This document shows positions 1-64,000 of a stretch of 64,000 bases of DNA, piece after piece; positions within the stretch are counted from its first letter, which is position 1, and every line of letters begins with the position of its first letter. Location: positions 2,108-66,107 of the forward strand of contig JBDLIC010000002.1 in NCBI GenBank assembly GCA_039715075.1, read 5' to 3'. Origin of the DNA: Nitrospirota bacterium. GTDB taxonomy: Bacteria; Nitrospirota; Thermodesulfovibrionia; UBA6902. A program made the translations under genes and the position numbers. Under the pieces are notes generated by a model. The model made no database searches, was not told the DNA's origin, and saw only the letters and a program-made list of their open reading frames with translations.

Positions 1-943
1 CTGTCTCCCACCCCATGGCTTCACAAATATAATATGCTGTTGCAAGCGGCACAATGATGGCGCCGAGAATTGAGGCATTGGCAAGGCTGATTCCAAAGAA
101 GGCCGCTGCATAATCCCCGGCAAACGGCTTCAGGGCAAGCGCTGCTTCATGCGCCTCATTAATCCTGATCCCTTGAGGGAAAAGTGTTTTCGCGCATGTC
201 ACTATGATAAAAAAGGCTATTATGTTTGTTATCAGACACCCTACTGTTACATCCAGCTTTGAATATTTATAGTCCTTTTTTTTAATCCCCTTCTCAGCAA
301 TGGAAGACTGCAGATAGAACTGCATCCAGGGCGTTATCGTTGTCCCTATTATGGCTATGCTGAGCATTGTAAATTCCGGTTCTATTTTAACCTTCGGGAC
401 AATTGTACTGTGCAGGACCTCCCCCCATTCAGGCTTTGCCAGGAATCCTGAAATGACATAGCCGAAGTAGAGCAGACATGCGCCGAGCAGCACAGTTTCT
501 ACAACTCTGTAGCTGCCTCTCGTTACAAGTATCCATATAAAAAAAGCTCCCAGCGGTACCATGACATACTTGCTCAGTCCGAATATTTCCATACTTGCTG
601 CCCAGCCCGCAAACTCGGCCACCGTTGTACCGAAATTTGCGATCAGCAGGATTACCATCATAAAAAAAGTCGCCCGTACACCGTAATTCTCCCTGATGAG
701 ATCGGACAGTCCCTTGCCTGTTATCACACCCATTCTTGCAGCCATCTCCTGTACAACAATCAGTGCCACAGTAGTGGGGACAAGCGTCCAGAGGAGCATG
801 TTTCCGTACCGGGCGCCGGCAACAGAGTATGTGGTAATGCCCGAGGCATCGTTATCAATGGAAGCGGTTATGATACCCGGCCCGATAATTGCCAGAAAGA
901 GCAGGAATTTCTTCCAGGTGACTATGACCTTACGGCGTCTCAT
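1..943 (-). CDS. mntH: NRAMP-family divalent metal (Mn2+/Fe2+) transporter, C-terminally truncated by the window start
   Basis: Reverse-strand translation from ATG at 943 gives MRRRKVIVTWKKFLLFLAIIGPGIITASIDNDASGITTYSVAGARYG..., which carries the NRAMP signature (GPG..D.G..T.S.AGA.YG) and multiple TM helices. A GGAGG RBS precedes the start. The ORF runs off the window at position 1. Confidence 0.8.
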   Translation of the reverse strand, partial: MRRRKVIVTWKKFLLFLAIIGPGIITASIDNDASGITTYSVAGARYGNMLLWTLVPTTVALIVVQEMAARMGVITGKGLSDLIRENYGVRATFFMMVILLIANFGTTVAEFAGWAASMEIFGLSKYVMVPLGAFFIWILVTRGSYRVVETVLLGACLLYFGYVISGFLAKPEWGEVLHSTIVPKVKIEPEFTMLSIAIIGTTITPWMQFYLQSSIAEKGIKKKDYKYSKLDVTVGCLITNIIAFFIIVTCAKTLFPQGIRINEAHEAALALKPFAGDYAAAFFGISLANASILGAIIVPLATAYYICEAMGWET

Positions 944-2199
944 ACCGCCCTCCTTTTCCTCCGGGAAGAAGGCGGCAGGAGCACCTCCATAACATCATCA
1001 ATAGTGACAACACCAAGGAGTTCTTCCTCATCATCAACAACGGGAATGGCAAGCAGGTTGTATTTTGATATTGTTTCCGCAACGATCTGCTGGTCAGTGT
1101 TCGGAGAGACTGTTTTCAGCTTTGTTTCCATAATGTCGGACAACAGGACATGCGGGGAGTGGAGAATCAATTCCCTTAAGGTTGTGACTCCCTTTAATTT
1201 CTCATCCTCAACGATATATATATAGTAAAGTGTCTCAACCTCAGGGGCATCCACTTTAAAATTTTCAATAGCCTGCTCGATCGTAATATCAGGTCCGTAT
1301 GCGATAAACTGATTTGTCATCAGCCCGCCGGCCGTGTCCTCTTCATGGGCAAGCAGTTCCTGAATGTCCTGTGCCTCTTCCTCTTCTATCAACTCCAGAA
1401 TTTCCTGGGCCTTGTCAGTCTCGAGGTCGGCAATAAGGTCTGCGGCCTCATCAGGAGGCATGCGTTCCACAACCTCGGAGGCATAATCCTTATCAACGTC
1501 CTCGATAATCGCTTTCTGCAGATCATCATCAAGTTCCGGAAGGGCCTCAGCTGCAACATTAGGCTCTAACCCCTTAAAAAAGGCTATGCCCTGTTCATGC
1601 GGAAGGCCGCTGATAATGTCCGCAATGTCCGCGGGATGCATGTCAGAGATCATCTGCTTTGGAATTGCGAGCGACAGAACTGAAAGTTTCGGCTCCAGCG
1701 GCTGGATAAAGCTCCAGCGTATAATGTTCTGGGGGAGGGTCTTTCCCAGCCATCTGTACACCTTTTCACTTTTCCTCTCAATGCCGAGGCGCCTCAGTAT
1801 TCCCCGCATTCCTATATCAACACCACTGACACAGGCATCATTGTTCTGGCCTTCCAGCTGCACATCATTTACCCGAACAACCTTTGCACCATTAGCATCA
1901 ACGATCTGTTTATCAAAGATATCGCGTACGATCATCAGTATTTCATCAGAAGGCTTATAGGGTTCAACTCTTGGTGAATAGACTTTGGAAGATATAATGC
2001 GCCGGTTAAAAATACCTACGTTTTCCCACTCAATGCAGTAAAGCTTCTTCCGCTCCTCTAAAATCAGTGCTGAAACGCGGGGAAGGGAAGTGCCCTTAAT
2101 AACAACGAAATCCTTTACTATTCCAAGTTCATCCCCCTTTGGGTCAAGGACAGGCTTTTTTAGCAGTTCACTTACAAAGAGTTCGCCGAAAAGGGGCAT
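940..2199 (-). CDS. soluble MgtE-N domain + CBS-pair protein with no MgtE transmembrane domain
   Basis: The ORF shows MgtE intracellular N-domain features (acidic helical DLIADLETDKAQEILELIEEEEAQDIQELL) and two CBS motifs, but ends without any TM segment. The start is set at the internal Met (MPLFGELF...) preceded by GGAGG with a 6-nt spacer. Its stop overlaps the mntH start. Confidence 0.65.
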   Translation of the reverse strand: MPLFGELFVSELLKKPVLDPKGDELGIVKDFVVIKGTSLPRVSALILEERKKLYCIEWENVGIFNRRIISSKVYSPRVEPYKPSDEILMIVRDIFDKQIVDANGAKVVRVNDVQLEGQNNDACVSGVDIGMRGILRRLGIERKSEKVYRWLGKTLPQNIIRWSFIQPLEPKLSVLSLAIPKQMISDMHPADIADIISGLPHEQGIAFFKGLEPNVAAEALPELDDDLQKAIIEDVDKDYASEVVERMPPDEAADLIADLETDKAQEILELIEEEEAQDIQELLAHEEDTAGGLMTNQFIAYGPDITIEQAIENFKVDAPEVETLYYIYIVEDEKLKGVTTLRELILHSPHVLLSDIMETKLKTVSPNTDQQIVAETISKYNLLAIPVVDDEEELLGVVTIDDVMEVLLPPSSRRKRRAV

Positions 2200-2296
2200 G
2201 AAGACCTCCAGCCTCACTATTATAGTTTTGATTTCTTTTCTACATCTTAACCATGAAGTATACCTACGGGAAGGATTTTTCGGCAAGTTTTTTGCC

Positions 2297-2418
2297 GAAA
2301 AAAACCGTCGGACGTCGGGCGTCGGACGTAAAAAACGTCAAAAGTTGAGTGTGGAGCATTTGGCGTCGTCTGTTTTTTCACGTTCGACGCCCGACGCCCG
2401 ACGTCCGACGGTTTTTCT
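2297..2418. repeat. imperfect palindrome built from tandem CGTCGGACG/CGTCGGGCG units (arms of ~33 bp, ~50-nt loop)
   Basis: AAAAACCGTCGGACGTCGGGCGTCGGACGT ... ACGTTCGACGCCCGACGCCCGACGTCCGACGGTTTTT, read directly. It overlaps the 3' end of the 2378..2962 ORF. Confidence 0.7.
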
Positions 2419-2962
2419 CCCGGATCTTCTTAAGTATCAGATTAGTGGCCATCCCGTTAAATACTCCTGTAACTGTCCCCAGGACCAGAATTACCGGGCT
2501 TACTATTAAAATTGCCTCAACCCGTCTCACAAAGAGAAAATAGGCGAGGAACAGCTGTGTAATGTTATGCGCCAGTGCCCCCAGGAGACTTACACTTACC
2601 GGACCGGCCAGCCTTCCTGATAATGATATGACACCCCACATAAAAAATGTACTTATGACCCCTCCGCCAAGACTCATGATAAAGGCCGGGCCCAGAAATG
2701 TTCCTGCCAGCAGACTCCGGATAAAGACCCTTGTAAGTGTTACGGTCATTCCGGCCCTCAACCCGTATAAATAAAGCGTTGTCAGGGTTATGATATTGGC
2801 CAGTCCAAGGCGGAGCCATGGGACAGGTGTAGGGATCAATGCCTCAATGCTGTGAAGGCCGACCGCATAAGCCGACAGGAGTGCGATGTGGAGGGCTTCG
2901 GGACGGATCTTTTCGCTGCCGGCAAAAGAAGATGCATTATCGGATTTATTCATCAGCGTCAC
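2378..2962 (-). CDS. polytopic membrane protein, Gx-transporter / heptaprenyl diphosphate synthase component I-like family
   Basis: A 194-aa hydrophobic protein with about 5 TM segments (…LGLANIITLTTLYLYGLRAG…SLGGGVISTFFMWGV…). The family assignment is from memory of PF07456-like proteins. The C-terminal codons lie in the palindrome. Confidence 0.45.
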   Translation of the reverse strand: MTLMNKSDNASSFAGSEKIRPEALHIALLSAYAVGLHSIEALIPTPVPWLRLGLANIITLTTLYLYGLRAGMTVTLTRVFIRSLLAGTFLGPAFIMSLGGGVISTFFMWGVISLSGRLAGPVSVSLLGALAHNITQLFLAYFLFVRRVEAILIVSPVILVLGTVTGVFNGMATNLILKKIREKNRRTSGVGRRT

Positions 2963-3347
2963 TTATAAAATCGAAGATTGATAATAAAAATCAAATGCCA
3001 TTTTAAAAAAATAATTTATAAAATAAAACGTTGCCGGTAAAGTTCTGCTTAATTTTACATTCTGATATTTATTTTTGCACTTATATCTTTAATTTCTAAT
3101 TTACTCCTGATTTTTACCGGGCAGCTTAAAAATCTTTTTTTGTCAGCACAGATGAGAATTCCTTCAGGAGACATATTTTGTGTGATATGCCCCACCTTTG
3201 GGGCAACTTAAACCGTTCCTGTTGCAGCAATAAATTTATTCCCTTATTTTTCAATGAGTTAAAATTGGTATACTTTTTGCATTAAAAAATAAAGATAATA
3301 GTTTCTTCAAGGGGTCTTTAAAAATCAGATAAAAGGCCTGTAAGACG

Positions 3348-3635
3348 ATGCGGCATAAGGATATAAAAATAAAAAGTATTGTTATAGCGGTAATCACTCT
3401 CTTTACCGCTCTCTGTCTGTCTTCATATCTTTTCGCCTATTCGAGTCATGAAGGGTCGCATGCGGACCTGGTCTGTACGGATTGTCATCTCACTCAGCCT
3501 GATCCTGATATGGATACAATAGATACAGTTGACTTCATCACCACGACGCTTGAGGACCTGTGTTTTGCCTGCCACTCCGACATTACGCTTCTGGAGCAGA
3601 CTAATTACTGTCTGAATTGTCATGATCAGTTATGA
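3348..3635 (+). CDS. small secreted tri-haem c-type cytochrome
   Basis: N-terminal signal/TM peptide plus three CxxCH motifs (CTDCH, CFACH, CLNCH) in 95 aa. Confidence 0.75.
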   Translation: MRHKDIKIKSIVIAVITLFTALCLSSYLFAYSSHEGSHADLVCTDCHLTQPDPDMDTIDTVDFITTTLEDLCFACHSDITLLEQTNYCLNCHDQL

Positions 3636-3678
3636 AAGTGATGGAGTATGAAAAATCCTTTTAAGAGGGTCAAATAAA

Positions 3679-5472
3679 ATGGCACGAACTAAAATCAGAT
3701 ACCTGCTGACAGTCTTTCTCGGTTTTTCCGTGTTCATTTTCAGTATGCCCCTGTCAGCGGAAATGCCGGAATACGAGAGGCTTCAGCCTGTAACTGCCGG
3801 CCTTGGCGCACCCACCGCAGTAGCCCCTGATTCTTACGGGAACCTTTATGTGACGGATTTGATCGACGGAAGGCTCCTTGTGTACGACCTGAGCGACGGG
3901 TCCCTGAAAAAGCAGATCCAGGGGCTCGATAGACCGATAAGTGTTGCGGTATACGGGGACAACAGGGTTTATGTCGGATTAAGGGGAAGGGGAAGTATTG
4001 CAGCTTATGACGCGGAACTGAACTATCTTGATGAACTCGGATCCGGCTATGGAGAGTTCAAGAACCCGAACGCTATAGCGACGGGAAGTGACGGGAAGGT
4101 ATATGTAGCAGACGGCAAAGAAAATAAAATAAAAGTCTATCATCCCGACGGCTCATCATATTTCTCCTTCGGCAGTACGGGAAACGGGAATGGTCAATTT
4201 AATTTTCCGTCTTCAATCGCGATTGATGAAGCAAATGCGGAAATCATAGTCTCGGATTTCAAACGGGTATATAACTGGATGTGGGGCTGGTCATCAGGCG
4301 CGAGGATACAGGTATTCGAAATGAATGGCAGTTTCAAGCGCAGCTTCGGTGTATTTGGTGTCGGAGAAGGAAAAATGTTCAGGCCAATGGGTGTAGAAGT
4401 CGACAGTGAAAGAAGATTGTATATCGCCGATGTATTTCAGAACGTAGTTCTGGTGTACGATCATACAGGGACATATCTCGGGACAGTATATGACCTGGAC
4501 AGTCCGATGAGAACCCCGCTCGATCTGGCCATAAGCGGAAATAACAGGATATATGTTGCTTCTCAGAATACCGCAAAAGTAGAGGTGTTCAGTATACTGG
4601 GAGCTGATGCCGAGCCGCCGGCAACAAGCATTTCCCTTTCCGGAAGCACCGGCAATAACGGCTGGTATGTCTCTGATGTCCGGATAACCCTGATGGCGGT
4701 TGACAATGAAGGAGGCTCCGGTGTTCTTAAAACAGAGTACAGCGTTGACAATGCCGTCTGGAATGATTATACAGTTCCATTCATGATAAGCGATGAAGGT
4801 TCAACCGTTGTTTATTACAGGTCCACCGACAATGAAGGGAACATAGAGACAGTGAAGAGCGAGGCGGTCAAAATAGATAAGACCATGCCGCAGATTTCGA
4901 TTACCTCACCTGCGGACGGTGCTTCTTACCTTCTCCATCAGAGTGTGATTGTGGAGTGGTCTGTGACCGATGAGTTATCCGGTATTGCGTCTTCGTCAGG
5001 TACGACAGCCAATGGTTCGGCTTTGGATACCTCTGTAGTCGGCAGTCATGATTTTACCGTGTCGGCCGCTGATAATGCCGGCAATTCCGACTCTCTGAGC
5101 GTGGAATATTCGGTAGTCTATGCATCTCCAAATCCGGACTTCTTTCTGCCTCCTGTAAGGAGTGACCGTGTGTTCAAGCTGGGCAGCACGGTACCTGTAA
5201 AATTCCAGTTAACAGATGCTAACGGTGCTTATATATCAACCGCTGCAGCAACAATAGCTCTCCAGAAATATTCGGGAGAGGAACCGTTCGGAGAGCCGCT
5301 GGATGCTGCATCTACAAGCGGGGCGGATACAGGCAGTTTATTCCGTTATGACAGTATTGCCAGCCAGTACATCTATAATCTCAGTACTGAGGCCCTTTCC
5401 AGGGGTATATGGCAGATAAGGGTAACACTTGATGACGGCAGCATAAAGACAGTGATGGTTGGTTTTAAATAA
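3679..5472 (+). CDS. secreted NHL-repeat beta-propeller protein with C-terminal Ig-like/Big domains
   Basis: Signal peptide followed by repeated NHL-type motifs (YGNLYVTDLIDGRLLVYD, GKVYVADGKENKIKVYHPDG, NFPSSIAIDEANAEIIVSDF, RLYIADVFQNVVLVYDHTG). The C-terminal 300 aa is Ser/Thr-rich and beta-type. Confidence 0.75.
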   Translation: MARTKIRYLLTVFLGFSVFIFSMPLSAEMPEYERLQPVTAGLGAPTAVAPDSYGNLYVTDLIDGRLLVYDLSDGSLKKQIQGLDRPISVAVYGDNRVYVGLRGRGSIAAYDAELNYLDELGSGYGEFKNPNAIATGSDGKVYVADGKENKIKVYHPDGSSYFSFGSTGNGNGQFNFPSSIAIDEANAEIIVSDFKRVYNWMWGWSSGARIQVFEMNGSFKRSFGVFGVGEGKMFRPMGVEVDSERRLYIADVFQNVVLVYDHTGTYLGTVYDLDSPMRTPLDLAISGNNRIYVASQNTAKVEVFSILGADAEPPATSISLSGSTGNNGWYVSDVRITLMAVDNEGGSGVLKTEYSVDNAVWNDYTVPFMISDEGSTVVYYRSTDNEGNIETVKSEAVKIDKTMPQISITSPADGASYLLHQSVIVEWSVTDELSGIASSSGTTANGSALDTSVVGSHDFTVSAADNAGNSDSLSVEYSVVYASPNPDFFLPPVRSDRVFKLGSTVPVKFQLTDANGAYISTAAATIALQKYSGEEPFGEPLDAASTSGADTGSLFRYDSIASQYIYNLSTEALSRGIWQIRVTLDDGSIKTVMVGFK

Positions 5473-5515
5473 ATATGTGAAACGAAATGAAAAGACGAAT
5501 GATGAAGGTCAGGAA

Positions 5516-6622
5516 ATGAAAAAGAATTTAATTATAAGGGTGTTCATTTTAATTCTGGGAATAAGCCTCTCACCGGCATATGCCCATGCCAACGGTTTCC
5601 TGGATTACCCCCACAATGAAAACGGATGTGGCTACTGCCACTCAGGCCATCATTCGCAGGAGCCTGTCTTTCTGCCGCCATGGACAAACCTGCCCCCTTC
5701 GAACATAGATGAAACCCAGTACAATAATCTCTGTACGAGCTGTCATAACGAGGTAGGTGCAGCCACGTTTGTAAAAACCCATTCCAGTGTACAGGCCGGC
5801 AACAGCTACGGGGAGTGGTCGGTCGAGTGCAGGACGTGCCATTACCCGCACAGACAGCCGCAGTTCAGGGCATACGGAGATGCCACACATCTGTATTCGG
5901 ATACTTCGACAGGCATACAGATTAATCAGCCCGAGACAGGAAAGAGCCAGCTCTCCGACAGCAAGGCGTCATGGACAGTTGACGAATTTGCGGGGCTGGT
6001 ACTTGTTGCGGATATTTATGATACTTCATGGGGCATTGTAGGTTTCGGATATAAAATAGAAAACAATACATCAACTACAATAACGGTTGAAGGAGTGATA
6101 AATTTATCAAAGGTTGTTGTGGGAGATACATACGCAGTAATCTACGGGAAGCTCATCAAGAATACGATAAACCTTGACGATATCATCACATACATAGGCC
6201 AGTCATCGTCGGTCCCTGATCAGTATACGCTTGTCGAGCAGAATGCAGGGTGGCAGACAGACCAGTTCCAGGGCCTGAAGCTTATCCCTAATACCGCGAA
6301 ATCAAGCTTGCGATACACCATAAGCAGTAATACGTCGGATACCATCACTGTCCAGGACCCCATGAACCTGGGAAAGATAGTGGTAGGGAGAAACTTTAAG
6401 ATTGCCGGGACAAAGACCGGCAGCAAGACAGTAAGATTTTTTAATTCTACCGGATCGAACTCCTTTGCAGACGGCGACACGTCGGAATACGACGGCATAT
6501 GCGAAGTCTGCCATACAATGACAAACCACCACCAGAATGACGGCACCGCCCCGGGCGGCCAGTCACACTATGACGGGCAGAACTGTACGGAATGCCACTT
6601 TCACGTAGATGGTTTCAAGTAG
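5516..6622 (+). CDS. secreted penta-haem c-type cytochrome with an internally duplicated beta domain
   Basis: Start set at MKKNLIIRVFILILG (signal peptide), preceded by AGGAA. Five CxxCH motifs are present (CGYCH, CTSCH, CRTCH, CEVCH, CTECH). An internal repeat is visible (NTSTTITVEGVINLSKVVVG vs NTSDTITVQDPMNLGKIVVG). Confidence 0.75.
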   Translation: MKKNLIIRVFILILGISLSPAYAHANGFLDYPHNENGCGYCHSGHHSQEPVFLPPWTNLPPSNIDETQYNNLCTSCHNEVGAATFVKTHSSVQAGNSYGEWSVECRTCHYPHRQPQFRAYGDATHLYSDTSTGIQINQPETGKSQLSDSKASWTVDEFAGLVLVADIYDTSWGIVGFGYKIENNTSTTITVEGVINLSKVVVGDTYAVIYGKLIKNTINLDDIITYIGQSSSVPDQYTLVEQNAGWQTDQFQGLKLIPNTAKSSLRYTISSNTSDTITVQDPMNLGKIVVGRNFKIAGTKTGSKTVRFFNSTGSNSFADGDTSEYDGICEVCHTMTNHHQNDGTAPGGQSHYDGQNCTECHFHVDGFK

Positions 6623-6860
6623 ACCTTTATTGCTAATACGATTAACTGCATTCTGAAATTCCGCACTTTCGGACACCAATCCTCGCTTTTGAAAATATGC
6701 TGAAAGTGCACATTCCGCTAAGAAATAAATACCACCGCTACCACAAAAATTCCATTTTTTGCGCCTCAATGATTAAGTATTTCCGTTTGAAATAGATACA
6801 GAAAAGCGCAAGTTAAAGATTGAGGATTAAAAAAAGACTCCAGGAAAAAACACCAATTAT

Positions 6861-7964
6861 TTATTCTGCCAGTCGATATTCGTTGTTCAGCATCTCTAGT
6901 TTCCCTTTTAAGTTCTTTGTGACAAAAACTTTCTTCTCAGCGTTTATCAGCACCCCGTCAAGTCCCGAAGACTCGAGAAAACTCAATCCTCTTTCGAGAC
7001 CCAGCGCAAAGACAGTTGTAGAGAGGCTGTCCGAAAGATAACCTTCAGGGGCTATGACGGATACGCTGACCAGGTCTGATTCCGCAGGAAATCCGGTTTC
7101 AGGATCAAGGATGTGATGAAAGCGCTTTCCATCTTTTATAAAAAACCTCTGGTAGTCACCGGATGTTGATATTGCCATATTGCCGAGATGAAGGCTTGCA
7201 ATGATGTCTTCCCACGGTTTATCTGATAGAGAATCCGGCCGGGGATTCTGGATACCCACCTTCCAGGCATTTCCGGATGTATTCAGCCCAAACCCCCTGA
7301 TATCTCCTGCCACTGCAACAAGGGCTGCCTTTATGCCCCTGGCCTTTATGGCTTCCACCGCCCTGTCTGCTGCGTAGCCCTTTGCGATCCCCCCGAGGTC
7401 AAGCTCCATATCATTATCTTCGAGAAATACTTCAAGTTTATCACTGTCTATTTTCACTTTCTCATAATCGACAAGTTTAACTGTGCTGGCAATGATATTT
7501 TTAGATGGTACTAAAGGGTTTGACATATCCTTTGAAAAATTCCACAAACTAACAACAGGGGCAATAGTAGGATCAAAAACACCGTTGGTCATTTCCGAGA
7601 TATACAGGGTTTTCTTCATCATATCAAGCGTTTCCCTGCTGACCTTCACAGGGTGATTCCCGGCAGCCCTGTTTATCGCCGAGATCTCACTGTCATCAGA
7701 AAAATAATTCAGCAGCAAATCCAGTTTCTGTATTTCAGCAAACCCTGCTTCAATGGCCCCCCTGGCTGCTTCCTTTTCCGGACTGACAACAGTAATAGTG
7801 CAGTACGTATCCATCAGCACCCGGCTTTCCTTGTACATCCTGTTATTTTCGGTACAGCCGGGAATTATCAGCGCAAAGAGCAAAGCGCAAAGCGCATAGC
7901 GCAAAAAACAGAACCATGCTCTTTTCTCCTTGCGCTCTGCGCTTTGCGCTTTGCATTTCTTCAT
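6861..7964 (-). CDS. apbE: FAD:protein FMN transferase ApbE (lipoprotein)
   Basis: ApbE core motifs are present (DLGGIAKGYAADRAVEAIKARG, HHILDPETG). The N-terminus has a lipoprotein-like signal (LLFALIIPGC). The start overlaps the uvrA stop. Confidence 0.8.
   Translation of the reverse strand: MKKCKAQSAERKEKRAWFCFLRYALCALLFALIIPGCTENNRMYKESRVLMDTYCTITVVSPEKEAARGAIEAGFAEIQKLDLLLNYFSDDSEISAINRAAGNHPVKVSRETLDMMKKTLYISEMTNGVFDPTIAPVVSLWNFSKDMSNPLVPSKNIIASTVKLVDYEKVKIDSDKLEVFLEDNDMELDLGGIAKGYAADRAVEAIKARGIKAALVAVAGDIRGFGLNTSGNAWKVGIQNPRPDSLSDKPWEDIIASLHLGNMAISTSGDYQRFFIKDGKRFHHILDPETGFPAESDLVSVSVIAPEGYLSDSLSTTVFALGLERGLSFLESSGLDGVLINAEKKVFVTKNLKGKLEMLNNEYRLAE
7870..7955. repeat. inverted array of GCGCAAAG units forming a long hairpin inside the apbE 5' coding region
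   Basis: AGCGCAAAGAGCAAAGCGCAAAGCGCATAGCGCAAAAAA ... TTGCGCTCTGCGCTTTGCGCTTTGCA. It encodes the signal-peptide residues of ApbE. Confidence 0.65.
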
Positions 7965-10453
7965 AGCTTTCCTTTCAGAAACGCCCCTGTATGGGACTTT
8001 TTGTTTAGAGCCACATCTTCCGGTGTGCCTGTTGCAACCAGATTCCCGCCTTCATTGCCGCCTTCCGGGCCCAGGTCAATAATATAATCGGCACTCTTGA
8101 TAATGTCCAGGTTATGTTCAATAACCAGTACGCTATTGCCGGCATCTACAAGCCCGTTCAGGACTTCAAGAAGTTTCTGTATATCAAAAAAATGAAGGCC
8201 TGTTGTAGGTTCATCAAGTATATAGAGGGTTTTTCCTGTAGCCCTTTTGCTCAGCTCCCTCGAAAGCTTTACCCTTTGGGCCTCACCGCCTGAAAGAGTG
8301 GTTGCAGACTGTCCAAGCTGAACATAGCCGAGACCGACTCTCTCGAGAGTATTGAGTTTACGCTGGAGAGAAGGAACAGCACCGAAGAAGTCGAGCGCCT
8401 GTGTGACCGTCATACCAAGAATATCCGATATATTTTTGCCCTTATATTTTATATCAAGCGTTTCCTTGTTATATCTGGCTCCCTTACAGGGTTCACACGG
8501 TACATATAAGTCAGGCAAAAAATGCATTGATACCTTTACGAGCCCGTCGCCCTTGCAGGCCTCACATCTTCCTCCCTGTACGTTAAAGCTGAACCGGCTG
8601 GGCTTATATCCTCTTATCCTTGAATCAGGAAGCTGGGAAAACAGATTTCTTACAAAAGTAAACACTCCCGTATATGTTGCAGGATTGGAGCGGGGAGTCC
8701 TTCCGAGCGGCGACTGGTCTATATCTATCACCTTATCGATTATTTCAATCCCGTCTATGTCTTTGTGCATGCCCGGGACATGATGCGAAGAGTAAAGCCT
8801 TTTTGCGAGTGCCTTATAGAGAATTTCCAGAATCAGTGTACTTTTGCCTGATCCTGAAACACCTGTCACACATGTTAATACTCCAAGCGGGATATCGACA
8901 TTTATATTTTTCAGGTTAAATTCCCGGGCGCCTTTTATAGTAATAAACTCCTGAGACCTTCTCCTTTTCTCAGGAACAGGAATAGAAAATTGTCCGCGAA
9001 GATAAGAGCCGGTCAATGATTTCCTGTCAGCAGTAACATGTTTCAAATCACCTTCGGACACTATATAACCGCCATTGACACCTGCCGCCGGCCCCATGTC
9101 GATTATATGGTCAGCCATTTTCATAGTATCTTCATCGTGTTCAACAACAAGCACGGTATTGCCCATTTCTCTTAGCCTGCAAAGGCTTTCAAGCAGTTTA
9201 TTGTGGTCCCTGGGATGTAGCCCTATGCTTGGTTCGTCAAATATATAAAGGACCCCGGAAAGAGATGAGCCGATCTGTGTTGCCAGTTTTATTCTCTGGG
9301 CTTCTCCGTTTGAAAGTGTAATCGCAGGCCGGTTCAGAGATAAATATCCGAGCCCTACCTTGTCCAGGAAAATGAGCCGCTCTTTTGTTTCTTTCAGGAT
9401 TTTAGAGGATATGATTTTCTCTGTCTTTGTAAGCTTCAGATTTCTTAAAAATTCGATAACATCTTTAACGGACCTTTCAGACAGCTCGCCTATATTCACC
9501 CCATTAATCCTCACAGAGAGCGCTTCCTTTCTTAACCTGAATCCCCCGCAGTCCGGACATATCTTCAGGTTTTCAACTTCTCCGTCTTCATCACTTATAT
9601 TTTTGTATCCAAGACCATTACATCGGGAACATGCCCCGTACGGGCTGTTGAATGAAAAAAACCTCGGACTAATCTCAGGATAATTGATTCCACAGTTTGG
9701 ACAGGCAAGCTTTGTACTTAAAAAGAGATCTTTATTATCATCAATAATATTGATGATGACTACGTCTGAAAGAGCGGTTGCAAGAGTTATTGCCCTGGAT
9801 ACATGCTTATCGATCCCGGATTTAGTGATCAGCCTGTCAACTACAATGTCTATGTTATGACGTTTATGCCTGTTCAGTGTTATTTCCCTGGTAATGTCCA
9901 CCATCTCCCCGTCTATGCGGGCACGGATAAATCCTTTTTTACGGACTTCGTACAGCTCTTTTTTATATTCTCCCTTTCTGCCGGTCACAATGGGCGACAG
10001 CACCTGGATACGCGTCTTCGGAGGAAGGGTATTTATCAAATCAATGATCTGCTGCGCTCCCTGGGCAGCAACAGGGCTTTCGCATTTATAGCACGAAAGT
10101 TTTCCGATCCGTGTATATGCTACCCTGAGGTAATCGTATATTTCCGTTATCGTACCTACAGTAGAGCGCATACTTTTTGCTGTTCTCTTCTGCTCAATTG
10201 CAATGGATGGAGACAGCCCTTCAATGGAATCTACGTCCGGTTTCTGGAGCTGGTCAAGGAACTGCCTTGCATATGCGGAAAGACTCTCAACATACCGCCT
10301 CTGCCCTTCTGCATAAATCGTATCAAAGGCAAGAGAAGATTTGCCTGAACCGGATGGGCCTGTGATTACCACGAGACTGTCACGCGGTATTTTCAGATTT
10401 AAATTCTTGAGATTATGGACCCTCGCACCTTTAATGACTATATTATTTAACAT
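7961..10453 (-). CDS. uvrA: excinuclease ABC subunit A (UvrA), 830 aa, apparently lacking the insertion domain
   Basis: Two ABC ATPase modules ([23 protein letters not shown]; [10 protein letters not shown]), zinc-finger cysteines and a UvrB-binding region are present. Only about 15 aa lie between CNGLG and [14 protein letters not shown], where E. coli UvrA has a ~130-aa insertion domain. Confidence 0.85.
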
Positions 10454-10615
10454 GAAATCGACCTGAAAATGTAAGAATTTTTTACTATAACTTATACAGG
10501 ACAGAGGATGTCAAATGTCTTTCAGATTAAAGTGGAGAGTATTTTTTTAAAAAAGTAGAAAAAACAGGTATAAAACTATTATACTAATAGACATTTTGCG
10601 AATTGGAGGAAAGAA

Positions 10616-11776
10616 ATGACAAAAAGGAATTACATGTTTACATCCGAGTCCGTATCAGAAGGACATCCTGATAAAGTTGCCGATCAAATTTCAGATGCGG
10701 TTCTTGACGTGATCTTTGAGCATGATCCGGCTGCCCGCGTTGCATGCGAGACTATGGTAACTACAGGAATGGTCTTAATTGCCGGAGAAATCACTACAGA
10801 AGCCTGGGTAGATTTGCAGTCAGTAGTACGAGAAACAGTTAAGAATATTGGCTATAACCATTCGGATATGGGATTTGACTGGGAATCCTGCGCTGTCCTG
10901 ACTTCCATTGACAAGCAGTCAGCAGATATTGCGATGGGTGTTGATGAATCCAGCGATCATGAGCAGGGTGCCGGTGATCAGGGTATAATGTTCGGTTATG
11001 CAACAAATGAGACCGATGTTCTGATGCCTGCTCCGATCACTTATGCACACCGGCTCGTTCATCGTCAGGCCGAAGTCCGCAAAAACGGAACACTTCCATG
11101 GCTGCGTCCTGATGCCAAAAGCCAGATAACATTCCATTATGAAGACAGTAAACCGGTTGGCATTGATGCTGTTGTCCTTTCGACCCAGCATTCGCCGGAA
11201 ATAGAATATAAAGCTCTTAAAGAAGCTGTTATGGACGAGATTATCTTGCCGGTACTGCCCGCAGACTGGATCAGTCCCCAGACGAAATTTCACATCAATC
11301 CCACCGGACGTTTCGTAATAGGCGGTCCTGTAGGTGATTGCGGAGTTACGGGCCGCAAGATTATTGTGGATACATACGGTGGTGCTGCCCGTCACGGCGG
11401 CGGCGCTTTCTCCGGCAAGGACCCTTCCAAGGTGGACCGTTCAGCCGCTTATGCCGCCCGCTATGTGGCAAAGAACATAGTTGCTGCCGGCCTGGCAGAC
11501 CGTTGTGAAATCCAGATCTCCTATGCAATAGGTGTTGCGGAACCTACATCAATCAGCATTGAAACTTTTGGTACAGGCAAAATTGAAGAAGCAAAACTTA
11601 TAGAGCTTGTGAGAGAGCATTTCGATCTGAGACCACGTGGCCTTATTAAAATGCTCGACCTGTTACGGCCCATTTACACTCCGACTGCTGCATACGGTCA
11701 TTTCGGGAGAGAAAACGAAGGCTTCCCATGGGAAAAAACTGATCTGGCAGAGGCACTGAAAAAGGACGCAAAGTAA
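10616..11776 (+). CDS. metK: S-adenosylmethionine synthetase
   Basis: [24 protein letters not shown] and [19 protein letters not shown] are canonical MetK motifs. Confidence 0.95.
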
Positions 11777-11794
11777 ACATTGTTTATTTCAATC

Positions 11795-11833
11795 CCCTGA
11801 AATATAGTATTTCAGGGGATTGTTGAAATAACA
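11795..11833 (+). terminator. hairpin terminator after metK
   Basis: Inverted repeat CAATCCCCTGAAATA / TATTTCAGGGGATTG immediately downstream of the metK stop. Confidence 0.55.
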
Positions 11834-12059
11834 CTGGATAAATTTACAGATTGTTAATGCTTCCCGAGAACCTGACAATAAATACATTCTCATTATTGAG
11901 ACATCACCGGTAGTGTATTGTTCCTGTTCCCTGCTATAAAAACAGCCATTTCCGGGTTGCAAATACCACTGCTGGTTAGTATAAAATTTACACATAAATG
12001 ATCATTCACCTTACTTATTTAAATAAGGCAGTTAAAAAAGCATTTTAGGAGGTTACAGC

Positions 12060-13487
<1,428 letters not shown>

Positions 13488-13508
13488 TTATTCATTTAGC
13501 AATTGATG

Positions 13509-13550
13509 CAAAAGGGACAGATTATTATAATCTGTCCCTTTTTTTGTGTT
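13509..13550 (+). terminator. Rho-independent terminator after ahcY
   Basis: AAGGGACAGATTATTATAATCTGTCCCTT stem followed by TTTTTTTG. Confidence 0.7.
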
Positions 13551-13560
13551 TAAATTGTAA

Positions 13561-13675
13561 AAGATGAACATCGAACGTCCAACGTCCAACATCGAATGTT
13601 GAATGGAACATAGGAGTTCGAAGTTTGTTTTTCATTCGACGTTGGACGTTCAATGTTCGATGTTCATTTTTTTTC
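13561..13675. repeat. imperfect palindrome of tandem ACGTCCAACG/ATCGAACG-type units ending in a T-run
   Basis: GATGAACATCGAACGTCCAACGTCCAACATCGAATG ... CATTCGACGTTGGACGTTCAATGTTCGATGTTCATTTTTTTT. Confidence 0.7.
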
Positions 13676-13799
13676 AGTAAATCTTCCATAGTTCCCGGCA
13701 CAATAATAACTGATCGCTTATGCCTCACCCTACATGTGGCACAATTGTTCATAGCATGCTAATATTTTCAATAAACATTTCAAAACCAGGGAGCAGCGA

Positions 13800-15479
13800 A
13801 TGAATATGAAAAATGAAAACGAAGAATTGCAGAATTATCTCAAGGATTATTGGGAATTCATATTAAAACATAACCCGACATTCGCAACATACATAGGAGA
13901 CCATCGGTACAATAATGCCCTTGAAGACCTTTCCGAAAAATCTATTGCACTCCAGATTAATTATTTTCAGGAGATCATGTCAGGGATCGGAAAAATCGAC
14001 AAAACTCAATTAACCGCAGAGAATCAGATAAACTATAATCTTTTCGAAAACCATCTCAACAATCATATTCAGCTTCACAGGTACAATACTCACTATATCC
14101 CCCTGAATCATATGCAGGGCCCTCATATAGACTTCCCGCAGATTATCCAGTTTCATCCCTTCAAAACGCGTGAGGACATTGATAATTATATATCACGGCT
14201 GAATGCTTTTCCCTGTCAGATAGATCAGGTCATAAACCTTTTGCAGACCGGTATTGCTCATAAAATCACCTCCTTTAAAAAAATCATCGAGCATGTTCTT
14301 GGACAGGTGGAGACTTTTACAAAGTTTACTCCGGAAAACCATCCGTTATTTTCTCCTGTGCTAAAAATAAGTGATGAGTTTTCAGAACAGGACAGAGAGG
14401 AGATAAAGACCCTGATAAAAGAAGCTATCTCTGCCAGCGTTACGCCTGCTTACAATAAACTGCAGGAATATTTAAGCGGGGAATACATGAAGCATTGCAG
14501 AGAAAAAGAAGGGATATGGTCTTTACCGGACGGAACCGACATGTACAGGTTTTATGCAGAATACCACACGACCACGGAGCTTACACCTGAAGAAATTCAT
14601 GAGATCGGTAAAAAGGAGGTAGAAAGAATAAGCAGTGAAATGAAAAAAATCATGAGTAAAATCGGCTTCACGGGAAGCATCAGAGAATTTGCCGCTCATG
14701 TGAAAAGCAACAAGGACCTTTATCCGAAAACAGGAGAAGAGCTCCTTGACAGTTACCGGAATATTCTGATCCAGATGGACAAAAAAGTCCCTGAATTTTT
14801 TGGACGGCTGCCCAGGGCCCAATACGGCATCAAGGCAATAGAAAAATACAGGGAACAGGCTGCACCGGCTGCATACTACTATCCTCCACCAATGGATTTT
14901 TCGAGGCCCGGGTATTTTTATGCCAATACGTACAAACCCGAGCAGAGGCCAAAGTATGAAATGGAGGCCCTTTCGTATCATGAAGCTGTGCCCGGACATC
15001 ACCTCCAGATCGCAATAATGCAGGAGATGGAAAATCTTCCCGATTTCAGAAGACATGAAGGGTCCACGGCCTTTATTGAAGGATGGGCCCTTTACGCAGA
15101 AAAGCTTTCGAAAGAGATGGGATTTTACCAGGATGATTATTCGGAATATGGAAGACTCACATTTGAGATATGGAGGGCAGTAAGGCTGGTTGTTGACACT
15201 GGTCTTCATTTCTACAAATGGAGCCGCAGTGAGGCAATAAACTACTGCAAAGAGAACAGCGGCCTCGAAGACCACGAGATAGCTGTAGAGGTAGACCGCT
15301 ACATTGCAATGCCGGGACAGGCACTGGCCTACAAGATTGGGGAGTTGAAGATCCTCGAACTGAGGGAAAAATCAAAAGAGGCCCTTGGTCCGGAATTTGA
15401 TATTAAAAAATTTCATGACAGGCTGCTTGAGAACGGGGCGCTGCCTTTGTATTTACTGGAGGATGTTATGAATGGGTAG
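13800..15479 (+). CDS. DUF885-family (gluzincin-like) protein
   Basis: A 559-aa protein with the characteristic HEAVPGHHLQIA ... EGWALYAE motifs of DUF885 proteins. Confidence 0.7.
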   Translation: MNMKNENEELQNYLKDYWEFILKHNPTFATYIGDHRYNNALEDLSEKSIALQINYFQEIMSGIGKIDKTQLTAENQINYNLFENHLNNHIQLHRYNTHYIPLNHMQGPHIDFPQIIQFHPFKTREDIDNYISRLNAFPCQIDQVINLLQTGIAHKITSFKKIIEHVLGQVETFTKFTPENHPLFSPVLKISDEFSEQDREEIKTLIKEAISASVTPAYNKLQEYLSGEYMKHCREKEGIWSLPDGTDMYRFYAEYHTTTELTPEEIHEIGKKEVERISSEMKKIMSKIGFTGSIREFAAHVKSNKDLYPKTGEELLDSYRNILIQMDKKVPEFFGRLPRAQYGIKAIEKYREQAAPAAYYYPPPMDFSRPGYFYANTYKPEQRPKYEMEALSYHEAVPGHHLQIAIMQEMENLPDFRRHEGSTAFIEGWALYAEKLSKEMGFYQDDYSEYGRLTFEIWRAVRLVVDTGLHFYKWSRSEAINYCKENSGLEDHEIAVEVDRYIAMPGQALAYKIGELKILELREKSKEALGPEFDIKKFHDRLLENGALPLYLLEDVMNG

Positions 15480-15814
15480 ATAAGGAGATATTCATTTCTC
15501 TTTTCCTGTAATCCTGCGAAACGTCTCTGTCCACTCCTTCCAGACAATATCAAAATCCGGAAGATCTTTAAGGGTCCTGCCAGGCATTCCTGTTCAATTC
15601 CCTGAGATCGGCAGATGTGGGCCCTTCTTCTTCAGCCACGCGATGCAGTTCTGCAGTCGTAATCATGTTTTGATCTCCGTGTTAATCAGAAGCCCCCATC
15701 GTCTATTATATTTCCCTTGACGCGGCATTGTTGGATCCAGCGGAGACAAGCCGGTGGCCGTCTTTTTTAAATAAGCCTGTTAAGCTGTCTGTTAATTGCG
15801 CAGCATTCATTTCT

Positions 15815-16957
15815 TTACTGTTTTGTCCCCTCTGAAAGAATATTCAGATATTCTGCATAAACATACCGTTTGTCCCGTTTTCTCCCGGTAATTTCTTTCA
15901 GTATGCCTGCCTTTTCCAGTTGTGCCACCAGAGTCGACGAAGCCTGGAAGGATATATCAAACATCTCTGCTATTGTCTTCACAGCAACATAAGGCATGCT
16001 GTACAGTTTTTCAAGAATGCCGACCGCAAGAGGAGACGATATCTTCTCTTTCCAGAGCAGGTCCCTGTGCCGGGTCTGCAGCTCGAGTATTCTCCGTGCA
16101 GAATCCACCGCATAGTCTGATGTTTCAACAATCCCTTTCAGAAAAAAAGCGATCCACTGTTCGTAGTCGCCATTTTCTCTCACAAGATTCAGCCTGTCAT
16201 AATACTCCTGTCTCAACCGTTTAAAATAATAGCTCAGATAAAGCAGCGGCCGGTGAAGTACTTCTTTCCACATCAGATAAAAAGTTATCAGCAGTCTCCC
16301 CAGGCGTCCGTTTCCGTCCAGATAAGGATGAATAGTTTCAAACTGGTAATGAATCAGTGCACAGTTAATGAGAACCGGCAGCTTAGTGGCAGCATGAATG
16401 TATTTTTCAAGGTCACCCATAGCGGTCTTTGCCTCATTGGGCGGTGGAGGCACAAATGTTGCGTCAGCCAGTGTGCATCCGGCAGGTCCGATCCAGTTCT
16501 GCGACGTGCGTATCTGTCCCGGCTTCTTGTCACCTCCGCGGACGCCTTTCATAAGGACCTTATGTATATCATTTAAAAGCCTCAGGCTCATGGGGAATGT
16601 TTTTAGCCTCTTTGTACCGTAGTTCAATGCACCGATATAGTTCACAACCTCGGCAACATCATTTATATTGTCCGGTTTTCCACCGGTCTCAAATTCAAAC
16701 AGATCTTCGAGGGATGCCTGTGTTCCCTCGATCTGAGAGCTCAGAAGCGCCTCCTTACGTACAAACATGGCTATGAAAAGGTCTATATTGGGAAGAATAT
16801 GCCCGATGCCGTCCAAACGGGCCAGAGACATGTCTGCATTGGAGAGGAGGCCCTGCATGTCTCCGTTTAGTGATATGGCCGGTTTTGGCGGAAGGGGTTT
16901 TGGGATAAAAGCCCTGTAATTTGATGCCTGTCTGATATATGTCCCGCTTCTGTTCAC
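15815..16957 (-). CDS. Fic-family protein (AMPylation-type Fic/DOC domain with C-terminal winged helix)
   Basis: Fic core motif HPYLDGNGRLGRLL (HPFx[DE]GNGR) with a Fic_N-like N-terminus. Confidence 0.85.
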   Translation of the reverse strand: MNRSGTYIRQASNYRAFIPKPLPPKPAISLNGDMQGLLSNADMSLARLDGIGHILPNIDLFIAMFVRKEALLSSQIEGTQASLEDLFEFETGGKPDNINDVAEVVNYIGALNYGTKRLKTFPMSLRLLNDIHKVLMKGVRGGDKKPGQIRTSQNWIGPAGCTLADATFVPPPPNEAKTAMGDLEKYIHAATKLPVLINCALIHYQFETIHPYLDGNGRLGRLLITFYLMWKEVLHRPLLYLSYYFKRLRQEYYDRLNLVRENGDYEQWIAFFLKGIVETSDYAVDSARRILELQTRHRDLLWKEKISSPLAVGILEKLYSMPYVAVKTIAEMFDISFQASSTLVAQLEKAGILKEITGRKRDKRYVYAEYLNILSEGTKQ

Positions 16958-17060
16958 AACACCCCCTTATTCAAGTATTGTGAAATAGTATAGTTGAATT
17001 CAACATGTTATTCAAGTTAAATTGAATAACAGACTTCTGCCTCTACGTTATTCAAATGCA
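16958..17060. promoter_or_regulatory. array of four GTTATTCAA/TTGAATAAC boxes in the Fic upstream region
   Basis: CTTATTCAAGT, GTTATTCAAGT, TTGAATAAC and GTTATTCAAAT lie within ~100 bp directly 5' of the Fic start on the minus strand. A TTGAATTCAA palindrome sits between them. Confidence 0.4.
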
Positions 17061-17062
17061 TA

Positions 17063-17098
17063 TGAATATGATTTTTATCTAAAGGGCAGGTTTGAAAC
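17063..17098. terminator. GC-rich hairpin (GGGCAGG/CCCGCCC) with a flanking T-run, possibly a bidirectional terminator after the 1137-aa gene
   Basis: AAAGGGCAGGTTTGAAACCCGCCCCTACGTTTTTTT. The stem is better paired (G-U) on the minus-strand RNA. Confidence 0.35.
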
Positions 17099-17104
17099 CC
17101 GCCC

Positions 17105-20100
17105 CTACGTTTTTTTGTAATAATCAATAAGCTTGTCTATATAAGGGCAAATGTCTGTTAAAATAATTTTGTTCGTATCCTGAATATAATCACAAATCAT
17201 GTATTGTTTGGTATTCGGCCTGATAAAAAAGCAATAATCACTAAGACTTCTCACCTTCGGCACAAGCTCTGGATAACTAATTTCCAGCAAATCCCTGTTG
17301 AATTTTCTAATTTTCCACCATTCATAGTCTTTTATCTCATCATGACTCTTAACCAGCAGGTCTTTTATTTCTTCTGCACTTTTCAGCAAATCCCTGGATA
17401 ATTGAATCTCTTTTTTCTCTCTCGAAATTTGTTCATATAAATTTGGCAACGAGATAATCACATTAAGATAATCCAGATTGCTTACTTCTTTTGTTTCAGA
17501 TGTGATATCAAAACCATCATCTTTTATTGCCTGAACAAGTTTATCCATAGATTCAGGAGAGAAAATAAAATCTTCTTCTGAGAATTTGTCTTCTCCAAAG
17601 TCCTTTATCACTTGCTTTTTTCTATAGTCATAAAACATGTTATGAAGATAAATAACATCTCTTGATGAATCATAATATTTCTCACGAAAACTGAAATCAT
17701 ATTCAGGAGCTATGTTCTCATGGTATTCAACAATATTAAATTCAAAATTCATAATTGCAAATAACAGTGCATCATTCTTCCCGGTTACCTTAAATATATA
17801 GAGAAGCCTCTTTTGCTCATCAATCAAAATCTGATCAATCGATCCCCGGTCTTTACTTACATGGACCTTATTCACTTTCTTTAATTTCTCGTCAAACAAA
17901 ATAATATTATCGTCTCCAAGCATAAGCCGCGGAGGTGATACCGGCAAAACTGCATAGCTTTCTCCCATGGACTTGACTTTTCTCTGTTTACTTATCGTTC
18001 CCTCATATAAATCAATGGCAGCAAGTCTGCGATCATCCCATTCATCTTCATCAGGGAGATAGATAACGTACAGGTATCTATGGTCATCCGTCAGGAACAA
18101 ACCGTCTTCAAAGTAAGAGTTCTCTTCCAGGTGCAGCACATCAGACAGGTCAAGCTGGGCCAAAACGCTTGAATTCTCACCTTTCAATATAACCCTGATA
18201 TAATGGAACTCGTCGTCAGTATCTTCACAAAGGAAGTGGTATATTTTCTGTATACTATCAGCATGAATCACCTTTTTGAACTTATAGTGAAAGTTGTTCA
18301 GCCGGTATTTCCATGCATTTGTATTTTCAATATTAAATATTATCAGCCAATTAGTGTTATCTATTGATATATCAAAAAATACCTCATCACCTTTGATGCT
18401 TATAAAATCAAAATCTTTTGCAGATTTCCTGGAAAAGGCTTCATTAATATCAGAATTTACAACCACATTTATCGGGACACCCTCTACCGAGTACAAAGAT
18501 GCCAGTTCCTTTTCCACATTCAGAACTGCAGCCCTGTCCTGAATCATATCTCTATACATGTCGGCCCTTTCATTATCACCGTAAAGAAGACTCTTCCTTA
18601 AAGATTCAATATAACTTGCCTGCTGCAACTTACTCATTATGGCTTTTAGCTTCTTATCATTTTTCTTAAATTCCTCTTTTGAAATATAGACCGACTCCTT
18701 CTTGATCATTTCCATGATTTTCTCCGCCCGATTAAGGCTGATATCGTCCTTTTCCATTTGCTTGCAGTAATCACGATATTTCTTTCTACTCGTTTCCACA
18801 CTATATTCATGACGTAATTTTTTTAATATTTCTTCACACCTCATCCTGTTGCGTTTATTTTCATGTTGAGAAAGTACGCTGGATTCTTTTCTAATGAGTG
18901 AATAAAGCTTTTCAGCATTATCAATATTCATATCATCGGACTCGAGCTGACCAAATAAATCTTTGACCCGTTTCCTGGCGATTCCTCTTGCTGTTTCATC
19001 AAACATATTTTTTATTTTCTGATAAGACGTGTCATTATGGAATCCTGCAAATGCATTTTTTAAAAGCTGCTCTGCCCTGTTCATCTCTCCTGTGATGGAT
19101 ATATTCGTAAGTTCAATATATGAAAGCCATGCATCGCGTGCTTTACTCTGCCTGAGCGAGAGCAGGTCCTCATTATCAAGAACAGCTTTAATATGAGGAT
19201 ATTCGTGACCCAACGATTTCAGACTCTCGTTTCTGACCCGCTCCTTCAGCAGTAAAAAAAGCCTGTTAAAAGCAGCCTCATTGTTCCCGGACTCAAGATG
19301 CCTTGATATTTCACTTATCGTATTAAAAATTTGTGATCTTTTCTCTTCCTCAACCGCCTCTTTGATTAGCCGGTCGATTTCATTCCCTTTTTGACGGTCT
19401 TTAATCTTCAATTTTTTCAGAATAGTAAGCCTCGATGATGATTCGGAGGTTCCCGAGTATTCTTTCCAGAGAGCTTCAACTTCATCCTCACTCCGTATTG
19501 CAAGCAGAACTTTTAAAAGGTCTCTTGCATCTTCATATTCAGGACAGATTGATAATGCATTACGCACTTCAGCTTCAGAATCTTCAAAGCTGTTTTGATC
19601 GAATGCACTTCTTGCTCTAATAAGATATGGCTCAGCTTGCGTTATCAATACAGTATTTATATCTCTTCTTAATGCCTCTATACCATCTATATGCCCATCC
19701 AGTCTTTCTGCAAGCTCGAGCATATCATACGCTGCTCGTGACTCTGCTTTCTGGTGAAGAAGGTTTGCATATCGGTAAACGGACTCCTGCTTTAACTCGT
19801 AAATGTTGCACTCCTCAAACAATCCCTTTGCGTCATCAAGCTGATTATTCAGGAAATACAGGTTAGCAAGCTCTTCCTTAACCTCATCACCCATTAAATC
19901 ATCAGGGATGCTTAAGAGTATATCGAGAGCAGTACCATATGCTCCAATCTCTTCTCTTAGAATAGATACTCCTCTCAGAAGCGCAGGTAAATCCTGTTTG
20001 CGATCTATTTCCATATCTGCGAGAACTTCTGTTGCATCATCATAGTCGTAGGTGTCAAGGTACAGTCTTGCCTTATCAATGCAGCCTGCTATCCCGTCGG

Positions 20101-20518
20101 TGTTTATGTTGTCAGGAGAACGGGATTTAACTTTTTTCTTCTTCTGTCTTGCGGGTTTTACGGAATCTGCCTTTCGCAGTCCTGCCAGAACTTTGCGCGA
20201 AAGCTGATGTAATTTGGCATGGCATGCATCAACTAACGGAGTTACTTTATATCGAATCAGAACAATATTTTCATCCCACTCCGTTGGTTCAAGATCAAAG
20301 AGGTCCGGATAGTTTCCGAGAAGATAATTTTGCAGGTTGGATTTAATTCTATACGCCTGTTCTTTGTCTTTATCCGACAGATGAATGTGCGGTGTGGGAT
20401 TTATCTGTTTTATGGCTCTGATAATGATGTCAATAGAAGATATCTTATCATCCGCAAGAATAGCCTCAGCTTTTTTTATCAAGTCATCCCAATTTTCAGG
20501 TCCATTGATGGTCCCCAT
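17105..20518 (-). CDS. large uncharacterised protein (1137 aa) with TPR-like helical N-terminal half, beta-rich C-terminal half and a Lys-rich linker
   Basis: Long intact ORF with no Walker A, no methyltransferase motifs and no nuclease motif I could recognise. TPR-like helices include AYGTALDILLSIPDD...ANLYFLNNQLDDAKGLFEE. It sits between the PglX remnant and Fic. Confidence 0.6.
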   Translation of the reverse strand: MGTINGPENWDDLIKKAEAILADDKISSIDIIIRAIKQINPTPHIHLSDKDKEQAYRIKSNLQNYLLGNYPDLFDLEPTEWDENIVLIRYKVTPLVDACHAKLHQLSRKVLAGLRKADSVKPARQKKKKVKSRSPDNINTDGIAGCIDKARLYLDTYDYDDATEVLADMEIDRKQDLPALLRGVSILREEIGAYGTALDILLSIPDDLMGDEVKEELANLYFLNNQLDDAKGLFEECNIYELKQESVYRYANLLHQKAESRAAYDMLELAERLDGHIDGIEALRRDINTVLITQAEPYLIRARSAFDQNSFEDSEAEVRNALSICPEYEDARDLLKVLLAIRSEDEVEALWKEYSGTSESSSRLTILKKLKIKDRQKGNEIDRLIKEAVEEEKRSQIFNTISEISRHLESGNNEAAFNRLFLLLKERVRNESLKSLGHEYPHIKAVLDNEDLLSLRQSKARDAWLSYIELTNISITGEMNRAEQLLKNAFAGFHNDTSYQKIKNMFDETARGIARKRVKDLFGQLESDDMNIDNAEKLYSLIRKESSVLSQHENKRNRMRCEEILKKLRHEYSVETSRKKYRDYCKQMEKDDISLNRAEKIMEMIKKESVYISKEEFKKNDKKLKAIMSKLQQASYIESLRKSLLYGDNERADMYRDMIQDRAAVLNVEKELASLYSVEGVPINVVVNSDINEAFSRKSAKDFDFISIKGDEVFFDISIDNTNWLIIFNIENTNAWKYRLNNFHYKFKKVIHADSIQKIYHFLCEDTDDEFHYIRVILKGENSSVLAQLDLSDVLHLEENSYFEDGLFLTDDHRYLYVIYLPDEDEWDDRRLAAIDLYEGTISKQRKVKSMGESYAVLPVSPPRLMLGDDNIILFDEKLKKVNKVHVSKDRGSIDQILIDEQKRLLYIFKVTGKNDALLFAIMNFEFNIVEYHENIAPEYDFSFREKYYDSSRDVIYLHNMFYDYRKKQVIKDFGEDKFSEEDFIFSPESMDKLVQAIKDDGFDITSETKEVSNLDYLNVIISLPNLYEQISREKKEIQLSRDLLKSAEEIKDLLVKSHDEIKDYEWWKIRKFNRDLLEISYPELVPKVRSLSDYCFFIRPNTKQYMICDYIQDTNKIILTDICPYIDKLIDYYKKT

Positions 20519-20611
20519 ACTTCAACCCTCAGATAAATATAGTATATAAGGTCAGTCATTCCGGCAGTCCTTAAGCCGGAATCTATTCTTTTGCAAGTCC
20601 TGGATACCGGA

Positions 20612-22637
20612 TCAAGTCCGGTATGACAGGCAGCAGGTAATTCCTTCTCTCTTCCAATATTTTTCATTAGTCAATCCACCGTGTGATTGATAATATAATT
20701 TTGACTCGGGAAGCCAGTTAACAACATTTACTACATTCCCATACCACTTTAATGCTTCTCCGCCGTTTTCGTACAAGTTCCATTTTGCACGAATACAATT
20801 AGTGGTACTTCTATCTACTTCCCAATGAAATCTCATGTATTTATCATTATCGTGAGTTTTAATCCTCCCACCGGATTCACAATGGTTCAATAGGGAGTTA
20901 CTGTCCGTGAATATTTGAAAAACTTTCTTACTCAACCAATAAACAATTGGACTTCCCGGAATCTTCCCGAAATCCTCAGCGCTGGCAGTAAACTTCAATT
21001 TTCCAGCAATTCGATTATCCTTGAATTCCAGCTGCTTTTCCGCTTCATTTCTACCATCTACTATGCGTAAATACGAGCCCTTATGACCAGCCCGAACCTC
21101 CCGCTCCAACACAAAAGCCGTGGTTTGCACAACCTCCCCTCCAATACTATCAAATCCGCGTGGACCCAAATGAGCCATTGAGATAATAGTGTCTTGATTG
21201 AAGATATTTGCCAGCCAAAAACATTGCCTGAACCACAAAAGATATCAAGGTGTTAGCTGTTTTCTTGGCAAATAGATCAGAAGAATTGGCTTGAATATTA
21301 AGCACCGCTTGTAATGAGGGAATCCGCCCAACAAGTTTATCTGACACCCTCGTTAAAGACCCAAAAGTCTTTCCATGTTCAAACAACTCAAGAAGATCTT
21401 TTATATCCTGTTTACTAACACCTGAAATTACCTTAGTCAGATTATTTACTATCTCATCTACATCTAATCCTTTACTTTCCTGTATAGCCATCACATTCAT
21501 CTTTGGTAGGTCATCACCATTCAATATTCTTCTGTCATCAGCCCGTGCTTTCATTAGCAATGCAAACCCAGCCATCTGTGCTGCGCGATCATCAATATCA
21601 AGTCCGTAAAGATTTTTCTCAAGTATCAGTCTCGGTATATCCTTTGTCCTGTATCCTCGCTCAAGATAGATCTCCTTGAACAGATCATATGCTTCAACAA
21701 GTATATGCCCCGATCCACAGGCAGGATCCATAACTGTTATTTCTTCCGGATTCAGTGATTCAGGAGTTATCTCTTTAAGCTGTCTGTTTACTTCCTCCGT
21801 CTGCCCAGCAGGTTCTATGTAATACTCCATCTTCTCTTTTATCTTTGAATCAGGATAGGTCATGAGCCACTTTCGCCCGAGGCTGTTCTGCACCATATAC
21901 TTAACTATCCAGTTCGGAGTAAAGAGCTGTGTTGCAGCAGGGACATCCTCACTTTTAACAACCTTACCAATAACCTGGTCCTTCTTCTCAGATATATAGA
22001 ACTGATAAAGCCAGCCAATAATCTCTACTTCCTTCCAGTCCACTTCATCTATCTCTGTCACCAACTTTCTGACTAATGAATCAGAATGAAGAAGGTTCTC
22101 AGGAAGCAACAGCTCTGTCTCATCATCAATCTTTTCAAAGAGAAAAGGCATCGCTTTATGAAGGGCATTACACTGGGCTACAAGAAGCATCCGGTAAAGC
22201 CCTGCATCTTTATTGCCATCAAGCTTAAGCTCTACAACCTTCTCCTTATCAAGACCGGGAAGATCCACCTTCGCAGCCTGCTCCAGTATCTCAGGAATAT
22301 GGCTTCCTCCCGGATGGCTCAATACTCTATACCCATGACCAAGATAATCATGAAGCTCCATGTACCTCAAAGCAAGAAATCTGTTAAACCAGGTATAGGC
22401 AACCGCCTCCATCACCTGTCCAAAGCCCTCACGCTCAATACGCTGATCAAGCCCCTTCCTTTTTTCCGCAACCTTTCGAGGCCAGGCACGGCCAGATATA
22501 ATCGCTACATCACCTTTTTCCTCAACAGACTCTATTGATTTTTCAGAAAGGCCAAGGAGATTCGCCCGCTCTGTTACTGCGCGGATAAAATCCCGCCTTG
22601 CCGCAGGGGCGTATGACTTTAATCTGGATTTATTCAT
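20612..22637 (-). pseudogene. pglX: BREX PglX (BrxX)-like N6-adenine methyltransferase, disrupted
   Basis: Two pieces: a 495-aa ORF (22637..21150) and a frame-shifted 208-aa ORF (21238..20612) that starts with TTG. The N-terminus MNKSRLKSYAPAARRDFIRAV...AYTWFNRFLALRYMEL and motif I DPACGSGHILVEAY are PglX-like. No NPPY/F motif IV is found and total length is well below the ~1200 aa typical of PglX. Confidence 0.55.
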
Positions 22638-22638
22638 T

Positions 22639-23097
22639 GTCTTCCATTTATCTTCCCCGCCCTTGATGGGAGGGGACTGAGGGGAGGGTGTTTAAATGCA
22701 TCGCTCCCGTATAACCTCTAATGCTCCTTCCATATTTAACAATATTTCATTATTCCAGAATCTTAGCACCTTAAAGCCTTCTTTCTCTAACCATTCGTCT
22801 CTTCCCCTGTCTTTGCTATTATCCATATGCTGTCCACCGTCTACTTCTATGATTATCTTTTTTTCAAATGACACAAAATCGACTATATATTTTCCGATGG
22901 GTTGTTGACGCCTGAATTTAACGTTGTTAATTTGCTTCGCTCTCAGTTTATTCCACAACAATCTTTCAGCATCCGTTTGCTGTTTTCTCAGATTTCTGGA
23001 CAGGGTAGTTAAATTATCATTCATTAAATTCACCCCCACCCTAACCCTCCCCCCTCAAAGGGGAGGAAACTTTCTGCACAGATAAAATTCTGTTTTG
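22639..23097 (-). mobile_element. ~460-bp mini-element carrying a DUF559 endonuclease gene, inserted into the 5' end of the pglX-like gene
   Basis: It is flanked by a ~35-bp near-identical duplication (22603..22637 and 23098..23135, GGGC[G/A]TATGA[C/T]TTTAATCTGGATTTATTCAT), which includes the pglX-like start codon. The termini are imperfect G/C-rich inverted repeats (CCCCGCCCTTGATGGGAGGGGACTGAGGGGAGGGTG vs CACCCCCACCCTAACCCTCCCCCCTCAAAGGGGAGG). Confidence 0.65.
22692..23039 (-). CDS. DUF559 (Vsr-like) endonuclease-domain protein
   Basis: Typical DUF559 motifs YIVDFV...IIIEVDGGQH...DRGRDEWLEKEGFKVLRFWNNEI in a 115-aa protein. Confidence 0.8.
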   Translation of the reverse strand: MGVNLMNDNLTTLSRNLRKQQTDAERLLWNKLRAKQINNVKFRRQQPIGKYIVDFVSFEKKIIIEVDGGQHMDNSKDRGRDEWLEKEGFKVLRFWNNEILLNMEGALEVIRERCI

Positions 23098-23126
23098 TCG
23101 CCAGGGCATATGATTTTAATCTGGAT

Positions 23127-24536
23127 TTATTCATTTATTACCTTAATTGGAACGAGCAGCCTGTTTTCATGAAATAATGCAACATTCTCTTTCCGTGCAA
23201 GTTTTACCATAGCGACAGTAAAGCCTTTTTTACTGAATAAGCAGAAATATTCTTTTCTTGCCTTGTCGCCCCACCGCACCTTCCTGCTTTTTTCTTTGAG
23301 CTCCTCATAAATATTTATACCAACCAGCTTTGCTGACCATTTGACCTCACAAAAGAGAATGGTATCATTGTCCCTGTTGAGCGCAACAAGATCTATCTCT
23401 TCATTGTTGTCCCACCATCTGCCGATTGCCGAAAAAGGAAAGAGCTTTTCCATGTTCTGCCAGAGCGTTTCAATAGCAACTTTTTCATAGATAGCGCCAA
23501 GATACTGAGGCAGGTCTTTCCTGACAATATCAATGACATCCTTCACACGTCCCATTTCAAGCTCCCCGCGCTTAGGGAATATAAACCTGAACCAGAACAG
23601 AAAAAATTCATCGGTTATCCGGTACAGCCCCTTTTTACTCTTTAGAGGCTTTTCTTCCGTAACAGGTAATTCTCTTTCGACAATCTTAAGATCGGCAAGA
23701 ACGCTGAGATATTTGTTTGCAACAGGCTGGTTGATCCCGGTAGCATTGACGATCTCTGAAAGTTTTCGTTTGCCATGAGCGATGGCCTGAAGCAAGGCAA
23801 AATAATAACGCGGTTCGCGAAGCTCTTCACGAAGAATAAACTCCACCTCGTCATAGAGCATTTCTCCTTTTTTCATGACGTGATCTGTCAGGTTCTTCTC
23901 AAAGTCTTTCTCAGAAGAGAGTTGAAGCCAATATGCCGGTGTCCCTCCGGCAATCGAGAAATGGGCCAACCGGTCAGCAAACGGTTTTCCTGCACGAAAT
24001 TTACATGCTGAAGAAAAAGGCATGGGATCCACGCGCCACTGTCCGGTCCTTCTCCCATAAAGCGGGGAACGGTAACCCATCACCTCATTTTCCATCATGG
24101 CCATGCTTGAGCCCAGGAGAATTACATATATGGATCCATTGCGCCAGTATTCATCCCAGGCTTTTTGAAAAAGACTCGGGATTGCGGAATTCGACCATAT
24201 GAGATATGGAAATTCGTCTATTACGAGAACAAAACGTTGTTTTTTTGCCTTTATATACTCAAAACTCTCTTCCCATCCCGTAAATCCCCTTGTCAGAAGG
24301 AGCGGCTCATTATAAAATCGGCCAAGGGCCTGAGAGAACCGGAACAGCTGATCTTTTTCATTAGTATTTTCAGACAGGAAATAGACATGGGGCTTTCCTT
24401 TAATGAACTGCTTTGTCAGCTCTGTCTTACCGACCCGGCGCTTGCCCCATAGTACGACAAGCTGCGCCTTCTGCTCTTTCCACTTTTCTTCAAGAAAAGC
24501 CAGCTCTTTTCCCCTGTCAATGAATTTCATGCGCAT
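23127..24536 (-). CDS. AAA+ ATPase of the archaeal-ATPase (PF01637-like) family with a C-terminal DUF234-like domain
   Basis: Walker A GKRRVGKTEL near the N-terminus, Walker B VLVIDEFPYL, and a DUF234-type C-terminal region. Its stop overlaps the duplicated copy of the pglX start. Confidence 0.7.
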   Translation of the reverse strand: MRMKFIDRGKELAFLEEKWKEQKAQLVVLWGKRRVGKTELTKQFIKGKPHVYFLSENTNEKDQLFRFSQALGRFYNEPLLLTRGFTGWEESFEYIKAKKQRFVLVIDEFPYLIWSNSAIPSLFQKAWDEYWRNGSIYVILLGSSMAMMENEVMGYRSPLYGRRTGQWRVDPMPFSSACKFRAGKPFADRLAHFSIAGGTPAYWLQLSSEKDFEKNLTDHVMKKGEMLYDEVEFILREELREPRYYFALLQAIAHGKRKLSEIVNATGINQPVANKYLSVLADLKIVERELPVTEEKPLKSKKGLYRITDEFFLFWFRFIFPKRGELEMGRVKDVIDIVRKDLPQYLGAIYEKVAIETLWQNMEKLFPFSAIGRWWDNNEEIDLVALNRDNDTILFCEVKWSAKLVGINIYEELKEKSRKVRWGDKARKEYFCLFSKKGFTVAMVKLARKENVALFHENRLLVPIKVINE

Positions 24537-24894
24537 GCCTCCGGATATACTTTAGAGTATTATACTCTTAAGTATATAAAAAAGAACAGTCCCCGAATTT
24601 CTATTAACAGGATTTTCTATTAACAAAGCCCCGCTCCCGTTACCCAAAAAAATATGGAGGTTGAACCTCGATAGTTCGTCGATATTTCTTGATTATTATA
24701 TAAAAGTCAGGGAATGCATAAGAAGATAAGTATTACCAAAATAAGCAGTTCTCCCCTCTGCTTCAAATTATATGATGAATTACTGAGCCTGTCAAAAATG
24801 ACAGGTCATTTATCCATGTCTAAAATTCTATAATTGATGTTCCGGGTGACAAATAGTGCAAAATCTGAAAGGCGAAAAAGTCAGGACTGCTCCT

Positions 24895-25122
24895 TTAATT
24901 CTTTTCCGGCCTCCAACACATCTTTTTAGTATTAACCATATCATCCATAGTATCCAACAATTCCTGCAAATCGTCCCTGGACAAACCCAGTTTAATCGGA
25001 TGATAACTGGTCGTATCAATATACAGACGTTTTTTTGACCGGGAAACAGAAAACTCCCACGCATCAACCTGTTTAATTGTTATCTCATCTTCAACATCTT
25101 CTTTGGGTTTATTCCGGTGCAT
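24895..25122 (-). CDS. hypothetical small protein (75 aa)
   Basis: ORF with a good RBS (GAGGTGA) 6 nt upstream of ATG. No recognisable motif. Confidence 0.35.
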   Translation of the reverse strand: MHRNKPKEDVEDEITIKQVDAWEFSVSRSKKRLYIDTTSYHPIKLGLSRDDLQELLDTMDDMVNTKKMCWRPEKN

Positions 25123-25469
25123 AATCTCACCTCTATTAAAATAATTTTATTGGTAGTATATTTTACTAAAAAATGAAGTAAAAGAAGGCTCAAGCATAAT
25201 GTGCGACAGTACTTTGTACTTATATGTAGCAGATTGTAGCACTACATTAGGAAAATACAGGAAATATCGGGAAAGATAAGAACCCTGCAAGACGCTGAAT
25301 ACAAAGGGCTTTTTTGAAAAACTCAGATGCGTAGCCCACTTACGAAATTACTATGAGATCGGAGAAAGTGACTGGTATGACATATACTCCAAATCAGTTA
25401 GGCAATAGTCCTGTTTACAAATATTATGAATGCAATTATTAACTACGGCAATTTAGCAGATACAAAAAA

Positions 25470-26375
25470 CTAACCAAACAGCGCCTCAACAAACTCCTCC
25501 GGGTCAAAATCCTGAAGGTCTTCGACCGCCTCACCCACCCCGATCAGTTTAACCGGGATATCAAGCTCTTTATTTATCGCAATGATAATACCTCCTTTGG
25601 CAGTGCCGTCAAGTTTCGTCAGTGCAATACCTGTTATGCCGACTGTTTCATTGAAAATCTTTGCCTGAGTGATCGCATTCTGTCCTGATGTGGCATCTAC
25701 CACCAGCAGTATTTCATGAGGGGCTGAAGACTTTTCCTTGCTGACTACACGCTTGATCTTTTTCAGCTCCTCCATAAGGTTGGCCTTTGTATGGAGCCGG
25801 CCGGCAGTATCAATAATCACAACATCAACATCTTTGGATTGAGCAGACTGAACTGCATCAAAGGCAACAGCAGCAGGGTCTGATCCGCTCTGGTGCTTAA
25901 CAATGTATGCGCCTGCCCTGTCCGCCCATATATCAAGCTGTTCAATGGCTGCTGCCCTGAATGTATCTGCAGCTGCCAGGGTTACAGTAAACCCGTGGTC
26001 GGTAAAACGCCGGGCCAGTTTTCCTATTGTGGTCGTCTTGCCGACACCGTTGACCCCCACAGTCAGAACAACATACGGCTTTTCGCCCGCACACATGACT
26101 TTATGTCCCTCTTTCAGGATCTTCGTGACCTCTTCCTTAAATGCCTCTTTAAGGTCACGTTCATTTTTAATTTTGTCCTGTTTAACTTTTTCCCTCAGTG
26201 CATCGGTTATGGCTGTTGCTGCCTGGGGCCCTACATCAGACATAATGAGAAGCTCCTCAAACTCCTCGAGCAGATCATCATCCACTTTTCTACCCTTTGC
26301 AAGTTTCTCAGTATCTTCTACAAGGGATTTTTTTGTTTTAAATAATCCTTTTTTCAGCTTGTCAAACAGTCCCAC
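25470..26375 (-). CDS. ftsY: signal recognition particle receptor FtsY (short NG-domain form)
   Basis: GVNGVGKTTTIGKLA, DTAGR and TKLDGTAKGG SRP-GTPase motifs. Confidence 0.9.
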   Translation of the reverse strand: MGLFDKLKKGLFKTKKSLVEDTEKLAKGRKVDDDLLEEFEELLIMSDVGPQAATAITDALREKVKQDKIKNERDLKEAFKEEVTKILKEGHKVMCAGEKPYVVLTVGVNGVGKTTTIGKLARRFTDHGFTVTLAAADTFRAAAIEQLDIWADRAGAYIVKHQSGSDPAAVAFDAVQSAQSKDVDVVIIDTAGRLHTKANLMEELKKIKRVVSKEKSSAPHEILLVVDATSGQNAITQAKIFNETVGITGIALTKLDGTAKGGIIIAINKELDIPVKLIGVGEAVEDLQDFDPEEFVEALFG

Positions 26376-26384
26376 GATGTTCTC

Positions 26385-26475
26385 CTTTTACTTGTTTAGC
26401 CACGGATTTTCGCGGATTTTTCTTTTTTGTAAAATACGTATCCGCGGTTATATACGCAAATCCGCGGCTGAATAG
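26385..26475. promoter_or_regulatory. cluster of ATCCGCGG / CCGCGGAT inverted and direct repeats upstream of ftsY
   Basis: CACGGATTTTCGCGGATTTTT ... TATCCGCGGTTATATACGCAAATCCGCGGCTG, read directly. Confidence 0.3.
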
Positions 26476-26655
26476 TTGTTTATTTTTTGTGTCTTCGTGG
26501 CTTTGTAGCTAAAATCCTTTATCTTTAAATCAATGGCTAAAGATTTTAACAGTTTTTGAGGAAAAAATGTTGGGCTGTCCAGGCGGGAATAAAGAAAGAA
26601 AGGCAGGGGATACCTGCCTTTCTTTTCAGAGTTCAGCTATTCAATTATGTATTAA

Positions 26656-27021
26656 TTAGACGCCGAATGGATTCATGAATAGGATAATCAAGGCAACAAC
26701 AAGGGCGTAAATACACAGAGACTCAATCATAGCAAGACCGATAATGAGTGTTGTTGTGATCTTTCCGGATGCTCCCGGATTCCTTGCAACACCTTCAGCA
26801 GCCTTGGCAAGTCCAATGCCCTGTCCAATACCAGTTCCTAAAGCAGCAAGGCCAATGCCTAATCCACATGCCATAGCAGCCCAGCCGAAATAGCCCATTG
26901 CACCGGATGCTGCGCCTCCAGCTGCAGCTTCCGAAGCAAACGCAACAGGAGCCAGTAAAAAAACCATAGTGAGGGACAAAAGAATCTTAGTCAGTACTTT
27001 TTTCATTTTTCCTCCTTTCAT
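26656..27021 (-). CDS. atpE: F0F1 ATP synthase subunit c with N-terminal signal-like extension
   Basis: C-terminal two-helix core [30 protein letters not shown] ... [23 protein letters not shown]. An extra ~45-aa hydrophobic N-terminal extension is present. Confidence 0.85.
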
Positions 27022-27041
27022 AGAGTGCTATATTGATTTAT

Positions 27042-27728
27042 CTAGTGTGCTTCCTCTACAGCACCGGCCAGATAAAGAGTTGTCAGCAATACAAAAACAA
27101 ACGCCTGAATTACAGATACAAGGACTCCGAGTCCCAGGATTATCGACGGGACGACTGCTGGCGCCAGAATTCCTAAAATTATAAGAATTTTATGTTTTGC
27201 TATCATATTTCCAAACAGCCTTACAGACAGTGTCAGAGGCCTTGCAATATGTCCAATGAGTTCGATTACAAACATTAATATCATTAACGGCAAAGCAGGG
27301 AGGGAGCGGATCGGACCCACAAAGTGCTTAATATAGCCGAATTTATGCTCTTTAAAACCCCATATATGGGTCGCGAAAAATACAGGCAATGCCAGCGCTG
27401 CGGTTGTATTTATATTACTGGTCGCTGCCTCAAATCCGGGGATAAGACCCATGAAGTTACATACAAATATATATAATCCCAATGTTGCAATTAACGGAAA
27501 GAAGAACCTGCCCATATGTCCGATAGAAGTTTCAGCCATGTCAAGAAAAAATTCGATGATTACTTCCACAAAATTCTGTGTTCCCCTGGGGACCATTTCA
27601 AGTGATTTGCTTGCCAAATATGCAACTACCAGAATAATTATTACAGCAACCCATGAATACACAACATAAAATGGTACGCCCATCGCTATAATCTTGTTTA
27701 TCGGATAAATTATCGGTAATTCTTTCAT
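27042..27728 (-). CDS. atpB: F0F1 ATP synthase subunit a
   Basis: Conserved LTLSVRLFGNM motif with the essential Arg, and about 5 TM helices. Confidence 0.85.
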   Translation of the reverse strand: MKELPIIYPINKIIAMGVPFYVVYSWVAVIIILVVAYLASKSLEMVPRGTQNFVEVIIEFFLDMAETSIGHMGRFFFPLIATLGLYIFVCNFMGLIPGFEAATSNINTTAALALPVFFATHIWGFKEHKFGYIKHFVGPIRSLPALPLMILMFVIELIGHIARPLTLSVRLFGNMIAKHKILIILGILAPAVVPSIILGLGVLVSVIQAFVFVLLTTLYLAGAVEEAH

Positions 27729-27903
27729 GGATTTCCTTTTAATTTTAGTGGATTTTAATCAAAAGTGGATTTAATGATAATCCACCTGTTCTCTCATGTC
27801 AAGCTTCAAATTTATAAATTTAAATTTCTTATAGCTCATCAAGATGGAGGGATGGAAATAAAAGAAGGCCTGATCGTTAAATCAGGCCTTCTTTATAATT
27901 TTA

Positions 27904-28019
<116 letters not shown>

Positions 28020-28105
28020 AAACTCTTATTCAAAGAGGTAAGATGATAACATTAAATTTATATAAAATGCAAACAGGAAATTCCATGTCTGCAATTTTTA
28101 TTTTC

Positions 28106-28181
28106 TGGTGGAGGTGAACGGGATCGAACCGATGACCTCCTGCTTGCAAAGCAGGCGCTCTCCCAGCTGAGCTACACCCCC
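28106..28181 (-). tRNA. tRNA-Ala (anticodon TGC)
   Basis: Reverse complement GGGGGTGTAGCTCAGCTGGGAGAGCGCCTGCTTTGCAAGCAGGAGGTCATCGGTTCGATCCCGTTCACCTCCACCA. It has the G3:U70 Ala identity pair and an encoded CCA. Confidence 0.9.
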
Positions 28182-28327
28182 AAAAATTTGTGTAACAAAT
28201 TTTAAGTTTACAGTTATCAGTGAACAGTACTTAGTATAAACCAGAGCCATTTCAAAAATCAAAACCATCAACTGCTAACTGTTACCTGTCAACTGCAAAC
28301 TCCAAATTTGGCAGAGCCAAATTTGAA

Positions 28328-28404
<77 letters not shown>

Positions 28405-28700
28405 TGAATACCAAGTAAAATACGGATATTAAAAATACCTTAAAAGGAGGCTTATTGTCAATTAACCGGTATGTATAATTAGAACCTTAATCCGTTAATG
28501 TCCGGAGTGTTTTGCCTGCCTGCGCTTCCGATTTTTGAAACAAAATAAATCAACTATATTTAACCCGCATATTGTATGAATGATCCGGTTTTAAAGTGAA
28601 TATCGCAAAGCAGATTGTGCGATCGTCCGCGGAAGCATTGCCATAGATATGGTTCAAGGAGGATCGTGCAATATGCGAAGCGAGATTTACAATGAGATGT

Positions 28701-29453
28701 TTAACATACTTCTATATCCTTACCCTTAAAACTTTTGACAAGTCTGGAAATAACCTTTTCAGTAAATCCTTCATCAAGCCATTCCTCAATTTTGTACTTC
28801 TTATACAACCCTTTTGTCTTATTCGTATAATTCATCCGGTCAATAAGGATTCTGCCAACATACGGTTTTAATTTTTTTGCAAGAGATTCGGGATTCATCG
28901 GAAGGACAGGACCGATAAAAACGTAGGTGTTTATTCCCGCTTCATGGAGTTTTTTCAGTGTTTCAAACCGGTCTGACATGGAAGGCGCTTCAGGCTCAAA
29001 TTTTTTTCGAACTTTATCGCTGTCAGTTGTTACGGTTAAGCCGACAGTTGCATCTTTCAATTTTGAAATGATATCCATATCCCTCAAAACAAGAGGTGAT
29101 TTGGTAAGTATGTCTACCCGGAAATGATATAAGGCAAGCACTTCAAGACATTTCCTTGTAAGCCCGTATTTTGCTTCCACTGGCTGGTAAGGATCGGTAA
29201 CCGAACTGAGCATAACGTTTCCTCTTTTGGCTCGTTTAAGCTGTCTCCTTAATATTTCAGGCGCATCCACCTTAACATCCACAAAGCTGCCCCACGGTTC
29301 TGTATGTCCGGTGAAGCGTTTCATGAAAGTTGCATAGCAGTACCTGCACGCATGCGCGCACCCGACATAAGGATTAATGCAATAATCCATGCCGGGGATG
29401 CCGGATTTTGAAAGTATGGTCCGGGCGTTTATTTCATGGATCTCGGGTTTCAT
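28701..29453 (-). CDS. radical SAM protein, SPL/DNA-photolyase-like (COG1533-type) family
   Basis: CxxxCxxC cluster CAHACRYC near the N-terminus. The protein is 250 aa. Confidence 0.65.
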   Translation of the reverse strand: MKPEIHEINARTILSKSGIPGMDYCINPYVGCAHACRYCYATFMKRFTGHTEPWGSFVDVKVDAPEILRRQLKRAKRGNVMLSSVTDPYQPVEAKYGLTRKCLEVLALYHFRVDILTKSPLVLRDMDIISKLKDATVGLTVTTDSDKVRKKFEPEAPSMSDRFETLKKLHEAGINTYVFIGPVLPMNPESLAKKLKPYVGRILIDRMNYTNKTKGLYKKYKIEEWLDEGFTEKVISRLVKSFKGKDIEVC

Positions 29454-29531
29454 ACTTTCTTTTATAATACATTATGTTTATTGACTTACAGTCATAGACC
29501 GTATAGACTTCAAAAATAAAGGGGCTTTCTT

Positions 29532-30020
29532 ATGGAATACAGCGCTTATCTTGATATTGAGACGACCGGACTGAGTCCTCTGTATAACAAATTAACGGTG
29601 GTCGGTATCTACAGGGAAAACAGTATTGATGGAGAAGTCACCCAGATGGCAGGGGACGAAATATCCTCATCAGGACTGCTCAGGGCAATGAAAAATGTTA
29701 CCAGGCTCTATACGTACAATGGTTCACGGTTTGACCTGCCTTTTATAAAGGCAAAGCTGAATGTAGACCTTAAGGAGTGCTGCCCTCATGAAGATTTAAT
29801 GTACGCATGCTGGAAGAAAAATCTCAAGGGCGGTCTGAAGAGCGTAGAGAGGCAGCTGGGCATAGAAAGAGAGCTGACAGATATCGACGGCTGGATGGCC
29901 GTGCAGTTGTGGTACGATTATCAAAATAACGGGGACAAAACCGCTCTTGCCAGATTGTTGAAGTACAATGAAGAGGATATTGTTAATTTGCGGGTGTTGA
30001 GAGAGAGGTTAGAGATTTAG
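29532..30020 (+). CDS. DEDDy-type 3'-5' exonuclease domain protein (DnaQ-like fold)
   Basis: Exo I YLDIETTGL, Exo II YNGSRFDLPF and Exo III YNEEDIVNL motifs. Confidence 0.7.
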   Translation: MEYSAYLDIETTGLSPLYNKLTVVGIYRENSIDGEVTQMAGDEISSSGLLRAMKNVTRLYTYNGSRFDLPFIKAKLNVDLKECCPHEDLMYACWKKNLKGGLKSVERQLGIERELTDIDGWMAVQLWYDYQNNGDKTALARLLKYNEEDIVNLRVLRERLEI

Positions 30021-30029
30021 GGTGTATAA

Positions 30030-30125
30030 TGAACTGCGATTGACGATTGACGATCAAGGAATGACAAATAACGAACTTTTTTTTACTTCGTAAATCGTGA
30101 CTCGTCAATCGCTATTCGTCATTCT
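30030..30125. repeat. ~95-bp TTGACGA/CGTCAAT-rich palindromic repeat, copy 1 of a dispersed family
   Basis: GATTGACGATTGACGATCAAGGAATGACAAATAACGAACTTTTTTTTACTTCGTAAATCGTGACTCGTCAATCGCTATTCGTCATTC. It is nearly identical to the reverse complement of 35690..35790 and lies between convergent genes. Confidence 0.8.
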
Positions 30126-30128
30126 CCT

Positions 30129-32501
30129 TTAAATATTCTCTTCCATCTCCCATACACCGGTGGGGCATATGCCTGCACAAAAACCGCAACCTATACAGAG
30201 GTCTCTGTCAACCATGTATTCATATGATCCGTCGCCGAACTCTTTCCTGCTGATAGCTCCGTAGTAACACGTAGCTTCACACATGTGGCAGTCCCTGCAG
30301 ACGGCACAGGACATGCAGCGGTTGGCCTCTTCCTTAACCTCGAATACAGGCTCGCCACGGCATACATCATAGTAGGCTGTTTCTATCTTTTCATAGGGGA
30401 CCATCGGTTTCAGTGGAGGTCTGTTGTATGATCTGCCCGAAAGCAGCGCGTGTACCGCGTCCGCACAGGTCCTTCCATGTCCGATGGCATGGGTTACGAG
30501 TCCGAGCCTTGTTGCATCTCCGATCGCGTATACCCGGGGATTTGATGTATGGCCGGCTTCATCCGCCTTGATCCATCCGTGCTTGTCAGTATCAACCGAT
30601 GGCGGCAGGAAGTCGGTCATCGGCATATCGCCGATAGAGATCACCACGAGGTCGGCCTTCATTGCTGTGCCGTCCTGGTAGTATATTTTCTTTTCCTTCT
30701 TTGAATACTTTTCCGTAAATTTCGGCCAGACGATTTCAGTACCGAGCTCTGTCGCAATTTCGAGTTCCTTGCCGAATGCAGCAGGTTCCTGAATGTCAAC
30801 AGCCGTAACTTTTTTGGCGCCACAATGATATGCCTCGATTGCAACATCCATACCGACATTTCCTGCGCCTATTACAACGACGTTCCGGCCTTTAAGGTTC
30901 GGCTTGTCACCGATATTTATGCCCTTGAGAAAATCATAAGCGGAAATTATGTCCTTTGACCCTGGCAGGTCCATTATCCTCGGCTTGTGCGCACCGCAGG
31001 CAACAACTGTTATGTCGTGCTCTTTATATATTTTTTCGAATTTCTTCTTGTCTACTTTTGTTTTCATATGAGCGTTAATCCCGGTCTCTTTTAAACGCTC
31101 GAGCTCCTTTGTCAGGACTTTCCGGGGAAGACGCTCTCTCGGGATGCAGAGCTCCAGCTTTCCGCCGAGTTTCTTCTCTGCTTCATATACGTCTACCTGA
31201 TGTCCCTTCAGAGCAAGCTGCCATGCAACCGAAAGCCCGCCCGGACCGCCGCCAATTACAGCGACTTTTTTATCAGTCTTTTTCGTTATCTTCGGGGCCT
31301 TCACTTCAAGGCTTGCCCTCCCCATTTCTTTAATATTATATGCCTTGTCAAGCTGACCTCTTGTACATGCCTGCATGCAGAGGTTCGGACATATCTCACC
31401 GCATACTGAAGCGGGGAGAGGACTGTATTCCAGTATCAGCTCCATTGCTTCATGCAGTTTGTCCGCCCTGATGAGCTGCGCCCTTTTCTGTGAGGGGATG
31501 CCGGTCGGACAGGCATGTTCACATGGCGGAGAATATTTATAATTGTTCCATTGCGGCCTGAAACGTCTTTCATCGCCGGTTGTTATATAAGGTAAAATTG
31601 TAGTTGGATGATTAACGTATGGGGCGAATATGCCTCCCTTGCCGACCCCCTTTTCCCAAATCTCCGAACGGAACTGGGAAACCGGCATTTTAAAGGGCCT
31701 TCTCTTCGCCCTTTCCTGTGCTGTATAAGGAACCAGTTTTTTCCAGGCATTAATATCTTTTGTAAGTTCACCATAATGCTCTGTCCGTTTGATCGCCTTG
31801 AGATAAGGCTTCATGTTTGTTGTGAGCCATTTCCAGTCCTGGCTTGTCAGGTCTTCAAGTTTGACATCGTTTTCACTGTAGCCATGAATAGGGCCGTGAA
31901 AATATACAACTCCGCCAACCATACCTACGCAGGGACGGTAGCCGAGAATATTTTCCGGATTCCTTGGATTTACCCCGCAGACCACAGCAATACCACCGGC
32001 CTTGAACTCCGCGAATGTATCGCCAACGTCTCTGAAGTACCATGATTCAGGCGGATCGAATTTAGGGTTGTGCTTTGTCATCGTCTCACAGCGCGCGCCG
32101 CCGCCGCCCTGGACATAAAGCTTGCCCTGAGCAGATGCATTGTGGGCACCGTTGGTCACATCTCCAAGAACAGTAATGTTCGCACCGCAGTTGATCCAGC
32201 CTACATCATCGGACACACTGCCTTTGACAACTATCTCCGTACCGAACATTCCCATACTGCCGAGCCTCTGACCTGCTGGTCCTTCAACAGTAATCTTTAC
32301 TTTGTCTTTTTTCGGCCATATACGTCCGCCTATGCCGTGCTGGCCATTGGCAAGTATATGAAGATTGCGCGCACCCTTCTCGACCGCTGCCTGTATCTGT
32401 TCTTCAAAAACCCTTGAAGGGGTCCTTTTGCCTTTTATGTTTCCTTTTAGAGTTACTTTTTTCATGCTTTTAATTTGTTTCAACCGTTCCAGCAGAGTCA
32501 T
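30129..32501 (-). CDS. gltD: glutamate synthase GXGXG-domain (GltB C-terminal domain) fused to a GltD-like NAD(P)H/FAD oxidoreductase and C-terminal 4Fe-4S ferredoxin domain
   Basis: The N-terminus carries the GXGXG domain (GQHGIGGRIW..VEGPAGQRLGSMGMFGTEIVVKG..GWINCGANITVLG). The middle has a dinucleotide-binding motif (KKVAVIGGGPGGLSVAWQLA, NVVVIGAGNVGMD). The C-terminus has CxxCxxCxxxC ferredoxin motifs. The start may be the second Met (MKKVTLKG). Confidence 0.8.
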   Translation of the reverse strand: MTLLERLKQIKSMKKVTLKGNIKGKRTPSRVFEEQIQAAVEKGARNLHILANGQHGIGGRIWPKKDKVKITVEGPAGQRLGSMGMFGTEIVVKGSVSDDVGWINCGANITVLGDVTNGAHNASAQGKLYVQGGGGARCETMTKHNPKFDPPESWYFRDVGDTFAEFKAGGIAVVCGVNPRNPENILGYRPCVGMVGGVVYFHGPIHGYSENDVKLEDLTSQDWKWLTTNMKPYLKAIKRTEHYGELTKDINAWKKLVPYTAQERAKRRPFKMPVSQFRSEIWEKGVGKGGIFAPYVNHPTTILPYITTGDERRFRPQWNNYKYSPPCEHACPTGIPSQKRAQLIRADKLHEAMELILEYSPLPASVCGEICPNLCMQACTRGQLDKAYNIKEMGRASLEVKAPKITKKTDKKVAVIGGGPGGLSVAWQLALKGHQVDVYEAEKKLGGKLELCIPRERLPRKVLTKELERLKETGINAHMKTKVDKKKFEKIYKEHDITVVACGAHKPRIMDLPGSKDIISAYDFLKGINIGDKPNLKGRNVVVIGAGNVGMDVAIEAYHCGAKKVTAVDIQEPAAFGKELEIATELGTEIVWPKFTEKYSKKEKKIYYQDGTAMKADLVVISIGDMPMTDFLPPSVDTDKHGWIKADEAGHTSNPRVYAIGDATRLGLVTHAIGHGRTCADAVHALLSGRSYNRPPLKPMVPYEKIETAYYDVCRGEPVFEVKEEANRCMSCAVCRDCHMCEATCYYGAISRKEFGDGSYEYMVDRDLCIGCGFCAGICPTGVWEMEENI

Positions 32502-32538
32502 CGGTTGAAACGGCTCAAGCGCTTGGAACCGTTTATTT
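32478..32538. promoter_or_regulatory. repeat motif block GTTTCAACCGTT / GTTGAAACGGCT / GCTTGGAACCGTT, copy 1
   Basis: GTTTCAACCGTTCCAGCAGAGTCATCGGTTGAAACGGCTCAAGCGCTTGGAACCGTTT at the gltB2/gltD junction. It is closely related to the block at 36689..36775. Confidence 0.55.
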
Positions 32539-34198
32539 AACAGTTATATTTAATTTTCAATCTTTCAGCCATTGCCGGGTCATCTATGCTGATACCGTCC
32601 GACATACCGATCGGAAGCTCTGTGCTTCTACCCATCGGGGCAAATATTTTCTTTAATTCAATATCCACTGATTTGAAGACTTCCACAACTCTTTGAGCAA
32701 CTACATCAGGGTCTAGTCTTCTGTATAATCTCGGGTCCTGTGTTGTGATACCTCTCGGGCACTTGCCGAGGTTGCAGACATTGCATCTGTTATATTCATC
32801 TCCGAAACATCCGGCTGCTGCCTGCATGATATATTTACCGATTGATACGCAGGATGCACCGAGCATAATGAGTGCGGCAGTATTTGTGGCAAGGTTGCCT
32901 TTCTTTCCCACACCGCCTGCTGCAATCAGCGGGAGTTCATTCTGTTTACCCTGTGCTACCAGGTCGAGATAACACTCGCGGAGGTTTGATGCAATCGGGT
33001 GGCCCATTGCATCCATGGAAACATTGTATGCTGCACCGGTGCCGCCATCGTCACCATCAATGGAAAGTCCTCCTGCATATGGATTTCTGATCAAATTATT
33101 GAGAACGGATTTAGCAGTGTGACTGCCCGAAATCTTCGGATAGATCGGGACCCTGAATCCCCATGCCATGGACATGGACTGGATCATCTTTGCAACTGCT
33201 TCCTCAATAGAATATTTTGTCTGATGAGTCGGGGGTGATGGCAGGTCAACGCCCATCGGCACGCCCCTGATCTCGGAGATCAGTTTCAGGACTTTATGCG
33301 CCATGAGGAGTCCGCCGTCACCCGGCTTTGCTCCCTGTCCGTATTTAATCTCTATTGCGCAGGGGTCCTCTATCATATGAGGCAGTGCCCTGACGATTTC
33401 ATCCCAGCCGAAATATCCTGATGCGATCTGGGGGATGAAGTATTTTATAAACCTTGAACGTAACAGGCTCTGGGGCATTCCGCCTTCACCCGATGCCATA
33501 ACTACGGGCATATTTTCTACTTCATTTAGATAAGTAACACCCATTGCAAGCCCTTCCCACATATTGGGGGAAAGCGCTCCGATGGACATGCTTCCTATCA
33601 TTATCGGGTATATTTCCCTGACCGGCGGGACAAACGTGCCGGACTTTTTATCGATATCCAGTTTACCGTTTACAACCTGTATGGGAAGTTCATCTGCGGG
33701 AAGTATCCTGCCGAGATATGTCCTTATCCTGAACTCATGCCTTCCTGCATCAAGTGCCGGGTCGGTAAGCATTGATATTCTGGAAAACTTCAGCCTGTCG
33801 AGAGTGGACGGCGTCGGATCGTTTCTCCGTCCGCCCCTTCTGTATGGATGACCGCCTTTATTTTTATGAAAAACAAATTTGTGCTGCGGGTTGAACTCCG
33901 GCTCAATCGCTTCATTCGGACATACAAGTTCGCATGTTGCGCACCCTATGCAGTAGCGGTCAATATCGTTTGACTGTTTAACAATTGTCTCAACACGCCG
34001 GACAGCTTTCGGCTCGGGTGTCGGGCCTTCGGAGTGGAGCACACGCTTTACAACAACCGACGGTTCGATTGCAAATACCGGGCATACTGCTGTGCAGCGT
34101 CCGCATCTCTTGCACCTGTCATCCCTCCAGCGCACGATGTACGGAAAGTCCTTCAGCGACAGCTGGTGATTATTGTCTAACCGTGAAGCTGGTTCCAT
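32537..34198 (-). CDS. gltB: glutamate synthase FMN-binding (GltB central) domain protein with N-terminal 2x[4Fe-4S] ferredoxin domain
   Basis: N-terminal CKRCGRCTAVCP and CIGCATCELVCP ferredoxin motifs. The FMN-domain core includes ASGEGGM, IKYGQGAKPGDGG and AAGGVG. Confidence 0.8.
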   Translation of the reverse strand: MEPASRLDNNHQLSLKDFPYIVRWRDDRCKRCGRCTAVCPVFAIEPSVVVKRVLHSEGPTPEPKAVRRVETIVKQSNDIDRYCIGCATCELVCPNEAIEPEFNPQHKFVFHKNKGGHPYRRGGRRNDPTPSTLDRLKFSRISMLTDPALDAGRHEFRIRTYLGRILPADELPIQVVNGKLDIDKKSGTFVPPVREIYPIMIGSMSIGALSPNMWEGLAMGVTYLNEVENMPVVMASGEGGMPQSLLRSRFIKYFIPQIASGYFGWDEIVRALPHMIEDPCAIEIKYGQGAKPGDGGLLMAHKVLKLISEIRGVPMGVDLPSPPTHQTKYSIEEAVAKMIQSMSMAWGFRVPIYPKISGSHTAKSVLNNLIRNPYAGGLSIDGDDGGTGAAYNVSMDAMGHPIASNLRECYLDLVAQGKQNELPLIAAGGVGKKGNLATNTAALIMLGASCVSIGKYIMQAAAGCFGDEYNRCNVCNLGKCPRGITTQDPRLYRRLDPDVVAQRVVEVFKSVDIELKKIFAPMGRSTELPIGMSDGISIDDPAMAERLKIKYNC

Positions 34199-35286
34199 AC
34201 CATCACCTCCTGTGCATCAGGTTTGATTATTACCATATCGAATTTCATCGGAAAAATATCCTCTGACCTGTCTCTTGAGGGCACTACGCTTTCGAGCCCG
34301 CACTCTTCGGACATCAAACCGTATTTCCCTTTCATACCGCCTACAGCACCGGGCCTCAACTTCTTTGCATCCTGGACCATGAAACATGTTCCGTCCGGTG
34401 TAAAACCGATTATGCAGTTAGGGCCGTCAATACAGAGAGGCCTTAACGATCTCTTTAAATATGTAACAGCATCACTGTCAGTACGGTTGTCAATGTCTTC
34501 CTGTTTCAGCGGTGTGATTACGTCCTTATAATAATGAAGGGGATACCCCAGTTCTTTGTATGTATAGTGCAGAATATGGCAGAAGACTTCACTGTCGCTG
34601 TTGTATCCCACATAACCCGGAAGGTTCCTTCCTGTAAGAAACTCCCTGATCGGAACAAACGCGGTATTTTCACCATTTGTCATCGTACAGATACCCTGAA
34701 GAAAAAACGGATGGCATGCATAAAGGTTAATCGCATAGTTTGTATTCTGCCTGCCCTGTGCAAAGATTATTTTTGCCTTCAGAGACGACTTGTCCAGCCC
34801 GAAAAAATCACCGAGTTGAAGGGGATCGCCTACTTCCTTGAGCGCCAGAATGTCAGGATAGAAGGTAAACACGATAATGGACTCGTCTTCTTTTCCCAGG
34901 TCCCTGAGACTCAGCCTTGTCCTGAGAAGGAGACCTTCCTTAACATCCATCGGCCTGTCTTTGAAATACTCGGGATAGTCATACACCCTGGCAAAATAAT
35001 TATCACGGGCCTCGATCCCCTTTACAGACCTTGTCTTGGGAGTCCATGTGTACTTGAGCTTGAACCCCGCCTTGTTCATATAATCATCAAGCACCTTTAC
35101 GCCATTATTTGAGCAGATGCCGGACAGGACAGGGAAGTCCTTCAGCTCTTCAAACTCTCCCCCGAGACCCTTAAGCATAAGTCCCATACCGGAACCATCA
35201 TGCCCCTCCTTCATTGTTTCGAGGGCAAGTATATTCTCAACAGGAGAGAAGTAGTCGCTTGATGTTATTGCAGCCAGTCTGCACAT
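34177..35286 (-). CDS. class-II (Ntn) glutamine amidotransferase domain protein, the glutamate synthase amidotransferase subunit
   Basis: Starts MCRLAAI, with the Cys nucleophile directly after the initiator Met. GATase-2 fold, 369 aa, first gene of the three-gene glutamate synthase operon. Confidence 0.7.
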   Translation of the reverse strand: MCRLAAITSSDYFSPVENILALETMKEGHDGSGMGLMLKGLGGEFEELKDFPVLSGICSNNGVKVLDDYMNKAGFKLKYTWTPKTRSVKGIEARDNYFARVYDYPEYFKDRPMDVKEGLLLRTRLSLRDLGKEDESIIVFTFYPDILALKEVGDPLQLGDFFGLDKSSLKAKIIFAQGRQNTNYAINLYACHPFFLQGICTMTNGENTAFVPIREFLTGRNLPGYVGYNSDSEVFCHILHYTYKELGYPLHYYKDVITPLKQEDIDNRTDSDAVTYLKRSLRPLCIDGPNCIIGFTPDGTCFMVQDAKKLRPGAVGGMKGKYGLMSEECGLESVVPSRDRSEDIFPMKFDMVIIKPDAQEVMVWNQLHG

Positions 35287-35689
35287 ATCTTAATTTCCTT
35301 CTTTCAGTCTGAATTCCCATTCTCCGAAGATTTGCTTCAAAGGATGAATACTTCAGAAACTCAAACCATATCAGGCAAAAAAAGCGTCCATACCATTTTT
35401 TGACCTCAAAGCGGTATCAGACGCGATCCCTTTACAAAAATGCGATATCAATAATAACAATTGGAACTCATATTTGTAAACTTCTACCGAGAATTATATA
35501 TGCGAAAACCATGCCAGATTATAACTATTCATATTTCAAGGATAATTGCATTGGATTGTTCCTACATTCTTGTAGTTCCTACAATTTTGTTGCAAGTCAA
35601 AGATATGAATTCTTAAATTTTCTCTCCTCTGCCTTTTGTACGATGTCAGATAGCAGCCATTGAAATGGAAGAAAACATTTAAAAAAAAT

Positions 35690-35790
35690 TGACGAACAAC
35701 GATTGACGATTCACGATTTACGAAGTAAAAAGCCCTCGTCATTCGTCATTCCTTGATCGTCATTCGTCAATCTCCGTTTCTTCCTCTTCA
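35690..35790. repeat. ~95-bp TTGACGA/CGTCAAT-rich palindromic repeat, copy 2 (inverted relative to copy 1)
   Basis: AATTGACGAACAACGATTGACGATTCACGATTTACGAAGTAAAAAGCCCTCGTCATTCGTCATTCCTTGATCGTCATTCGTCAATC. The reverse complement aligns almost base-for-base with 30030..30125. Confidence 0.8.
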
Positions 35791-36671
35791 TCCCTGTATG
35801 CCCTTCTTCTAATCATCAGCTTTATGAAACCATATATCAGTACAAATGCGGCAAAGGAAAAAAGGATCTGATAAAGATGGCTGCTCAGATACGTGAACCA
35901 TGTATATTTTTTTCTGAGTGACTCATGCCATCTGTTTTCGAGTTCATACAGCGGGATGGATAATGCCTTACGGATTGCCGCATCAATTGAGTGTCCCTCC
36001 TTTAAATAGTTCATGATCTGCAAAATTCCGTTCGTCCCGAACTCCTTATCAATATATTCCACAATGCTCAGACTTTCCTGATAAGCCATCCTGAGCCCCT
36101 TTTTGTCTCCGGGAAACCCTTGAGACAGGTCATGGATGCGTATTAACCTTCCGGACAGTGTCGCCTGTTTAAGAAGGTCTTTATTTTCACCCATAATAAT
36201 CTCGGCTATGCCGCCGCTTGCCCACTGGGACACCCCTTCGTTAAACCATCTGGGAAGATTGCCGGTACCCGCTAAGTTATGAAGAAAGAGATGACACAAT
36301 TCATGTTTCAGAGTCACTTCCAGGGTAAAGGGGTGAGTCTTCATCCTGGAGTTGTCAATGATTATTAAATTCTTTCCGTATATGGCAACAGCAACGACTG
36401 ACTCATTTTTGATTGTTTTCTGAAAGGTAGTTCTGTCTTCAATGATCCAAACCACAGGTTTGAAATCAATACTTGATTTAAAGGTAAGCTGCAGTTCCTT
36501 TTTTACTGAAGGATAGAGCCGAATGATCTCGTTTGCTACAGCCTGCAGAGGCTTTTCATACTGCACAATAACCTGATCATTTTCAATAAACTCTCTTTCA
36601 ATTGCACATGCAGGGCTGCTGAAAACCAGGATGCAGGCAATAAATATAAGTGCAACTGATTTATTTGACAT
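35760..36671 (-). CDS. membrane-anchored putative zinc metallopeptidase (HExxH, peptidase-MA-like)
   Basis: Signal peptide, HELCHLFLHN...NEGVSQW (HExxH plus a downstream Glu), and a C-terminal TM helix with an acidic tail. Confidence 0.55.
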   Translation of the reverse strand: MSNKSVALIFIACILVFSSPACAIEREFIENDQVIVQYEKPLQAVANEIIRLYPSVKKELQLTFKSSIDFKPVVWIIEDRTTFQKTIKNESVVAVAIYGKNLIIIDNSRMKTHPFTLEVTLKHELCHLFLHNLAGTGNLPRWFNEGVSQWASGGIAEIIMGENKDLLKQATLSGRLIRIHDLSQGFPGDKKGLRMAYQESLSIVEYIDKEFGTNGILQIMNYLKEGHSIDAAIRKALSIPLYELENRWHESLRKKYTWFTYLSSHLYQILFSFAAFVLIYGFIKLMIRRRAYRDEEEETEIDE

Positions 36672-36688
36672 TATTAAATATAAAAAAA

Positions 36689-36775
36689 TCGTTCCGGCAG
36701 TTTCAACCGTTTAAGCCGCTTGAACCGTTGAAACGGCTGGAATTGCTGGAACAATTCAAACGGTTTGATTTGATA
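36689..36775. promoter_or_regulatory. repeat motif block GTTTCAACCGTT / GAACCGTTGAAACGGCT / CAAACGGTTTG, copy 2
   Basis: CAGTTTCAACCGTTTAAGCCGCTTGAACCGTTGAAACGGCTGGAATTGCTGGAACAATTCAAACGGTTTG, about 20 bp upstream of the peptidase start. Confidence 0.55.
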
Positions 36776-36810
36776 TCCGGTGAAATTATAGGGATTTCCA
36801 CCATCACGCA

Positions 36811-37293
36811 ATGATACAATATTTAATGGGTTCACTGCTGGCTGTTGATGTAGGTTTAAAGTCCGGTTTTGCTCTTTATGGAGATGATGGAAGACTGTGC
36901 TGGTACAGGTCCAAAAACTTTGGCTCTGCAGCAAGTCTGAAACGCGGGGTATTCAGTTTCTTAAACAGCGTTCCAGATCTCCTGTTTCTTGTACTGGAAG
37001 GCTCCGGGACACTTGCGGCAATATGGGAACGCGAGGCAGAGCGAAGAAGGCTCCCTGTAATGCAGATCAATGCTGAACAGTGGCGGCAGAAACTGCTATA
37101 TCCACGTGAACAAAAAACCGGTCTGAGGGCGAAGTACCATGCTGATGACCTTGCCCGCCGTATAATCTCATGGTCCGGCATGTCCCGGCCGACTGCTCTG
37201 AGACATGATGCAGCAGAAGCAATTCTGGCAGGACTCTGGGCTGTACTGGATATTGGATGGCTGGAGAACATACCTGATGGATTCAGGGGCTAA
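36811..37293 (+). CDS. putative RuvC/YqgF-like (RNase H-fold) nuclease domain protein
   Basis: N-terminal LLAVDVGLKSGFALYG resembles the RuvC-family motif I, and C-terminal HDAAEAILAGLWAV resembles the RuvC C-terminal motif. This is an inference from motif resemblance only. Confidence 0.3.
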   Translation: MIQYLMGSLLAVDVGLKSGFALYGDDGRLCWYRSKNFGSAASLKRGVFSFLNSVPDLLFLVLEGSGTLAAIWEREAERRRLPVMQINAEQWRQKLLYPREQKTGLRAKYHADDLARRIISWSGMSRPTALRHDAAEAILAGLWAVLDIGWLENIPDGFRG

Positions 37294-37323
37294 GAGGCTG
37301 GTTACGGTAACGTTTGTATGGTC

Positions 37324-37689
37324 TCAGATTCTTCTCATTCTTATTCTCTGAGTAGCGTCCTTAAAGACCAACTCCTGTTTGTCCAGCTTGATGATTTCAT
37401 AAAAATAAGTTCTGCCCTTGTAATGTCCGTCATAAATGCTGATCTTTATATGCGTATCATCAATGAATTCGTATTCACCCCTTGATTTCACTTCACTCTT
37501 GTGCTTTTCCCAGGGTGCTGTTACATAGCCATTGCCCCTGAACCAGAATGATGAGGGAGAATCCCCTACCATCCTGCCCGCAAGAGACCATTTGCCGGGA
37601 ATCATGCTTTCGTTCTCAGATCCCGATGAACAGGAAATAAATAACACTAGCAGAGTGAGCAGACAGAGGTTGATAAATTTAGATTTCAT
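37324..37689 (-). CDS. hypothetical lipoprotein
   Basis: Signal peptide with lipobox LFISCSSG. The protein is 121 aa. Confidence 0.5.
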   Translation of the reverse strand: MKSKFINLCLLTLLVLFISCSSGSENESMIPGKWSLAGRMVGDSPSSFWFRGNGYVTAPWEKHKSEVKSRGEYEFIDDTHIKISIYDGHYKGRTYFYEIIKLDKQELVFKDATQRIRMRRI

Positions 37690-37866
37690 AAATATTCTTT
37701 AAGCTTGCATAAGGATTGTTTATAATGTACGAAACCGCCTGAAAATGAAAGCACTTTTTTTAAGTATAAGGACATATTCCCCCTGCCTGTGATAATATTT
37801 CATGAAGGAAACGCTTTTTATATACTTCGCTCAACCACTAACAAACTATATTAATTTTCAGGAGGC

Positions 37867-39243
37867 ATGATGATAAATTCAGGTATATTCAGACAATACG
37901 ATATCAGGGGCATATGGGAAAAGGACCTTACACATGAAGTTGTCGAGCTTATCGGCAGGGGCTATGCTTCTCTTCTATTAAAATCGATCGGCAAGGACAG
38001 TGCAAAAATAAGTGTGGGATGGGATGCCAGGCTGCATTCCCCTGCAATAAGGGACAGCCTGATCAAGGGCATCACCGGGTCCGGAATCGATGTTATCGAT
38101 CTTGGAATGTGTCCGACCCCACTTCAATATTTTACACTGCATAAGCTTCAGATAGATGGCGGGGTCATGATTACCGGAAGCCATAATCCCCCCGAGTTCA
38201 ACGGATTTAAATTAAGCGTTGGAAAAGGTACCATCTTCGGTGACACTATCCAGGAGATCAAACAAATAATTGATGCAAATGACTTTAAAAGAGGAAGCGG
38301 AAATGTTGAAGAGTATCCGGTAATCAATGAGTATATTGATTTTGTAACAAGCAAATTCGAAAGTCTTTCCGGAATCAGAGTTGTTGTCGACGCGGGCAAC
38401 GGCACGGGAGGTATAGTTGCTCCCCAAATAATGAAGGCGCTGGGCGCAGAGGTTATTGAGCTTTACTGTGACCCTGACGGAAACTTTCCCAACCACCACC
38501 CTGACCCGACACTGGAGGCAAGCCTGGTCGACCTTATTGCAAAAGTAAAGGAAACGAAGGCGCATGCCGGCATAGGTTATGACGGCGACGCAGACAGGAT
38601 CGGTGTAGTTGATGAGGAGGGCAACGTAATCTGGGGTGACGGTTTGATGATTATATTTTCGAGAGACATCCTGAAGGATAACCCGGGCACAAAGATTATA
38701 GGTGAGGTAAAGTGTTCACAAACGCTTTATGATGATATTGCAGCCCACGGCGGTGTTCCAATTATGTGGAAGACAGGGCACTCGTTAATTAAGGAGAAAA
38801 TGAAAAACGAAGGGGCCCTACTGGCCGGTGAAATGAGCGGACATCTCTTTTTCAAGCACAGATATTTTGGTTATGACGATGCAGTTTATGCAAGTTTAAG
38901 GCTTATGGAAATAATAAAAAAAGCAGGAGCACCGTACAGTACCAAAGCACTTTTAAAGGATGTGCCGAACGTCGTAGCCACACCGGAAATCAGGTTTGAC
39001 TGTCCCGATGACATTAAATTCAGGATAGTTGAGAAGGCACAAAATGCATTTAATGAATTTGAATCAATCACCATTGACGGAATACGGATAAAATTCGATG
39101 ACGGATGGGCCCTCATTCGTGCGTCCAATACCCAACCAGTACTTGTCCTGCGCTTTGAATCGAAAACAGAAGCCCGTCTTAATGAAATAAGAAGCTTTGT
39201 TGAAGACAGGCTGGGCAAGATTATCGACGAATGCAAAAGATGA
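37867..39243 (+). CDS. manB: phosphomannomutase / phosphoglucomutase (alpha-D-phosphohexomutase family)
   Basis: Active-site loop MITGSHNPPEFNGFK, metal-binding GYDGDADR and a four-domain architecture in 458 aa. Confidence 0.85.
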   Translation: MMINSGIFRQYDIRGIWEKDLTHEVVELIGRGYASLLLKSIGKDSAKISVGWDARLHSPAIRDSLIKGITGSGIDVIDLGMCPTPLQYFTLHKLQIDGGVMITGSHNPPEFNGFKLSVGKGTIFGDTIQEIKQIIDANDFKRGSGNVEEYPVINEYIDFVTSKFESLSGIRVVVDAGNGTGGIVAPQIMKALGAEVIELYCDPDGNFPNHHPDPTLEASLVDLIAKVKETKAHAGIGYDGDADRIGVVDEEGNVIWGDGLMIIFSRDILKDNPGTKIIGEVKCSQTLYDDIAAHGGVPIMWKTGHSLIKEKMKNEGALLAGEMSGHLFFKHRYFGYDDAVYASLRLMEIIKKAGAPYSTKALLKDVPNVVATPEIRFDCPDDIKFRIVEKAQNAFNEFESITIDGIRIKFDDGWALIRASNTQPVLVLRFESKTEARLNEIRSFVEDRLGKIIDECKR

Positions 39244-39289
39244 TCACCCGCACTAAAGAGAAAATCTTTTTGAGCCGAAAGAAAATATA

Positions 39290-39596
39290 TGGGAGATACC
39301 TTTCAGGCCTATATCCGGAAAATCGAAGACCTGCCGACCTTGCCGGTAACTGCCAACCAGATATTGCCCTCGGCATATCTTTATTGACCTTATTATGTGA
39401 CGGCAGGACAACACCAGCCTACAAGAGATTATTCAATCATTCAATAACCGTCGGACTGACAGCGAGGCTGCTGACCAGAAATTTCAGGATGGGCATTTCT
39501 GACGATATACTGATCGACGGCATGCTTCATTATCTGGAAGAGTCGATAGACGGCATTCCCTTCTCCGATGAAATTTTCTACTTAAGGAACATTTAA
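39290..39596 (+). pseudogene. possible degraded HDOD-domain gene fragment
   Basis: Frame-shifted pieces: one frame reads KIEDLPTLPVTANQIL (an HDOD-like start), and another reads ...SITVGLTARLLTRNF (compare the LTARLL HDOD motif). No intact ORF of a sensible family. Confidence 0.25.
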
Positions 39597-39616
39597 GTTT
39601 CTTCTTCCCCTGAAAG

Positions 39617-39655
39617 GCAGCCAGGTAAAGTTCATGGCTGCCTTCACCCCTTTTT
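39617..39655 (+). terminator. Rho-independent terminator
   Basis: AGGCAGCCAGGTAAAGTTCATGGCTGCCT stem followed by TCACCCCTTTTTGGG. Confidence 0.6.
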
Positions 39656-39719
39656 GGGCATTGCATTCAGCTATGAAAACCTGTCAATATCAATGCTCCT
39701 ATTTAGAATCATTCTTACA

Positions 39720-39748
39720 TTGTAAAAATTCTATTTTTATGGTAATAT
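39720..39748 (+). promoter_or_regulatory. sigma70-type promoter (TTGTAA, 17-nt spacer, TAATAT) for the small redox-protein operon
   Basis: TTGTAAAAATTCTATTTTTATGGTAATAT lies 43 nt upstream of the GTG start at 39791, which has a GGAGG RBS. Confidence 0.5.
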
Positions 39749-39790
39749 CTTTCTAAACTAATAATCATGAATATTAACGGAGGTATTTAG

Positions 39791-39982
39791 GTGGGAGAAC
39801 ACAATAAAAAAGGCTGCAAAGGAGGAGAAGACTGTTCTGATGAAGAACATCTCTGTAAGATAGCAGGCAGAAAAGACTTCGACCGTGTCCGGGACCTCGT
39901 TAAGGAAGCCCGGTATTTCTGCAGGAAATGCGGCCGGGCAGCACATACAGACAAACATTTGTGTAACCCTCTGAAGATATAG
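39791..39982 (+). CDS. small Cys-rich protein (63 aa, 6 Cys)
   Basis: GTG start with GGAGG RBS. Cys residues at positions 9, 15, 22, 44, 47 and 58. Family not recognised. Confidence 0.4.
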   Translation: MGEHNKKGCKGGEDCSDEEHLCKIAGRKDFDRVRDLVKEARYFCRKCGRAAHTDKHLCNPLKI

Positions 39983-40035
39983 AAACTGAAGGCAACCGGT
40001 TTTTAGTCAGTTTATATTCAATGTGGAGGTAATAA

Positions 40036-40260
40036 ATGAGTAAACGAATGCCTGCAATAAAAGAGCTTGAACCCGGTACCTATTTCTGGTGCAGATGCGG
40101 AAGGACTAAAAAACAGCCGTTCTGCGACGGTTCTCACAAAGAAACTTCAATCAAGCCTCTGGAGTTCAGGGTCAAAGAGAAGAAAAAAATAGCCCTCTGC
40201 AATTGTCAGAAAACCAGGAACGGACCTGTCTGCGACGGGGCACATAAGAATTTAAAATAA
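40036..40260 (+). CDS. CDGSH-type iron-sulfur domain protein with two CDGSH motifs
   Basis: [16 protein letters not shown] and [16 protein letters not shown] motifs in 74 aa. Confidence 0.8.
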
Positions 40261-40285
40261 AATACAAACTGTAGAGGAGGAAAGT

Positions 40286-40444
40286 ATGGATAAGTATGAA
40301 TGCCCTTGTGGCTATGTTTATGATCCGGAGGAGGGAGACTATACACAGAACATTGCTCAGGGGACTGCCTTTAAGGACTTGCCGGATGACTGGCTTTGCC
40401 CTACATGCCAGGCAGGGAAGGATATTTTTACTGAAGTAGAATAA
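40286..40444 (+). CDS. rd: rubredoxin (52 aa), below the size cut-off of the ORF track
   Basis: [52 protein letters not shown] has the CxxCG ... CPxC rubredoxin motifs. A GGAGG RBS lies 8 nt upstream. Confidence 0.85.
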
Positions 40445-40569
40445 AAAAGAACCGCTTCAAATGTTTACTGTAGAGAGGAGATTTCTCCTCTACTCAAATA
40501 TCATTGCCTTTAAATCATTGTAAGTGGTGTCACTCATTTATTAATCTGTACTGCACCAAAGGAGGTCCA

Positions 40570-41010
40570 ATGAAAAGTGTTTTGATTGCGTATTTCAGCC
40601 GCACTGGAAAGACAGAACAGATGGCAAAGTACACAGCAGAAGGAGTTCGTTTTTGCGGGCATACAGCTGAAGTCAAGGAAATTTCTGAAATTAAAAATGA
40701 AAAGGATTTTGCAGGATTTGACGGGTTCATTTTTGGTTGTCCAACTTATCATAGAGATATGACGCAGAATATGAAAACATTCCTTTTTTTGGCACAAAAG
40801 GCTAATCTTGAGGGGAAAATCGGGGGTGCCTTTGGTTCTCATACCCACACGGGAGATGCTCCAAAGTTGATTTTTGATACTATGGAATTTGTATACAAGA
40901 TGGACATGGTTAATTTAGGACCATTTCCTATCAAAGAGGCCATAGTCGACACAATGGAAGGAATACATGCCTGTCAGGATTATGGAAAAGCTGTTGGTAA
41001 TAAATTGTAG
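40570..41010 (+). CDS. flavodoxin
   Basis: Start at MKSVLIAYFSRTGKTEQMAKY (flavodoxin FMN-phosphate loop T/SxTGxT), and FGCPTY later. The first 22 codons of the ORF-track call are likely upstream read-through. Confidence 0.75.
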   Translation: MKSVLIAYFSRTGKTEQMAKYTAEGVRFCGHTAEVKEISEIKNEKDFAGFDGFIFGCPTYHRDMTQNMKTFLFLAQKANLEGKIGGAFGSHTHTGDAPKLIFDTMEFVYKMDMVNLGPFPIKEAIVDTMEGIHACQDYGKAVGNKL

Positions 41011-41160
41011 CCCTGTTATTACTCTTAAACGAAAGATGGTTTATAGGGCTTGGTCAATTCCAGGCCCTTATTTTATAGGTGGTGCCACTGAAGAATGTAG
41101 ACCTGACACCACCTACAAAGGGGAAGACTTGAAAGAAGAACTTTTCATAAAATACAGACT

Positions 41161-41736
41161 CTAATAATTCTCACACATTATTTCGTAATATGACTGCGGG
41201 TGCGCACAGGCAGGGCATTCTTCCGGCGCCGCTTTTCCCTCATGGACATATCCGCAATTGCGGCACTTCCATTTAACGGCTTCATCCTTTTCAAAGACCT
41301 TCCCGTCTTTTATATTCTGGAGTAATTTTCTGTATCTTTTTTCGTGCTGTTCTTCTACTTCCGATATTTCCTTAAATACGTACGCAACCGCATCAAATCC
41401 TTCTTCCCTGGCAACAGACTCAGCATCTTTGTAAAGTTTGGTCCATTCAAGATGTTCCCCTGCAGCCGCTGCCTCAAGATTAGCCGCAGTATCGCCAATC
41501 ACCCCTGCCGGATATGTCGCCGTTATTTCAACGTCTCCGCCTTCGAGGAACTTGAAGAATTTTTTTGCATGTTCTTTTTCATTATCAGCTGTCTCGAGAA
41601 AAATAGCCGCTATCTGTTCAAACCCTGCCTTTTTCGCTACTGATGCAAAATAGGTATAACGGTTTCTCGCCTCTGACTCTCCAGCAAAAGATGCCAGTAA
41701 ATTCTTCTCGGTTCTTGTTCCCTTTATGCTCTTCAT
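41161..41736 (-). CDS. rbr: rubrerythrin (diiron domain plus C-terminal rubredoxin-like domain)
   Basis: ExxH diiron motifs (NEKEHAKKF, EEQHEKRY) and a C-terminal CRNCGY...CPACAH. Confidence 0.9.
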   Translation of the reverse strand: MKSIKGTRTEKNLLASFAGESEARNRYTYFASVAKKAGFEQIAAIFLETADNEKEHAKKFFKFLEGGDVEITATYPAGVIGDTAANLEAAAAGEHLEWTKLYKDAESVAREEGFDAVAYVFKEISEVEEQHEKRYRKLLQNIKDGKVFEKDEAVKWKCRNCGYVHEGKAAPEECPACAHPQSYYEIMCENY

Positions 41737-41979
41737 TCCAAACCTCCAATATCGGGTATTTTTTCAGATTTAGCTCGCCCGGTTTTTTTACCCTTGACAA
41801 TTAACAGGTCACCGCATCTTTAATCTACAATTCCCGGAAGAATCTGTCAATTTCTGGTTTCCGGAGACAAAAGAAAGTCCTGGAAAGATGAAACATATAT
41901 AAAATAACACTTATAATAGACCACATAAACAAAAAACCTTATAATTCAGAGTAATTTCATCATACAGGGAGATTCGGAA

Positions 41980-42396
41980 ATGGAGTGGACAGAGGACCTG
42001 TCAGTCGGCAATGAAACAATTGACAGTCAGCACCGTGAGCTATTTGACAGAATTAACGATCTTGTGGCAGCAATAAAACAGAAGACATGCAAGTATAAAA
42101 TAGGTGATGTTATTAAGTTCCTTGACGACTATATAGTATATCACTTCGGAGAAGAAGAAAAAATAATGCAGAAGTACAGATACCCTGATTACGCTAAGCA
42201 TAAGGCACAGCACAAAATATTCCTGGATAACTTTGAAAAACTCAAGGTTGAGCTTCCTAAACTTGAGGGCGGAAAGAAACCGGGTTCATATGACCTCTCA
42301 GTCGAGACTAACCAGGTGGTGATTGACTGGATACTGCTGCATATCGCCAGCGTCGATAAACAACTTGGAGAGTTTTTGAAGGATTTTGCAAAGTAA
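41980..42396 (+). CDS. bacteriohemerythrin
   Basis: MEWTEDLSVGNETIDSQHRELF hemerythrin signature with His/Glu/Asp ligand spacing. Confidence 0.8.
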   Translation: MEWTEDLSVGNETIDSQHRELFDRINDLVAAIKQKTCKYKIGDVIKFLDDYIVYHFGEEEKIMQKYRYPDYAKHKAQHKIFLDNFEKLKVELPKLEGGKKPGSYDLSVETNQVVIDWILLHIASVDKQLGEFLKDFAK

Positions 42397-42424
42397 AAAA
42401 CAGCGTGTTTACTATCTCCGGAAA

Positions 42425-43276
42425 TTAATAAAACTCTTTTAATGTCTTTTCAAGTTTTGACAGATCAAATGTCTGTTTTACAAGGGGACTGTCTATGATT
42501 ACAGGAATCCTCTCTTCTAAAATCGGCCTGTTGTTTCTGTAAATGATACCTATGGGAATGCGATCACCCCATTCAAGCGCTTTTTGAAATGCCTGCGCCC
42601 TGCCTTCAGGGTTATAATCAGGATCGAGGCGATAGACCCTCTGTTTGTACCATTCAAATGTATTTAACTTATTGAACGTAACACAGGGCTGCAGAATATC
42701 GACAAGTGAAAAACCTTTATGGTCCAGAGCTGATTTGATGAGTTCCTTTGTATGTTCCATGTCGCCAGAAAAACCCCTTGCTACAAAGCTGCAGTCAAGG
42801 GCTATTGCGAGGGCCATCGGATTAAGCTGTTCCGAGAAAACCCCGAACGGCTGGTTCTTTGTCTTCATCCCTTCCATGCTCGTAGGAGAGGCCTGCCCCT
42901 TTGTCAGTCCGTATATCTGGTTGTCATGGACAAAGAGCTTCACATTAATGTTTCTCCTTATCGCATGCATAAAATGGTTGCCGCCTTCTCCGTAGCAGTC
43001 ACCGTCACCGGCAAACACCATCACCGGGTGTTCATTGTTTACAAGCCTCATTCCTGTCGCAACAGGAAGCGCCCTTCCGTGAAGGCCATTGAACGTATTG
43101 CACCTGACATAATGAGGAAATTTGCCTGACTGGCCGATCCCGGAGACGATCGTGAACTGATGTGGCTCAATATCCATCTCAACCATCGCATCTTTAAATG
43201 ATTTAAGGATGCTGAAGTTTCCGCATCCCGGACACCAAGCCGGATGCTGCCCCCTATAGTCCTTTAATGTGCTCAT
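42425..43276 (-). CDS. korB: 2-oxoacid:ferredoxin oxidoreductase beta (TPP-binding) subunit
   Basis: WCPGCGNFSIL and GDGDCYGEGGNHF TPP-binding motifs. Confidence 0.85.
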   Translation of the reverse strand: MSTLKDYRGQHPAWCPGCGNFSILKSFKDAMVEMDIEPHQFTIVSGIGQSGKFPHYVRCNTFNGLHGRALPVATGMRLVNNEHPVMVFAGDGDCYGEGGNHFMHAIRRNINVKLFVHDNQIYGLTKGQASPTSMEGMKTKNQPFGVFSEQLNPMALAIALDCSFVARGFSGDMEHTKELIKSALDHKGFSLVDILQPCVTFNKLNTFEWYKQRVYRLDPDYNPEGRAQAFQKALEWGDRIPIGIIYRNNRPILEERIPVIIDSPLVKQTFDLSKLEKTLKEFY

Positions 43277-44987
43277 TTATCTCTCCTGACAGGCCTTCCA
43301 GTGTAAAGGGCCTTCCATCATACCGGTTGATCTTCGCCCTGAATTCATAGCCGGTTTCCGCCCTTACGAGGCACGCAAATTGTCCTGTAGCATTATTCTC
43401 TATGCAAATAGCAATCTTAGCGTTCTCCAGCACTTTCAGATAGTAAAATTTTTCAGGCGAAGGCAGTGGATAGATTTCGCTGAAATGCATCATCGCGATA
43501 TTCCTGTTTTTTGAAAAAACATCAACCGCCTCTTTTAGAATTCCATATGTAGAACCCCATCCCACAAGGAGGATGTCCGCCCTGCTGCTCCCGTATATGG
43601 TCGGAGGACTGATTTCATCTTTTATCTGAGGCATTTTCCTGAAGAGCCTTTTGTCCGTCATTTTAATTCTTGTTTCAGCATCTTCCACCAGATGGCCTTC
43701 TTCGTCATGTTCATCGCTGTCAGTCACCACAAGATGTCCTGAATCACCGGGCACGGCCAACGGGGTTATTCCTGACTCAGTATATGAATGCCTTTTATAT
43801 TCCGGAAGCTTCTCAAGATCATCTCCCCTTAAGCGATAATCATTATATTCGATCCTGCCTGTGTCAAACCCGTCAAATGTCCACTGGGTATCGGCAAGGT
43901 ACTGGTCTGTAATTATGATGACCGGCACCTGATACTTCTCCGTAAGTTCAAAAGCCCTGTTCGTGAGATAAAATGCCTGTTCCGGTGTGCCCGGTGCAAA
44001 GATGATCCTTGGGAATTCTCCATGTGCCGTATAGAGGGCAAACTGAAGGTCCCCCTGCTCCGTTCTGGTAGGTAATCCGGTTGCAGGGCCAGGCCTCTGG
44101 GCAAGTGCGATTACTATTGGGGTCTCTGTCATTCCGGCAAGCGAAAGGCCTTCGACCATTAAAGCAAACCCGCCTCCTGAAGTTCCGGTCATTGCCCTGA
44201 CTCCGGCAAAAGACGCACCCAGGGCCATGTTGATGGCGGATATCTCATCTTCGGCCTGTTCGACTATAATCCCGTACTCCTCTTCCTTGTCCGCGACATA
44301 GTTCATGATACCTGTAGAAGGCGTCATGGGATAGGCGGAATAGAATTTAAGACCCGATGCAACGGCGCCGAATCCTATGGCCTCACTTCCATCAATCAGC
44401 ATTTTGGCATTCATGGGCGAACGGCCGTTCGCCCCTACGGAAAATGAACACTTACTGCAATTACTGGCTGCAAAGTCATGACCCGCAGTTGCTGCACGGA
44501 TATTGCTTTCCACAACATCTTCACCCTTTTTACCGAAGGTATCCCGAATGATATCGTTTAAGACATCCAGCTTCATTCCCAGCATGCCAAGGACAGAGCC
44601 GGTAGCAACGGTGTTCGCCATTATCCTGCTCCCATGCTTTAGAGCAAGCTCCAGAAAAGGTACATCAAGAAAGTGGGCTTCATCATAATTCTGCTTCAGA
44701 AAAGAAGAATCATACACAATCTGCCCGATCTCTGAAAGTTCATTCCGGTGAAGAGGGACCGTCTCTTTGTCCATTGCAACCAGGATGTCAACCCTGTTCC
44801 TTGAAGACATAACAGGTTTATCAGACAGCCTGACCTGATAGAAGTTGTGTCCTCCCCTTATTCGGGATTCATAGTCCTGATGGGTAAAGACATGAAGGCC
44901 TGTTCTTGCAAAAAGCCTGGCGAGCGTGCCGCCTATTGTCTGTATGCCCTGTCCCGCTTCACCGCCAATTTTTATTGTATAGTCCAT
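43254..44987 (-). CDS. korA: 2-oxoacid:ferredoxin oxidoreductase alpha subunit with N-terminal gamma domain fused
   Basis: N-terminal IKIGGEAGQGIQTIGGTLAR (gamma-type domain) followed by the alpha-subunit core, 577 aa. Confidence 0.8.
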   Translation of the reverse strand: MDYTIKIGGEAGQGIQTIGGTLARLFARTGLHVFTHQDYESRIRGGHNFYQVRLSDKPVMSSRNRVDILVAMDKETVPLHRNELSEIGQIVYDSSFLKQNYDEAHFLDVPFLELALKHGSRIMANTVATGSVLGMLGMKLDVLNDIIRDTFGKKGEDVVESNIRAATAGHDFAASNCSKCSFSVGANGRSPMNAKMLIDGSEAIGFGAVASGLKFYSAYPMTPSTGIMNYVADKEEEYGIIVEQAEDEISAINMALGASFAGVRAMTGTSGGGFALMVEGLSLAGMTETPIVIALAQRPGPATGLPTRTEQGDLQFALYTAHGEFPRIIFAPGTPEQAFYLTNRAFELTEKYQVPVIIITDQYLADTQWTFDGFDTGRIEYNDYRLRGDDLEKLPEYKRHSYTESGITPLAVPGDSGHLVVTDSDEHDEEGHLVEDAETRIKMTDKRLFRKMPQIKDEISPPTIYGSSRADILLVGWGSTYGILKEAVDVFSKNRNIAMMHFSEIYPLPSPEKFYYLKVLENAKIAICIENNATGQFACLVRAETGYEFRAKINRYDGRPFTLEGLSGEINEHIKGL

Positions 44988-44989
44988 GT

Positions 44990-45035
44990 CTAGAAGTTAT
45001 TCGTCAATCGTCAATCGTAATTTGTAATTGATAAT
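44990..45035. repeat. short relative of the CGTCAAT repeat family
   Basis: ATTCGTCAATCGTCAATCGTAATTTGTAATTGAT directly downstream of korA. Confidence 0.45.
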
Positions 45036-45214
45036 TACTCTATGTTAAAAACAGCAACCTCTTTGCTGCCCGGTATATACTCACCTACAGGAACCAGTTT
45101 CCTGCCGTCGCTCACACACCCTATGATGATCGACCAGAGCTGATTAAGTTCAGTTTTTTCCCTGTCATTTTCAGGAATCATTTTTATCAGTGTCCCTTCA
45201 AGTTCAATCTTCAT
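45035..45214 (-). CDS. hypothetical small protein (59 aa)
   Basis: Start at MKIELEG with GGAGG RBS. First of three co-oriented uncharacterised genes. Confidence 0.4.
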   Translation of the reverse strand: MKIELEGTLIKMIPENDREKTELNQLWSIIIGCVSDGRKLVPVGEYIPGSKEVAVFNIE

Positions 45215-45277
45215 GTGACCTCCATTATTTTTCTGTCCCGCTGTCTGCTCCGGAACCAATAAAATTATTTTGATCCG

Positions 45278-45724
45278 TTAAAACGTCGAAGGATCTTCAG
45301 GCGGCAATTTATTTTCATCAAAGGGCATAACCCCGAGCTGAGTCATAACAGCCTCATAACTTTCAAGCATCTCCTTATAATCAAAACCGGACATTGAATC
45401 ATACAAAGCATTCTCAACCAGTCTGTCGAATGCCTCATAGTCAAAGCTGCCGTCAACCACTCCTGAACGCAACAGTATATTAAAAGTGGTCTTATCATCA
45501 TTCATATTATCATCCTCATCAATCCCGAGATTCTTTATACGTTCAGGGGATGCAACATACCACTGCATTGCCGAGCCCAGCGCATCATAAAGAGTTATGA
45601 TACCATATGATATTTTGCCCTGACGAAGCCTTCTTTTACCGCCGCGAATGTGGAGCTTCGCACGCATGAGAGGTCCTTCCACAGGTCCAAGCGCAGCTTC
45701 ATCCATTAAACCAAAGTGCGGCAT
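45278..45724 (-). CDS. hypothetical protein (148 aa)
   Basis: Intact ORF with no recognisable motif. Its start overlaps the stop of the upstream 139-aa gene by a few bases. Confidence 0.4.
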   Translation of the reverse strand: MPHFGLMDEAALGPVEGPLMRAKLHIRGGKRRLRQGKISYGIITLYDALGSAMQWYVASPERIKNLGIDEDDNMNDDKTTFNILLRSGVVDGSFDYEAFDRLVENALYDSMSGFDYKEMLESYEAVMTQLGVMPFDENKLPPEDPSTF

Positions 45725-45829
45725 GCTAAATGCTCAACTCCCTCCGTAATAATTTCAGTTATTATAAGTACCCATCTCTTCTCAAGCCCGGGGAATACAG
45801 GATTCTGCTGCTGCCCTTTTTTAAAAGTA

Positions 45830-46249
45830 CTACTCCTTAAAAAAGCCGAGGGGTTCCATTTCGTCTATTACCCACTGGTCTTCCACCTGTTCATCACCCC
45901 CGACATCTTTCATGGTCCTTGCACGTTCCTTAAGATAACAGAATACCAGCCTCTTCTTAACACTGTTGAGTTTCGTGTCCATATCAGTCACGTTGTCCCG
46001 CAGTGACCACCTGATACCAAGGTCTTTGATAACATCGTTTATCATCTCGTCTTTTACTTCTTTCTGCACCACCATAGAAAGAGTATTTTCCGGACCGGTT
46101 GTCAGCTTCATTGGATTATGCGGCTCTGCCAGTTCCTGACCATTTTCTTCCGCCCACTTCATAATATCAGGAACAAACTTAATGTCCTTAATAAAATACT
46201 GGCCACCAAGATTTAATAGTACTGCTTCATAATCATTAACATAGACCAT
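45830..46249 (-). CDS. hypothetical protein (139 aa)
   Basis: Intact ORF with no recognisable motif. Confidence 0.4.
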   Translation of the reverse strand: MVYVNDYEAVLLNLGGQYFIKDIKFVPDIMKWAEENGQELAEPHNPMKLTTGPENTLSMVVQKEVKDEMINDVIKDLGIRWSLRDNVTDMDTKLNSVKKRLVFCYLKERARTMKDVGGDEQVEDQWVIDEMEPLGFFKE

Positions 46250-46497
46250 ATCGACCTCATCTCAAACCTTTTATGGGCAGCAACTGCCACCATGTATTTA
46301 TTAAAATCATAACATTTGCAAATCTAATGTCAAGACCACATATATGACGGCAATCTCTTTGATTTATTAAGAATTAATCATAATGCATATTTGAGATATC
46401 AGACATGATATAAATCATACAATTTGCCGTTCATTAAGTTTAAAAAATAGTTATCAATATGACCGGAAATAACAGAGTTATTTGCCGCCTTATACAT

Positions 46498-47667
46498 ATG
46501 TTAACAATGAATAAACTCAGCCTCGTCCTGATTTCTGTTTTACTGATTTCGATAACCTGTTATGCCGAAGAAAAATTCAGCGGCAGCAAACATCCGCATA
46601 AAGAGTGGACAGAAATTTCATTGGTCCCGGTAGTCAGAGGATCAAAGGAACCTACACATATTACACATGCCGGTGATAACAGCGGAAGACTTTTTGTAAC
46701 AGAGCAAAAAGGAAAAATTCTACTTGTCAAAAACAACAACATATCCGAAAGACCTTTTCTTGATATTCGTCACCGGGTAGGATGCTGCGGTGAAAGGGGT
46801 CTTCTCAGTGCGGCATTCCCTCATGCCTATTCATCCAAAAAATATTTTTACGTGAACTATACAAACAAAAAAGGTAATACCTTAATAGCACGCTACAGGT
46901 TAACATCAAACCCGGATACTGCAGATCCGGATAGCGAAGAGATTCTGCTGACAATCAGGCAGCCTTTCTCCAATCACAACGGGGGACAGATAGCCTTCGG
47001 TCCGGACGGATATCTGTATATCGGGACAGGTGACGGTGGTCTTGCCGGCGACCCGCTCAACAAAGGGCAGGACCCGGGATCGCTGCTCGGCAAGATTTTA
47101 AGAATAGATGTGGAATCCGGAGTTTCACCTTATGCGGTACCGGCTGACAACCCTTTTGTAAAAAACAAAAAATACCGGCCAGAGATCTGGGCCCTTGGAC
47201 TGCGTAATCCATGGCGGTTTTCATTTGACCGTATTTCAGGTGATCTTTATATTGCGGATGTCGGACAGGATAAGTATGAAGAGGTCAGTTTTCAACCTTC
47301 TAAGAGTACGGGAGGAGAAAATTATGGATGGAATATACTTGAAGGTACGCATTGTTACGGTTCATCAAAGTGCAGTAAAACAGGAATTGTATTACCGGTT
47401 GCAGAGTATGACCATTCGCAGGGCTGCTCAATAACAGGGGGCATGGTCTACAGAGGTAAAAGTGTCCCGTCTCTGAAGGGAGTTTATCTGTATTCCGATT
47501 ATTGTTCAGGCCGTATCTGGGGCCTTAAAAAGTCTGGAACAGCATGGCTGAACAGGCTGCTGCTTAATAGCGGGGTTTCTGTTTCCACATTTGGTGAAAA
47601 TGAGAAGGGTGATATTTTTCTGGCTGATTACGGCACAGGGGACATTTATAGAATTAAAGCAAAGTAA
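46498..47667 (+). CDS. PQQ-dependent soluble sugar (glucose/sorbosone) dehydrogenase family protein, secreted
   Basis: Signal peptide followed by the beta-propeller motifs FSNHNGGQIAFGPDGYLYIGTGDGG and YGWNILEG. Confidence 0.75.
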   Translation: MLTMNKLSLVLISVLLISITCYAEEKFSGSKHPHKEWTEISLVPVVRGSKEPTHITHAGDNSGRLFVTEQKGKILLVKNNNISERPFLDIRHRVGCCGERGLLSAAFPHAYSSKKYFYVNYTNKKGNTLIARYRLTSNPDTADPDSEEILLTIRQPFSNHNGGQIAFGPDGYLYIGTGDGGLAGDPLNKGQDPGSLLGKILRIDVESGVSPYAVPADNPFVKNKKYRPEIWALGLRNPWRFSFDRISGDLYIADVGQDKYEEVSFQPSKSTGGENYGWNILEGTHCYGSSKCSKTGIVLPVAEYDHSQGCSITGGMVYRGKSVPSLKGVYLYSDYCSGRIWGLKKSGTAWLNRLLLNSGVSVSTFGENEKGDIFLADYGTGDIYRIKAK

Positions 47668-47747
47668 AAGGAGTTTCCGCCGAATTACCCAAAACAAAAG
47701 GGCAGGCTCAACTGCCTGCCCTTCAATCAGCATGCATCCTCTCTTTT

Positions 47748-48173
47748 CTATGTGTCTTTTGCCATAAAGGCCTTTATTTTTGTAAGCTCATTCATATAAT
47801 TGTCGTGGCTCTTCTCATCTTCAAGCAGATGTGACAGGAGCAGTTTCGGGAGAGGCAGGCTGCCCATTTCAAGGGCCTGTTCAGCTGTACTCACTGCATT
47901 CTTTTCCATTGCAGCATGTTTCTCTATAAATGTGTCCACAATCTTTAGATCGTCAGTAGTGAATATAAATGCTGAATTAAGGCTGAGCCTGATCGTTTCG
48001 AGAATTTTTTTATGCTTTTCAGAGTCGAGTTTTACCAGATCGATCATAGTCTTAAGCATGGGATTTTCACTTTGCCCCATTAAATCAGCTGCCGCTGTTA
48101 TTGTATTTTCCTCCAGCATGATCCAGTTTTGGATCAATTCCTCAAATTTCTTTCTGTTTTCAGGTAATGTCAT
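47748..48173 (-). CDS. ferritin-like diiron-domain protein
   Basis: Two ExxH motifs (DSEKHKKILE, LEDEKSHDNYMNE) in a 141-aa helical protein. Confidence 0.4.
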   Translation of the reverse strand: MTLPENRKKFEELIQNWIMLEENTITAAADLMGQSENPMLKTMIDLVKLDSEKHKKILETIRLSLNSAFIFTTDDLKIVDTFIEKHAAMEKNAVSTAEQALEMGSLPLPKLLLSHLLEDEKSHDNYMNELTKIKAFMAKDT

Positions 48174-48337
48174 AAATACCTCCTTTTCAGATAATACTTC
48201 TCATATAGATTTGTGAATAAGATTATTATATTACCGGTTAAATTAATATGATGAATATCATACTATGCATCAAAATGAGCCTTGACGATATGCGAATTAA
48301 ATGGTTAGTGTAAAGCACCAGGGAGTTCCATTACTTT

Positions 48338-48808
48338 ATGTATAATACAAACTTAAATCATAGAGGGACCATTTACAGAGCAGTTGTTCTGATCGCAGGG
48401 ATATTGTTTCTATCCGGGCCCGCGGTATCCGTAACCCATGCTGCAGGCCTTTCTGTGCCGGCAAAAGAAAGCGACATAACGCGCATTTCACCTAAGGACC
48501 TTAAGGGCATGATTGACAGGAAGGAAGCTGTCCTTATTGTAGATGTCCGTCCGGTCAGCGCATTTAATGCCCAGCACATTGCAGGAGCTATATCAGTACC
48601 GCTCAACGAGGTCAGGTCGCGCCTTGATGAACTGCCCAGGGATAAAACAATCGTTTTCTACTGAACATGACCTAATGAGCAAAAAAGTGCCCGTGCGGCA
48701 CTTCTCCTCTACAAACAGGGCTACACAAAGGTGTCCTCACTAAAGGGCGGGATGGCAATTTGGAAAAAGAACGGATTTTCTGTGTCACCTTACAAGAAAC
48801 ACAATTAA
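48338..48808 (+). CDS. periplasmic single-domain rhodanese with two in-frame TGA codons at the catalytic Cys position (candidate selenoprotein, or a nonsense-mutated pseudogene)
   Basis: Signal peptide, then rhodanese fold ...AVLIVDVRPVSAFNAQHIAGAISVP...DKTIVFY-TGA-T-TGA-PNEQKSARAALLLYKQGYTKVSSLKGGMAIWKKNGF. The frame and rhodanese C-terminal motifs are preserved after the TGAs. A hairpin AAGUGCC-CGUGC-GGCACUU lies 18-24 nt downstream. Confidence 0.5.
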
Positions 48809-48889
48809 TACTGACTTCACTAATTCCAACTGCTTAATAATTTCAGGCGCTGTCCTGAACGCTTTTTATGTTCCTTTGACAGGGCTTTC

Positions 48890-49015
48890 CTATTCCCCAA
48901 GCAGTTCCATCGGCTGTCCGCAGCATACCAGTTCACCGCCGCCGACCTTTGTGACCGTTACTTCATTTCCGCATACATTGCACTTATAGTTTTCTCCTGT
49001 TTTTCTTACTCCCAT
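48890..49015 (-). CDS. dsr: desulforedoxin (41 aa), below the ORF-track size cut-off
   Basis: MGVRKTGENYKCNVCGNEVTVTKVGGGELVCCGQPMELLGE has the CxxCG...CCG desulforedoxin motif. An AAGGAG RBS is upstream. Confidence 0.75.
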   Translation of the reverse strand: MGVRKTGENYKCNVCGNEVTVTKVGGGELVCCGQPMELLGE

Positions 49016-49055
49016 TTCCATCTCCTTTTCTTACAGGTTTATTCGAAATCCGGAT

Positions 49056-49553
49056 CTATCCTTCAACAATGCTGTGTTCTTCCCACATAAACCAGTTACC
49101 GGTGTCGCTCAGAAAGCTATGCGTATTTGCAAAAATATCATAATGCTGCTGTTCTTCCAGTGCAAGCCTCTCAAAAAGTTTTTTCTCTTTCTCTGAAGTC
49201 ACCTCTGATACCGCCTTTTCATAAAACTCCTTGCCCTCTTTTTCCATCTGCATAGCTACCTTAAAGGCCTCTAGTTCATCAGTAGTGGCTTCAATCTTCT
49301 GCATCATCTCATCCTTCATTGACTCAAATACTGTTTTTATATTTTTCATCGGGCTTACATCGTTAATTGTAATGTCGACTCCCTTGAATATCTGTGAAAG
49401 CATTTCCAGGTGCCTCTTTTCGTCTTCCGTTATGGTCATAAACATTTTTTTACCAACCGGGCTGCTGGTTTTTTCAGCTGCTTCACCATAGAAACTTATT
49501 GCGTCCTTCTCCATCTTTATTGCTATCTCAATTGCGTTCATCTTCTCCTCCAT
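49056..49553 (-). CDS. rubrerythrin-family ferritin-like diiron protein (no rubredoxin domain)
   Basis: Paired ExxH motifs (EDEKRHLE, EEQQHYD) in a 165-aa four-helix protein. Confidence 0.6.
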   Translation of the reverse strand: MEEKMNAIEIAIKMEKDAISFYGEAAEKTSSPVGKKMFMTITEDEKRHLEMLSQIFKGVDITINDVSPMKNIKTVFESMKDEMMQKIEATTDELEAFKVAMQMEKEGKEFYEKAVSEVTSEKEKKLFERLALEEQQHYDIFANTHSFLSDTGNWFMWEEHSIVEG

Positions 49554-49633
49554 CTGAAATCTTGTTTTTTAAACTGCAGGTTTAGTTTCTCATTTCAATT
49601 CTATCAGAATATATCTATTATGCAAGCTGCGGG

Positions 49634-49876
49634 CTAAGTCTTCTTCAGGTCATCGAGGTCGTTTTTCAGATTCTCAAGAATCCTTCTCAGCTCAGCTTCA
49701 TGCCCCATTTCCTGCTGGGCAAGGAACTCAAAGAGTTCTCGCGATTCTTCTGATGTTGCTTTCTTTGCTGCGCTCAAATAAAAATGTCGGGCTGAAATTT
49801 CCCTCGGTATCGCAAGCAGCACCACCTGGATCATCTCTTCAACGCCCTTAATCCTGTTTTTTACGTCTCCACTCAT
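49634..49876 (-). CDS. small ferritin/rubrerythrin-like protein (80 aa)
   Basis: YLSAAKKATSEESRELFEFLAQQEMGHEAEL resembles one half of a rubrerythrin diiron domain. Confidence 0.4.
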   Translation of the reverse strand: MSGDVKNRIKGVEEMIQVVLLAIPREISARHFYLSAAKKATSEESRELFEFLAQQEMGHEAELRRILENLKNDLDDLKKT

Positions 49877-49923
49877 TTCCGACTCCTTGCAGATTCACAG
49901 CAATAAATCTATCATAAATGCAA

Positions 49924-50613
49924 CTAAGAGGGCCATGTAATCTTCCCCCCGTTGTATGCAATAAAAAGCGTCACCGGGACATTTACAAAAATCAGAGCAT
50001 TATAGATATATGACATTGTATCCGACCTGAGCGCAATATCCGGGACAATAAACCTCAACGGCACAAGAAAAAGAACCGAAATGATCAGTATGATAGAGCC
50101 GGCCAGTTTGTTCTTGAATATGGTTGTAAAGGTCATATCATAATTTATCCACCAGCTGAAGATTCCTGCTGCCACAGCAGGAAAGACACCTAGAGCTCCA
50201 AAAGTTATCGCATAAAAAGCCGTAAACTCAAAGGACCTGTTCTCTGAAAGAAGAAAAAGCAACTGCATGAACGCACCGAATACGAATAATCCTATGGGGA
50301 AGTGAATAAGTATCGGATGCGGATGGAACTTCTGGTACAGGTTGCGGAGAACCGCCAACCTCTCAATGGATGCATCCACCTGCTCTGCCTCAATAGTCCC
50401 AACCGGCTCGACCCTGTCAAAAACCTCTTTATCATGCGGCGCCATGGAGATAAATTCGGAAAGGTCTTCACCCGCCTTATGGCGTCCCATATGGACCCCA
50501 TCCTTCCATAGATCGCTTTTTGACACATCATAGATCTTGCCGTTGTACACGACATAAGCGGGGCGACCGTCCTTCCCGTCAAAAGATTTCAGTTCACTCT
50601 TTTTCATAAACAA
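49924..50613 (-). CDS. cytochrome b5-like haem/steroid-binding domain fused to a polytopic membrane domain
   Basis: N-terminal ELKSFDGKDGRPAYVVYNGKIYDVS...HKAGEDLS (cyt-b5-like), followed by about 5 TM helices. Confidence 0.55.
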   Translation of the reverse strand: MFMKKSELKSFDGKDGRPAYVVYNGKIYDVSKSDLWKDGVHMGRHKAGEDLSEFISMAPHDKEVFDRVEPVGTIEAEQVDASIERLAVLRNLYQKFHPHPILIHFPIGLFVFGAFMQLLFLLSENRSFEFTAFYAITFGALGVFPAVAAGIFSWWINYDMTFTTIFKNKLAGSIILIISVLFLVPLRFIVPDIALRSDTMSYIYNALIFVNVPVTLFIAYNGGKITWPS

Positions 50614-50626
50614 TTTCCGTTAATTA

Positions 50627-51154
50627 CTATTCAACAAGGTCAGCTTCAAGATTCACAGAAACCTCCACATCCTTCCCGACCATAAAACCGCCCTTCTCCA
50701 TCGGTTCGTTCCACTTCATGCCGAAGTCCTCACGGTTAAGAACGGTCCTTCCCGTAATACCCAGGGTTGTCTCACCAAATGGGCTTTTGACAGGGCCTAA
50801 AACATCTGCTTCCAGAGTAATGGTCTTCTTAATTCCATGTACAGTTAAATCACCTCTGACTTTGCAGGTATTGAAACCGGTCCGTTCCAACGCTGTTCCC
50901 TTAAAAGTAATATCAGGCTGCTTTTCAATGTCAAAGAACTCCTCACTTTTCAGGTGATCATCCCTTTTCCCGATACCCGTAATAATACTGTCCGGATCAA
51001 CTTTAAATTCCAGGTCCAGACTCGTAATATCTTCAGGATCAAGGTTAATGGTGCCGGAGACTCTATTCATCTGCCCGTGCACAAAAGCAACCGTCATATG
51101 ACGGATCGAAAATGAACCTACTGAATGATCAGGATCAATGTTCCATTTTGCCAT
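50627..51154 (-). CDS. YceI-family protein
   Basis: MAKWNIDPDHSVGSFSIRHMTVAFVHGQMNRVSGTI is a typical YceI N-terminal signature. The protein is 175 aa. Confidence 0.75.
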   Translation of the reverse strand: MAKWNIDPDHSVGSFSIRHMTVAFVHGQMNRVSGTINLDPEDITSLDLEFKVDPDSIITGIGKRDDHLKSEEFFDIEKQPDITFKGTALERTGFNTCKVRGDLTVHGIKKTITLEADVLGPVKSPFGETTLGITGRTVLNREDFGMKWNEPMEKGGFMVGKDVEVSVNLEADLVE

Positions 51155-51176
51155 GTCTTCCCTCCTTTAAAGTCCG

Positions 51177-52220
51177 CTATATAAAACACTGGGGATCAGG
51201 AGCAAGATGGTCTCCCTTCCCCCTTGCCATTGAGTATGAATAAGCTATTGCCCTGCATCCCCGGCAGTTTGCCCACTTTTTGCACGAGCCGCATTTGCCC
51301 TTGTATTTACTCCTGTCCCGAAGGTCATTCAGGACATCAGACATGACCCAAATCTCGCGCAAAGAATCTTTCCTCACGTTTCCTAAGGAGACCGGCATAC
51401 GCCTGCAGGGGACGACCGTGCCGTCGGGCAGAATTGTCATACCGGAGACACCTGCAGCACATCCCCCGAGGGCAGTGTCTCCAAGATCAATATCCTGAGT
51501 ATCATTTCTGAACTGCGATGCAACCGGGTCGCCTGTTACTATTTTAAGTCCGTTTTTGCGGTCAACTGAAAACACCTTCCCATAAAGCTCTTTTAAGGCA
51601 GCGGTTTTCAGCATCTCATCGAATAAAATCTTGCCCCTGCCCCACGGAACAAGCCTCGAAAAACCGAGCTTATGAACTCCAGTGTCAGATGCCAGCCCGA
51701 CCATGTCGATAAGGTACTCCGCGTTCAAACGGGATACCGTAACATTCAGGGTCACCTCCAGTCCGGCATTCAGCAAGTGCTTCACCCCCCGCATAGAGGC
51801 AGAAAAGCTCTTCCTGCCCCTTATCGATTCATGGACTGCCTCCGGGCCTTCAATGCTGACCTGTACACCCTTTACTCCGGCTTCGTATAATCTTTTAGCC
51901 TTTTCATTATCAACGAGAATGCCGTTTGTGAGCAGGTACATGTCGAACCCGATATTTTTAAATTCATATAATATTTCAAACAGGTCTCCCCTTAAAAGTG
52001 GCTCCCCTCCTGTCAGGTTTACGCTCGGCGAAAAATCGATCTCATAATTCTTTTTCCAGATGCTGAGTGTTTCCGATATCTCCCTGACAGTCTCACCGGC
52101 TTCCGAGGATGTAAGTTCTCCGTTTTCCTCACCTGCCTGGTAGCAGTGTGAACATGTAAGATTGCACTTTTCAGTGAGGTGCCACTGAATTAAATAGTCC
52201 ATTTTCCGGTTAATTGACAT
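51177..52220 (-). CDS. radical SAM enzyme with C-terminal SPASM domain (peptide-modifying-type maturase)
   Basis: CNLTCSHC (CxxxCxxC) at residues 19-26 and a C-terminal Cys-rich SPASM region (CGSCKKWANCRGC...DPQC). An AGGAAG RBS is upstream. Confidence 0.8.
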   Translation of the reverse strand: MSINRKMDYLIQWHLTEKCNLTCSHCYQAGEENGELTSSEAGETVREISETLSIWKKNYEIDFSPSVNLTGGEPLLRGDLFEILYEFKNIGFDMYLLTNGILVDNEKAKRLYEAGVKGVQVSIEGPEAVHESIRGRKSFSASMRGVKHLLNAGLEVTLNVTVSRLNAEYLIDMVGLASDTGVHKLGFSRLVPWGRGKILFDEMLKTAALKELYGKVFSVDRKNGLKIVTGDPVASQFRNDTQDIDLGDTALGGCAAGVSGMTILPDGTVVPCRRMPVSLGNVRKDSLREIWVMSDVLNDLRDRSKYKGKCGSCKKWANCRGCRAIAYSYSMARGKGDHLAPDPQCFI

Positions 52221-52295
52221 TGATGATCTTCCTGGATTTCATTACTATAAAAAACTGCGTTTAAGCCCCTGCCACCTTATTATTAATTATTAAGA

Positions 52296-52345
52296 TTGCA
52301 TAGACGGATATGGCAAAAACGATAAAAAAATAATACTATGTTTCT
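52296..52345. promoter_or_regulatory. 15-bp perfect-arm hairpin between the 34-aa peptide gene and the rSAM gene
   Basis: GGATATGGCAAAAAC ...19 nt... GTTTCTGCCATATCC. A second small hairpin GTTGCCGAACCGGCAAC follows at 52355..52372. Confidence 0.6.
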
Positions 52346-52401
52346 GCCATATCCGGGAATTCTGGTTGCCGAACCGGCAACGTTTAACTCTTTCAACCCT
52401 T

Positions 52402-52506
52402 TCATTTGAGGCAGACTTTACCGGAGTTTTCTTTTACTCTTTTCTTTATGCTGCCCCAGAAAGCTGCTTCCTTCAACAGTGCCTTTTTATTTAAAGGCTT
52501 CTTCAT
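52402..52506 (-). CDS. 34-aa Lys-rich peptide (MKKPLNKKALLKEAAFWGSIKKRVKENSGKVCLK), a candidate precursor peptide
   Basis: Strong RBS AGGAGGTGA 6 nt upstream of ATG, located immediately 5' (in operon order) of the rSAM/SPASM gene. Not in the ORF track because it is under 60 aa. Confidence 0.4.
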   Translation of the reverse strand: MKKPLNKKALLKEAAFWGSIKKRVKENSGKVCLK

Positions 52507-52554
52507 CCGCTTTCACCTCCTTTCATCGGAAGTATCCGTCAATAATACTTCAGT

Positions 52555-52884
52555 CTAACGTTTCAGGTAAGAGATCACCTCCTCAGAAGGCTTAGGCAGT
52601 CCCGCAATCTTCCAGGCCTTCAAGGGGTCTACAAAGTCCTCATTAACACAGTCCTTTGGCTGATGCACATTTCTGCAAACCGAACCCAGAATCGGAAAAG
52701 AACTGAACCGCTTATAGTAGTCCCTCATAAACCTGATTACTTCCATACGCTCCTTCGTAAGTTCCTCGACTCCTTCCTGATCGGCAATACCGCAGGCTGT
52801 CTTTTCACTCCAGTCCTCAAAGTTCTCGAGGTACCCGTCATCATCCAGTTTAATTTTTAACGAACCATATTCAATGACCGCCAT
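52555..52884 (-). CDS. DsrC/TusE-family protein lacking the C-terminal Cys-bearing arm
   Basis: EKTACGIADQEGVEELTKERMEVIRFMRDYYKRF ... KAWKIAGLPKPSEE matches the DsrC/TusE fold including AGLPKP. It ends SEEVISYLKR instead of the canonical TGCV. Confidence 0.6.
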   Translation of the reverse strand: MAVIEYGSLKIKLDDDGYLENFEDWSEKTACGIADQEGVEELTKERMEVIRFMRDYYKRFSSFPILGSVCRNVHQPKDCVNEDFVDPLKAWKIAGLPKPSEEVISYLKR

Positions 52885-52905
52885 TTTGCACCTCCTAAAA
52901 AAACT

Positions 52906-53160
52906 TTATTTTCTCCCTTCGAAATTTCTGATAAATTGATCGACCTGAACTCCGAGATGAATACATTTAGTCCCATCCATGCATTCATCGGCATCCTTTT
53001 TTTCAAGGTGTGTTATGAGTTCTTCTGAATTCTTTTTCAGTTTCACGTCAAAGGTATTTAAATTATCATTAAAGTCCAGGCTCATGGATATACCGTGCTG
53101 CCCGATTTCCGGATACATTTCGTAGATCCTGTCCTTTAATGCAACATTTGTGTATCCCAT
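52906..53160 (-). CDS. hypothetical small protein (84 aa)
   Basis: Intact ORF upstream of the DsrC-like gene. No motif recognised. Confidence 0.35.
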   Translation of the reverse strand: MGYTNVALKDRIYEMYPEIGQHGISMSLDFNDNLNTFDVKLKKNSEELITHLEKKDADECMDGTKCIHLGVQVDQFIRNFEGRK

Positions 53161-53674
53161 AAGGTCCTCCTTTTTTTATAAAAACAGTCTGCTGTTATAT
53201 ATGGACCATATCGGCCCTGTCTGTAAAAAGTCCCTTCTTAACATATGAGACATTGCTTCGTAATTCACTTATTTTATAAAAATCTTAGAACTTTTCTTCC
53301 TCCATAAATATGATTAATATCATATTATTCAGCATTTGTATCTAAGCAAATTCTATCACATCGGGATTGGAAGTCAATATGCCTGCAACTAGCCTTGTAA
53401 TATACTTTTTATCCCCTGGCATATCTAACAACTCCGGAGGTTTCATCCTAAAAAATGATCATCAATATATGATATAAAATACAGGGGGACATCTAATCAC
53501 TAATTGCATAAAGCCATATTCTGCTGTTCCAATGGAAAACACTCAATACGGAATTTTTGAGTTTCAGGGACGATATGGAAACTGTACTTGAAATGACCAT
53601 GGATAGATCCGGTTATCTACAAAACACTATGATACGAAATAAAAATTTAGTATACTCTTTAAGAGCAAACCAAT

Positions 53675-54472
53675 ATGAAATTTAAAATAAAGACAGTTTT
53701 TATTTTCCTGGTGCTTGCAACTGTTTTTTCTGCCGGGCAGAGAGCCATCGCTGCCCAGCCTCCGGACCGGGCGGCTGTCGGCATAGATGAAAAACTGGGG
53801 CAGCATGTTCCGCTTGATATTATGTTCAGCGACGAAAAGGGAAATGCCCATGCGTTAAGGGACCTCATTGACAGACCGACCATAGTTCTACCGGTATATT
53901 ACCGCTGCACAAACATCTGCACCATTCTACTGGGAAGCCTGGCGGACGTTCTGGACAAAATGCAGTCGCAGCCCGGCAGGGATTATAAAGCCCTTTCAAT
54001 AAGTTTTAATGAAGATGACACACCGGAAACCGCAATGGAGAAAAAGCGGAACTATATGGCGTCTCTCAAAAACCCATTTCCTGAAGAGTCATGGAAATTC
54101 CTGACAGGTGATATCCAGAACATCACACGGTTCACGCAGGCTGTGGGATTCAACTTTAAACGGCAGGGAGAGCATTTCCTGCACCCCGCAGCACTCATCA
54201 TAATTTCACCTGAAGGCAAAATTGTCAGATACCTGTACGGAAACACGTTTCTGCCGTTTGAATTAAGGATGGCGCTTATTGAGGCATCAGAGGGGAGAGT
54301 AGGCGCCACAATAGGCAAGGTCCTGAAGTTCTGCTTCAGCTATGATCCAAAAGGACGCAGATACGTAGTAAATATATTGAGAATTTCCGCAACAGTTATT
54401 CTCTCCCTTGCCGCCATTTTTGTAACATACCTTATGATAACAGGCAGGGCAGAAAAGAGAAAAACAGGGTAA
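53675..54472 (+). CDS. SCO1/SenC-family copper chaperone (thioredoxin fold, CxxxC) with C-terminal TM helix
   Basis: Signal peptide, CTNIC (CxxxC) motif, thioredoxin-like fold, 265 aa. It sits directly upstream of coxA. Confidence 0.7.
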   Translation: MKFKIKTVFIFLVLATVFSAGQRAIAAQPPDRAAVGIDEKLGQHVPLDIMFSDEKGNAHALRDLIDRPTIVLPVYYRCTNICTILLGSLADVLDKMQSQPGRDYKALSISFNEDDTPETAMEKKRNYMASLKNPFPEESWKFLTGDIQNITRFTQAVGFNFKRQGEHFLHPAALIIISPEGKIVRYLYGNTFLPFELRMALIEASEGRVGATIGKVLKFCFSYDPKGRRYVVNILRISATVILSLAAIFVTYLMITGRAEKRKTG

Positions 54473-54477
54473 GGAAT

Positions 54478-56067
54478 ATGAAATCAGGTTTTTATGAAGC
54501 AAAAGGGAAACACAGAGGAATCCTCTCCTGGATTCTATCTACAGACCATAAACGGATAGGGCTTCTGTATCTCTTCACCATGCTGACCTTCACTACGGTC
54601 GGCATCTCGCTCGGATCTCTGCTGAGGCTTGAACTGATCGCTCCGGGAGAAACGATCATGGCAGCGGGGACATACAATGCCGTCTTCACCCTTCATGGGG
54701 TAATAATGATCTTTCTCTTTGTCATCCCGGGACTCCCGGCTGTGTTCGGCAACTTCTGCATGCCCCTCCAGATAGGAGCAAGGGAGGTGGCATTTCCGAG
54801 AATCAACCTGTTTTCATGGTGGCTGTTTGTTGCCGGCGGAATCATAGCTGTCATGTCACTCTTTACGGGGGGAGGGCCTATTGATACGGGCTGGACCTTT
54901 TACGCACCATACAGCATAAAGACGGGAACAAATGTCACGCTTGCAGTATTCGGGGTCTTCCTCATTGGCTTTTCTTCCATCCTGACTGGATTGAATTTCA
55001 TAACCACAATACACAGGCTCAGGGCACCCGGCATGAACTGGTTCCGGCTTCCCCTGTTCAGCTGGTCCATTTATTCTACGGCCTGGATACAGGTCCTTGC
55101 TACACCGATAATAGGGATTACACTCCTGCTTATCATGGTCGAACGGTACTTCGGCATTGGTGTTTTTGACCCTGACAAGGGAGGAGATCCGATATTGTTC
55201 CAGCATCTGTTCTGGATTTACTCACACCCCGCCGTGTATGTCATGGTACTCCCTGCCATGGGCGTTGTATCAGATATCATCCCGGTATTTGCGAGAAGGA
55301 CTATTTTCGGATATAAGATGATCGCCTTTTCAAGCCTTGCGATAGCCCTGCTGGGTTCACTGGTCTGGGGCCATCATATGTACACGAGCGGAATGAGCGA
55401 CACCGCAAAGGTGATCTTCTCTTTGCTGACATTCCTGGTTGCCATACCAAGCGCAATCAAGGTTTTCAACTGGATATCTACACTGTATAAAGGATCAATA
55501 ACAGTTGGCACTCCTCTGCTGTATGTTCTTTCGTTCATTTTCCTTTTTGCTATAGGAGGGTTGACCGGACTGGTGAATTCCGCACTTGCAACTGACATTC
55601 ATATACATGACACACAGTTTGTGGTGGCCCATTTCCACTATACGATGTTCGGCGGCACTGCCTTCGGGTTTGTCGGGGCGCTCCACTTCTGGTTTCCGAA
55701 GATGTTCGGAAAAATCTATAGTGAAAAAATAGCAAAAACAGCATGGGCATTTATCTTTGTCGGATTTAACACGACTTTTTTCCCGTTGTTTATGCTCGGT
55801 ATGAACGGTATGCCGAGGAGGTATTACGACTACCTTCCCCAGTTCCAGACAGGTAATATGATTGCTACAATCGGTTCATGGATACTCGTTTCTGGAGTTG
55901 TATTAATGGTTGTAAATTTATACAGGGCAACCCAAAAAGGTGAAGAGGCTGGAAGCAATCCATGGGGTGGAGCCTCTCTGGAATGGCATGTACCTTCGCC
56001 GCCGCCACATGATAATTTTGATGAGATACCAGTGGTGGAGACCAAACCATATGAATTTAAATATTGA
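54478..56067 (+). CDS. coxA: haem-copper oxidase subunit I (cytochrome c oxidase)
   Basis: WIYSHPAVYVMVLP, GHHMYTSGM and WGGASLEWHVPSPPP motifs across 12 TM helices. Confidence 0.9.
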   Translation: MKSGFYEAKGKHRGILSWILSTDHKRIGLLYLFTMLTFTTVGISLGSLLRLELIAPGETIMAAGTYNAVFTLHGVIMIFLFVIPGLPAVFGNFCMPLQIGAREVAFPRINLFSWWLFVAGGIIAVMSLFTGGGPIDTGWTFYAPYSIKTGTNVTLAVFGVFLIGFSSILTGLNFITTIHRLRAPGMNWFRLPLFSWSIYSTAWIQVLATPIIGITLLLIMVERYFGIGVFDPDKGGDPILFQHLFWIYSHPAVYVMVLPAMGVVSDIIPVFARRTIFGYKMIAFSSLAIALLGSLVWGHHMYTSGMSDTAKVIFSLLTFLVAIPSAIKVFNWISTLYKGSITVGTPLLYVLSFIFLFAIGGLTGLVNSALATDIHIHDTQFVVAHFHYTMFGGTAFGFVGALHFWFPKMFGKIYSEKIAKTAWAFIFVGFNTTFFPLFMLGMNGMPRRYYDYLPQFQTGNMIATIGSWILVSGVVLMVVNLYRATQKGEEAGSNPWGGASLEWHVPSPPPHDNFDEIPVVETKPYEFKY

Positions 56068-56076
56068 AAAAGCAGA

Positions 56077-56691
56077 ATGAATAATACTTCCACTATTGAA
56101 AGTCATAAGGACTATATCGGCGCAAAGATGGGAATGTGGCTCTTCCTTTTTACGGAACTTCTTCTTTTCGGCGGCCTCTTCCTCATATACGCGGTCTACC
56201 GCTATTCATATCACGGCGGCTTTCAGGCAGGGTCCGGGGAACTGAGCACGATAGCCGGAACAGTCAACACTGTTATCCTTATCACAAGCAGCCTTACAAT
56301 GGCCGTTTCGATCTCTGCGATACAAAGGGGAAACAGAAAACTATGCCTGGCCATGCTGCTCGCAACGATTCTTTTCGCGGCCGCCTTCATGGTAAATAAA
56401 TATTTTGAATGGGGGGCAAAGATTCATCACGGTATATATCCAGGCTCTCCTGAGCTGCTTTCAAATGATCATGGTACGGTCCTTTTTTACGGTCTCTATT
56501 ATGTCATGACAGGACTGCACGGACTGCATGTCCTTGTCGGGATGGTTTTATTGTCAATAATGTTTTTTCTGGTTTACAGGGGAAGGATCGACAGTACGGA
56601 TTTTGTGAAGCTCGAAAATTCAGGGCTGTACTGGCATTTTGTTGACCTCATCTGGATCTTTCTCTTCCCCCTGTTTTACCTGATCACATAA
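56077..56691 (+). CDS. coxC: cytochrome c oxidase subunit III
   Basis: A 204-aa membrane protein with a subunit-III-like 5-helix core. Confidence 0.75.
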   Translation: MNNTSTIESHKDYIGAKMGMWLFLFTELLLFGGLFLIYAVYRYSYHGGFQAGSGELSTIAGTVNTVILITSSLTMAVSISAIQRGNRKLCLAMLLATILFAAAFMVNKYFEWGAKIHHGIYPGSPELLSNDHGTVLFYGLYYVMTGLHGLHVLVGMVLLSIMFFLVYRGRIDSTDFVKLENSGLYWHFVDLIWIFLFPLFYLIT

Positions 56692-56702
56692 AGGAGAGTT
56701 TT

Positions 56703-56993
56703 GTGAAGCAAAAAAAAGAGGACATTCATATTACGGGTTATAAAAATTATCTGCTCGTATGGCTGGGGCTAATGATTTTCACGGTACTTACCGTTGCGGT
56801 TGCGCGAATTGATCTGGGGAGTATAAACTTTCTGGCCGCAATGCTTATCGCGTCTTTCAAGGCCCTTCTGGTGATAACCTTTTTTATGCATCTTTTATAT
56901 GAACAGCGTCTTTTTAAAATAATGGTATTTTTTTCGGTCGTTACTCTTGCAATATTTATCGGGTTAACTTTTTTTGACGTCCCTTTCAGGTAA
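56703..56993 (+). CDS. coxD: cytochrome c oxidase subunit IV (bacterial caa3-type small subunit)
   Basis: A 96-aa three-helix membrane protein placed between coxC and coxB. Confidence 0.55.
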   Translation: MKQKKEDIHITGYKNYLLVWLGLMIFTVLTVAVARIDLGSINFLAAMLIASFKALLVITFFMHLLYEQRLFKIMVFFSVVTLAIFIGLTFFDVPFR

Positions 56994-57002
56994 GGCCATA
57001 TT

Positions 57003-57914
57003 ATGATTTCAGGAGCATCGAACATAGCAGAGCATGTAGACAATGCATTTATATTCATAATAGGCATATCGATACTACTTCTGGTTTCCATAACAGCTGT
57101 TATGATCTTCTTTGTCTTCAAATATCACAGTTCAAAAAATACAAAGCCGGAAAACATTGAGGGCAATAATATGCTCGAGGCCCTCTGGATAGCCATACCC
57201 ACTGTCCTGGTCCTGTTCATGTTCTATTACGGCTGGACAGGATACAAGGTAATGCGTGATGTCCCTGAGGGAGCGATGGAGATACATGTAAAGGCCCGCA
57301 TGTGGTCCTGGCTTTTCCTTTATGAAAACGGGAAGAAAAATAGTGTGTTGTATGTCCCTGTCGGGAAACCTGTAAAACTTCTACTTTCCTCACAGGATGT
57401 GATCCACAGTTTATTTATTCCGGCCTTCAGAGTAAAAGAAGACGTGGTGCCGGGGATGGAAACTTTTGTATGGTTTGAGCCTACCAAGGTTGGGGAATAT
57501 GATCTGTTCTGTGCTGAATATTGCGGGCTGAAGCATGCGGATATGATCACTAAGGTTGTAGTTATGAAGGAAAATGAGTTCAAGAGGTGGTATGAAGAGG
57601 AGGAAGGGGAAGCGGTCCCCGGAATTTCAGCGCGTGAACTGCTGGATGAAAATGGATGTCTTGACTGCCATACCGAAGACGGGACAATGCACATGGCTCC
57701 CACTTTCAAAGGCCTTTTCGGCACCATGAGAACTGTTGTAACAGAGGGGGAGGAAAGAAGTATTGTCGCAGATGAGCCTTATATAAGGAAATCAATTTTA
57801 GAGCCGGAATCCGATATAGTAAAGGGATTTGAACCTCTCATGCCTTCATACTTAGATGAGTTAAGCGGAAAAGATATTGAAATAATTATTGAGTATCTTA
57901 AAGAGTTAAAATAG
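57003..57914 (+). CDS. coxB: cytochrome c oxidase subunit II with C-terminal cytochrome c domain (caa3-type)
   Basis: CuA site HSLFIP...FCAEYCGLKHADM, plus a C-terminal CLDCH haem c motif. Confidence 0.85.
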   Translation: MISGASNIAEHVDNAFIFIIGISILLLVSITAVMIFFVFKYHSSKNTKPENIEGNNMLEALWIAIPTVLVLFMFYYGWTGYKVMRDVPEGAMEIHVKARMWSWLFLYENGKKNSVLYVPVGKPVKLLLSSQDVIHSLFIPAFRVKEDVVPGMETFVWFEPTKVGEYDLFCAEYCGLKHADMITKVVVMKENEFKRWYEEEEGEAVPGISARELLDENGCLDCHTEDGTMHMAPTFKGLFGTMRTVVTEGEERSIVADEPYIRKSILEPESDIVKGFEPLMPSYLDELSGKDIEIIIEYLKELK

Positions 57915-57991
57915 CTGGTGCAGGGTAAAGGCGGAAGAGGGGAGCCTTTCTGCATGTTTTTATGATTGAACGATTTTTTTGTGTTGCTCAT

Positions 57992-58840
57992 TTACTGAAT
58001 ATCAAGGACGATAGAGACAAATATCAGGGAGATATAAATGAGTGAGAAAATGAAAATCTTTTTATTATAATTTTTTACTGAAAACAGCCATATCAGGCCA
58101 AGAGAAATATATGCTCCCCCAAGAACTATTGATATGATAAGGTGGAGCCTGCCAGTCATACCGGACAGATACGGCATAAATCCTGCTATTACGAGCGCCA
58201 GAATGTAGATGAACGATCTGCATTTTGTATTCATCGCTGACCTTACAACAGCAAGAGTTGGGATACCTGCACTTTTATATTCACCTTCATGCTCTAATGC
58301 CAGAGACCAGAAGTGCGCAGGCTGCCAGTAGAACATCATTGCAAAGAGGAGCAGTGTCTCATAGCTGACACTCCCCGCAGCTGCCGCCCATCCAATAACA
58401 GGAGAGAGGGCGCCGGATATGCCCCCGACTTCAGTAGCAAGCGGGGTACGCCTTTTCAGAATCACCGTATAGAGGAAGGAATAGATAAATACAGCCAGCA
58501 GCGAAAGAAAGGCGGTCAACAGGTTAACGCCAATAATCAATATGATAAAGGCTGCGGCAGAAAGCAATATTCCGAATATCAGAACACCAGACGGCTTCAG
58601 CCTGCCTGCAGGCAACGGCCTTCCAGATGTCCTCTGCATCAGACGGTCAATGTCCCTGTCATAATAATTATTGAAAACCGATGCCCCTGAAGATGCGAGG
58701 CCGATGCCCAGAAGTGTCCAGAAAACTACTGCAGGTTCAGCCCTTCCCCCGGAGCCTGCCCATATTCCTGCAAAACCCGCCAGCATTACTAACAGGGCTA
58801 TCCTGGGTGAAGTCAGTTTTAAATATTCAATTAATACCAT
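57992..58840 (-). CDS. ctaB: protohaem IX farnesyltransferase (haem O synthase)
   Basis: UbiA-family prenyltransferase, 282 aa and about 9 TM, including YYDRDID. It is adjacent to the cox operon. Confidence 0.8.
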   Translation of the reverse strand: MVLIEYLKLTSPRIALLVMLAGFAGIWAGSGGRAEPAVVFWTLLGIGLASSGASVFNNYYDRDIDRLMQRTSGRPLPAGRLKPSGVLIFGILLSAAAFIILIIGVNLLTAFLSLLAVFIYSFLYTVILKRRTPLATEVGGISGALSPVIGWAAAAGSVSYETLLLFAMMFYWQPAHFWSLALEHEGEYKSAGIPTLAVVRSAMNTKCRSFIYILALVIAGFMPYLSGMTGRLHLIISIVLGGAYISLGLIWLFSVKNYNKKIFIFSLIYISLIFVSIVLDIQ

Positions 58841-58979
58841 GAATGTCTGATAATTTCATATTCCTTTAACAGTGAGTATATTTCCAATCGTCTGGCAAGT
58901 CAATTAGTTTTCCTTTCCAGCCACAGAGAGGTCGTTATCAACAGGCTGCGAAAAACAAACACTATCATTTCAACTAAAA

Positions 58980-59125
58980 TTCAGGAGGGGGAGCTTAAAT
59001 AAGTATTTGAAAGCGCGGTCACAAAAAATGGTACGGTTTTCTGATTATAGAGAATGCAAAGATATGTATAGATAAAATTAATTGCAGGGAGTCGCTCAAT
59101 ACTTATTTAAGCTCCCCCTCCTGAA
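58980..59125. repeat. 29-bp perfect inverted repeat flanking an ~88-bp AT-rich spacer
   Basis: ATTCAGGAGGGGGAGCTTAAATAAGTATT (58981..59009) and its exact reverse complement AATACTTATTTAAGCTCCCCCTCCTGAAT (59097..59125). Confidence 0.8.
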
Positions 59126-59160
59126 TTACCAGGCATACACGACCTAAAACGCTTTGAGAT

Positions 59161-60093
59161 TTATTTTTTAACCTTAACAAGAAAGGTCAACCCGGTTTCC
59201 CCTTTATTTATATCAACTGCCTTGTCAGAAACACCGGCAGCTGCAAGAAGGGCGGCAATACTCTCCTCTGACCTGTAATTCAGTCTCCAGTCTGCAAGAT
59301 ATTCCATCCATACTCTGAATGGATTCCCTTCTACGGCATTGGCAAAAAACAGTGTACCATCACTTTTAAGTAGTCCGTTCAGGGCGTGCTTCAGGAAAAA
59401 GGAGACATGTTTATCAGACATGTGATCGAACAGTCCCCCGGTGACAATCAGATCAAAAGGCCCGTGTTTCTCCACCCTCCTCAGGGCCTGTATTATATTT
59501 CCCGGGACAACATGCAGATCCTTCAGATGCTCAAGCCTTTTCTCTGATAACTCAAGCGCGTCATTATCGATGTCGTTGATGACCAGTTCAAACTGAATGT
59601 GCTTTATATACCTTGCAATATCAAGGATGTCCCTGCAGCCTCCGCACGCGACCGACAGTATGCGGGGGTTTTCCCTGCCGTTCAGCAATGTATCAAGGAT
59701 AATCCTGGACTGATGCTGCAGTTTGTTCCTGTGCTGCTGCGCGATAGCAGAATTCAGTGCATATTCTTCAATATAGAATTCTATTGTCCCGTATGTTGAC
59801 TTATTTTCATGATCGCACAGGTATTCAATCGTCTCGAAATCCCCGGGATATTTTCTCGGCCATTCCTGCAGGCGTTTCACAAAGACTGAGCGGCCATGGA
59901 TATCTCTGGCAGGTTTTATGATTTTCTCTATATACTCCCGCGTCTTGCCTTTCTTTTCAGCTTCCAGTATAGAAAAGCAGAGTTCATGCATAGAGGCAAC
60001 AACTTTATGAAAAAGCTGATGGGTACCGTCAGTTATGATCTTCTCAAGTGCTGTAAAGTTTTTAACGCTCTGTTGTAATTTATCCATAGACAA
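59161..60093 (-). CDS. class I SAM-dependent methyltransferase with N-terminal helical domain
   Basis: Motif I ILSVACGGCRDILD and post-I LVINDID. The protein is 310 aa. Confidence 0.6.
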   Translation of the reverse strand: MSMDKLQQSVKNFTALEKIITDGTHQLFHKVVASMHELCFSILEAEKKGKTREYIEKIIKPARDIHGRSVFVKRLQEWPRKYPGDFETIEYLCDHENKSTYGTIEFYIEEYALNSAIAQQHRNKLQHQSRIILDTLLNGRENPRILSVACGGCRDILDIARYIKHIQFELVINDIDNDALELSEKRLEHLKDLHVVPGNIIQALRRVEKHGPFDLIVTGGLFDHMSDKHVSFFLKHALNGLLKSDGTLFFANAVEGNPFRVWMEYLADWRLNYRSEESIAALLAAAGVSDKAVDINKGETGLTFLVKVKK

Positions 60094-60384
60094 ACTCGAC
60101 AGGTGCTTATTCAGGTTAAACTTTATTTTTTGTAATAGCGTACGGGAATATATAGGTCAAGTAGAGATTTATATTATATCAGATCTCTCATTATTTCAAT
60201 AAAAATGAGGCTGTACGGATTTTCGGTCCAGCAGATTGAAAAGTTCAGATTTTTGGCAAAGCACAATCTGTTTGATTTACAGGGGAGCAACAAGCCGGAA
60301 ACAATTCTGCTCTTTGCCAAAAAAATCTCCTGCAGCATATGTTCTGCACTGCAGGAGATCCTTTCACTTTGCGGTTACTGAAAT

Positions 60385-60702
60385 TTACCCGCCGGCATAT
60401 CCGCCGGAAGGAAAGTCCTTCTCTTTTAGTGATCCTGACGTAGGAACGGATACACTCGCCTCACTGTCTTTGCCTAATGTGTTCCAGTCAACGGGACATT
60501 CTTTTGAGAAGATTTCCATCTTCCAGTCAATGTTATTGATCAGCTCATTCAGGTGTTTAACGTGAGAGCAAAACATACCCCCGCCTTTTTCGTCCATCAT
60601 CTCAATCTGGTCCACGAAGCTGCCCAGATTATCCTTGATACTGGAGAGCTCCGAAAAGAGGCAGTCACAGTATGCACTTTTATCGTCATATTTAGCAGCC
60701 AT
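60385..60702 (-). CDS. hypothetical protein (about 105 aa from the internal start)
   Basis: Start set at MAAKYDD, preceded by AAGGAGGG. No motif recognised. Confidence 0.35.
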   Translation of the reverse strand: MAAKYDDKSAYCDCLFSELSSIKDNLGSFVDQIEMMDEKGGGMFCSHVKHLNELINNIDWKMEIFSKECPVDWNTLGKDSEASVSVPTSGSLKEKDFPSGGYAGG

Positions 60703-61141
60703 TATCAGACCCTCCTTTCCCAGGTCAATTGACCTGCTGCCCGGCCGCATATTATTAACGGCCTGAACTGTTCTTCTACCTTCATCGTACTGCGATACCT
60801 GGCAGGAGTCAAGCAAAAACAGAAAGACTTAAGAGAGAATAAGAAAAATTAATTAATGCTATAAATCAGTCACTTATAATGAAGAATTCCCGCCGCAGAG
60901 ACAGCGGAGCATCGTTAGGTAAAAAAACTATTATTTTTAAAAATCCCCCCTCGCCCCCCTTTTCCAAAGTGGGGATTAAGTTAAAGTATCGTAGAACAAA
61001 GCTTCAATGCTGTCCTTAAGCTCACCACTCTATCCTTACGTTTTAAAAAAGTCTTATCATTCCATTTAACTCTATTTTTCAATTATTATAAAATTAAAGT
61101 TATAAACAGTTATTGGACCAAAATTTAAACAAGGTAAAAGA

Positions 61142-62338
61142 ATGATTTTTTTTCTTGTCTCATTTTGTATTTTAACTCTGACATATATATATATCGGCCG
61201 GCGGCTTATTGGCCCTTTAAAGAACAGTTTTCCCAGGAATATGATTTTATGGTTGATCTTGTTATCATTTATTTTTTTGACTTTGCTTCCCATTTTCTTT
61301 CGGCTGTATAATATTGAAAATTATTTAATAGATCTTTTGGCATGGGTTGGATACCTGAGTCTGGGATTCTTCTCCCTGGTTTTTACTTTTTTAATTGTTC
61401 GGGATACCATATGGCTTTTTACATTTGCTCTGAAAAAAACTGTTGTACTGACAAGTAATTTCTTTGGTTCCAACTCTAACACTGCTGAACAGTTTAATCC
61501 TGATCGTCGCAGTTTCCTTGCATCTTCCTTGAATATCGGAATCATTGGTGTCTCGGGTTCAATGACAGGATACGGTTTTTTTGAGGCCCGCGGTCGCCCG
61601 GATGTTGTGGAAATTTCAGTGCCTATCCGTAGTTTGCCGGATGATCTTGAAGGTTTCAGGATTGTCCAGATAACTGATATTCATGTCGGGCCTACTGTTA
61701 AGCATGACTATGTGCAAACCATTGTCGAACAGACAAACAGTCTTACTCCGGATATTATTGCTTTCACAGGGGACCTTGCAGACGGCTCCGTATCTCATCT
61801 TAAAAATGATGTTTCACCTCTTGCAGACCTTTCTGCACGTTATGGCTGCTACTTTGTTACAGGTAACCATGAATATTATTCGGGAGTGGATGCCTGGGTG
61901 CAAGAGGTAGACCGGCTGGGACTTACCGTACTGATTAACGAGCATCGAGTTCTGAAGCATGGCACAGGTCGTATCCTGTTGGCCGGGATAACTGATTACA
62001 GCGCTGAACAATTCAACAGGAGCCATGCTTCAAACCCGGAAACAGCCCTGTCCGGGGCTCCACCATGCCATTTAAAAATTCTTATGGCCCATCAGCCGCG
62101 CAGCATATATGCTGCCGCCCGATCCGGCTTTGACCTCCAGATTTCAGGTCACACCCATGGCGGTCAATTCTTCCCCTGGAACTTTTTCGTCACAGTATTG
62201 GGGCAGCCTTATATTGCGGATCTTCATAAATACAAGAGCACCTGGATATATGTAAGCCGTGGTACCGGATATTGGGGACCGCCGCTTCGGCTGGGTGCTA
62301 AATCAGAGATTACATTAATTAAACTGACCCGGGCTTAA
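61142..62338 (+). CDS. membrane-anchored metallophosphoesterase (calcineurin-like)
   Basis: Four N-terminal TM helices followed by the phosphoesterase motifs IVQITDIHVG, FTGDLADG and GNHEYY. Confidence 0.8.
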   Translation: MIFFLVSFCILTLTYIYIGRRLIGPLKNSFPRNMILWLILLSFIFLTLLPIFFRLYNIENYLIDLLAWVGYLSLGFFSLVFTFLIVRDTIWLFTFALKKTVVLTSNFFGSNSNTAEQFNPDRRSFLASSLNIGIIGVSGSMTGYGFFEARGRPDVVEISVPIRSLPDDLEGFRIVQITDIHVGPTVKHDYVQTIVEQTNSLTPDIIAFTGDLADGSVSHLKNDVSPLADLSARYGCYFVTGNHEYYSGVDAWVQEVDRLGLTVLINEHRVLKHGTGRILLAGITDYSAEQFNRSHASNPETALSGAPPCHLKILMAHQPRSIYAAARSGFDLQISGHTHGGQFFPWNFFVTVLGQPYIADLHKYKSTWIYVSRGTGYWGPPLRLGAKSEITLIKLTRA

Positions 62339-62533
62339 AGTCGTTTTCTATTAAATCTTTCATCAGAATGCAGGATTACAGATGCAACTCAATAAAATTA
62401 GATGCTGAGAGAAAACCTCAACAACACCTATAACTAAATGATTTGAGAATACAATTATTCATATATCACAAACCAATAACGAGAAGATACCTCGTTCATT
62501 ATCAACCGTTAAGAGTATACGGTAAAAAATAAT

Positions 62534-63652
62534 CTAGTTCTTGCCCGACGGTAACAGCCCCGGTCCAAAATCACCCTCGCCTCCACCTGTTGGAAGCATC
62601 GGCACTTCCTTAAAATCCTGTGGTATCTCACCGGTAAGTGAATGAAGAAAAGCCACGATGTCATCAACCTCTTGCATGCTTAATTCCTTATTGAGCATGT
62701 TTTTAGACATGAACTTGACCATATCGCGAAGACTATCTATAAGTCCCGCGTGAGTGTAAGGGGGAGTTCTCTCTACATTAAGAAGTTGAGGTACCTTGAA
62801 AAAGTATTTATCCTCCTCTTTTTTTGTCTTTTTTGCCCGTCCAAGATCATCTTCAGCTCCGGGCAGTATAACCTTGTGAAGATGAATCCCCATTTTATGA
62901 GACTCAGGGTGCTCCCTGGCATATACTTTCACCTTTGGATCATGCAGAGGGCCTGAGAAGGCAGGGCCGTGGTGACAACCTATACAGCCCTTTTCTACAA
63001 AGAGCGCCATCCCCTTTTTCTGCTGTTCAGTAATGGCATTGTCATCTCCTCTGAGCCATCTGGCAAGAGGGTAATTCGGGGTAACCAAAGTCCTCATATA
63101 GGCTGCTGTTGCCTTGCCTATGTTTTCCTCTGTCAGGAGTTCTCCAAAAACTCTTTTAGAGAGCTCCCTGTATTCAGGAAGCCTGTTCAACCTCTCGGCA
63201 ACTTCTTTCGGCCAGCTCCTTGTGGCCACATGTGATCGTATAGCTGCAAGCGCCTGATGCTCTAAGGTAGGCGACTCCCCTGCCCAGAATTGCACAGATA
63301 AAAAGGCCGCGTTCAGGACTGTACCTGAATTTCTCAGGTGAATCTCTCCGTTTATGCCGACCGACTTTCTCATTGGCTCTGCCCCGTAGTACGAGGGATA
63401 ATGGCAGAACACACAGCTCGTTGCTCCTGTCTTTGACACTCTTCTGTCCCAGAAGAGCATTTTTCCAAGTCTGATCTTCTCCGGTGTCATCTGATTATCC
63501 GCGGGTATCGGGGGTATGGCAGGAAGTGGAGTCAGAATAGACCGGTATTTTTCATATCTGGCCTGCTCAGCGTTTCCATTGTTTGCTGACACAAAAACAG
63601 CAGAAATCATCAGCAGGAAGATCCAAAGGGCCAAATGCCTTTTTGTGTTCAT
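62534..63652 (-). CDS. ccpA: di-haem cytochrome c peroxidase (CcpA/MauG family)
   Basis: Signal peptide and two CxxCH motifs (CVFCH, CIGCHHG) with the PTLRNSGTV-like CCP fold. Confidence 0.8.
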   Translation of the reverse strand: MNTKRHLALWIFLLMISAVFVSANNGNAEQARYEKYRSILTPLPAIPPIPADNQMTPEKIRLGKMLFWDRRVSKTGATSCVFCHYPSYYGAEPMRKSVGINGEIHLRNSGTVLNAAFLSVQFWAGESPTLEHQALAAIRSHVATRSWPKEVAERLNRLPEYRELSKRVFGELLTEENIGKATAAYMRTLVTPNYPLARWLRGDDNAITEQQKKGMALFVEKGCIGCHHGPAFSGPLHDPKVKVYAREHPESHKMGIHLHKVILPGAEDDLGRAKKTKKEEDKYFFKVPQLLNVERTPPYTHAGLIDSLRDMVKFMSKNMLNKELSMQEVDDIVAFLHSLTGEIPQDFKEVPMLPTGGGEGDFGPGLLPSGKN

Positions 63653-63891
63653 GGATTACCTCCGTGTATTTAGCGTTTAAGAGACTGAAACGTCATTTTA
63701 GTAAAATTTTAGTGCCAATTTTAGATGCCTAGTATGATTTAAATCATATCCGTCTTGCCGGATTCTATGTAACTTTGGACTTATCAGAAGTTACAGGGTC
63801 AAGTAAATGAAGCTAAAGCATATATGTGAAATTTTTCATTGGTAGAAGATAGTTCACAGTTTTTGTTTACTATCTCTTAAATATGCCGTAT

Positions 63892-64000
63892 GAAACACAA
63901 GCGTATAATTATAATCAGTGCTCTTTTTTTTGCAGCAGCTTCCGGACTGCTTTTTATTTATAGTTTTGAAGCGATCTTTTATTTCACGGTTCCAGTTGTT
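63892..64000 (+). CDS. 5' end of a membrane protein gene, truncated by the window end
   Basis: MKHKRIIIISALFFAAASGLLFIYSFEAIFYFTVPVV is a hydrophobic N-terminus running off the window. Confidence 0.25.

Follow-up and report, generated by a model that had tools for sequence, protein, structure and literature searches.

A probable type 1 BREX remnant with unrelated cargo genes in a Nitrospirota genome, including a candidate accessory defence gene

A small gene island in a Nitrospirota metagenome-assembled genome (MAG) combines a broken PglX-like methyltransferase gene with genes for an ATPase, a Fic protein and a large orphan protein. This combination raises the question of whether the island is a remnant of a BREX locus or a PglX-associated system not described so far, with the large protein taking the place of the canonical partners. 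In the present study, the island was analysed within a stretch of 64 kb, hereafter the window. The island covers approximately 10 kb (15.5-25.4 kb), has housekeeping genes on either side, and carries on the minus strand an ATPase_2/DUF234 gene, a DUF559 mini-cassette, a broken BREX-1 pglX, a 1137-aa orphan gene and a SoFic-type fic gene (Table 1). All of the open reading frames listed in a first-pass annotation were present on the minus strand with the same coordinates; its inventory of four genes was incomplete, however, having overlooked the DUF559 gene between the ATPase gene and pglX. PADLOC was run on the six island proteins, and brxA, brxB, brxC and pglZ were sought by tblastn in the whole window. 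In a promoter scan of the region, promoter-like sites were no more numerous than in shuffled sequence.

Table 1. Features of the island and the evidence for each (positions in the window).
Feature	Position	Strand	Evidence or remark
SoFic-type class II Fic AMPylase gene, 380 aa	15815..16957	-	Fic_N + Fic + C-terminal wHTH
Operator-like array upstream of fic	16967..17068	-	Repeat and palindrome search
GGGGCGGGTTTCAAACCTGCCC hairpin	17083..17105	-	Directly after the stop codon of the 1137-aa gene
1137-aa orphan gene	17105..20518	-	ORF
REP-like double hairpin (GTCATACCGG...CCGGAATGAC)	20551..20615	-	At the pglX truncation point
pglX piece 2, reference residues 572-759, other frame	20636..21205	-	Model match, mapping
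Deletion junction, ~72 codons gone and frame shift	21204..21205	-	Mapping on reference PglX
pglX piece 1, reference residues 1-499, N-terminal domain and motif I (DPACGSG)	21204..22637	-	Model match, Polaromonas PglX mapping
DUF559 gene (Vsr-like endonuclease fold), 115 aa	22692..23039	-	Pfam; inserted at the pglX 5' end
Degenerate duplicate of the first ~21 pglX codons (MNKSRLKSYALATKQNFICAE)	23071..23135	-	Upstream arm of a 65-nt direct repeat
ATPase_2 + wHTH + DUF234 gene, 469 aa	23127..24536	-	Pfam ATPase_2, DUF234
Perfect sigma-70 consensus (TTGACA-17-TATAAT)	24767..24795	-	Consensus match; ~230 nt upstream of the ATPase gene

First, the sequence identifies the methyltransferase fragment as a genuine BREX-1 PglX. 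The 495-aa piece (ORF 21150-22637, with an out-of-frame extension down to 21150) contains the N-terminal domain and motif I and alone passes the curated cutoff of the NCBIfam model BREX_1_MTaseX (NF033452; 612 bits against 500 bits, positions 1-508 of 1210), and the 208-aa piece (ORF 20612-21238) aligns to model positions 580-789. For mapping the two pieces, PglX of Polaromonas (full length, 1180 aa) served as the reference (Table 1); the pieces therefore abut exactly, in different frames. The deletion between them is seamless and comprises approximately 72 codons (~216 nt; reference residues 500-571), including the reference NPPY motif (residue 505); a search for [NDS]PP[YFWH] in all forward frames found none. 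At the 3' end, reference residues 760-1180, the last ~420 codons, are also absent, and the REP-like element found at this point has a copy in the intergenic region downstream of brxC in the metagenomic BREX-1 locus L004 (L004:3467-3533; 82% identity over 67 nt). Thus, the PglX-like N-terminus, the split into a 495-aa and a frame-shifted 208-aa piece and the missing NPPY motif, all described in the first-pass annotation, were confirmed. Programmed frameshifting or phase variation of pglX was also considered and was ruled out, since 72 residues, including NPPY, are physically absent. No methyltransferase-based system can work here with a PglX that has neither motif IV nor the C-terminal third. 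The loss looks recent, given that the N-terminal 430 codons show a dN/dS of 0.078 (dS 0.70) in comparison with the L004 pglX, to which piece 1 is 86% identical over 1294 nt.

These lesions might in principle be artefacts of MAG assembly, such as chimeric joins or collapsed repeats, in an organism with an intact BREX-1 locus, and a repeat element is indeed present at one of the junctions. Such an origin is highly improbable. Three independent rearrangements were observed in 2.6 kb, namely the internal deletion, the 3' truncation and the DUF559 insertion with its diverged 65-nt duplicate, and the contig continues into housekeeping genes on both sides. Moreover, one arm of the duplicate has diverged to 82% identity, and assembly errors do not produce such divergence.

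Second, the remaining core genes are missing. The gene order of type 1 BREX is brxA-brxB-brxC-pglX-pglZ-brxL. As previously stated for the island, BrxA, BrxB, BrxC and PglZ were undetected by tblastn across the whole window, using as queries BrxA, BrxB and BrxC of Polaromonas, BrxA and BrxC of L004 and of a second metagenomic locus, L005, and two PglZ sequences. For BrxA, BrxB and BrxC, nothing was found below an E value of 0.04, and the sole weak match reflected a generic P-loop resemblance to the ATPase gene. PADLOC, run on the six island proteins, revealed no match for PglZ and none for BrxL; the latter is missing from approximately 24% of type 1 BREX loci anyway (PMC12839542). The nearest relatives of the island pglX (84% and 71% amino acid identity) were observed within canonical BREX-1 loci, in which pglX is preceded by BrxC and followed by PglZ; the remnant PglX is 84% identical to that of L004 and 60% identical to that of Polaromonas sp. 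JS666 (plasmid NC_007949.1). The island resembles the type 1 loci of Polaromonas, L004 and L005 in having a true BREX-1 PglX and cargo genes that flank pglX on either side. Indeed, cargo adjoins pglX in all of the closest BREX-1 relatives: MazE/PIN genes between brxC and pglX in L004, IS21 within pglX and four genes ahead of pglZ in L005, and Xre/RES genes with three further genes, one encoding a 1620-aa AAA protein, in the Polaromonas locus (L037). Unlike these loci, brxA, brxB, brxC and pglZ are missing from the window, and pglX is frame-shifted and has lost motif IV and its C-terminal third. The suggestion of a BREX remnant is therefore well supported by the curated model, the canonical BREX-1 relatives, the two lesions and the absence of any other tested core gene in the window. 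With pglX hit twice and the tested core genes gone from 64 kb, BREX methylation and exclusion cannot operate from this locus. We consider it likely that the island represents a decayed type 1 BREX locus with unrelated, independent cargo beside pglX, like its relatives, rather than a new PglX-partner system.

Third, the cargo includes a gene for a Fic protein, whose match to the PADLOC SoFic model extends from end to end (394 bits; positions 5-360 of 361). SoFic is an experimentally studied, single-gene Fic AMPylase defence toxin (PMC12249575). The features that define SoFic are the core motif HxFx(D/E)GNGRxxR, the alpha-inh motif (S/T)xxxE(G/N) and a C-terminal wHTH, and all were found in the island protein: HPYLDGNGRLGR at residue 210, SSQIEG at residue 73, and weak matches to HTH_13, MarR_2 and SoFic-like_C over residues 309-366. 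Like the Shewanella/E. coli Sofic proteins (PMC12249575), it combines Fic_N, Fic and C-terminal wHTH domains with the core and inhibitory motifs. Unlike them, it scores below the cutoff of the NCBIfam SoFic equivalog NF046030 (181 bits against 550), and hence it is a divergent SoFic relative and not the equivalog. Upstream of fic, three TTATTCAA-containing sites (16967, 17008 and 17048) are spaced 40-41 nt apart, two of the three being palindromic, and these sites overlap a -35/-10-like pair (17015-16987). The Fic protein probably represses its own gene through the C-terminal wHTH on these three putative operators. The domains and the palindromes ahead of the gene are consistent with the Fic AMPylase with an operator-like promoter proposed previously. 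A 34-aa ORF follows fic.

The 469-aa protein at the other end of the island carries a Walker A motif (GKRRVGKT) and a C-terminal D...ExK nuclease-like motif, and it matches the PADLOC candidate family PDC-S27 (E 2.6e-45). It had been described as an AAA ATPase; the protein is an ATPase, but of the ATPase_2/DUF234 type rather than a classical AAA+ ATPase. In its matches to PDC-S27, ATPase_2 and DUF234, it is similar to PDC-S27 and archaeal-type ATPase_2-DUF234 proteins; PDC-S27 is an unvalidated candidate family, and the island gene appears to differ in having abutted pglX. At its stop codon, the ATPase gene overlaps the upstream, degenerate copy of the pglX start. The arms of this 65-nt direct repeat (the second at 22574-22638) are 82% identical, lie 497 nt apart from start to start and bracket the DUF559 cassette. 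The DUF559 gene product matches Pfam PF04480 with 136.5 bits against a gathering cutoff of 20.6, and the gene is flanked by G/C-rich 'CCTCCCC...GGGG' sequences. The DUF559 insertion, together with the duplicated pglX start, hints that such mini-cassettes are directed to defence methyltransferase genes at their 5' ends.

The 1137-aa gene has a GC content of 33-40%, compared with approximately 45% in its flanks, which points to a horizontal origin. The encoded protein consists of an N-domain (residues 1-120), a TPR-like alpha-solenoid (~140-675), a beta-rich region (~680-970), a helical C-domain (~975-1095) and a short tail. No Pfam, NCBIfam or PADLOC match was obtained, in agreement with the earlier statement that the protein has no recognisable catalytic motif. 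The earlier description as TPR-rich was supported by predicted structure and not by the Pfam TPR models. In the AF2 model, pLDDT is 75-85 over residues 140-675 and the beta-rich region is of low confidence. The best Foldseek matches of the solenoid are TPR proteins (E 1e-5 to 1e-3), and among the 34 PDB matches at E<=1e-3, those shown are mostly TPR or solenoid proteins; a PDB profile search with a 26-member alignment revealed only TPR and PPR repeat matches. At E<0.01, no Pfam family, TPR included, was found in the protein, and a faint TPR_14 match was observed in the homologues P0004 and P0128. The fold of the N-domain is confidently predicted and has no match in PDB or BFVD. The combined 98-sequence alignment, in which C-domain proteins are misaligned, was left out of structure prediction. 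Thus, residues ~140-675 resemble TPR/alpha-solenoid scaffolds, such as the OGT TPR domain, APC/C subunits and Ctr9, in forming a predicted long helical repeat solenoid; unlike these scaffolds, the protein matches no Pfam TPR model at the above threshold, and its N-domain, beta-rich region and C-domain have no counterparts in them. The C-domain is promiscuous and common to patatin-, trypsin-, WD40- and TcA-type proteins. Searching the window and loci L001-L003 and L033-L036 with the C-domain HMM, only the large protein itself was found. A role of the C-domain as an EAD-type adaptor shared with a neighbouring effector was rejected, as no neighbour in these loci carries it.

The relatives of the 1137-aa protein are few, and their neighbourhoods are informative. 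Fewer than 10 close members were observed among about 15 billion proteins; no relatives were picked up with a 4-member alignment in searches of species-representative genomes, JGI metagenomes or IMG/VR, and a protein homologue search with the 26-member alignment found nothing new. One close homologue is 83% identical (L003), and the homology between the window and this locus spans exactly the 1137-aa ORF. The gene upstream of this homologue ends with the PglX C-terminus (PADLOC PglX positions 1104-1170 of 1174) and looks like a complete pglX 3' end, and the GGGGCGGGTTTCAAACCTGCCC hairpin element recurs after the stop codon of this pglX. Other relatives follow a type IIG C-terminus (L034) or DpdJ-DpdK-DpdD (L033), lie inside a DISARM/Dpd-like locus with an SNF2 helicase, a split DrmMI, an LmuB-like protein and a PLD nuclease (L002), or are found near UvrD/PDDEXK and a BrxC/SspC-like ATPase (L035). 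In the close clade (at least 36% identity), R-M-like defence genes are therefore present in every informative context, and directly upstream in four. The expected recurrence of neighbours thus held for DNA-modification defence loci in general and not for Fic, which is not recurrent.

These neighbourhoods also bear on whether the island encodes a working undescribed system composed of the split PglX and the 1137-aa protein, and perhaps of Fic and the ATPase as well, the large protein replacing BrxC, PglZ and BrxL. The genes are co-oriented and tightly spaced, the order of pglX followed by the large gene recurs in L003, and the 430 N-terminal codons of pglX are intact and conserved. However, the damage to pglX described above, with junctions that look accidental (an out-of-frame join and a REP-like element), the canonical BREX-1 setting of its relatives, and a Fic of a known single-gene type with its own promoter and putative operator make such a system very hard to credit. 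The homologue in L003 follows a seemingly complete pglX 3' end, other close homologues accompany type IIG, Dpd and DISARM/Dpd-like loci rather than PglX, and no ATPase, phosphatase or protease domain is recognisable in the large protein to support the replacement of the canonical partners.

The 1137-aa protein might instead be a passenger with no defence role, a general protein-interaction scaffold like its Geomonas paralogues that sits in a variable, horizontally acquired region, where the defence genes are SoFic and perhaps the ATPase-nuclease. The distant clade comprises 27 loci of Geomonas and related genera, with two to three copies per genome and without the C-domain; their neighbours are histidine kinases, MCPs, dehydrogenases and other metabolic, non-defence genes, and no PglX, Fic, DUF559 or conserved partner was found among them. 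A tie of this clade to PglX or Fic was therefore rejected, the only recurrent cluster being generic histidine kinases. The lack of a catalytic motif and of a PADLOC match is consistent with a passenger, as are the interruption of two close homologues (the L003 gene has an in-frame stop, and the L035 gene is split) and the housekeeping-like, uninformative contexts, with no partner, of two other C-domain proteins. On the other hand, the close clade shows the defence contexts described above and is set apart from Geomonas by its C-domain, and the 1137-aa gene shows a dN/dS of 0.30 against L003, indicating that it is maintained by purifying selection (against the 44% homologue L001, synonymous sites are saturated and dN/dS is not computable). 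A passenger is thus unlikely, yet deserves some weight, as the defence role rests on about five independent neighbourhoods. Auxiliary effectors that lie within BREX loci have been surveyed in a published study (PMC12839542). Similar to the auxiliary or backup genes in BREX-type loci, including PARIS, TA modules and nucleases (PMC12839542), the 1137-aa gene and its 83% relative are located directly 3' of pglX, and further relatives occupy internal or terminal positions in type IIG, Dpd and DISARM-like loci. Unlike these described systems, the protein shows no recognisable effector domain, be it a nuclease, an ATPase or another, and none of them is related to it in sequence or fold.

Herein, we propose a course of events for the BREX remnant. 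The ATPase-nuclease fusion gene would at first have abutted the pglX start codon, and the DUF559 mini-cassette would have been inserted into the pglX 5' end, duplicating 65 nt of pglX. Until the deletion, the 1137-aa gene would have been cargo located just 3' of pglX, an arrangement still observed in the 83% relative. A deletion of ~216 nt took motif IV and shifted the pglX frame, and a second event, at the REP-like hairpin element, removed the last ~420 codons. The remaining genes may be autonomous, each working alone. The SoFic-type toxin would AMPylate its targets and abort infection. The 1137-aa protein, a candidate accessory defence factor judging from its gene neighbourhoods, most likely functions in the cytoplasm as a non-enzymatic sensor or scaffold, acting alone as an accessory to DNA-modification defence loci; the TPR solenoid and the beta-rich region would serve recognition, and the invariant N-domain and the C-domain would serve output or partner contacts. 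More speculatively, and with a low probability, the C-domain clade might represent a novel anti-phage or 'guard' module, made up of a single gene and travelling with BREX, type IIG, Dpd and DISARM-like loci, in which the TPR and beta regions detect a phage product, e.g. an anti-restriction protein, and the N-domain signals.

The island provides a clear worked example of the death of a BREX locus, in which the core genes are lost and the embedded cargo persists, namely the Fic toxin, the ATPase-nuclease, the DUF559 cassette and the large orphan. The 1137-aa family is very rare, has an unmatched N-terminal fold and recurs beside DNA-modification defence systems, and it is therefore reasonable to screen the 1137-aa protein experimentally for an accessory role in defence.

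The best-supported interpretation of this locus is a recently decayed BREX-1 system with surviving embedded cargo, the 1137-aa protein, a member of a rare family, being one of the cargo genes. First, the two methyltransferase ORFs are pieces of pglX. The 495-aa ORF scored 612 bits against the curated BREX-1 PglX model (positions 1-508 of 1210), and the 208-aa ORF matched positions 580-789. Aligned with the full-length PglX from the complete BREX-1 locus of the Polaromonas JS666 plasmid, the two pieces abut in the DNA in different frames, and residues 760-1180 of the reference have no counterpart in the window pglX. The NPPY motif (residue 505 of the reference) lies inside the gap between the pieces, and an NPPY-like motif was absent from every forward frame; motif I (DPACGSG) is kept. 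The 3' truncation falls at a REP-like double-hairpin element, a copy of which was also observed between genes in the related BREX-1 locus L004. This element and a second short hairpin recur in intergenic regions of the lineage. Second, the closest pglX relatives, with 84% (L004) and 71% (L005) amino acid identity, both belong to canonical BREX-1 loci: BrxC lies upstream, and PglZ lies downstream wherever the contig extends far enough. Third, tblastn with BrxA, BrxB, BrxC and PglZ queries from three loci gave no match within the 64-kb window; the search for BrxL covered the island proteins, and the genome was covered to the extent of the window. The suggestion of a BREX remnant in the first-pass annotation is thus supported by the curated-model PglX fragments, the two lesions and the relatives in canonical BREX-1 loci. 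Its other suggestion, of a working PglX system with the large protein in place of BrxC, PglZ and BrxL, is nearly excluded, since catalytic motif IV and the C-terminal third are missing from the PglX observed here. It is also unlikely that the pglX lesions reflect an assembly artefact, because there are three separate rearrangements, one of them with a diverged duplicate arm, and the contig continues into housekeeping genes on both sides. For the N-terminal 430 intact codons, comparison with L004 gave a dN/dS of 0.078 (dS 0.70), suggesting that pglX was strongly constrained for most of this divergence and was inactivated recently.

The genes at both borders, together with a GC content of 33-40% across the large gene versus approximately 45% in the flanks, mark the region as an island amid housekeeping genes. 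A protein search paired the 1137-aa protein at 100% identity with the NCBI entry 'hypothetical protein ABFR82_00555', which matches the window to the Nitrospirota MAG. No tRNA or integrase was observed at the island edges, and the sole tRNAs of the window are located at 28.1-28.4 kb. A 5S rRNA gene comes immediately after these tRNA genes, and Rfam revealed no 16S or 23S in the whole window; the group may represent a remnant rRNA operon or an unlinked one. Between ftsY and the ATPase gene, a gap of 930 nt also contains an unassigned 75-aa ORF, which has a good ribosome-binding site and a perfect promoter-like sequence just downstream. All of the ORFs named in the first-pass annotation exist as described, but its gene list omitted the 115-aa DUF559 gene. 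The protein described there as an AAA ATPase is made up of ATPase_2, wHTH and DUF234, and has a P-loop as well as a D...ExK motif at its C-terminal end; it matches the PADLOC candidate PDC-S27, which is unvalidated.

Coordinates of features in the window, in related loci and in the 1137-aa protein
Feature	Position	Strand	Remark
Left border of island	15.5-25.4 kb region		metK, ahcY, DUF885 gene
Right border of island	15.5-25.4 kb region		ftsY, ATP-synthase genes
Three short ORFs	15492-15810	-	34, 32 and 31 aa, different frames, directly downstream of fic
TTATTCAA-containing sites	16967-17068		three sites upstream of fic, 40-41 nt spacing, two palindromic
Hairpin GGGGCGGGTTTCAAACC(C/T)GCCC	17083-17105; L003:256-279		right after stop codons
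Large gene	17105-20518	-	1137 aa
Double hairpin GTCATACCGG...CCGGAATGAC	20551-20615; L004:3467-3533		exactly at pglX truncation point
pglX, second piece	21205-20636		Polaromonas PglX residues 572-759
pglX, first piece	22637-21204		Polaromonas PglX residues 1-499
65-nt direct repeat	22574-23135		82% identity, arms 497 nt apart
DUF559 gene	22692-23039		between ATPase gene and pglX
TTGACA-17-TATAAT	24795-24767		just downstream of 75-aa ORF
75-aa ORF	24895-25122	-	
tRNA-Ile(GAT), tRNA-Ala(TGC), 5S rRNA	27904-28404	-	
L005 pglX (856 aa) and four genes	L005:12663-15349 and L005:15599-20667		pglX cut by IS21-type element (rve + IstB); four genes, one HSP70-like, between pglX and pglZ
L003 homologue	L003:340-3804		in-frame stop at codon 125, lysine-rich linker
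L035 homologue	L035:4295-7698		separate 234-aa and 856-aa ORFs
N-domain	residues 1-120		
TPR-like solenoid	residues 140-675		pLDDT 75-85; PDB matches are TPR scaffolds
Beta-rich region	residues 680-970		poorly predicted
Helical C-domain	residues 975-1095		

The DUF559 gene is enclosed by a direct repeat, both arms of which are copies of the first ~21 pglX codons, and the cassette is flanked by G/C-rich 'CCTCCCC...GGGG' sequences. Degeneration has affected the upstream arm, which reads MNKSRLKSYALATKQNFICAE before falling out of frame. The ATG of this arm overlaps the ATPase stop codon, suggesting that the ATPase gene originally adjoined pglX directly. The DUF559 cassette would then have been inserted at the pglX 5' end, regenerating a pglX start, and by its sequence the unit looks like a mini-cassette that enters the 5' ends of genes and supplies a replacement start. 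Foreign genes adjoin pglX in every related BREX-1 locus fetched: MazE/PIN genes between brxC and pglX in L004, an IS21 element in pglX and four genes ahead of pglZ in L005, and Xre/RES with three genes, one encoding a 1620-aa AAA protein, in Polaromonas. L005 is another example of BREX erosion with cargo, and a 2026 survey reported that auxiliary effectors embedded in BREX loci are widespread (PMC12839542). The ATPase, DUF559 and the large orphan of the window, and perhaps Fic, fit this pattern and would be cargo that outlasted the BREX core.

The Fic protein is a SoFic-type class II enzyme, with an end-to-end PADLOC SoFic match of 394 bits and the motifs HPYLDGNGRLGR and SSQIEG; it is divergent, because it reached 181 bits against the NCBIfam equivalog cutoff of 550 bits. 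The 'operator-like promoter' previously noted for fic corresponds to the array of TTATTCAA sites, which overlaps a -35/-10-like pair, and Fic may repress its own gene through its C-terminal wHTH. Three short ORFs follow fic, the 34-aa ORF starting 5 nt past the fic stop. A small antitoxin, AS1, has been reported downstream of Sofic in E. coli (PMC12249575), and these ORFs may represent either a small antitoxin of the AS1 type or the remains of a gene.

The 1137-aa protein had no match in Pfam, NCBIfam or PADLOC. Among 5.8 billion proteins, a word-indexed search revealed only four real homologues. When the alignment of these homologues was used for an exhaustive HMMER search against 1.84 billion representatives, 324 proteins were obtained at E<=1e-3, 36 of them at E<=1e-30. 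Over 75 sequences, N40, P41, Y56, K59, L62, Q63, L66, C99 and H100 of the N-domain are invariant, and an AF2 model from this alignment (pLDDT 87, pTM 0.76) has a three-helix, three-strand, one-helix fold for which Foldseek gave no match, the best E being 0.24 in PDB and 0.16 in BFVD. The same ~100-aa domain (NPT...Y..K..LQ...ACH) is also found at the head of a distinct set of high-GC proteins, 1200-1450 aa in length (P0171, P0180, P0181 and about 20 others), for which Pfam gives only TPR matches; thus, the domain defines a wider uncharacterised superfamily. The C-domain has no Pfam entry and also occurs in proteins with patatin, trypsin, WD40, TPR or TcA-toxin domains; none of the neighbours in the window or in loci L001-L003 and L033-L036 contains it. 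Compared with its homologue in L003, the large gene has a dN/dS of 0.30 and is under purifying selection. Both the L003 and the L035 homologue are broken after the N-domain and ahead of the solenoid, which may reflect pseudogenes or a naturally divided arrangement, with the N-domain on one protein and the remainder on another. Because recognition-type repeats are combined with two small conserved modules and no NTPase, nuclease or protease, the architecture suggests a sensor or scaffold.

The closest relative, with 83% amino acid identity, is that in L003, and the homology between the window and L003 spans exactly the 1137-aa ORF. The gene upstream in L003 ends in a PglX C-terminus (model positions 1104-1170 of 1174), suggesting that the order of pglX and the large gene is older than the deletion in the window. 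The other close relatives share 36-44% amino acid identity, and the contexts of the close clade represent about five independent lineages. The homologue follows a type IIG RM C-terminus in L034, and DpdJ-DpdK-DpdD, a PD-(D/E)XK protein and an NT5C-like protein in L033; the L002 copy is embedded in a locus that encodes an SNF2 helicase, a split DrmMI methyltransferase, an LmuB-like ATPase and DUF3800, a PLD nuclease coming next, and the L035 copy lies close to UvrD/PD-(D/E)XK and to an ATPase resembling BrxC/SspC. The downstream partner is not conserved, this position being occupied by Fic in the window, a 444-aa uncharacterised protein in L001 and the PLD nuclease in L002. A distant clade comprises 27 loci, with 2-3 copies per genome, in Geomonas, Geomesophilobacter, Citrifermentans and Geobacter MAGs (Geobacteraceae). 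These proteins of 950-1010 aa contain the N-domain, solenoid and beta region without the C-domain, and their varied chromosomal contexts (histidine kinases, MCPs and metabolic genes) are not defence-related; PglX, Fic or a conserved neighbour was found in none of the 27 loci. The search of viral contigs gave no relative. That the 1137-aa protein is a passenger unconnected with defence is doubtful, and that it is a genuinely new defence module appears more improbable still. The C-domain-bearing clade accompanies several kinds of DNA-modification defence systems, not PglX specifically. A plausible but unproven role for the 1137-aa protein would be protection against phage, for example as a backup guarding modification systems.

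What the first reader, a model, noticed from the sequence alone, without database searches (positions are those of the whole stretch)
22603..23135. DUF559-endonuclease mini-element inserted into the first codons of a pglX-like gene with a ~35-bp duplication that regenerates the start codon
The sequence GGGC[G/A]TATGA[C/T]TTTAATCTGGATTTATTCAT occurs at 22603-22637 and again at 23098-23135. Each copy encodes MNKSRLKSYA. The upstream copy overlaps the stop of the AAA-ATPase gene in the usual operon-coupling manner. The ~460 bp between the copies carries only a 115-aa DUF559 (Vsr-like) endonuclease gene. It is bounded by imperfect G/C-rich inverted repeats that are themselves small hairpins (CCCTCAAAGGGGAGG). 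This looks like a compact selfish element whose insertion duplicates the target's 5' end, leaving the host gene with an intact start. A 35-bp duplication is far longer than typical transposon target-site duplications.
Basis: seen in the sequence. Interest (0 to 1): 0.7.

Follow-up and report, generated by a model that had tools for sequence, protein, structure and literature searches.

The report
Nuclease gene cassette inside pglX start
A small nuclease gene bracketed by two mirror-image G/C-rich hairpin motifs sits just inside the start of a phage-defence methylase gene, with that gene's first 65 bases repeated on both sides; these hairpins are the long-unexplained "BoxC/triplex" repeats of bacteria, which turn out to flank this nuclease family in most genomes examined.

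Summary
The first 64-65 nt of a BREX-1 pglX gene occur twice (22574-22638 and 23071-23135, 82% identical). The two copies flank a ~430-bp cassette.

The cassette is a DUF559 (Vsr-like) nuclease ORF between two inverted hairpin-plus-third-arm motifs. These motifs are the known BoxC/PIT/"TM" intrastrand-triplex repeats, for which no partner protein has been reported.

- Relatives of pglX (L001) and of the upstream ATPase (L086) lack the cassette. L086 keeps the ATPase-stop/pglX-start overlap. This supports an insertion.
- Both copies share a lineage-specific K5R change, so the duplication arose in this lineage. It is old: 19% diverged, AT-biased.
- pglX is now a pseudogene.

In 80 DUF559 loci from many phyla, 57-76 carry the same inverted motifs (controls 2/274). 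ORF-less motif pairs with the same geometry exist in E. coli and elsewhere.

Duplication of host coding sequence is not general. Identical proteins sit in single contexts, and the family is rare on phages and plasmids, so mobility is low and unproven. The DUF559-BoxC link appears undescribed.

The parts
24767..24795 (-). Consensus sigma-70-like promoter (TTGACA-17-TATAAT, 12/12) upstream of the ATPase gene. It is the likely promoter of the ATPase-leader-DUF559-pglX transcript.
   Evidence: No promoter-like site lies on the minus strand inside the cassette.
23127..24536 (-). ATPase_2 + DUF234 gene (469 aa; PADLOC candidate defence protein PDC-S27). Its TAA stop overlaps the ATG of the upstream pglX-head copy.
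23071..23135 (-). Upstream (decayed) copy of the first 64 nt of pglX plus 1 nt before the ATG.
   Evidence: It differs from the downstream copy at 12 of 64 positions. Ten of these are GC-to-AT transitions in this copy.
23030..23134 (-). 34-codon leader ORF, MNKSRLKSYALATKQNFICAESFLPFEGGGLGWG*. It consists of the pglX head and read-through of the 5' motif. Its TGA (23032-23030) overlaps a GTG of the DUF559 frame and lies 5 nt before the ATG at 23024.
   Evidence: Translational coupling is inferred.
23030..23066 (-). 5' terminal motif: CCTCCCC-TTTGA-GGGGGGAGG-GTTA-GGGTGGGGGTGA. This is a hairpin plus a third G arm, a BoxC/PIT/TM-type intrastrand triplex motif with a TTA second loop. The third arm resembles an extended Shine-Dalgarno sequence.
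22692..23039 (-). DUF559 (Vsr-like PD-(D/E)XK) nuclease ORF. It is 115 aa from the GTG at 23039, or 110 aa from the ATG at 23024, as annotated in the NCBI MAG.
22655..22690 (-). 3' terminal motif: CACCCTCCCC-TCAGT-CCCCTCCC-ATCAA-GGGCGGGG. It is the reverse complement of the 5' motif type, with the third arm facing the ORF.
22638..22654 (-). Purine-rich 17-nt tail (AAGATAAATGGAAGACA) between the 3' motif and the regenerated pglX ATG. It is a possible ribosome-binding site for pglX.
   Evidence: The ribosome-binding role is inferred.
22574..22638 (-). Downstream copy of the pglX head. It is the true start of pglX (MNKSRLKSYAPAARRDFIRAVTE...).
20612..22637 (-). BREX-1 pglX pseudogene. The ORFs are 21150-22637 (profile positions 1-508 of 1210) and 20612-21238 (positions 580-789 of 1210). 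The NPPY segment and the C-terminal third are missing.

Best explanation
A ~430-bp gene cassette was inserted, long ago and within this lineage, 64-65 nt inside the 5' end of a BREX-1 pglX gene. The cassette is a DUF559 (Vsr-like PD-(D/E)XK) nuclease ORF between two inverted copies of the BoxC/PIT/TM hairpin-plus-third-arm motif. The ATG of pglX overlapped the stop of the upstream ATPase gene.

The event left the first 21 codons of pglX on both sides of the cassette.

- The upstream copy keeps the ATGAATAA overlap with the ATPase stop. It now opens a 34-codon leader that reads through the 5' motif. The leader stops at the TGA of GGGGGTGA, which overlaps or just precedes the DUF559 start. The nuclease would therefore be made by termination-reinitiation within the host operon. 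The third G arm would double as its Shine-Dalgarno sequence (inferred).
- The downstream copy is preceded by the cassette's purine-rich tail. It restores a full PglX N-terminus, so the insertion did not kill pglX. The gene stayed conserved afterwards and was inactivated only later, by an internal and a 3' deletion.

Shown: the anatomy; absence of the cassette from the nearest pglX and ATPase relatives; origin of the duplication within this lineage; and the family-wide cassette architecture.

Inferred: how it integrated. I favour nick- or break-initiated copying at the structured termini. This could be widely staggered nicks or template switching at a motif-stalled fork. Such copying would duplicate variable lengths of flank, rather than proceeding by classical transposition. 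The nuclease probably recognises the folded motif.
For: Anatomy and the repeat.

Comparative evidence for an insertion:
- L001 pglX (84% aa) begins at the stop of a PIN gene, with no cassette.
- L002 has BrxC followed directly by PglX.
- L086 has an ATPase 89% identical to the window's. It has the same stop/ATG overlap, 19 pglX codons, and no DUF559.

Origin and age of the duplication:
- Both window copies share AGA-TTA (K5R), which L001, L086 and L002 lack.
- The copies differ at 12 of 64 positions. Divergence at 4-fold sites between the window and L001 pglX is 37%. The event is therefore old, and pglX was under selection after it.
- Differences are 2 of 27 in the proximal part and 10 of 37 in the distal part, Fisher p=0.058. 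Simple neutral decay suffices.

Family architecture:
- Hairpins flank the gene on both sides in 76 of 80 loci, at 7.6 per kb against 0.43 per kb in the rest of the loci.
- Strict three-block motifs with the third arm facing the ORF occur at 65 of 80 5' ends, 62 of 80 3' ends, and both ends in 57 of 80. Controls give 2 of 274.
- The consensus is shared from Nitrospirota to E. coli ycjD.
- Cassettes sit tightly between co-oriented genes: 60 of 71 upstream and 59 of 77 downstream neighbours. One example lies between nuoL and nuoM.

Recurrent flank or partial duplications around cassettes: L018, L020, L054, L059, L076, L082 and E. coli ycjD.

ORF-less motif pairs with the same inward-arm geometry.

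Expression: a single strong promoter-like site upstream of the ATPase and none inside the cassette.
Against: - No orthologous empty site with both flanks was found. L086 and L001 each match only one side.
- In L086 the pglX fragment ends at about nt 57. That is only ~8 nt from where the window's upstream copy ends, which hints at a shared breakpoint or a hot spot that this explanation does not account for.
- Host-sequence duplication is not seen at most other cassettes.
- There is no sign of recent mobility. Identical proteins occur in one context each. The nearest relative of this ORF is only 71% identical. There is one copy in 64 kb. Hits are rare in phages and plasmids.
- Translational coupling, the Shine-Dalgarno role of the third arm, and nuclease-motif recognition are untested.
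Confidence: 0.6

Rival explanations
1. There is no mobile element. DUF559 is a resident Vsr-like repair or structure-specific nuclease gene. The flanking BoxC/TM motifs are its cis elements, acting as regulatory, RNA-stabilising or protein-binding sites. The 65-nt duplication, like the tandem and partial copies elsewhere, is a by-product of replication stalling and slippage at triplex- or hairpin-forming DNA.
For: - Holder et al. 2015 (PMC4666352) report that TM motifs block polymerase in vitro and mark hypervariable loci in E. coli.
- Cassettes are stable in one context per protein and rare on phages and plasmids.
- Local tandem arrays and partial copies exist: L082, L076, L020 and E. coli ycjD.
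- A DUF559-domain protein, Caulobacter VsrA, is SOS-induced. It causes DNA damage when its partner m5C methyltransferase is missing. The authors interpret it as a VSP-repair nuclease (PMC12907096).
Against: - The gene still had to arrive inside the pglX head, because relatives lack it.
- The same ~37-nt motif pair flanks the ORF across phyla with very different neighbours. This implies that gene and motifs travel together.
- ORF-less pairs with the same geometry occur at many loci. This resembles autonomous and non-autonomous elements.
- PglX is an adenine methylase, so a T:G-repair partnership is not expected here.
Confidence: 0.25
2. The direct repeat was not made by the cassette's insertion. 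An ATPase gene unit carrying a relic pglX head at its 3' end (the unit seen alone in L086) recombined in upstream of a pre-existing DUF559-pglX arrangement. The relic head and the resident head therefore now flank the cassette.
For: - In L086 the segment shared with the window runs from 46 nt upstream of the ATPase to within the pglX head, in an otherwise unrelated context.
- The L086 fragment ends at about nt 57, close to nt 65 in the window.
Against: - The window's two copies share the derived K5R/AGATTA state that L086, L001 and L002 lack. The relic would therefore have to come from the same pglX lineage.
- L086's head is only 40-44 of 64 nt identical to either window copy, while its ATPase gene is 88% identical at the DNA level.
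- A relic landing next to a real pglX by chance is very unlikely. Homologous recombination through the head would not leave a duplication unless a circle integrated.
Confidence: 0.1
3. The feature is an assembly or binning artefact, or a chance repeat.
For: The window comes from a metagenome-assembled genome. Repeats can be mis-assembled.
Against: - A Logan assembly of run SRR27843388 is identical over 5,890 nt. Whether that run is independent of the window's source is unknown.
- The two copies differ at 12 positions, so they are not a collapsed or duplicated read artefact.
- The chance expectation for the 20-mer is 0.02.
Confidence: 0.02

Closest known systems
BoxC / PIT / TMECO intrastrand triplex repeats (Bergler 1992 at envM=fabI; Hoyne et al. 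2000; Holder et al. 2015, PMC4666352)
   Same: - The three-block design is the same: C-block, loop, G-block, a TTA-type loop, G-block.
- The G+C-rich hairpin with a third purine arm is the same.
- Both are intergenic and both occur as closely spaced inverted pairs.
- Both are linked to local rearrangement.
- E. coli ycjD (DUF559) lies beside the original BoxC upstream of fabI.
   Different: - Published work treats them as orphan repeats with no associated gene. Holder et al. write that they never found remnants of transposases or integrases. That paper has no mention of endonuclease, ycjD or DUF559.
- Here two copies bracket a nuclease ORF.
- The window's motifs are a variant with 7-8-bp stems. 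They do not match the E. coli regular expression exactly.
REP/REPIN repeats with RAYT transposases (REPtrons)
   Same: - A single-copy nuclease-type gene is flanked by inverted copies of a short G+C-rich palindromic repeat.
- The same repeat is dispersed, often as inverted doublets without a gene.
- Mobility is low and residence is mostly vertical.
   Different: - The protein is a Vsr-like PD-(D/E)XK nuclease, not a Y1 (HUH) transposase.
- The repeat has a third arm with triplex potential.
- No mobilisation has been shown.
Vsr-family nucleases: E. coli Vsr, the intron-encoded homing endonuclease I-Bth0305I (PDB 3r3p; grouped with Vsr and DUF559 in PMC3424549), Neisseria 3HRL, Caulobacter VsrA
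   Same: - The fold family is the same. Pfam DUF559 scores E=4e-40, and PDB 3HRL scores E=5e-24.
- All 29 invariant positions of the DUF559 alignment are by definition kept by the window's protein, which is its first row; which of them are catalytic was not mapped.
- A family member acts as a homing endonuclease, and another damages DNA in vivo.
   Different: - There is no adjacent cytosine methylase and no intron or intein.
- Homing leaves no flanking duplication.
- The substrate of this protein is unknown.
Integrating elements that carry a copy of the target gene's end (for example, islands at tRNA 3' ends)
   Same: The insertion is flanked by a long direct repeat of the gene end, so the interrupted gene stays whole. 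The displaced copy decays.
   Different: - There is no integrase.
- It is the 5' end that is regenerated, not the 3' end.
- The element is 0.43 kb.

Membership tests
DUF559 (PF04480) / Vsr-like PD-(D/E)XK nucleases | Profile match above the curated threshold | tested here: met
   PF04480 scores E=4.1e-40, 136.5 bits, against a cut-off of 20.6, covering profile positions 2-107 of 109. The NCBIfam YcjD equivalog PRK09767 scores 101 bits, below its 218-bit equivalog cut-off. The ORF is therefore not a YcjD ortholog.
DUF559 (PF04480) / Vsr-like PD-(D/E)XK nucleases | Conserved core residues and a solved relative | tested here: met
   All invariant columns of a 31-sequence alignment are present, including D49, E60, D62, Q65 and H66. 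PDB 3HRL scores E=5e-24. Catalysis was not tested.
BoxC / PIT / TM intrastrand triplex motif | Three consecutive blocks: a C-rich stem, a 3-6-nt loop, a complementary G-rich stem, a ~3-nt loop, and a mirror G-rich third block | tested here: met
   The 5' motif is CCTCCCC/TTTGA/GGGGGGAGG/(G)TTA/GGGTGGGGG. The 3' motif on the other strand is CCCCGCCC/TTGAT/GGGAGGGG/ACTGA/GGGGAGGG. The pattern is taken from PMC4666352.
BoxC / PIT / TM intrastrand triplex motif | Exact E. coli TMECO pattern CCCTCNCCC-N3-6-GGGNGAGGG-N3-GGGNGAGGG | tested here: not met
   Blocks 1 and 3 each deviate and the stem is 7-8 bp. This is a variant of the class, not TMECO itself.
BoxC / PIT / TM intrastrand triplex motif | Many dispersed copies per genome; triplex formation | not testable with these tools
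   Only the two cassette copies are clear in the 64-kb window. The whole genome was not available. The tools offered no model for triplex folding.
REPtron (RAYT + REP) | A Y1/HUH transposase-like gene flanked by inverted REPs | tested here: not met
   The flanking inverted repeats are present, but the protein is DUF559, not Y1. It works like a REPtron at most. It is not a member.
Insertion sequence / transposon | Transposase, terminal inverted repeats, short target duplication of fixed length, several near-identical copies | tested here: not met
   Terminal inverted repeats are present. There is no transposase domain. The duplication is 65 nt here and absent or variable elsewhere. Identical proteins were not seen in more than one context.
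Homing endonuclease gene | Presence/absence at one conserved site without flanking duplication; cleavage of the empty allele | tested here: inconclusive
   Relatives lack the cassette, but a 65-nt duplication is present. Cleavage cannot be tested with these tools.
BREX-1 PglX (the interrupted host gene) | Match to the BREX_1_MTaseX model; full length with the NPPY motif; BREX partner genes nearby | tested here: inconclusive
   The model is matched at 612 bits, above the 500-bit cut-off. Only profile positions 1-508 and 580-789 of 1210 are present. The immediate neighbours are FtsY, the ATPase, an unknown 1137-aa ORF and SoFic, not BrxA/B/C, PglZ or BrxL. The gene is a PglX remnant.

The most novel reading that the evidence does not exclude
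DUF559 nucleases are the missing protein partner of the BoxC/PIT/TM triplex repeats. The ORF with its two inverted motifs would be the autonomous form of a very widespread, slow-moving, operon-compatible element. The ~85-nt ORF-less motif pairs and the solo motifs scattered in E. coli, cyanobacteria and many other genomes would be its non-autonomous or relic derivatives. This would be a PD-(D/E)XK analogue of RAYT/REP. It would explain why these motifs are conserved across phyla, and why they mark rearrangement hot spots.
Probability: 0.4. Interest if true: 0.85.

Novelty: new variant of a known kind. Interest (0 to 1): 0.65.

Why it matters
BoxC/PIT/TM repeats were first seen in 1992. They have been shown to fold as triplexes in vitro and are linked to genome instability. 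Their origin and spread have remained unexplained, and no associated gene is reported.

DUF559 is a very large family of small nucleases. Its only experimental lead so far is Caulobacter VsrA.

Two observations give both orphans a concrete, testable partner:
- Most DUF559 genes sampled here sit between two inverted copies of this motif.
- ORF-less pairs keep the same geometry.

The window adds a clean natural example of how such a cassette can sit inside an operon. It uses the host gene's translation start for itself and hands the host gene a regenerated start.

If the link holds, it defines a new nuclease-repeat system comparable to RAYT/REP. It would also offer a handle on structure-specific DNA recognition.

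Tried and rejected
- Other copies in the window. tblastn and blastn found none. A weak G-rich hairpin at about 60945-60975 is not convincing.
- Rfam. Nothing above noise was found on the flanks.
- Exact-protein look-ups of the window's ATPase and of P0121. Neither is on record.
- General host-sequence duplication at DUF559 cassettes. Rejected: after masking hairpins, flank repeats equal the controls.
- Selection or gene conversion to explain why the first 27 nt of the upstream copy are better preserved. Not needed (Fisher p=0.058).
- Recent transposition. Rejected for the two most widespread identical proteins, which each have one context.
- A phage homing-endonuclease lifestyle. Rejected: 2 of 50,697 phage records match.
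- A clean ycjD presence/absence site in E. coli. Not found: ycjD is replaced by the eefRABCD operon in B2, D, E and F strains.
- The ycjD-versus-motif-count relation in E. coli. It is suggestive but confounded by phylogeny.
- The 70%-identity ATPase relatives. None carries a pglX head, a DUF559 or a pglX gene.
- Literature searches for DUF559, COG2852, ycjD, intrastrand triplex, PIT and Vsr-like terminal repeats. No paper linking the gene family to the motif was found. Subscription-only papers (Hoyne 2000; the Bachellier surveys) could not be read.


Full report
**1. The observation**

All relevant genes are on the minus strand.

The repeat is real and longer than reported. The two copies lie at 22574-22638 and 23071-23135. 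They are 65 nt long, 82% identical without gaps, and 497 nt apart. The shared 20-mer ATGAATAAATCCAGATTAAA occurs exactly twice in the window, against 0.02 expected.

Both copies start with an ATG and encode MNKSRLKSYA. The similarity then continues for 21 codons in all:
- downstream copy: ...PAARRDFIRAVTE
- upstream copy...LATKQNFICAESF

The upstream ATG (23134-23132) overlaps the TAA (23129-23127) of a 469-aa ATPase_2/DUF234 gene as ATGAATAA.

Between the copies lies one gene, a DUF559 ORF at 22692-23039 (PF04480, E=4e-40).

An assembly of run SRR27843388 (its relation to the window's own source is not known) is identical over 5,890 nt. The source is a Nitrospirota MAG.

**2. The host gene**

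The downstream gene is a BREX-1 PglX. NCBIfam BREX_1_MTaseX scores 612 bits against a cut-off of 500. PADLOC PglX scores E=4e-201. There are 8,000 homologues, and the best is 84% identical.

It is a remnant.
- The 495-aa ORF covers profile positions 1-508 of 1210.
- A second, overlapping 208-aa ORF covers positions 580-789.
- The NPPY segment and the last third are gone.

The immediate neighbours are FtsY, an unassigned 1137-aa AT-rich ORF and a SoFic gene. None is another BREX gene. The ATPase matches the PADLOC candidate defence family PDC-S27.

**3. Is it an insertion?**

The PglX N-terminus MNK.KLKSYAPAARRDFIQAVT is conserved.
- In L001 (84% identical PglX) the gene starts at the stop of a PIN gene (ATGA overlap) with no DUF559.
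- In L002 it follows BrxC directly.

A metagenome scan with the ATPase gave one close relative, L086 (89% aa, 88% nt). Its ATPase stop overlaps ATGAATAAATCC in the same way. Nineteen good PglX codons (MNKSKLKSYAPAARKEFIQ) follow, and then unrelated DNA. There is no DUF559 and no pglX. The 70%-identity ATPase relatives have none of this.

The ATPase-stop/pglX-start overlap therefore predates the cassette, and the cassette is not part of it.

**4. Origin and age of the duplication**

Both window copies carry AGA-TTA (Arg5-Leu6). L001, L086 and L002 have Lys5 codons instead. The two copies therefore derive from the same pglX lineage.

They differ at 12 of 64 positions. Ten of these are G-to-A or C-to-T changes in the upstream copy. 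The downstream copy is nearly identical to L001 over nt 28-59.

Divergence at 4-fold sites between the window and L001 pglX is 37%, so 19% divergence in a free copy means an old event. pglX kept evolving under constraint after it.

The uneven spread of differences is 2 of 27 proximal against 10 of 37 distal. It is not significant (Fisher p=0.058). No special mechanism is needed for it.

**5. The termini are BoxC/PIT/TM motifs**

On the coding strand the ORF is preceded by CCTCCCC-TTTGA-GGGGGGAGG-GTTA-GGGTGGGGGTGA (23066-23030). It is followed by CACCCTCCCC-TCAGT-CCCCTCCC-ATCAA-GGGCGGGG (22690-22655). The second is the reverse-complement form of the first, and both third arms face the ORF. The hairpins fold at -7.9 and -7.3 kcal/mol as ssDNA. 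Rfam has nothing there.

This three-block pattern is the BoxC / potential intrastrand triplex / TMECO motif. It was first seen upstream of E. coli envM (fabI). It has been shown to form a triplex in vitro and is found thousands of times in proteobacteria. It is linked to hypervariable loci. Its authors state that no mobility gene was ever found nearby (PMC4666352). That paper does not mention endonuclease, ycjD or DUF559.

**6. The link between gene and motif is family-wide**

I fetched 80 DUF559 loci from genomes of Nitrospirota, Thermodesulfobacteriota, Chloroflexi, Gammaproteobacteria, Alphaproteobacteria, Patescibacteria, Spirochaetes and others.

| Measure | Result |
|---|---|
| Polypyrimidine/polypurine hairpin on both sides within 200 nt | 76 of 80 loci |
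| Hairpin density in the flanks | 7.6 per kb |
| Hairpin density in the rest of the loci | 0.43 per kb |
| Strict three-block motif, third arm facing the ORF, 5' end | 65 of 80 |
| Same, 3' end | 62 of 80 |
| Same, both ends | 57 of 80 |
| Same test on control windows | 2 of 274 |

The consensus 5' end is CCCTCCCCC-TTGAT-GGGGGAGGG-TTA-GGGTGGGGGTGA, followed by 5-9 nt and then the start codon. The consensus 3' end is TCACCCTCCCC-TAA-CCCCTCCC-ATCAA-GGGAGGGG.

The odd HPPLTPPIKGGE, PLPSREGK and GEGQGEGD tails of annotated DUF559 proteins are translations of these motifs.

E. coli K-12 ycjD has the 3' motif, then a duplicated fragment of its own 3' end, then the classical BoxC before fabI.

**7. 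ORF-less pairs**

The E. coli hrpB-mrcB intergenic pair (TMECO 1+2 of Holder et al.) reads as a 5' motif, 14 nt, and then TCACCCTCACCC-TAA-hairpin. This is the same inward-arm geometry as the cassette, without an ORF.

Similar pairs with 9-33-nt spacers occur in L008, L009, L032 (a tandem array), L061, L062 and L074. They look like non-autonomous derivatives.

**8. How mobile is it?**

The evidence points to low mobility.
- The nearest relative of this ORF is 71% identical.
- The window holds one copy.
- Two widespread identical proteins each occur in a single genomic context across 14-24 contigs.
- The family hits 2 of 50,697 phage records. It hits 46 of 72,556 plasmid records, most of them chromids or mislabelled chromosomes.

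What does recur is local duplication:
- three tandem cassettes 93-98% identical in L082;
- a partial second copy in L076;
- flank repeats of 50-160 nt that include motif and spacer in L018, L020, L054 and L059;
- the partial copy at ycjD.

Duplicated host coding sequence is exceptional. After masking the hairpins, flank repeats match the controls (median 8 against 9).

Cassettes sit tightly between co-oriented genes: 60 of 71 upstream and 59 of 77 downstream neighbours. One example lies between nuoL and nuoM in three Nitrospirota MAGs.

In E. coli, ycjD is present in 3,377 of 5,426 genomes. In an evenly spaced sample, ycjD-positive genomes have 11-24 motif-containing places. ycjD-negative genomes have 1-16, with B2 strains at 1-3. 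In the ycjD-negative phylogroups the eef operon takes ycjD's place. This is suggestive, but it is confounded by phylogeny.

**9. How it most likely works here**

One perfect sigma-70-like promoter lies upstream of the ATPase (24795-24767), and none lies within the cassette. The likely transcript is ATPase, leader, DUF559, pglX.

The upstream pglX head now opens a 34-codon ORF. This ORF runs through the 5' motif and ends at TGA (23032-23030). The TGA overlaps a GTG of the DUF559 frame and lies 5 nt before the annotated ATG at 23024.

The third arm GGGGGTGA resembles the extended Shine-Dalgarno sequence GGAGGTGA. I infer translation of the nuclease by coupling or reinitiation.

The purine-rich tail (GGAAGACA) before the second ATG would serve pglX. 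These steps are inferred, not shown.

**10. Mechanism of integration**

This is unresolved. A 65-nt flank duplication fits several routes:
- widely staggered nicks (Vsr is a nickase);
- template switching at a motif-stalled fork;
- single-crossover integration of a small circle carrying target homology.

The variable flank duplications at other cassettes favour a repair- or copy-based process over classical transposition.

One puzzle remains. L086's pglX fragment ends at about nt 57, close to nt 65 in the window. This may mean there is a hot spot or a shared history that I could not resolve.

**11. Rivals**

- The main rival is that DUF559 is a resident Vsr-like nuclease, as proposed for Caulobacter VsrA. 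Its motifs would be cis elements, and the duplication would be motif-driven slippage.
- A second rival is recombination of an ATPase unit carrying a relic pglX head, as seen in L086. The shared K5R argues against it.
- An assembly or binning artefact is very unlikely.

**12. Verdict**

The insertion-with-regenerated-start reading is largely right for this locus, but it is not a general rule for the family, and selfish mobility is unproven.

The more important result is that the termini are BoxC/PIT/TM repeats, and that this nuclease family is bracketed by them across bacteria. I did not find this link in the searchable literature. Older subscription papers could not be checked.

Noticed in passing
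window 20612-22637 (-): pglX is a pseudogene. There is a frame break near 21150-21240. The NPPY methyltransferase segment is missing (profile positions 508-580). The gene is truncated at about position 789 of 1210.
   Followed up: partly
window 17105-20518 (-): A 1137-aa ORF has no Pfam, NCBIfam or PADLOC match. Its G+C content is markedly lower than the surroundings (0.29-0.42). It sits where the 3' third of pglX should be.
   Followed up: no
L086 2863-4370 versus window 23100-24582: The ATPase gene, 46 nt upstream of it, and a short pglX head form a unit shared by two otherwise unrelated contexts. In L086 the pglX head stops after 19 codons. That is within ~8 nt of where the window's upstream copy ends.
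   Followed up: partly
L084 (E. coli K-12 1351170-1351760, ycjD-fabI spacer): ycjD is followed by a degenerate 3' motif, then a ~70-nt diverged duplicate of its own 3' end, then the classical BoxC. Its 5' side instead has a different perfect hairpin (TCACCTCATTCTGACAA...TTGTCAGAATGAGGTGA).
   Followed up: partly
E. coli genome collection: ycjD is absent from about 38% of complete E. coli genomes, where the eefRABCD operon replaces it. In a spread sample, B2 strains lacking ycjD have only 1-3 BoxC-containing places, against 11-24 in ycjD-positive strains. Other ycjD-negative strains (for example an O55:H7 strain) keep 8-16.
   Followed up: partly
L082 2430-5400: A Dehalococcoidia chromosome carries three tandem DUF559 cassettes, 93-98% identical at the nucleotide level. 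The first is frameshifted. A long minus-strand ORF that looks like an inserted element (not identified with any family search) lies between the second and third.
   Followed up: partly
L032 2428-3590: About seven ORF-less motif pairs (~85 nt each, period ~125-140 nt) form an array on both sides of a DUF559 gene in a Desulfuromonadales MAG.
   Followed up: no
L005, L011, L051: A DUF559 cassette sits between nuoL and nuoM in three Nitrospirota MAGs. The 3' hairpin's G arm lies 7-25 nt before the nuoM start. In L011 the last ~12 nt of nuoL (TTTTATCCGTAG) are repeated just before the 5' motif.
   Followed up: partly
one search hit table: Many close DUF559 homologues are known only from contigs of 0.5-2 kb. 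This is as expected if assemblies break at the repeated flanking motifs.
   Followed up: no
window 60945-60975 (-): A weak G-rich element (CCCCACTTTGGAAAAGGGGGGCGAGGGGGG) lies in a divergent intergenic region. It may be a degenerate solo motif or a chance match.
   Followed up: no
window 15815-16957 (-) and 23127-24536 (-): A SoFic-type Fic gene and a PDC-S27-type ATPase flank the pglX remnant. The region looks like a decaying defence island next to ftsY.
   Followed up: no

What the first reader, a model, noticed from the sequence alone, without database searches (positions are those of the whole stretch)
48338..48808. Rhodanese with two in-frame TGA codons exactly at the catalytic cysteine (candidate selenocysteine rhodanese)
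The periplasmic rhodanese ORF reads ...DKTIVFY-TGA-ACA-TGA-PNEQKSARAALLLYKQGYTKVSSLKGGMAIWKKNGF, so the frame and the rhodanese C-terminal motifs are preserved after the stops. By alignment with the CYHGNSS loop of GlpE-type rhodaneses, the TGAs fall at the active-site Cys position. A 7-bp stem with a 5-nt loop containing GU lies 18-24 nt downstream of the TGAs, which is the range used by bacterial SECIS elements. Elsewhere in the window TGA behaves as a stop, so this is not a recoded genome. Two Sec residues one codon apart (U-T-U) would be highly unusual. The alternative is a freshly inactivated gene.
Basis: partly seen in the sequence, partly recalled or inferred. Interest (0 to 1): 0.75.

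Follow-up and report, generated by a model that had tools for sequence, protein, structure and literature searches.

The report
Rhodanese gene with two selenocysteines
This is a working gene for an exported rhodanese-type enzyme whose active site holds two selenocysteines written as TGA "stop" codons; both the family and this double form were already described, so it is a mis-annotated member of a known selenoprotein family rather than something new.

Summary
Window 48338-48808 (+) is a 156-codon rhodanese gene reading ...IVFY-TGA-ACA-TGA-PNEQKSARAA..., with a 6-7 bp hairpin (loop CGUGC) at 48685-48703.

It is not a pseudogene. An independent assembly reproduces it exactly. Two syntenic orthologues keep both TGAs and an intact 46-codon downstream frame. 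I confirmed 12 distinct U-x-U genes and 14 C-x-U genes at the DNA level, from Nitrospirota, Chloroflexi, Acidobacteriota and Desulfobacterota MAGs and from unassigned metagenome contigs. All carry the hairpin in the same register, with compensatory changes at synonymous sites.

The second TGA is present in every confirmed gene. The first position alternates between Cys and Sec.

The best NCBIfam match is NF041203, "rhodanese-related (seleno)protein", at 93 bits against a cut-off of 115. The C-x-U family and its U-x-U form were published in 2005-2007.

GenBank annotates the gene as a truncated 108-aa protein. No selA, selB, selD or tRNA-Sec lies in the window, so the Sec machinery of this genome could not be checked.

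Verdict: a genuine two-Sec selenoprotein gene and a new member of a known kind. What remains open is its function, which Sec is the nucleophile, and how one SECIS serves two UGAs 6 nt apart.

The parts
48338..48808 (+). Complete selenoprotein gene: 156 codons plus TAA, an exported single-domain rhodanese with the motif Y-U-T-U-P-N-E
   Evidence: The orthologues L001 and L002 have the same architecture. GenBank calls only codons 1-108 (MEN8261971.1).
48338..48442 (+). Predicted signal peptide (residues 1-35, MYNTNLNHRGTIYRAVVLIAGILFLSGPAVSVTHA, likely cleaved after T-H-A)
   Evidence: Read from the sequence. Many relatives have a hydrophobic N-terminus followed by a Cys in a lipobox-like context, e.g. 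LSGC, LTGC, LAAC. This is inference; no predictor was run.
48662..48664 (+). First in-frame UGA (codon 109). This position is Cys or Sec across the family.
   Evidence: TGA here in 12 distinct genes checked at the DNA level, and TGC or TGT in 14.
48668..48670 (+). Second in-frame UGA (codon 111). This position is Sec in every family member checked.
   Evidence: columns 7-9 (TGA) are invariant in 22 of 22 aligned genes.
48685..48703 (+). SECIS-like hairpin: stem 48685/6-48691 with 48697-48702/3, loop CGUGC at 48692-48696. It is embedded in the codons for K-S-A-R-A-A-L.
   Evidence: In 22 genes 96.2% of cells are paired. Pair 27-39 is C-G in 16 and U-A in 6 with no mismatch. Pair 30-36 is C-G in 21 and U-A in 1. 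None of 500 shuffles reach the observed covariation score.
48806..48808 (+). True stop codon (TAA)
   Evidence: The orthologues stop at the same codon.
48842..48869 (+). Terminator-like hairpin plus T-run after the true stop
   Evidence: The sequence is conserved in L001 and L002. It is a consensus match only.

Best explanation
A functional selenoprotein gene. The mRNA encodes an exported, single-domain rhodanese-like protein whose active-site segment is Y-Sec-Thr-Sec-Pro-Asn-Glu.

Both UGA codons (48662 and 48668) are read as selenocysteine by SelB carrying Sec-tRNA(Sec). SelB is recruited by one hairpin in the coding sequence (48685-48703, loop CGUGC). The hairpin lies far enough downstream to stay folded outside the ribosome while either UGA is in the A site.

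The protein belongs to the known rhodanese-related selenoprotein family with a C-x-U motif. In this form the Cys two residues upstream of the invariant Sec has itself become Sec.

Shown here:
- the two UGAs are conserved;
- the downstream frame is conserved;
- the hairpin is conserved and covaries;
- Cys and Sec interchange at position 1.

Inferred:
- both UGAs are served by the same hairpin;
- the protein is exported;
- chemically, one selenol attacks a sulfane-sulfur or other oxidised substrate, and the neighbouring Cys or Sec resolves the adduct as a selenenylsulfide or diselenide, which a periplasmic reductant then re-reduces.
For: 1. Real sequence. An independent assembly is identical.
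2. Orthologues L001 and L002 (83% and 67% protein identity, same gene neighbourhood) keep TGA-ACA-TGA. There are no indels or stops in the 46 codons after it. Substitution patterns match those upstream: about 90% nt identity, with synonymous changes roughly equal to or exceeding non-synonymous ones.
3. The two protein searches returned 100 proteins of 200 aa or fewer. Of these, 39 end at ...FY, 56 end at ...YC-x, and one is a full-length homologue that reads through the site with Trp at the Sec position (P0067). Of the other four, three also end at or near the motif and one is an ordinary Cys rhodanese.
4. DNA checks give 12 distinct U-x-U and 14 C-x-U genes, all with a continuing conserved frame. 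They come from Nitrospirota, Chloroflexi, Pyrinomonadaceae and Desulfonema MAGs and from metagenome contigs that carry no taxon name.
5. The hairpin is in register in all of them. In the 22 aligned genes Ser is always AGY, never UCN. Pairs covary at synonymous third positions (AGU...GCA versus AGC...GCG; GCC...GCG versus GCU...GCA).
6. The loop has G-U at positions 2-3, as in the E. coli fdhF SECIS (G23, U24; PMC8659212).
7. The best NCBIfam hit is NF041203, 'rhodanese-related (seleno)protein' (E=9.8e-27). The Desulfonema C-A-U relative passes its cut-off (161 bits).
8. The U-x-U form of this family was published (PMC1976440).
9. TGA is otherwise a stop in this window.
10. A terminator-like hairpin follows the TAA, not the first TGA.
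11. Nitrospirae are on record as Sec users: selC embedded in selB (PMC13188914).
Against: - No selA, selB, selD or tRNA-Sec lies in the 64 kb window.
- No Rfam SECIS model matches. The single-sequence fold is not significant.
- The protein scores below the NF041203 cut-off (93.1 versus 115 bits).
- The hairpin spacing fits the second UGA. G-U falls at +26/27 from its U, against +23/24 in E. coli fdhF. For the first UGA the spacing is 6 nt longer, and no experiment shows that one bacterial SECIS can serve both.
- At the 30-40% recoding per UGA measured in E. coli (PMC4513850 abstract), two UGAs would give a low yield of full-length protein.
- No member of the family has been studied biochemically, so the chemistry is inference.
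Confidence: 0.86

Rival explanations
1. Only the second UGA is efficiently decoded as Sec. The first UGA acts mainly as a stop or a selenium-dependent brake, so most ribosomes release a 108-residue inactive fragment and full-length protein appears only when selenium is plentiful.
For: The hairpin sits at the same distance from the second UGA in C-x-U and U-x-U genes, so it looks tuned to that codon. The first UGA is 6 nt further away. Recoding is only 30-40% efficient even in E. coli fdhF (PMC4513850).
Against: 39 called fragments end at the first position and 12 distinct U-x-U genes were confirmed at the DNA level. In a rough NJ tree the U-x-U genes are scattered among C-x-U ones, so the state looks stable. 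A position that is Cys in relatives is the classic signature of Sec. A mere brake would not need to sit exactly on the conserved Cys codon.
Confidence: 0.06
2. The UGAs are recoded through the SECIS, but to cysteine or another residue. This would use a tRNA(Sec)-like tRNA charged with Cys, as described from my own knowledge for some anaerobes that lack SelA. The product would then be a C-x-C rhodanese.
For: The Sec synthesis genes could not be checked. Cys is the alternative residue at position 1 in relatives.
Against: No close C-x-C homologue was found, although both positions are one mutation away from a Cys codon. The Trp variant P0067 is the only read-through form found. If Cys were adequate at position 3, TGC or TGT would be expected somewhere among roughly 100 relatives. 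Nitrospirae are reported Sec users.
Confidence: 0.04
3. A recently inactivated pseudogene, or a sequencing or assembly error.
For: Two stops lie within three codons. GenBank annotates a 108-aa product.
Against: An independent assembly has the identical sequence. The same two TGAs occur in orthologues at 67-83% protein identity and in other phyla, with the downstream frame intact. The hairpin shows covariation.
Confidence: 0.02
4. The genome uses an altered genetic code in which TGA is a sense codon.
For: None specific.
Against: 8 of 41 long ORFs in the window end at TGA, including phosphomannomutase and cytochrome oxidase subunit I, both matched by Pfam close to their C-terminal ends. No other gene is interrupted by TGA. 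The TGAs are site-specific across several phyla.
Confidence: 0.01

Closest known systems
Rhodanese-related (seleno)protein, NCBIfam NF041203 'rhodanese_LYCAU'. [quoted passage not shown]
   Same: A single rhodanese domain of about 100 residues with an N-terminal export signal. Sec sits two residues after a conserved Cys that follows the Y of the beta-strand (..Y-C-x-U-P-x-E..S-A-R-A-A). The SECIS hairpin lies in the S-A-R-A-A codons. NF041203 is the top NCBIfam hit for the window protein and for all eight relatives tested.
   Different: The window protein scores 93.1 bits, under the 115-bit equivalog cut-off. Only the Desulfonema relative passes. The window gene therefore belongs to a sister clade that the model does not name. 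It also has Sec instead of Cys at the first position.
U-x-U form of the rhodanese-related sulfurtransferase selenoprotein, from the Olavius algarvensis deltaproteobacterial symbionts (Zhang and Gladyshev 2007, PMC1976440)
   Same: [quoted passage not shown]
   Different: That report concerned a few contigs from one symbiont metagenome. Here the form occurs in a Nitrospirota MAG and a Chloroflexi MAG and in many metagenome contigs, interleaved with C-x-U forms in a rough NJ tree. I could not compare sequences directly because the paper's figure is not held.
TsoB, rhodanese/DsbD fusion-like selenoprotein (NCBIfam NF045694, motif UxxxxU, 2 Sec)
   Same: A rhodanese domain with two Sec residues. 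One U-N-U relative (L092) sits next to a DsbD_2-family membrane protein.
   Different: The match is weak (37.5 bits against a cut-off of 805). The Sec spacing differs, there is no DsbD fusion, and there is no such neighbour in the window.
Cys-type single-domain rhodaneses: GlpE (1GMX), periplasmic PspE (2JTQ), Sud polysulfide-sulfur transferase (1QXN), BH2092 (3O3W)
   Same: The same fold family by sequence: profile E-values from 1e-17 (3O3W) and about 2e-11 (PspE, GlpE) down to 1e-5 (Sud). PspE and Sud are also exported, from my own knowledge. The active-site loop follows the same beta-strand.
   Different: They use a single catalytic Cys. The loop here is two residues longer than the six-residue C-X5-(S/T/R) loop of GlpE and PspE, and has the same length as BH2092's YCWGPACNGAT. 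This is why the register of the two Sec residues is ambiguous.
E. coli fdhF SECIS
   Same: A hairpin inside the coding sequence just downstream of UGA, with G-U in a small apical loop (PMC8659212).
   Different: There is no bulged U. The stem has 6-7 bp. G-U lies 3 nt further from the second UGA and 9 nt further from the first than in fdhF. Two UGAs precede one hairpin. No Rfam SECIS model matches.

Membership tests
Rhodanese homology domain (Pfam PF00581) | Whole-protein score above Pfam's gathering threshold (22.2 bits) | tested here: met
   73.2 bits, E=2.6e-20, residues 51-144 against profile positions 1-101 of 102, with Cys substituted for the two Sec residues.
Rhodanese homology domain (Pfam PF00581) | A nucleophile (Cys or Sec) at the start of the active-site loop, between the central beta-strand and the following helix | tested here: met
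   PDB alignments place one of the two positions on the catalytic Cys. The gapless alignment to 6MXV places the second. The gapless alignment to BH2092 and the gapped alignments to 3TP9 and 6PFZ place the first. Which one is correct is unresolved.
NCBIfam NF041203 rhodanese-related (seleno)protein (C-x-U) | Score at or above the curated equivalog cut-off (115 bits) | tested here: not met
   93.1 bits, though it is the top hit. The relative L006 passes at 161.4 bits. Seven other C-x-U and U-x-U relatives score 70-93 bits.
NCBIfam NF041203 rhodanese-related (seleno)protein (C-x-U) | The Y-C-x-U active-site motif with Sec at the third position | tested here: met
   Y-U-T-U in the window. The third position is TGA in all 22 aligned genes. 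The first is Cys or Sec.
Bacterial selenoprotein gene | An in-frame UGA conserved in homologues or aligned with Cys, with the coding frame conserved downstream | tested here: met
   The first position alternates between TGA and TGY. The downstream 45-50 codons are conserved across phyla.
Bacterial selenoprotein gene | A SECIS hairpin just downstream of the UGA with a G in a small apical loop | tested here: met
   The hairpin is at 48685-48703 with loop CGUGC. It is in register in 22 genes, 96% of cells are paired, and 2 pairs show compensatory changes. Thermodynamics alone are not significant.
Bacterial selenoprotein gene | A match to a curated SECIS covariance model (Rfam) | tested here: inconclusive
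   No SECIS family matched up to E=10 on 48600-48800. From my own knowledge, Rfam's bacterial SECIS models are specific to certain genes and lineages, so a miss says little.
Bacterial selenoprotein gene | selA, selB, selC (tRNA-Sec) and selD present in the same genome | not testable with these tools
   None lies in the 64 kb window: ARAGORN and Pfam on 52 ORFs. Other contigs of the MAG could not be reached. The only indirect support is that Nitrospirae are reported Sec users.
Bacterial selenoprotein gene | Selenium found in the protein (75Se labelling or mass spectrometry) | not testable with these tools
   This is experimental. No paper found reports biochemical work on a member of this family; PMC9312934 lists it among the predicted selenoproteins.
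U-x-U form of the rhodanese-related selenoprotein (PMC1976440) | A second Sec two residues upstream of the family's Sec | tested here: met
   TGA-ACA-TGA in the window. The same arrangement is seen in 11 other distinct genes.

The most novel reading that the evidence does not exclude
One coding-region SECIS hairpin routinely drives two successive SelB-dependent Sec insertions at UGA codons only 6 nt apart. The result is a vicinal Sec-x-Sec (diselenide-capable) centre in an exported rhodanese. The state is widespread across phyla rather than a curiosity of one symbiont. It flips repeatedly with Cys-x-Sec, which suggests tuning of the redox potential to the habitat or to selenium supply. This would be natural evidence that bacterial SECIS-to-UGA spacing is more tolerant than the E. 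coli fdhF model implies.
Probability: 0.55. Interest if true: 0.4.

Novelty: new member of a known kind. Interest (0 to 1): 0.3.

Why it matters
In practice, the gene is mis-annotated in GenBank as a 108-residue rhodanese fragment lacking its active site (MEN8261971.1). Every close relative recovered from the public protein collections (95 of 100) was called as a fragment cut at one of the two TGAs. The curated NCBIfam model misses this clade. Selenoproteome counts for Nitrospirota, Chloroflexi and Acidobacteriota are therefore underestimates.

Scientifically, the family gives a compact natural system of about 120 mature residues with one hairpin. It could be used to ask how one bacterial SECIS serves two nearby UGAs, and what a Sec-x-Sec pair does that a Cys-x-Sec pair does not. 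No member has been characterised, so the function of an apparently common exported selenoenzyme is unknown. None of this changes what is known in kind.

Tried and rejected
- Rfam at gathering thresholds over the whole window, and at E up to 10 on 48600-48800: no SECIS family matched. Treated as uninformative.
- Single-sequence folding significance: z=-0.94. The hairpin cannot be supported this way, so I used comparative pair counts instead.
- Scan for other TGA-split genes in the window as indirect proof of Sec use: only the rhodanese is convincing.
- Search for Sec machinery in the window: ARAGORN found only tRNA-Ala and tRNA-Ile. Pfam on 52 ORFs found no SelA, SelB or SelD domains.
- Protein search with the C-terminal half to find full-length C-x-C forms: no candidates.
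- Structure prediction on the Trp-variant homologue P0067 without an alignment: mean pLDDT 64. That is too weak to decide which Sec is at the canonical position, so I ran no fold search.
- PDB sequence and profile alignments to fix the register: they disagree.
- Looking for a conserved DsbD_2 / HMA / DUF8180 neighbourhood, seen in L092, in the other loci and the window: absent. Gene context gives no shared functional clue.
- Pseudogene, sequencing error and altered genetic code: considered and rejected. See the rival explanations.

Full report
**1. What is in the sequence**

Window 48338-48808 on the + strand starts at an ATG and reads 108 sense codons ending ...LDELPRDKTIVFY. It continues TGA (48662-48664), ACA, TGA (48668-48670), then 46 sense codons (PNEQKSARAALLLYKQGYTKVSSLKGGMAIWKKNGFSVSPYKKHN) and TAA at 48806-48808. 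The mechanical ORF list stops at the first TGA, giving 108 aa.

With Cys in place of the two stops, the product matches Pfam Rhodanese across both TGAs (PF00581, 73.2 bits, E=2.6e-20, residues 51-144). The N-terminus has a basic stretch, then AVVLIAGILFLSGPAVSV, then T-H-A. I read this as a signal peptide, which is inference.

A hairpin AAGUGCC / CGUGC / GGCACUU lies at 48685-48703. Its stem starts 14-15 nt after the second TGA and 20-21 nt after the first. By energy alone the region is unremarkable (z=-0.94).

A terminator-like hairpin with a T-run follows the TAA at 48842-48869. The gene is monocistronic, lying between two genes on the opposite strand.

**2. Not an artefact, not an altered code**

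A separate Logan assembly of run SRR27843388 carries the identical 471-nt gene: 0 differences, and 3 differences over 7022 nt. In the window, 8 of 41 long non-overlapping ORFs end in TGA. Two of these, phosphomannomutase and cytochrome oxidase subunit I, are matched by Pfam close to their C-terminal ends. A scan for ORFs split by in-frame TGA finds no other convincing case.

**3. Comparative evidence**

*Protein searches.* A search with the Cys-substituted protein returned 39 proteins. Of these, 38 are fragments that end exactly at this site. P0001-P0007 and P0023 end ...FY, and 30 others (35-66% identity) end ...(F/Y)-C-T.

An exhaustive HMMER search of 1.84 billion representatives with the 108-aa N-terminal part added more. 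Among the 100 proteins of 200 aa or fewer from both searches:
- 39 end ...FY;
- 56 end ...YC-x;
- one is a full-length homologue that reads through the site with Trp (TGG) at the Sec position (P0067);
- of the remaining four, three also end at or near the motif and one (P0039) is an ordinary Cys rhodanese.

*DNA checks.* I confirmed the DNA wherever I could fetch it.
- The syntenic orthologues L001 and L002 share the neighbourhood GSDH-like dehydrogenase / 141-aa ORF / rhodanese / desulforedoxin / rubrerythrin-like. They read ...IVFY*T*PNE(K/R)KSARAAL... and stop at the same codon.
- Their 49 codons from the first TGA to the stop have no indel. Nucleotide identity to the window is about 90%. 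Synonymous versus non-synonymous codon differences are 8/5, 5/6 and 7/7 for the three pairwise comparisons, much like the 60 codons upstream.
- Further U-x-U genes: L004 (a Chloroflexi MAG), L012, L013, L014, L015/16, L091, L092/93 (U-N-U), L094 and L095/96.
- C-x-U genes: L003 and L005 (Pyrinomonadaceae, two tandem paralogues each), L006 (Desulfonema), L011, L017, L019, L022, L024, L057, L075, L083 and L086.

This gives 12 distinct U-x-U and 14 distinct C-x-U genes. Every one has 45-50 conserved codons after the TGA, with the shared motif Y-[C/U]-x-U-[P/Q]-x-E-x-x-S-A-[R/G]-A-A.

*Cys and Sec at position 1.* In a rough neighbour-joining tree, U-x-U and C-x-U genes are interleaved. For example, L017 (C-T-U) nests among L012, L014 and L015 (U-T-U). 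Position 1 has therefore probably switched between Cys and Sec more than once, while position 3 is always Sec. No close C-x-C form was found.

**4. The hairpin is selected at the RNA level**

In an ungapped alignment of 22 genes starting at the first codon of the motif, columns 25-30 pair with columns 36-41 in 96.2% of cells.
- Pair 27-39 is C-G in 16 genes and U-A in 6, with no mismatch.
- Pair 30-36 is C-G in 21 and U-A in 1.
- None of 500 shuffles reach the observed covariation score or percentage paired. Sliding the 3' arm by 1-3 columns drops pairing to 20-53%.

The covarying bases are synonymous third positions: Ser AGU with Ala GCA versus AGC with GCG, and Ala GCC with GCG versus GCU with GCA. 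Ser is always AGY, never UCN. Protein conservation of S-A-R-A-A therefore cannot explain the pattern.

The loop (mostly CGUGC) has G-U at positions 2-3. This resembles the G23/U24 of the E. coli fdhF SECIS, whose 17-nt upper stem-loop lies 11 nt from the UGA (PMC8659212). Counting from the U of the second UGA, G-U falls at +26/27. From the first UGA it falls at +32/33. The hairpin sits in the same place in C-x-U and U-x-U genes, and no second hairpin is apparent. The simplest reading is that one SECIS serves both codons. This is inferred, not shown.

**5. Family assignment and prior knowledge**

The best NCBIfam model is NF041203, 'rhodanese_LYCAU, rhodanese-related (seleno)protein' (93.1 bits, E=9.8e-27). 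That is below the 115-bit equivalog cut-off. The Desulfonema relative L006 passes at 161 bits. Seven other relatives of both forms score 70-93 bits. The window gene therefore belongs to a broader clade around NF041203 that the curated model does not capture. This probably explains why GenBank shows a truncated 108-aa 'rhodanese-like domain-containing protein' (MEN8261971.1).

The literature already covers the kind:
- Rhodanese-related sulfurtransferase selenoproteins were predicted in 2005 (PMC1088965).
- Recent catalogues list a C-x-U form with NF041203 (PMC9312934; PMC13188914).

Two-Sec bacterial proteins with other spacings are also catalogued.

**6. Which Sec is the nucleophile**

Sequence alignments disagree.
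- The gapless alignment to 6MXV (YLYCGSGFRS) puts the second position on the catalytic Cys. So does a helix-anchored hand alignment to GlpE, using the GlpE sequence from my own memory.
- Alignments to 3TP9 and 6PFZ open a two-residue gap and put the first position there.
- BH2092 (3O3W, ITYCWGPACNGAT) has the same loop length and aligns its Cys gaplessly with the first position.

A single-sequence AlphaFold model of the Trp variant P0067 is weak (pLDDT 64). It places the strand end just before the Cys and the helix start six residues after the Sec position. I leave the register open. Both positions are conserved, and both probably belong to the active centre.

**7. Likely function (inference)**

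The protein is an exported rhodanese with a selenol nucleophile and a Cys or Sec two residues away. This suggests a catalytic cycle through a selenenylsulfide or diselenide. By analogy with the periplasmic PspE and Sud (my own knowledge), the substrate could be sulfane sulfur or polysulfide, or the enzyme could act as a thiol-type reductase.

The window neighbourhood is rich in oxygen-defence and oxygen-respiration genes: flavodoxin, rubrerythrin, hemerythrin, desulforedoxin, two rubrerythrin-like genes, YceI, SCO1 with cytochrome oxidase, and a di-haem peroxidase. This hints at a redox-stress role.

Gene context is not conserved across the family. L092 has HMA and DsbD_2 neighbours. L095 has unrelated ones. 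None of L092's neighbours recur elsewhere.

**8. What could not be done**

The window has no tRNA-Sec and no SelA, SelB or SelD domains among 52 ORFs scanned. Nitrospirae are reported to carry selC embedded in selB (PMC13188914), which makes Sec use plausible.

**9. Verdict**

The pseudogene, sequencing-error and altered-code alternatives are rejected.

The gene is a new, mis-annotated member of a known selenoprotein family in its already reported U-x-U form. The modestly new points are:
- the U-x-U form is about as common as C-x-U and occurs in several phyla;
- position 1 appears to switch repeatedly between Cys and Sec;
- a single covarying hairpin precedes... rather, follows both UGAs.

Interest is about 0.3.

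Noticed in passing
window 27904-28404 (- strand): tRNA-Ile(GAT), tRNA-Ala(TGC) and a 5S rRNA lie in a row with only about 86 nt between tRNA-Ala and the 5S. There is no 16S or 23S gene or fragment nearby. The cluster sits between an ATP synthase a-subunit gene (27042-27728) and a radical SAM gene (28701-29453). It could be a genuinely unlinked, 23S-less remnant operon or a MAG assembly collapse.
   Followed up: partly
window 40504-63652: A dense oxygen-related and oxidative-stress gene neighbourhood in a Nitrospirota MAG: flavodoxin (40504-41010), rubrerythrin (41161-41736), hemerythrin (41980-42396), desulforedoxin (48890-49021), two rubrerythrin-like genes (49056-49553 and 49634-49876), cytochrome b5/DUF2231 (49924-50613), YceI (50627-51154), SCO1 plus cytochrome oxidase subunits I, III and II (53675-57914), and a di-haem cytochrome c peroxidase (62534-63652).
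   Followed up: partly
window 17105-22637 (- strand): A 1137-aa ORF (17105-20518) and a 208-aa ORF (20612-21238) have no Pfam match. They lie next to an MmeI-like N6 DNA methyltransferase (21150-22637). This may be a restriction or defence module.
   Followed up: no
window 45278-46249 and 47748-48173 (- strand): Three ORFs of 139-148 aa have no Pfam match, yet same-sized ORFs sit in the same relative positions in the related contigs: all three in L001, two in L002. They flank the GSDH-like gene and the rhodanese. Function unknown.
   Followed up: no
L003 2199-2807 and 2884-3375; L005 2289-2768 and 2827-3315: Two Pyrinomonadaceae MAGs carry two tandem paralogous C-S-U rhodanese selenoprotein genes, each with its own TGA and hairpin.
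   Followed up: partly
protein P0067 (127 aa, from the representative search): This is the only full-length relative recovered. It reads LYC-T-W-PSENTSAGAAL, with TGG (Trp) at the otherwise invariant Sec position. It could be a one-base Sec-to-Trp change or a sequencing error.
   Followed up: no
L092 4687-6887 (GCA_016214845.1) and L093: A U-N-U rhodanese gene is flanked by an HMA (heavy-metal-associated) domain gene, a His-rich DsbD_2-family membrane protein and a DUF8180 gene. This is reminiscent of the rhodanese/DsbD fusion selenoprotein TsoB. The neighbourhood was not seen in the window or in the other loci.
   Followed up: partly
L097 6422-6751 (same organism as the window; the equivalent position in the window should be about 52.5 kb, - strand): A 109-aa DsrC-family gene lies just beyond the radical SAM/SPASM gene downstream of the rhodanese neighbourhood. 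I did not examine it in the window.
   Followed up: no
window 30129-35286 (- strand): A split, archaeal-type glutamate synthase-like cluster: GXGXG plus pyridine-nucleotide-disulfide oxidoreductase plus 4Fe-4S (30129-32501), and a Glu_synthase domain with ferredoxin (32537-34198). It is preceded by a 369-aa ORF with no Pfam match (34177-35286).
   Followed up: no
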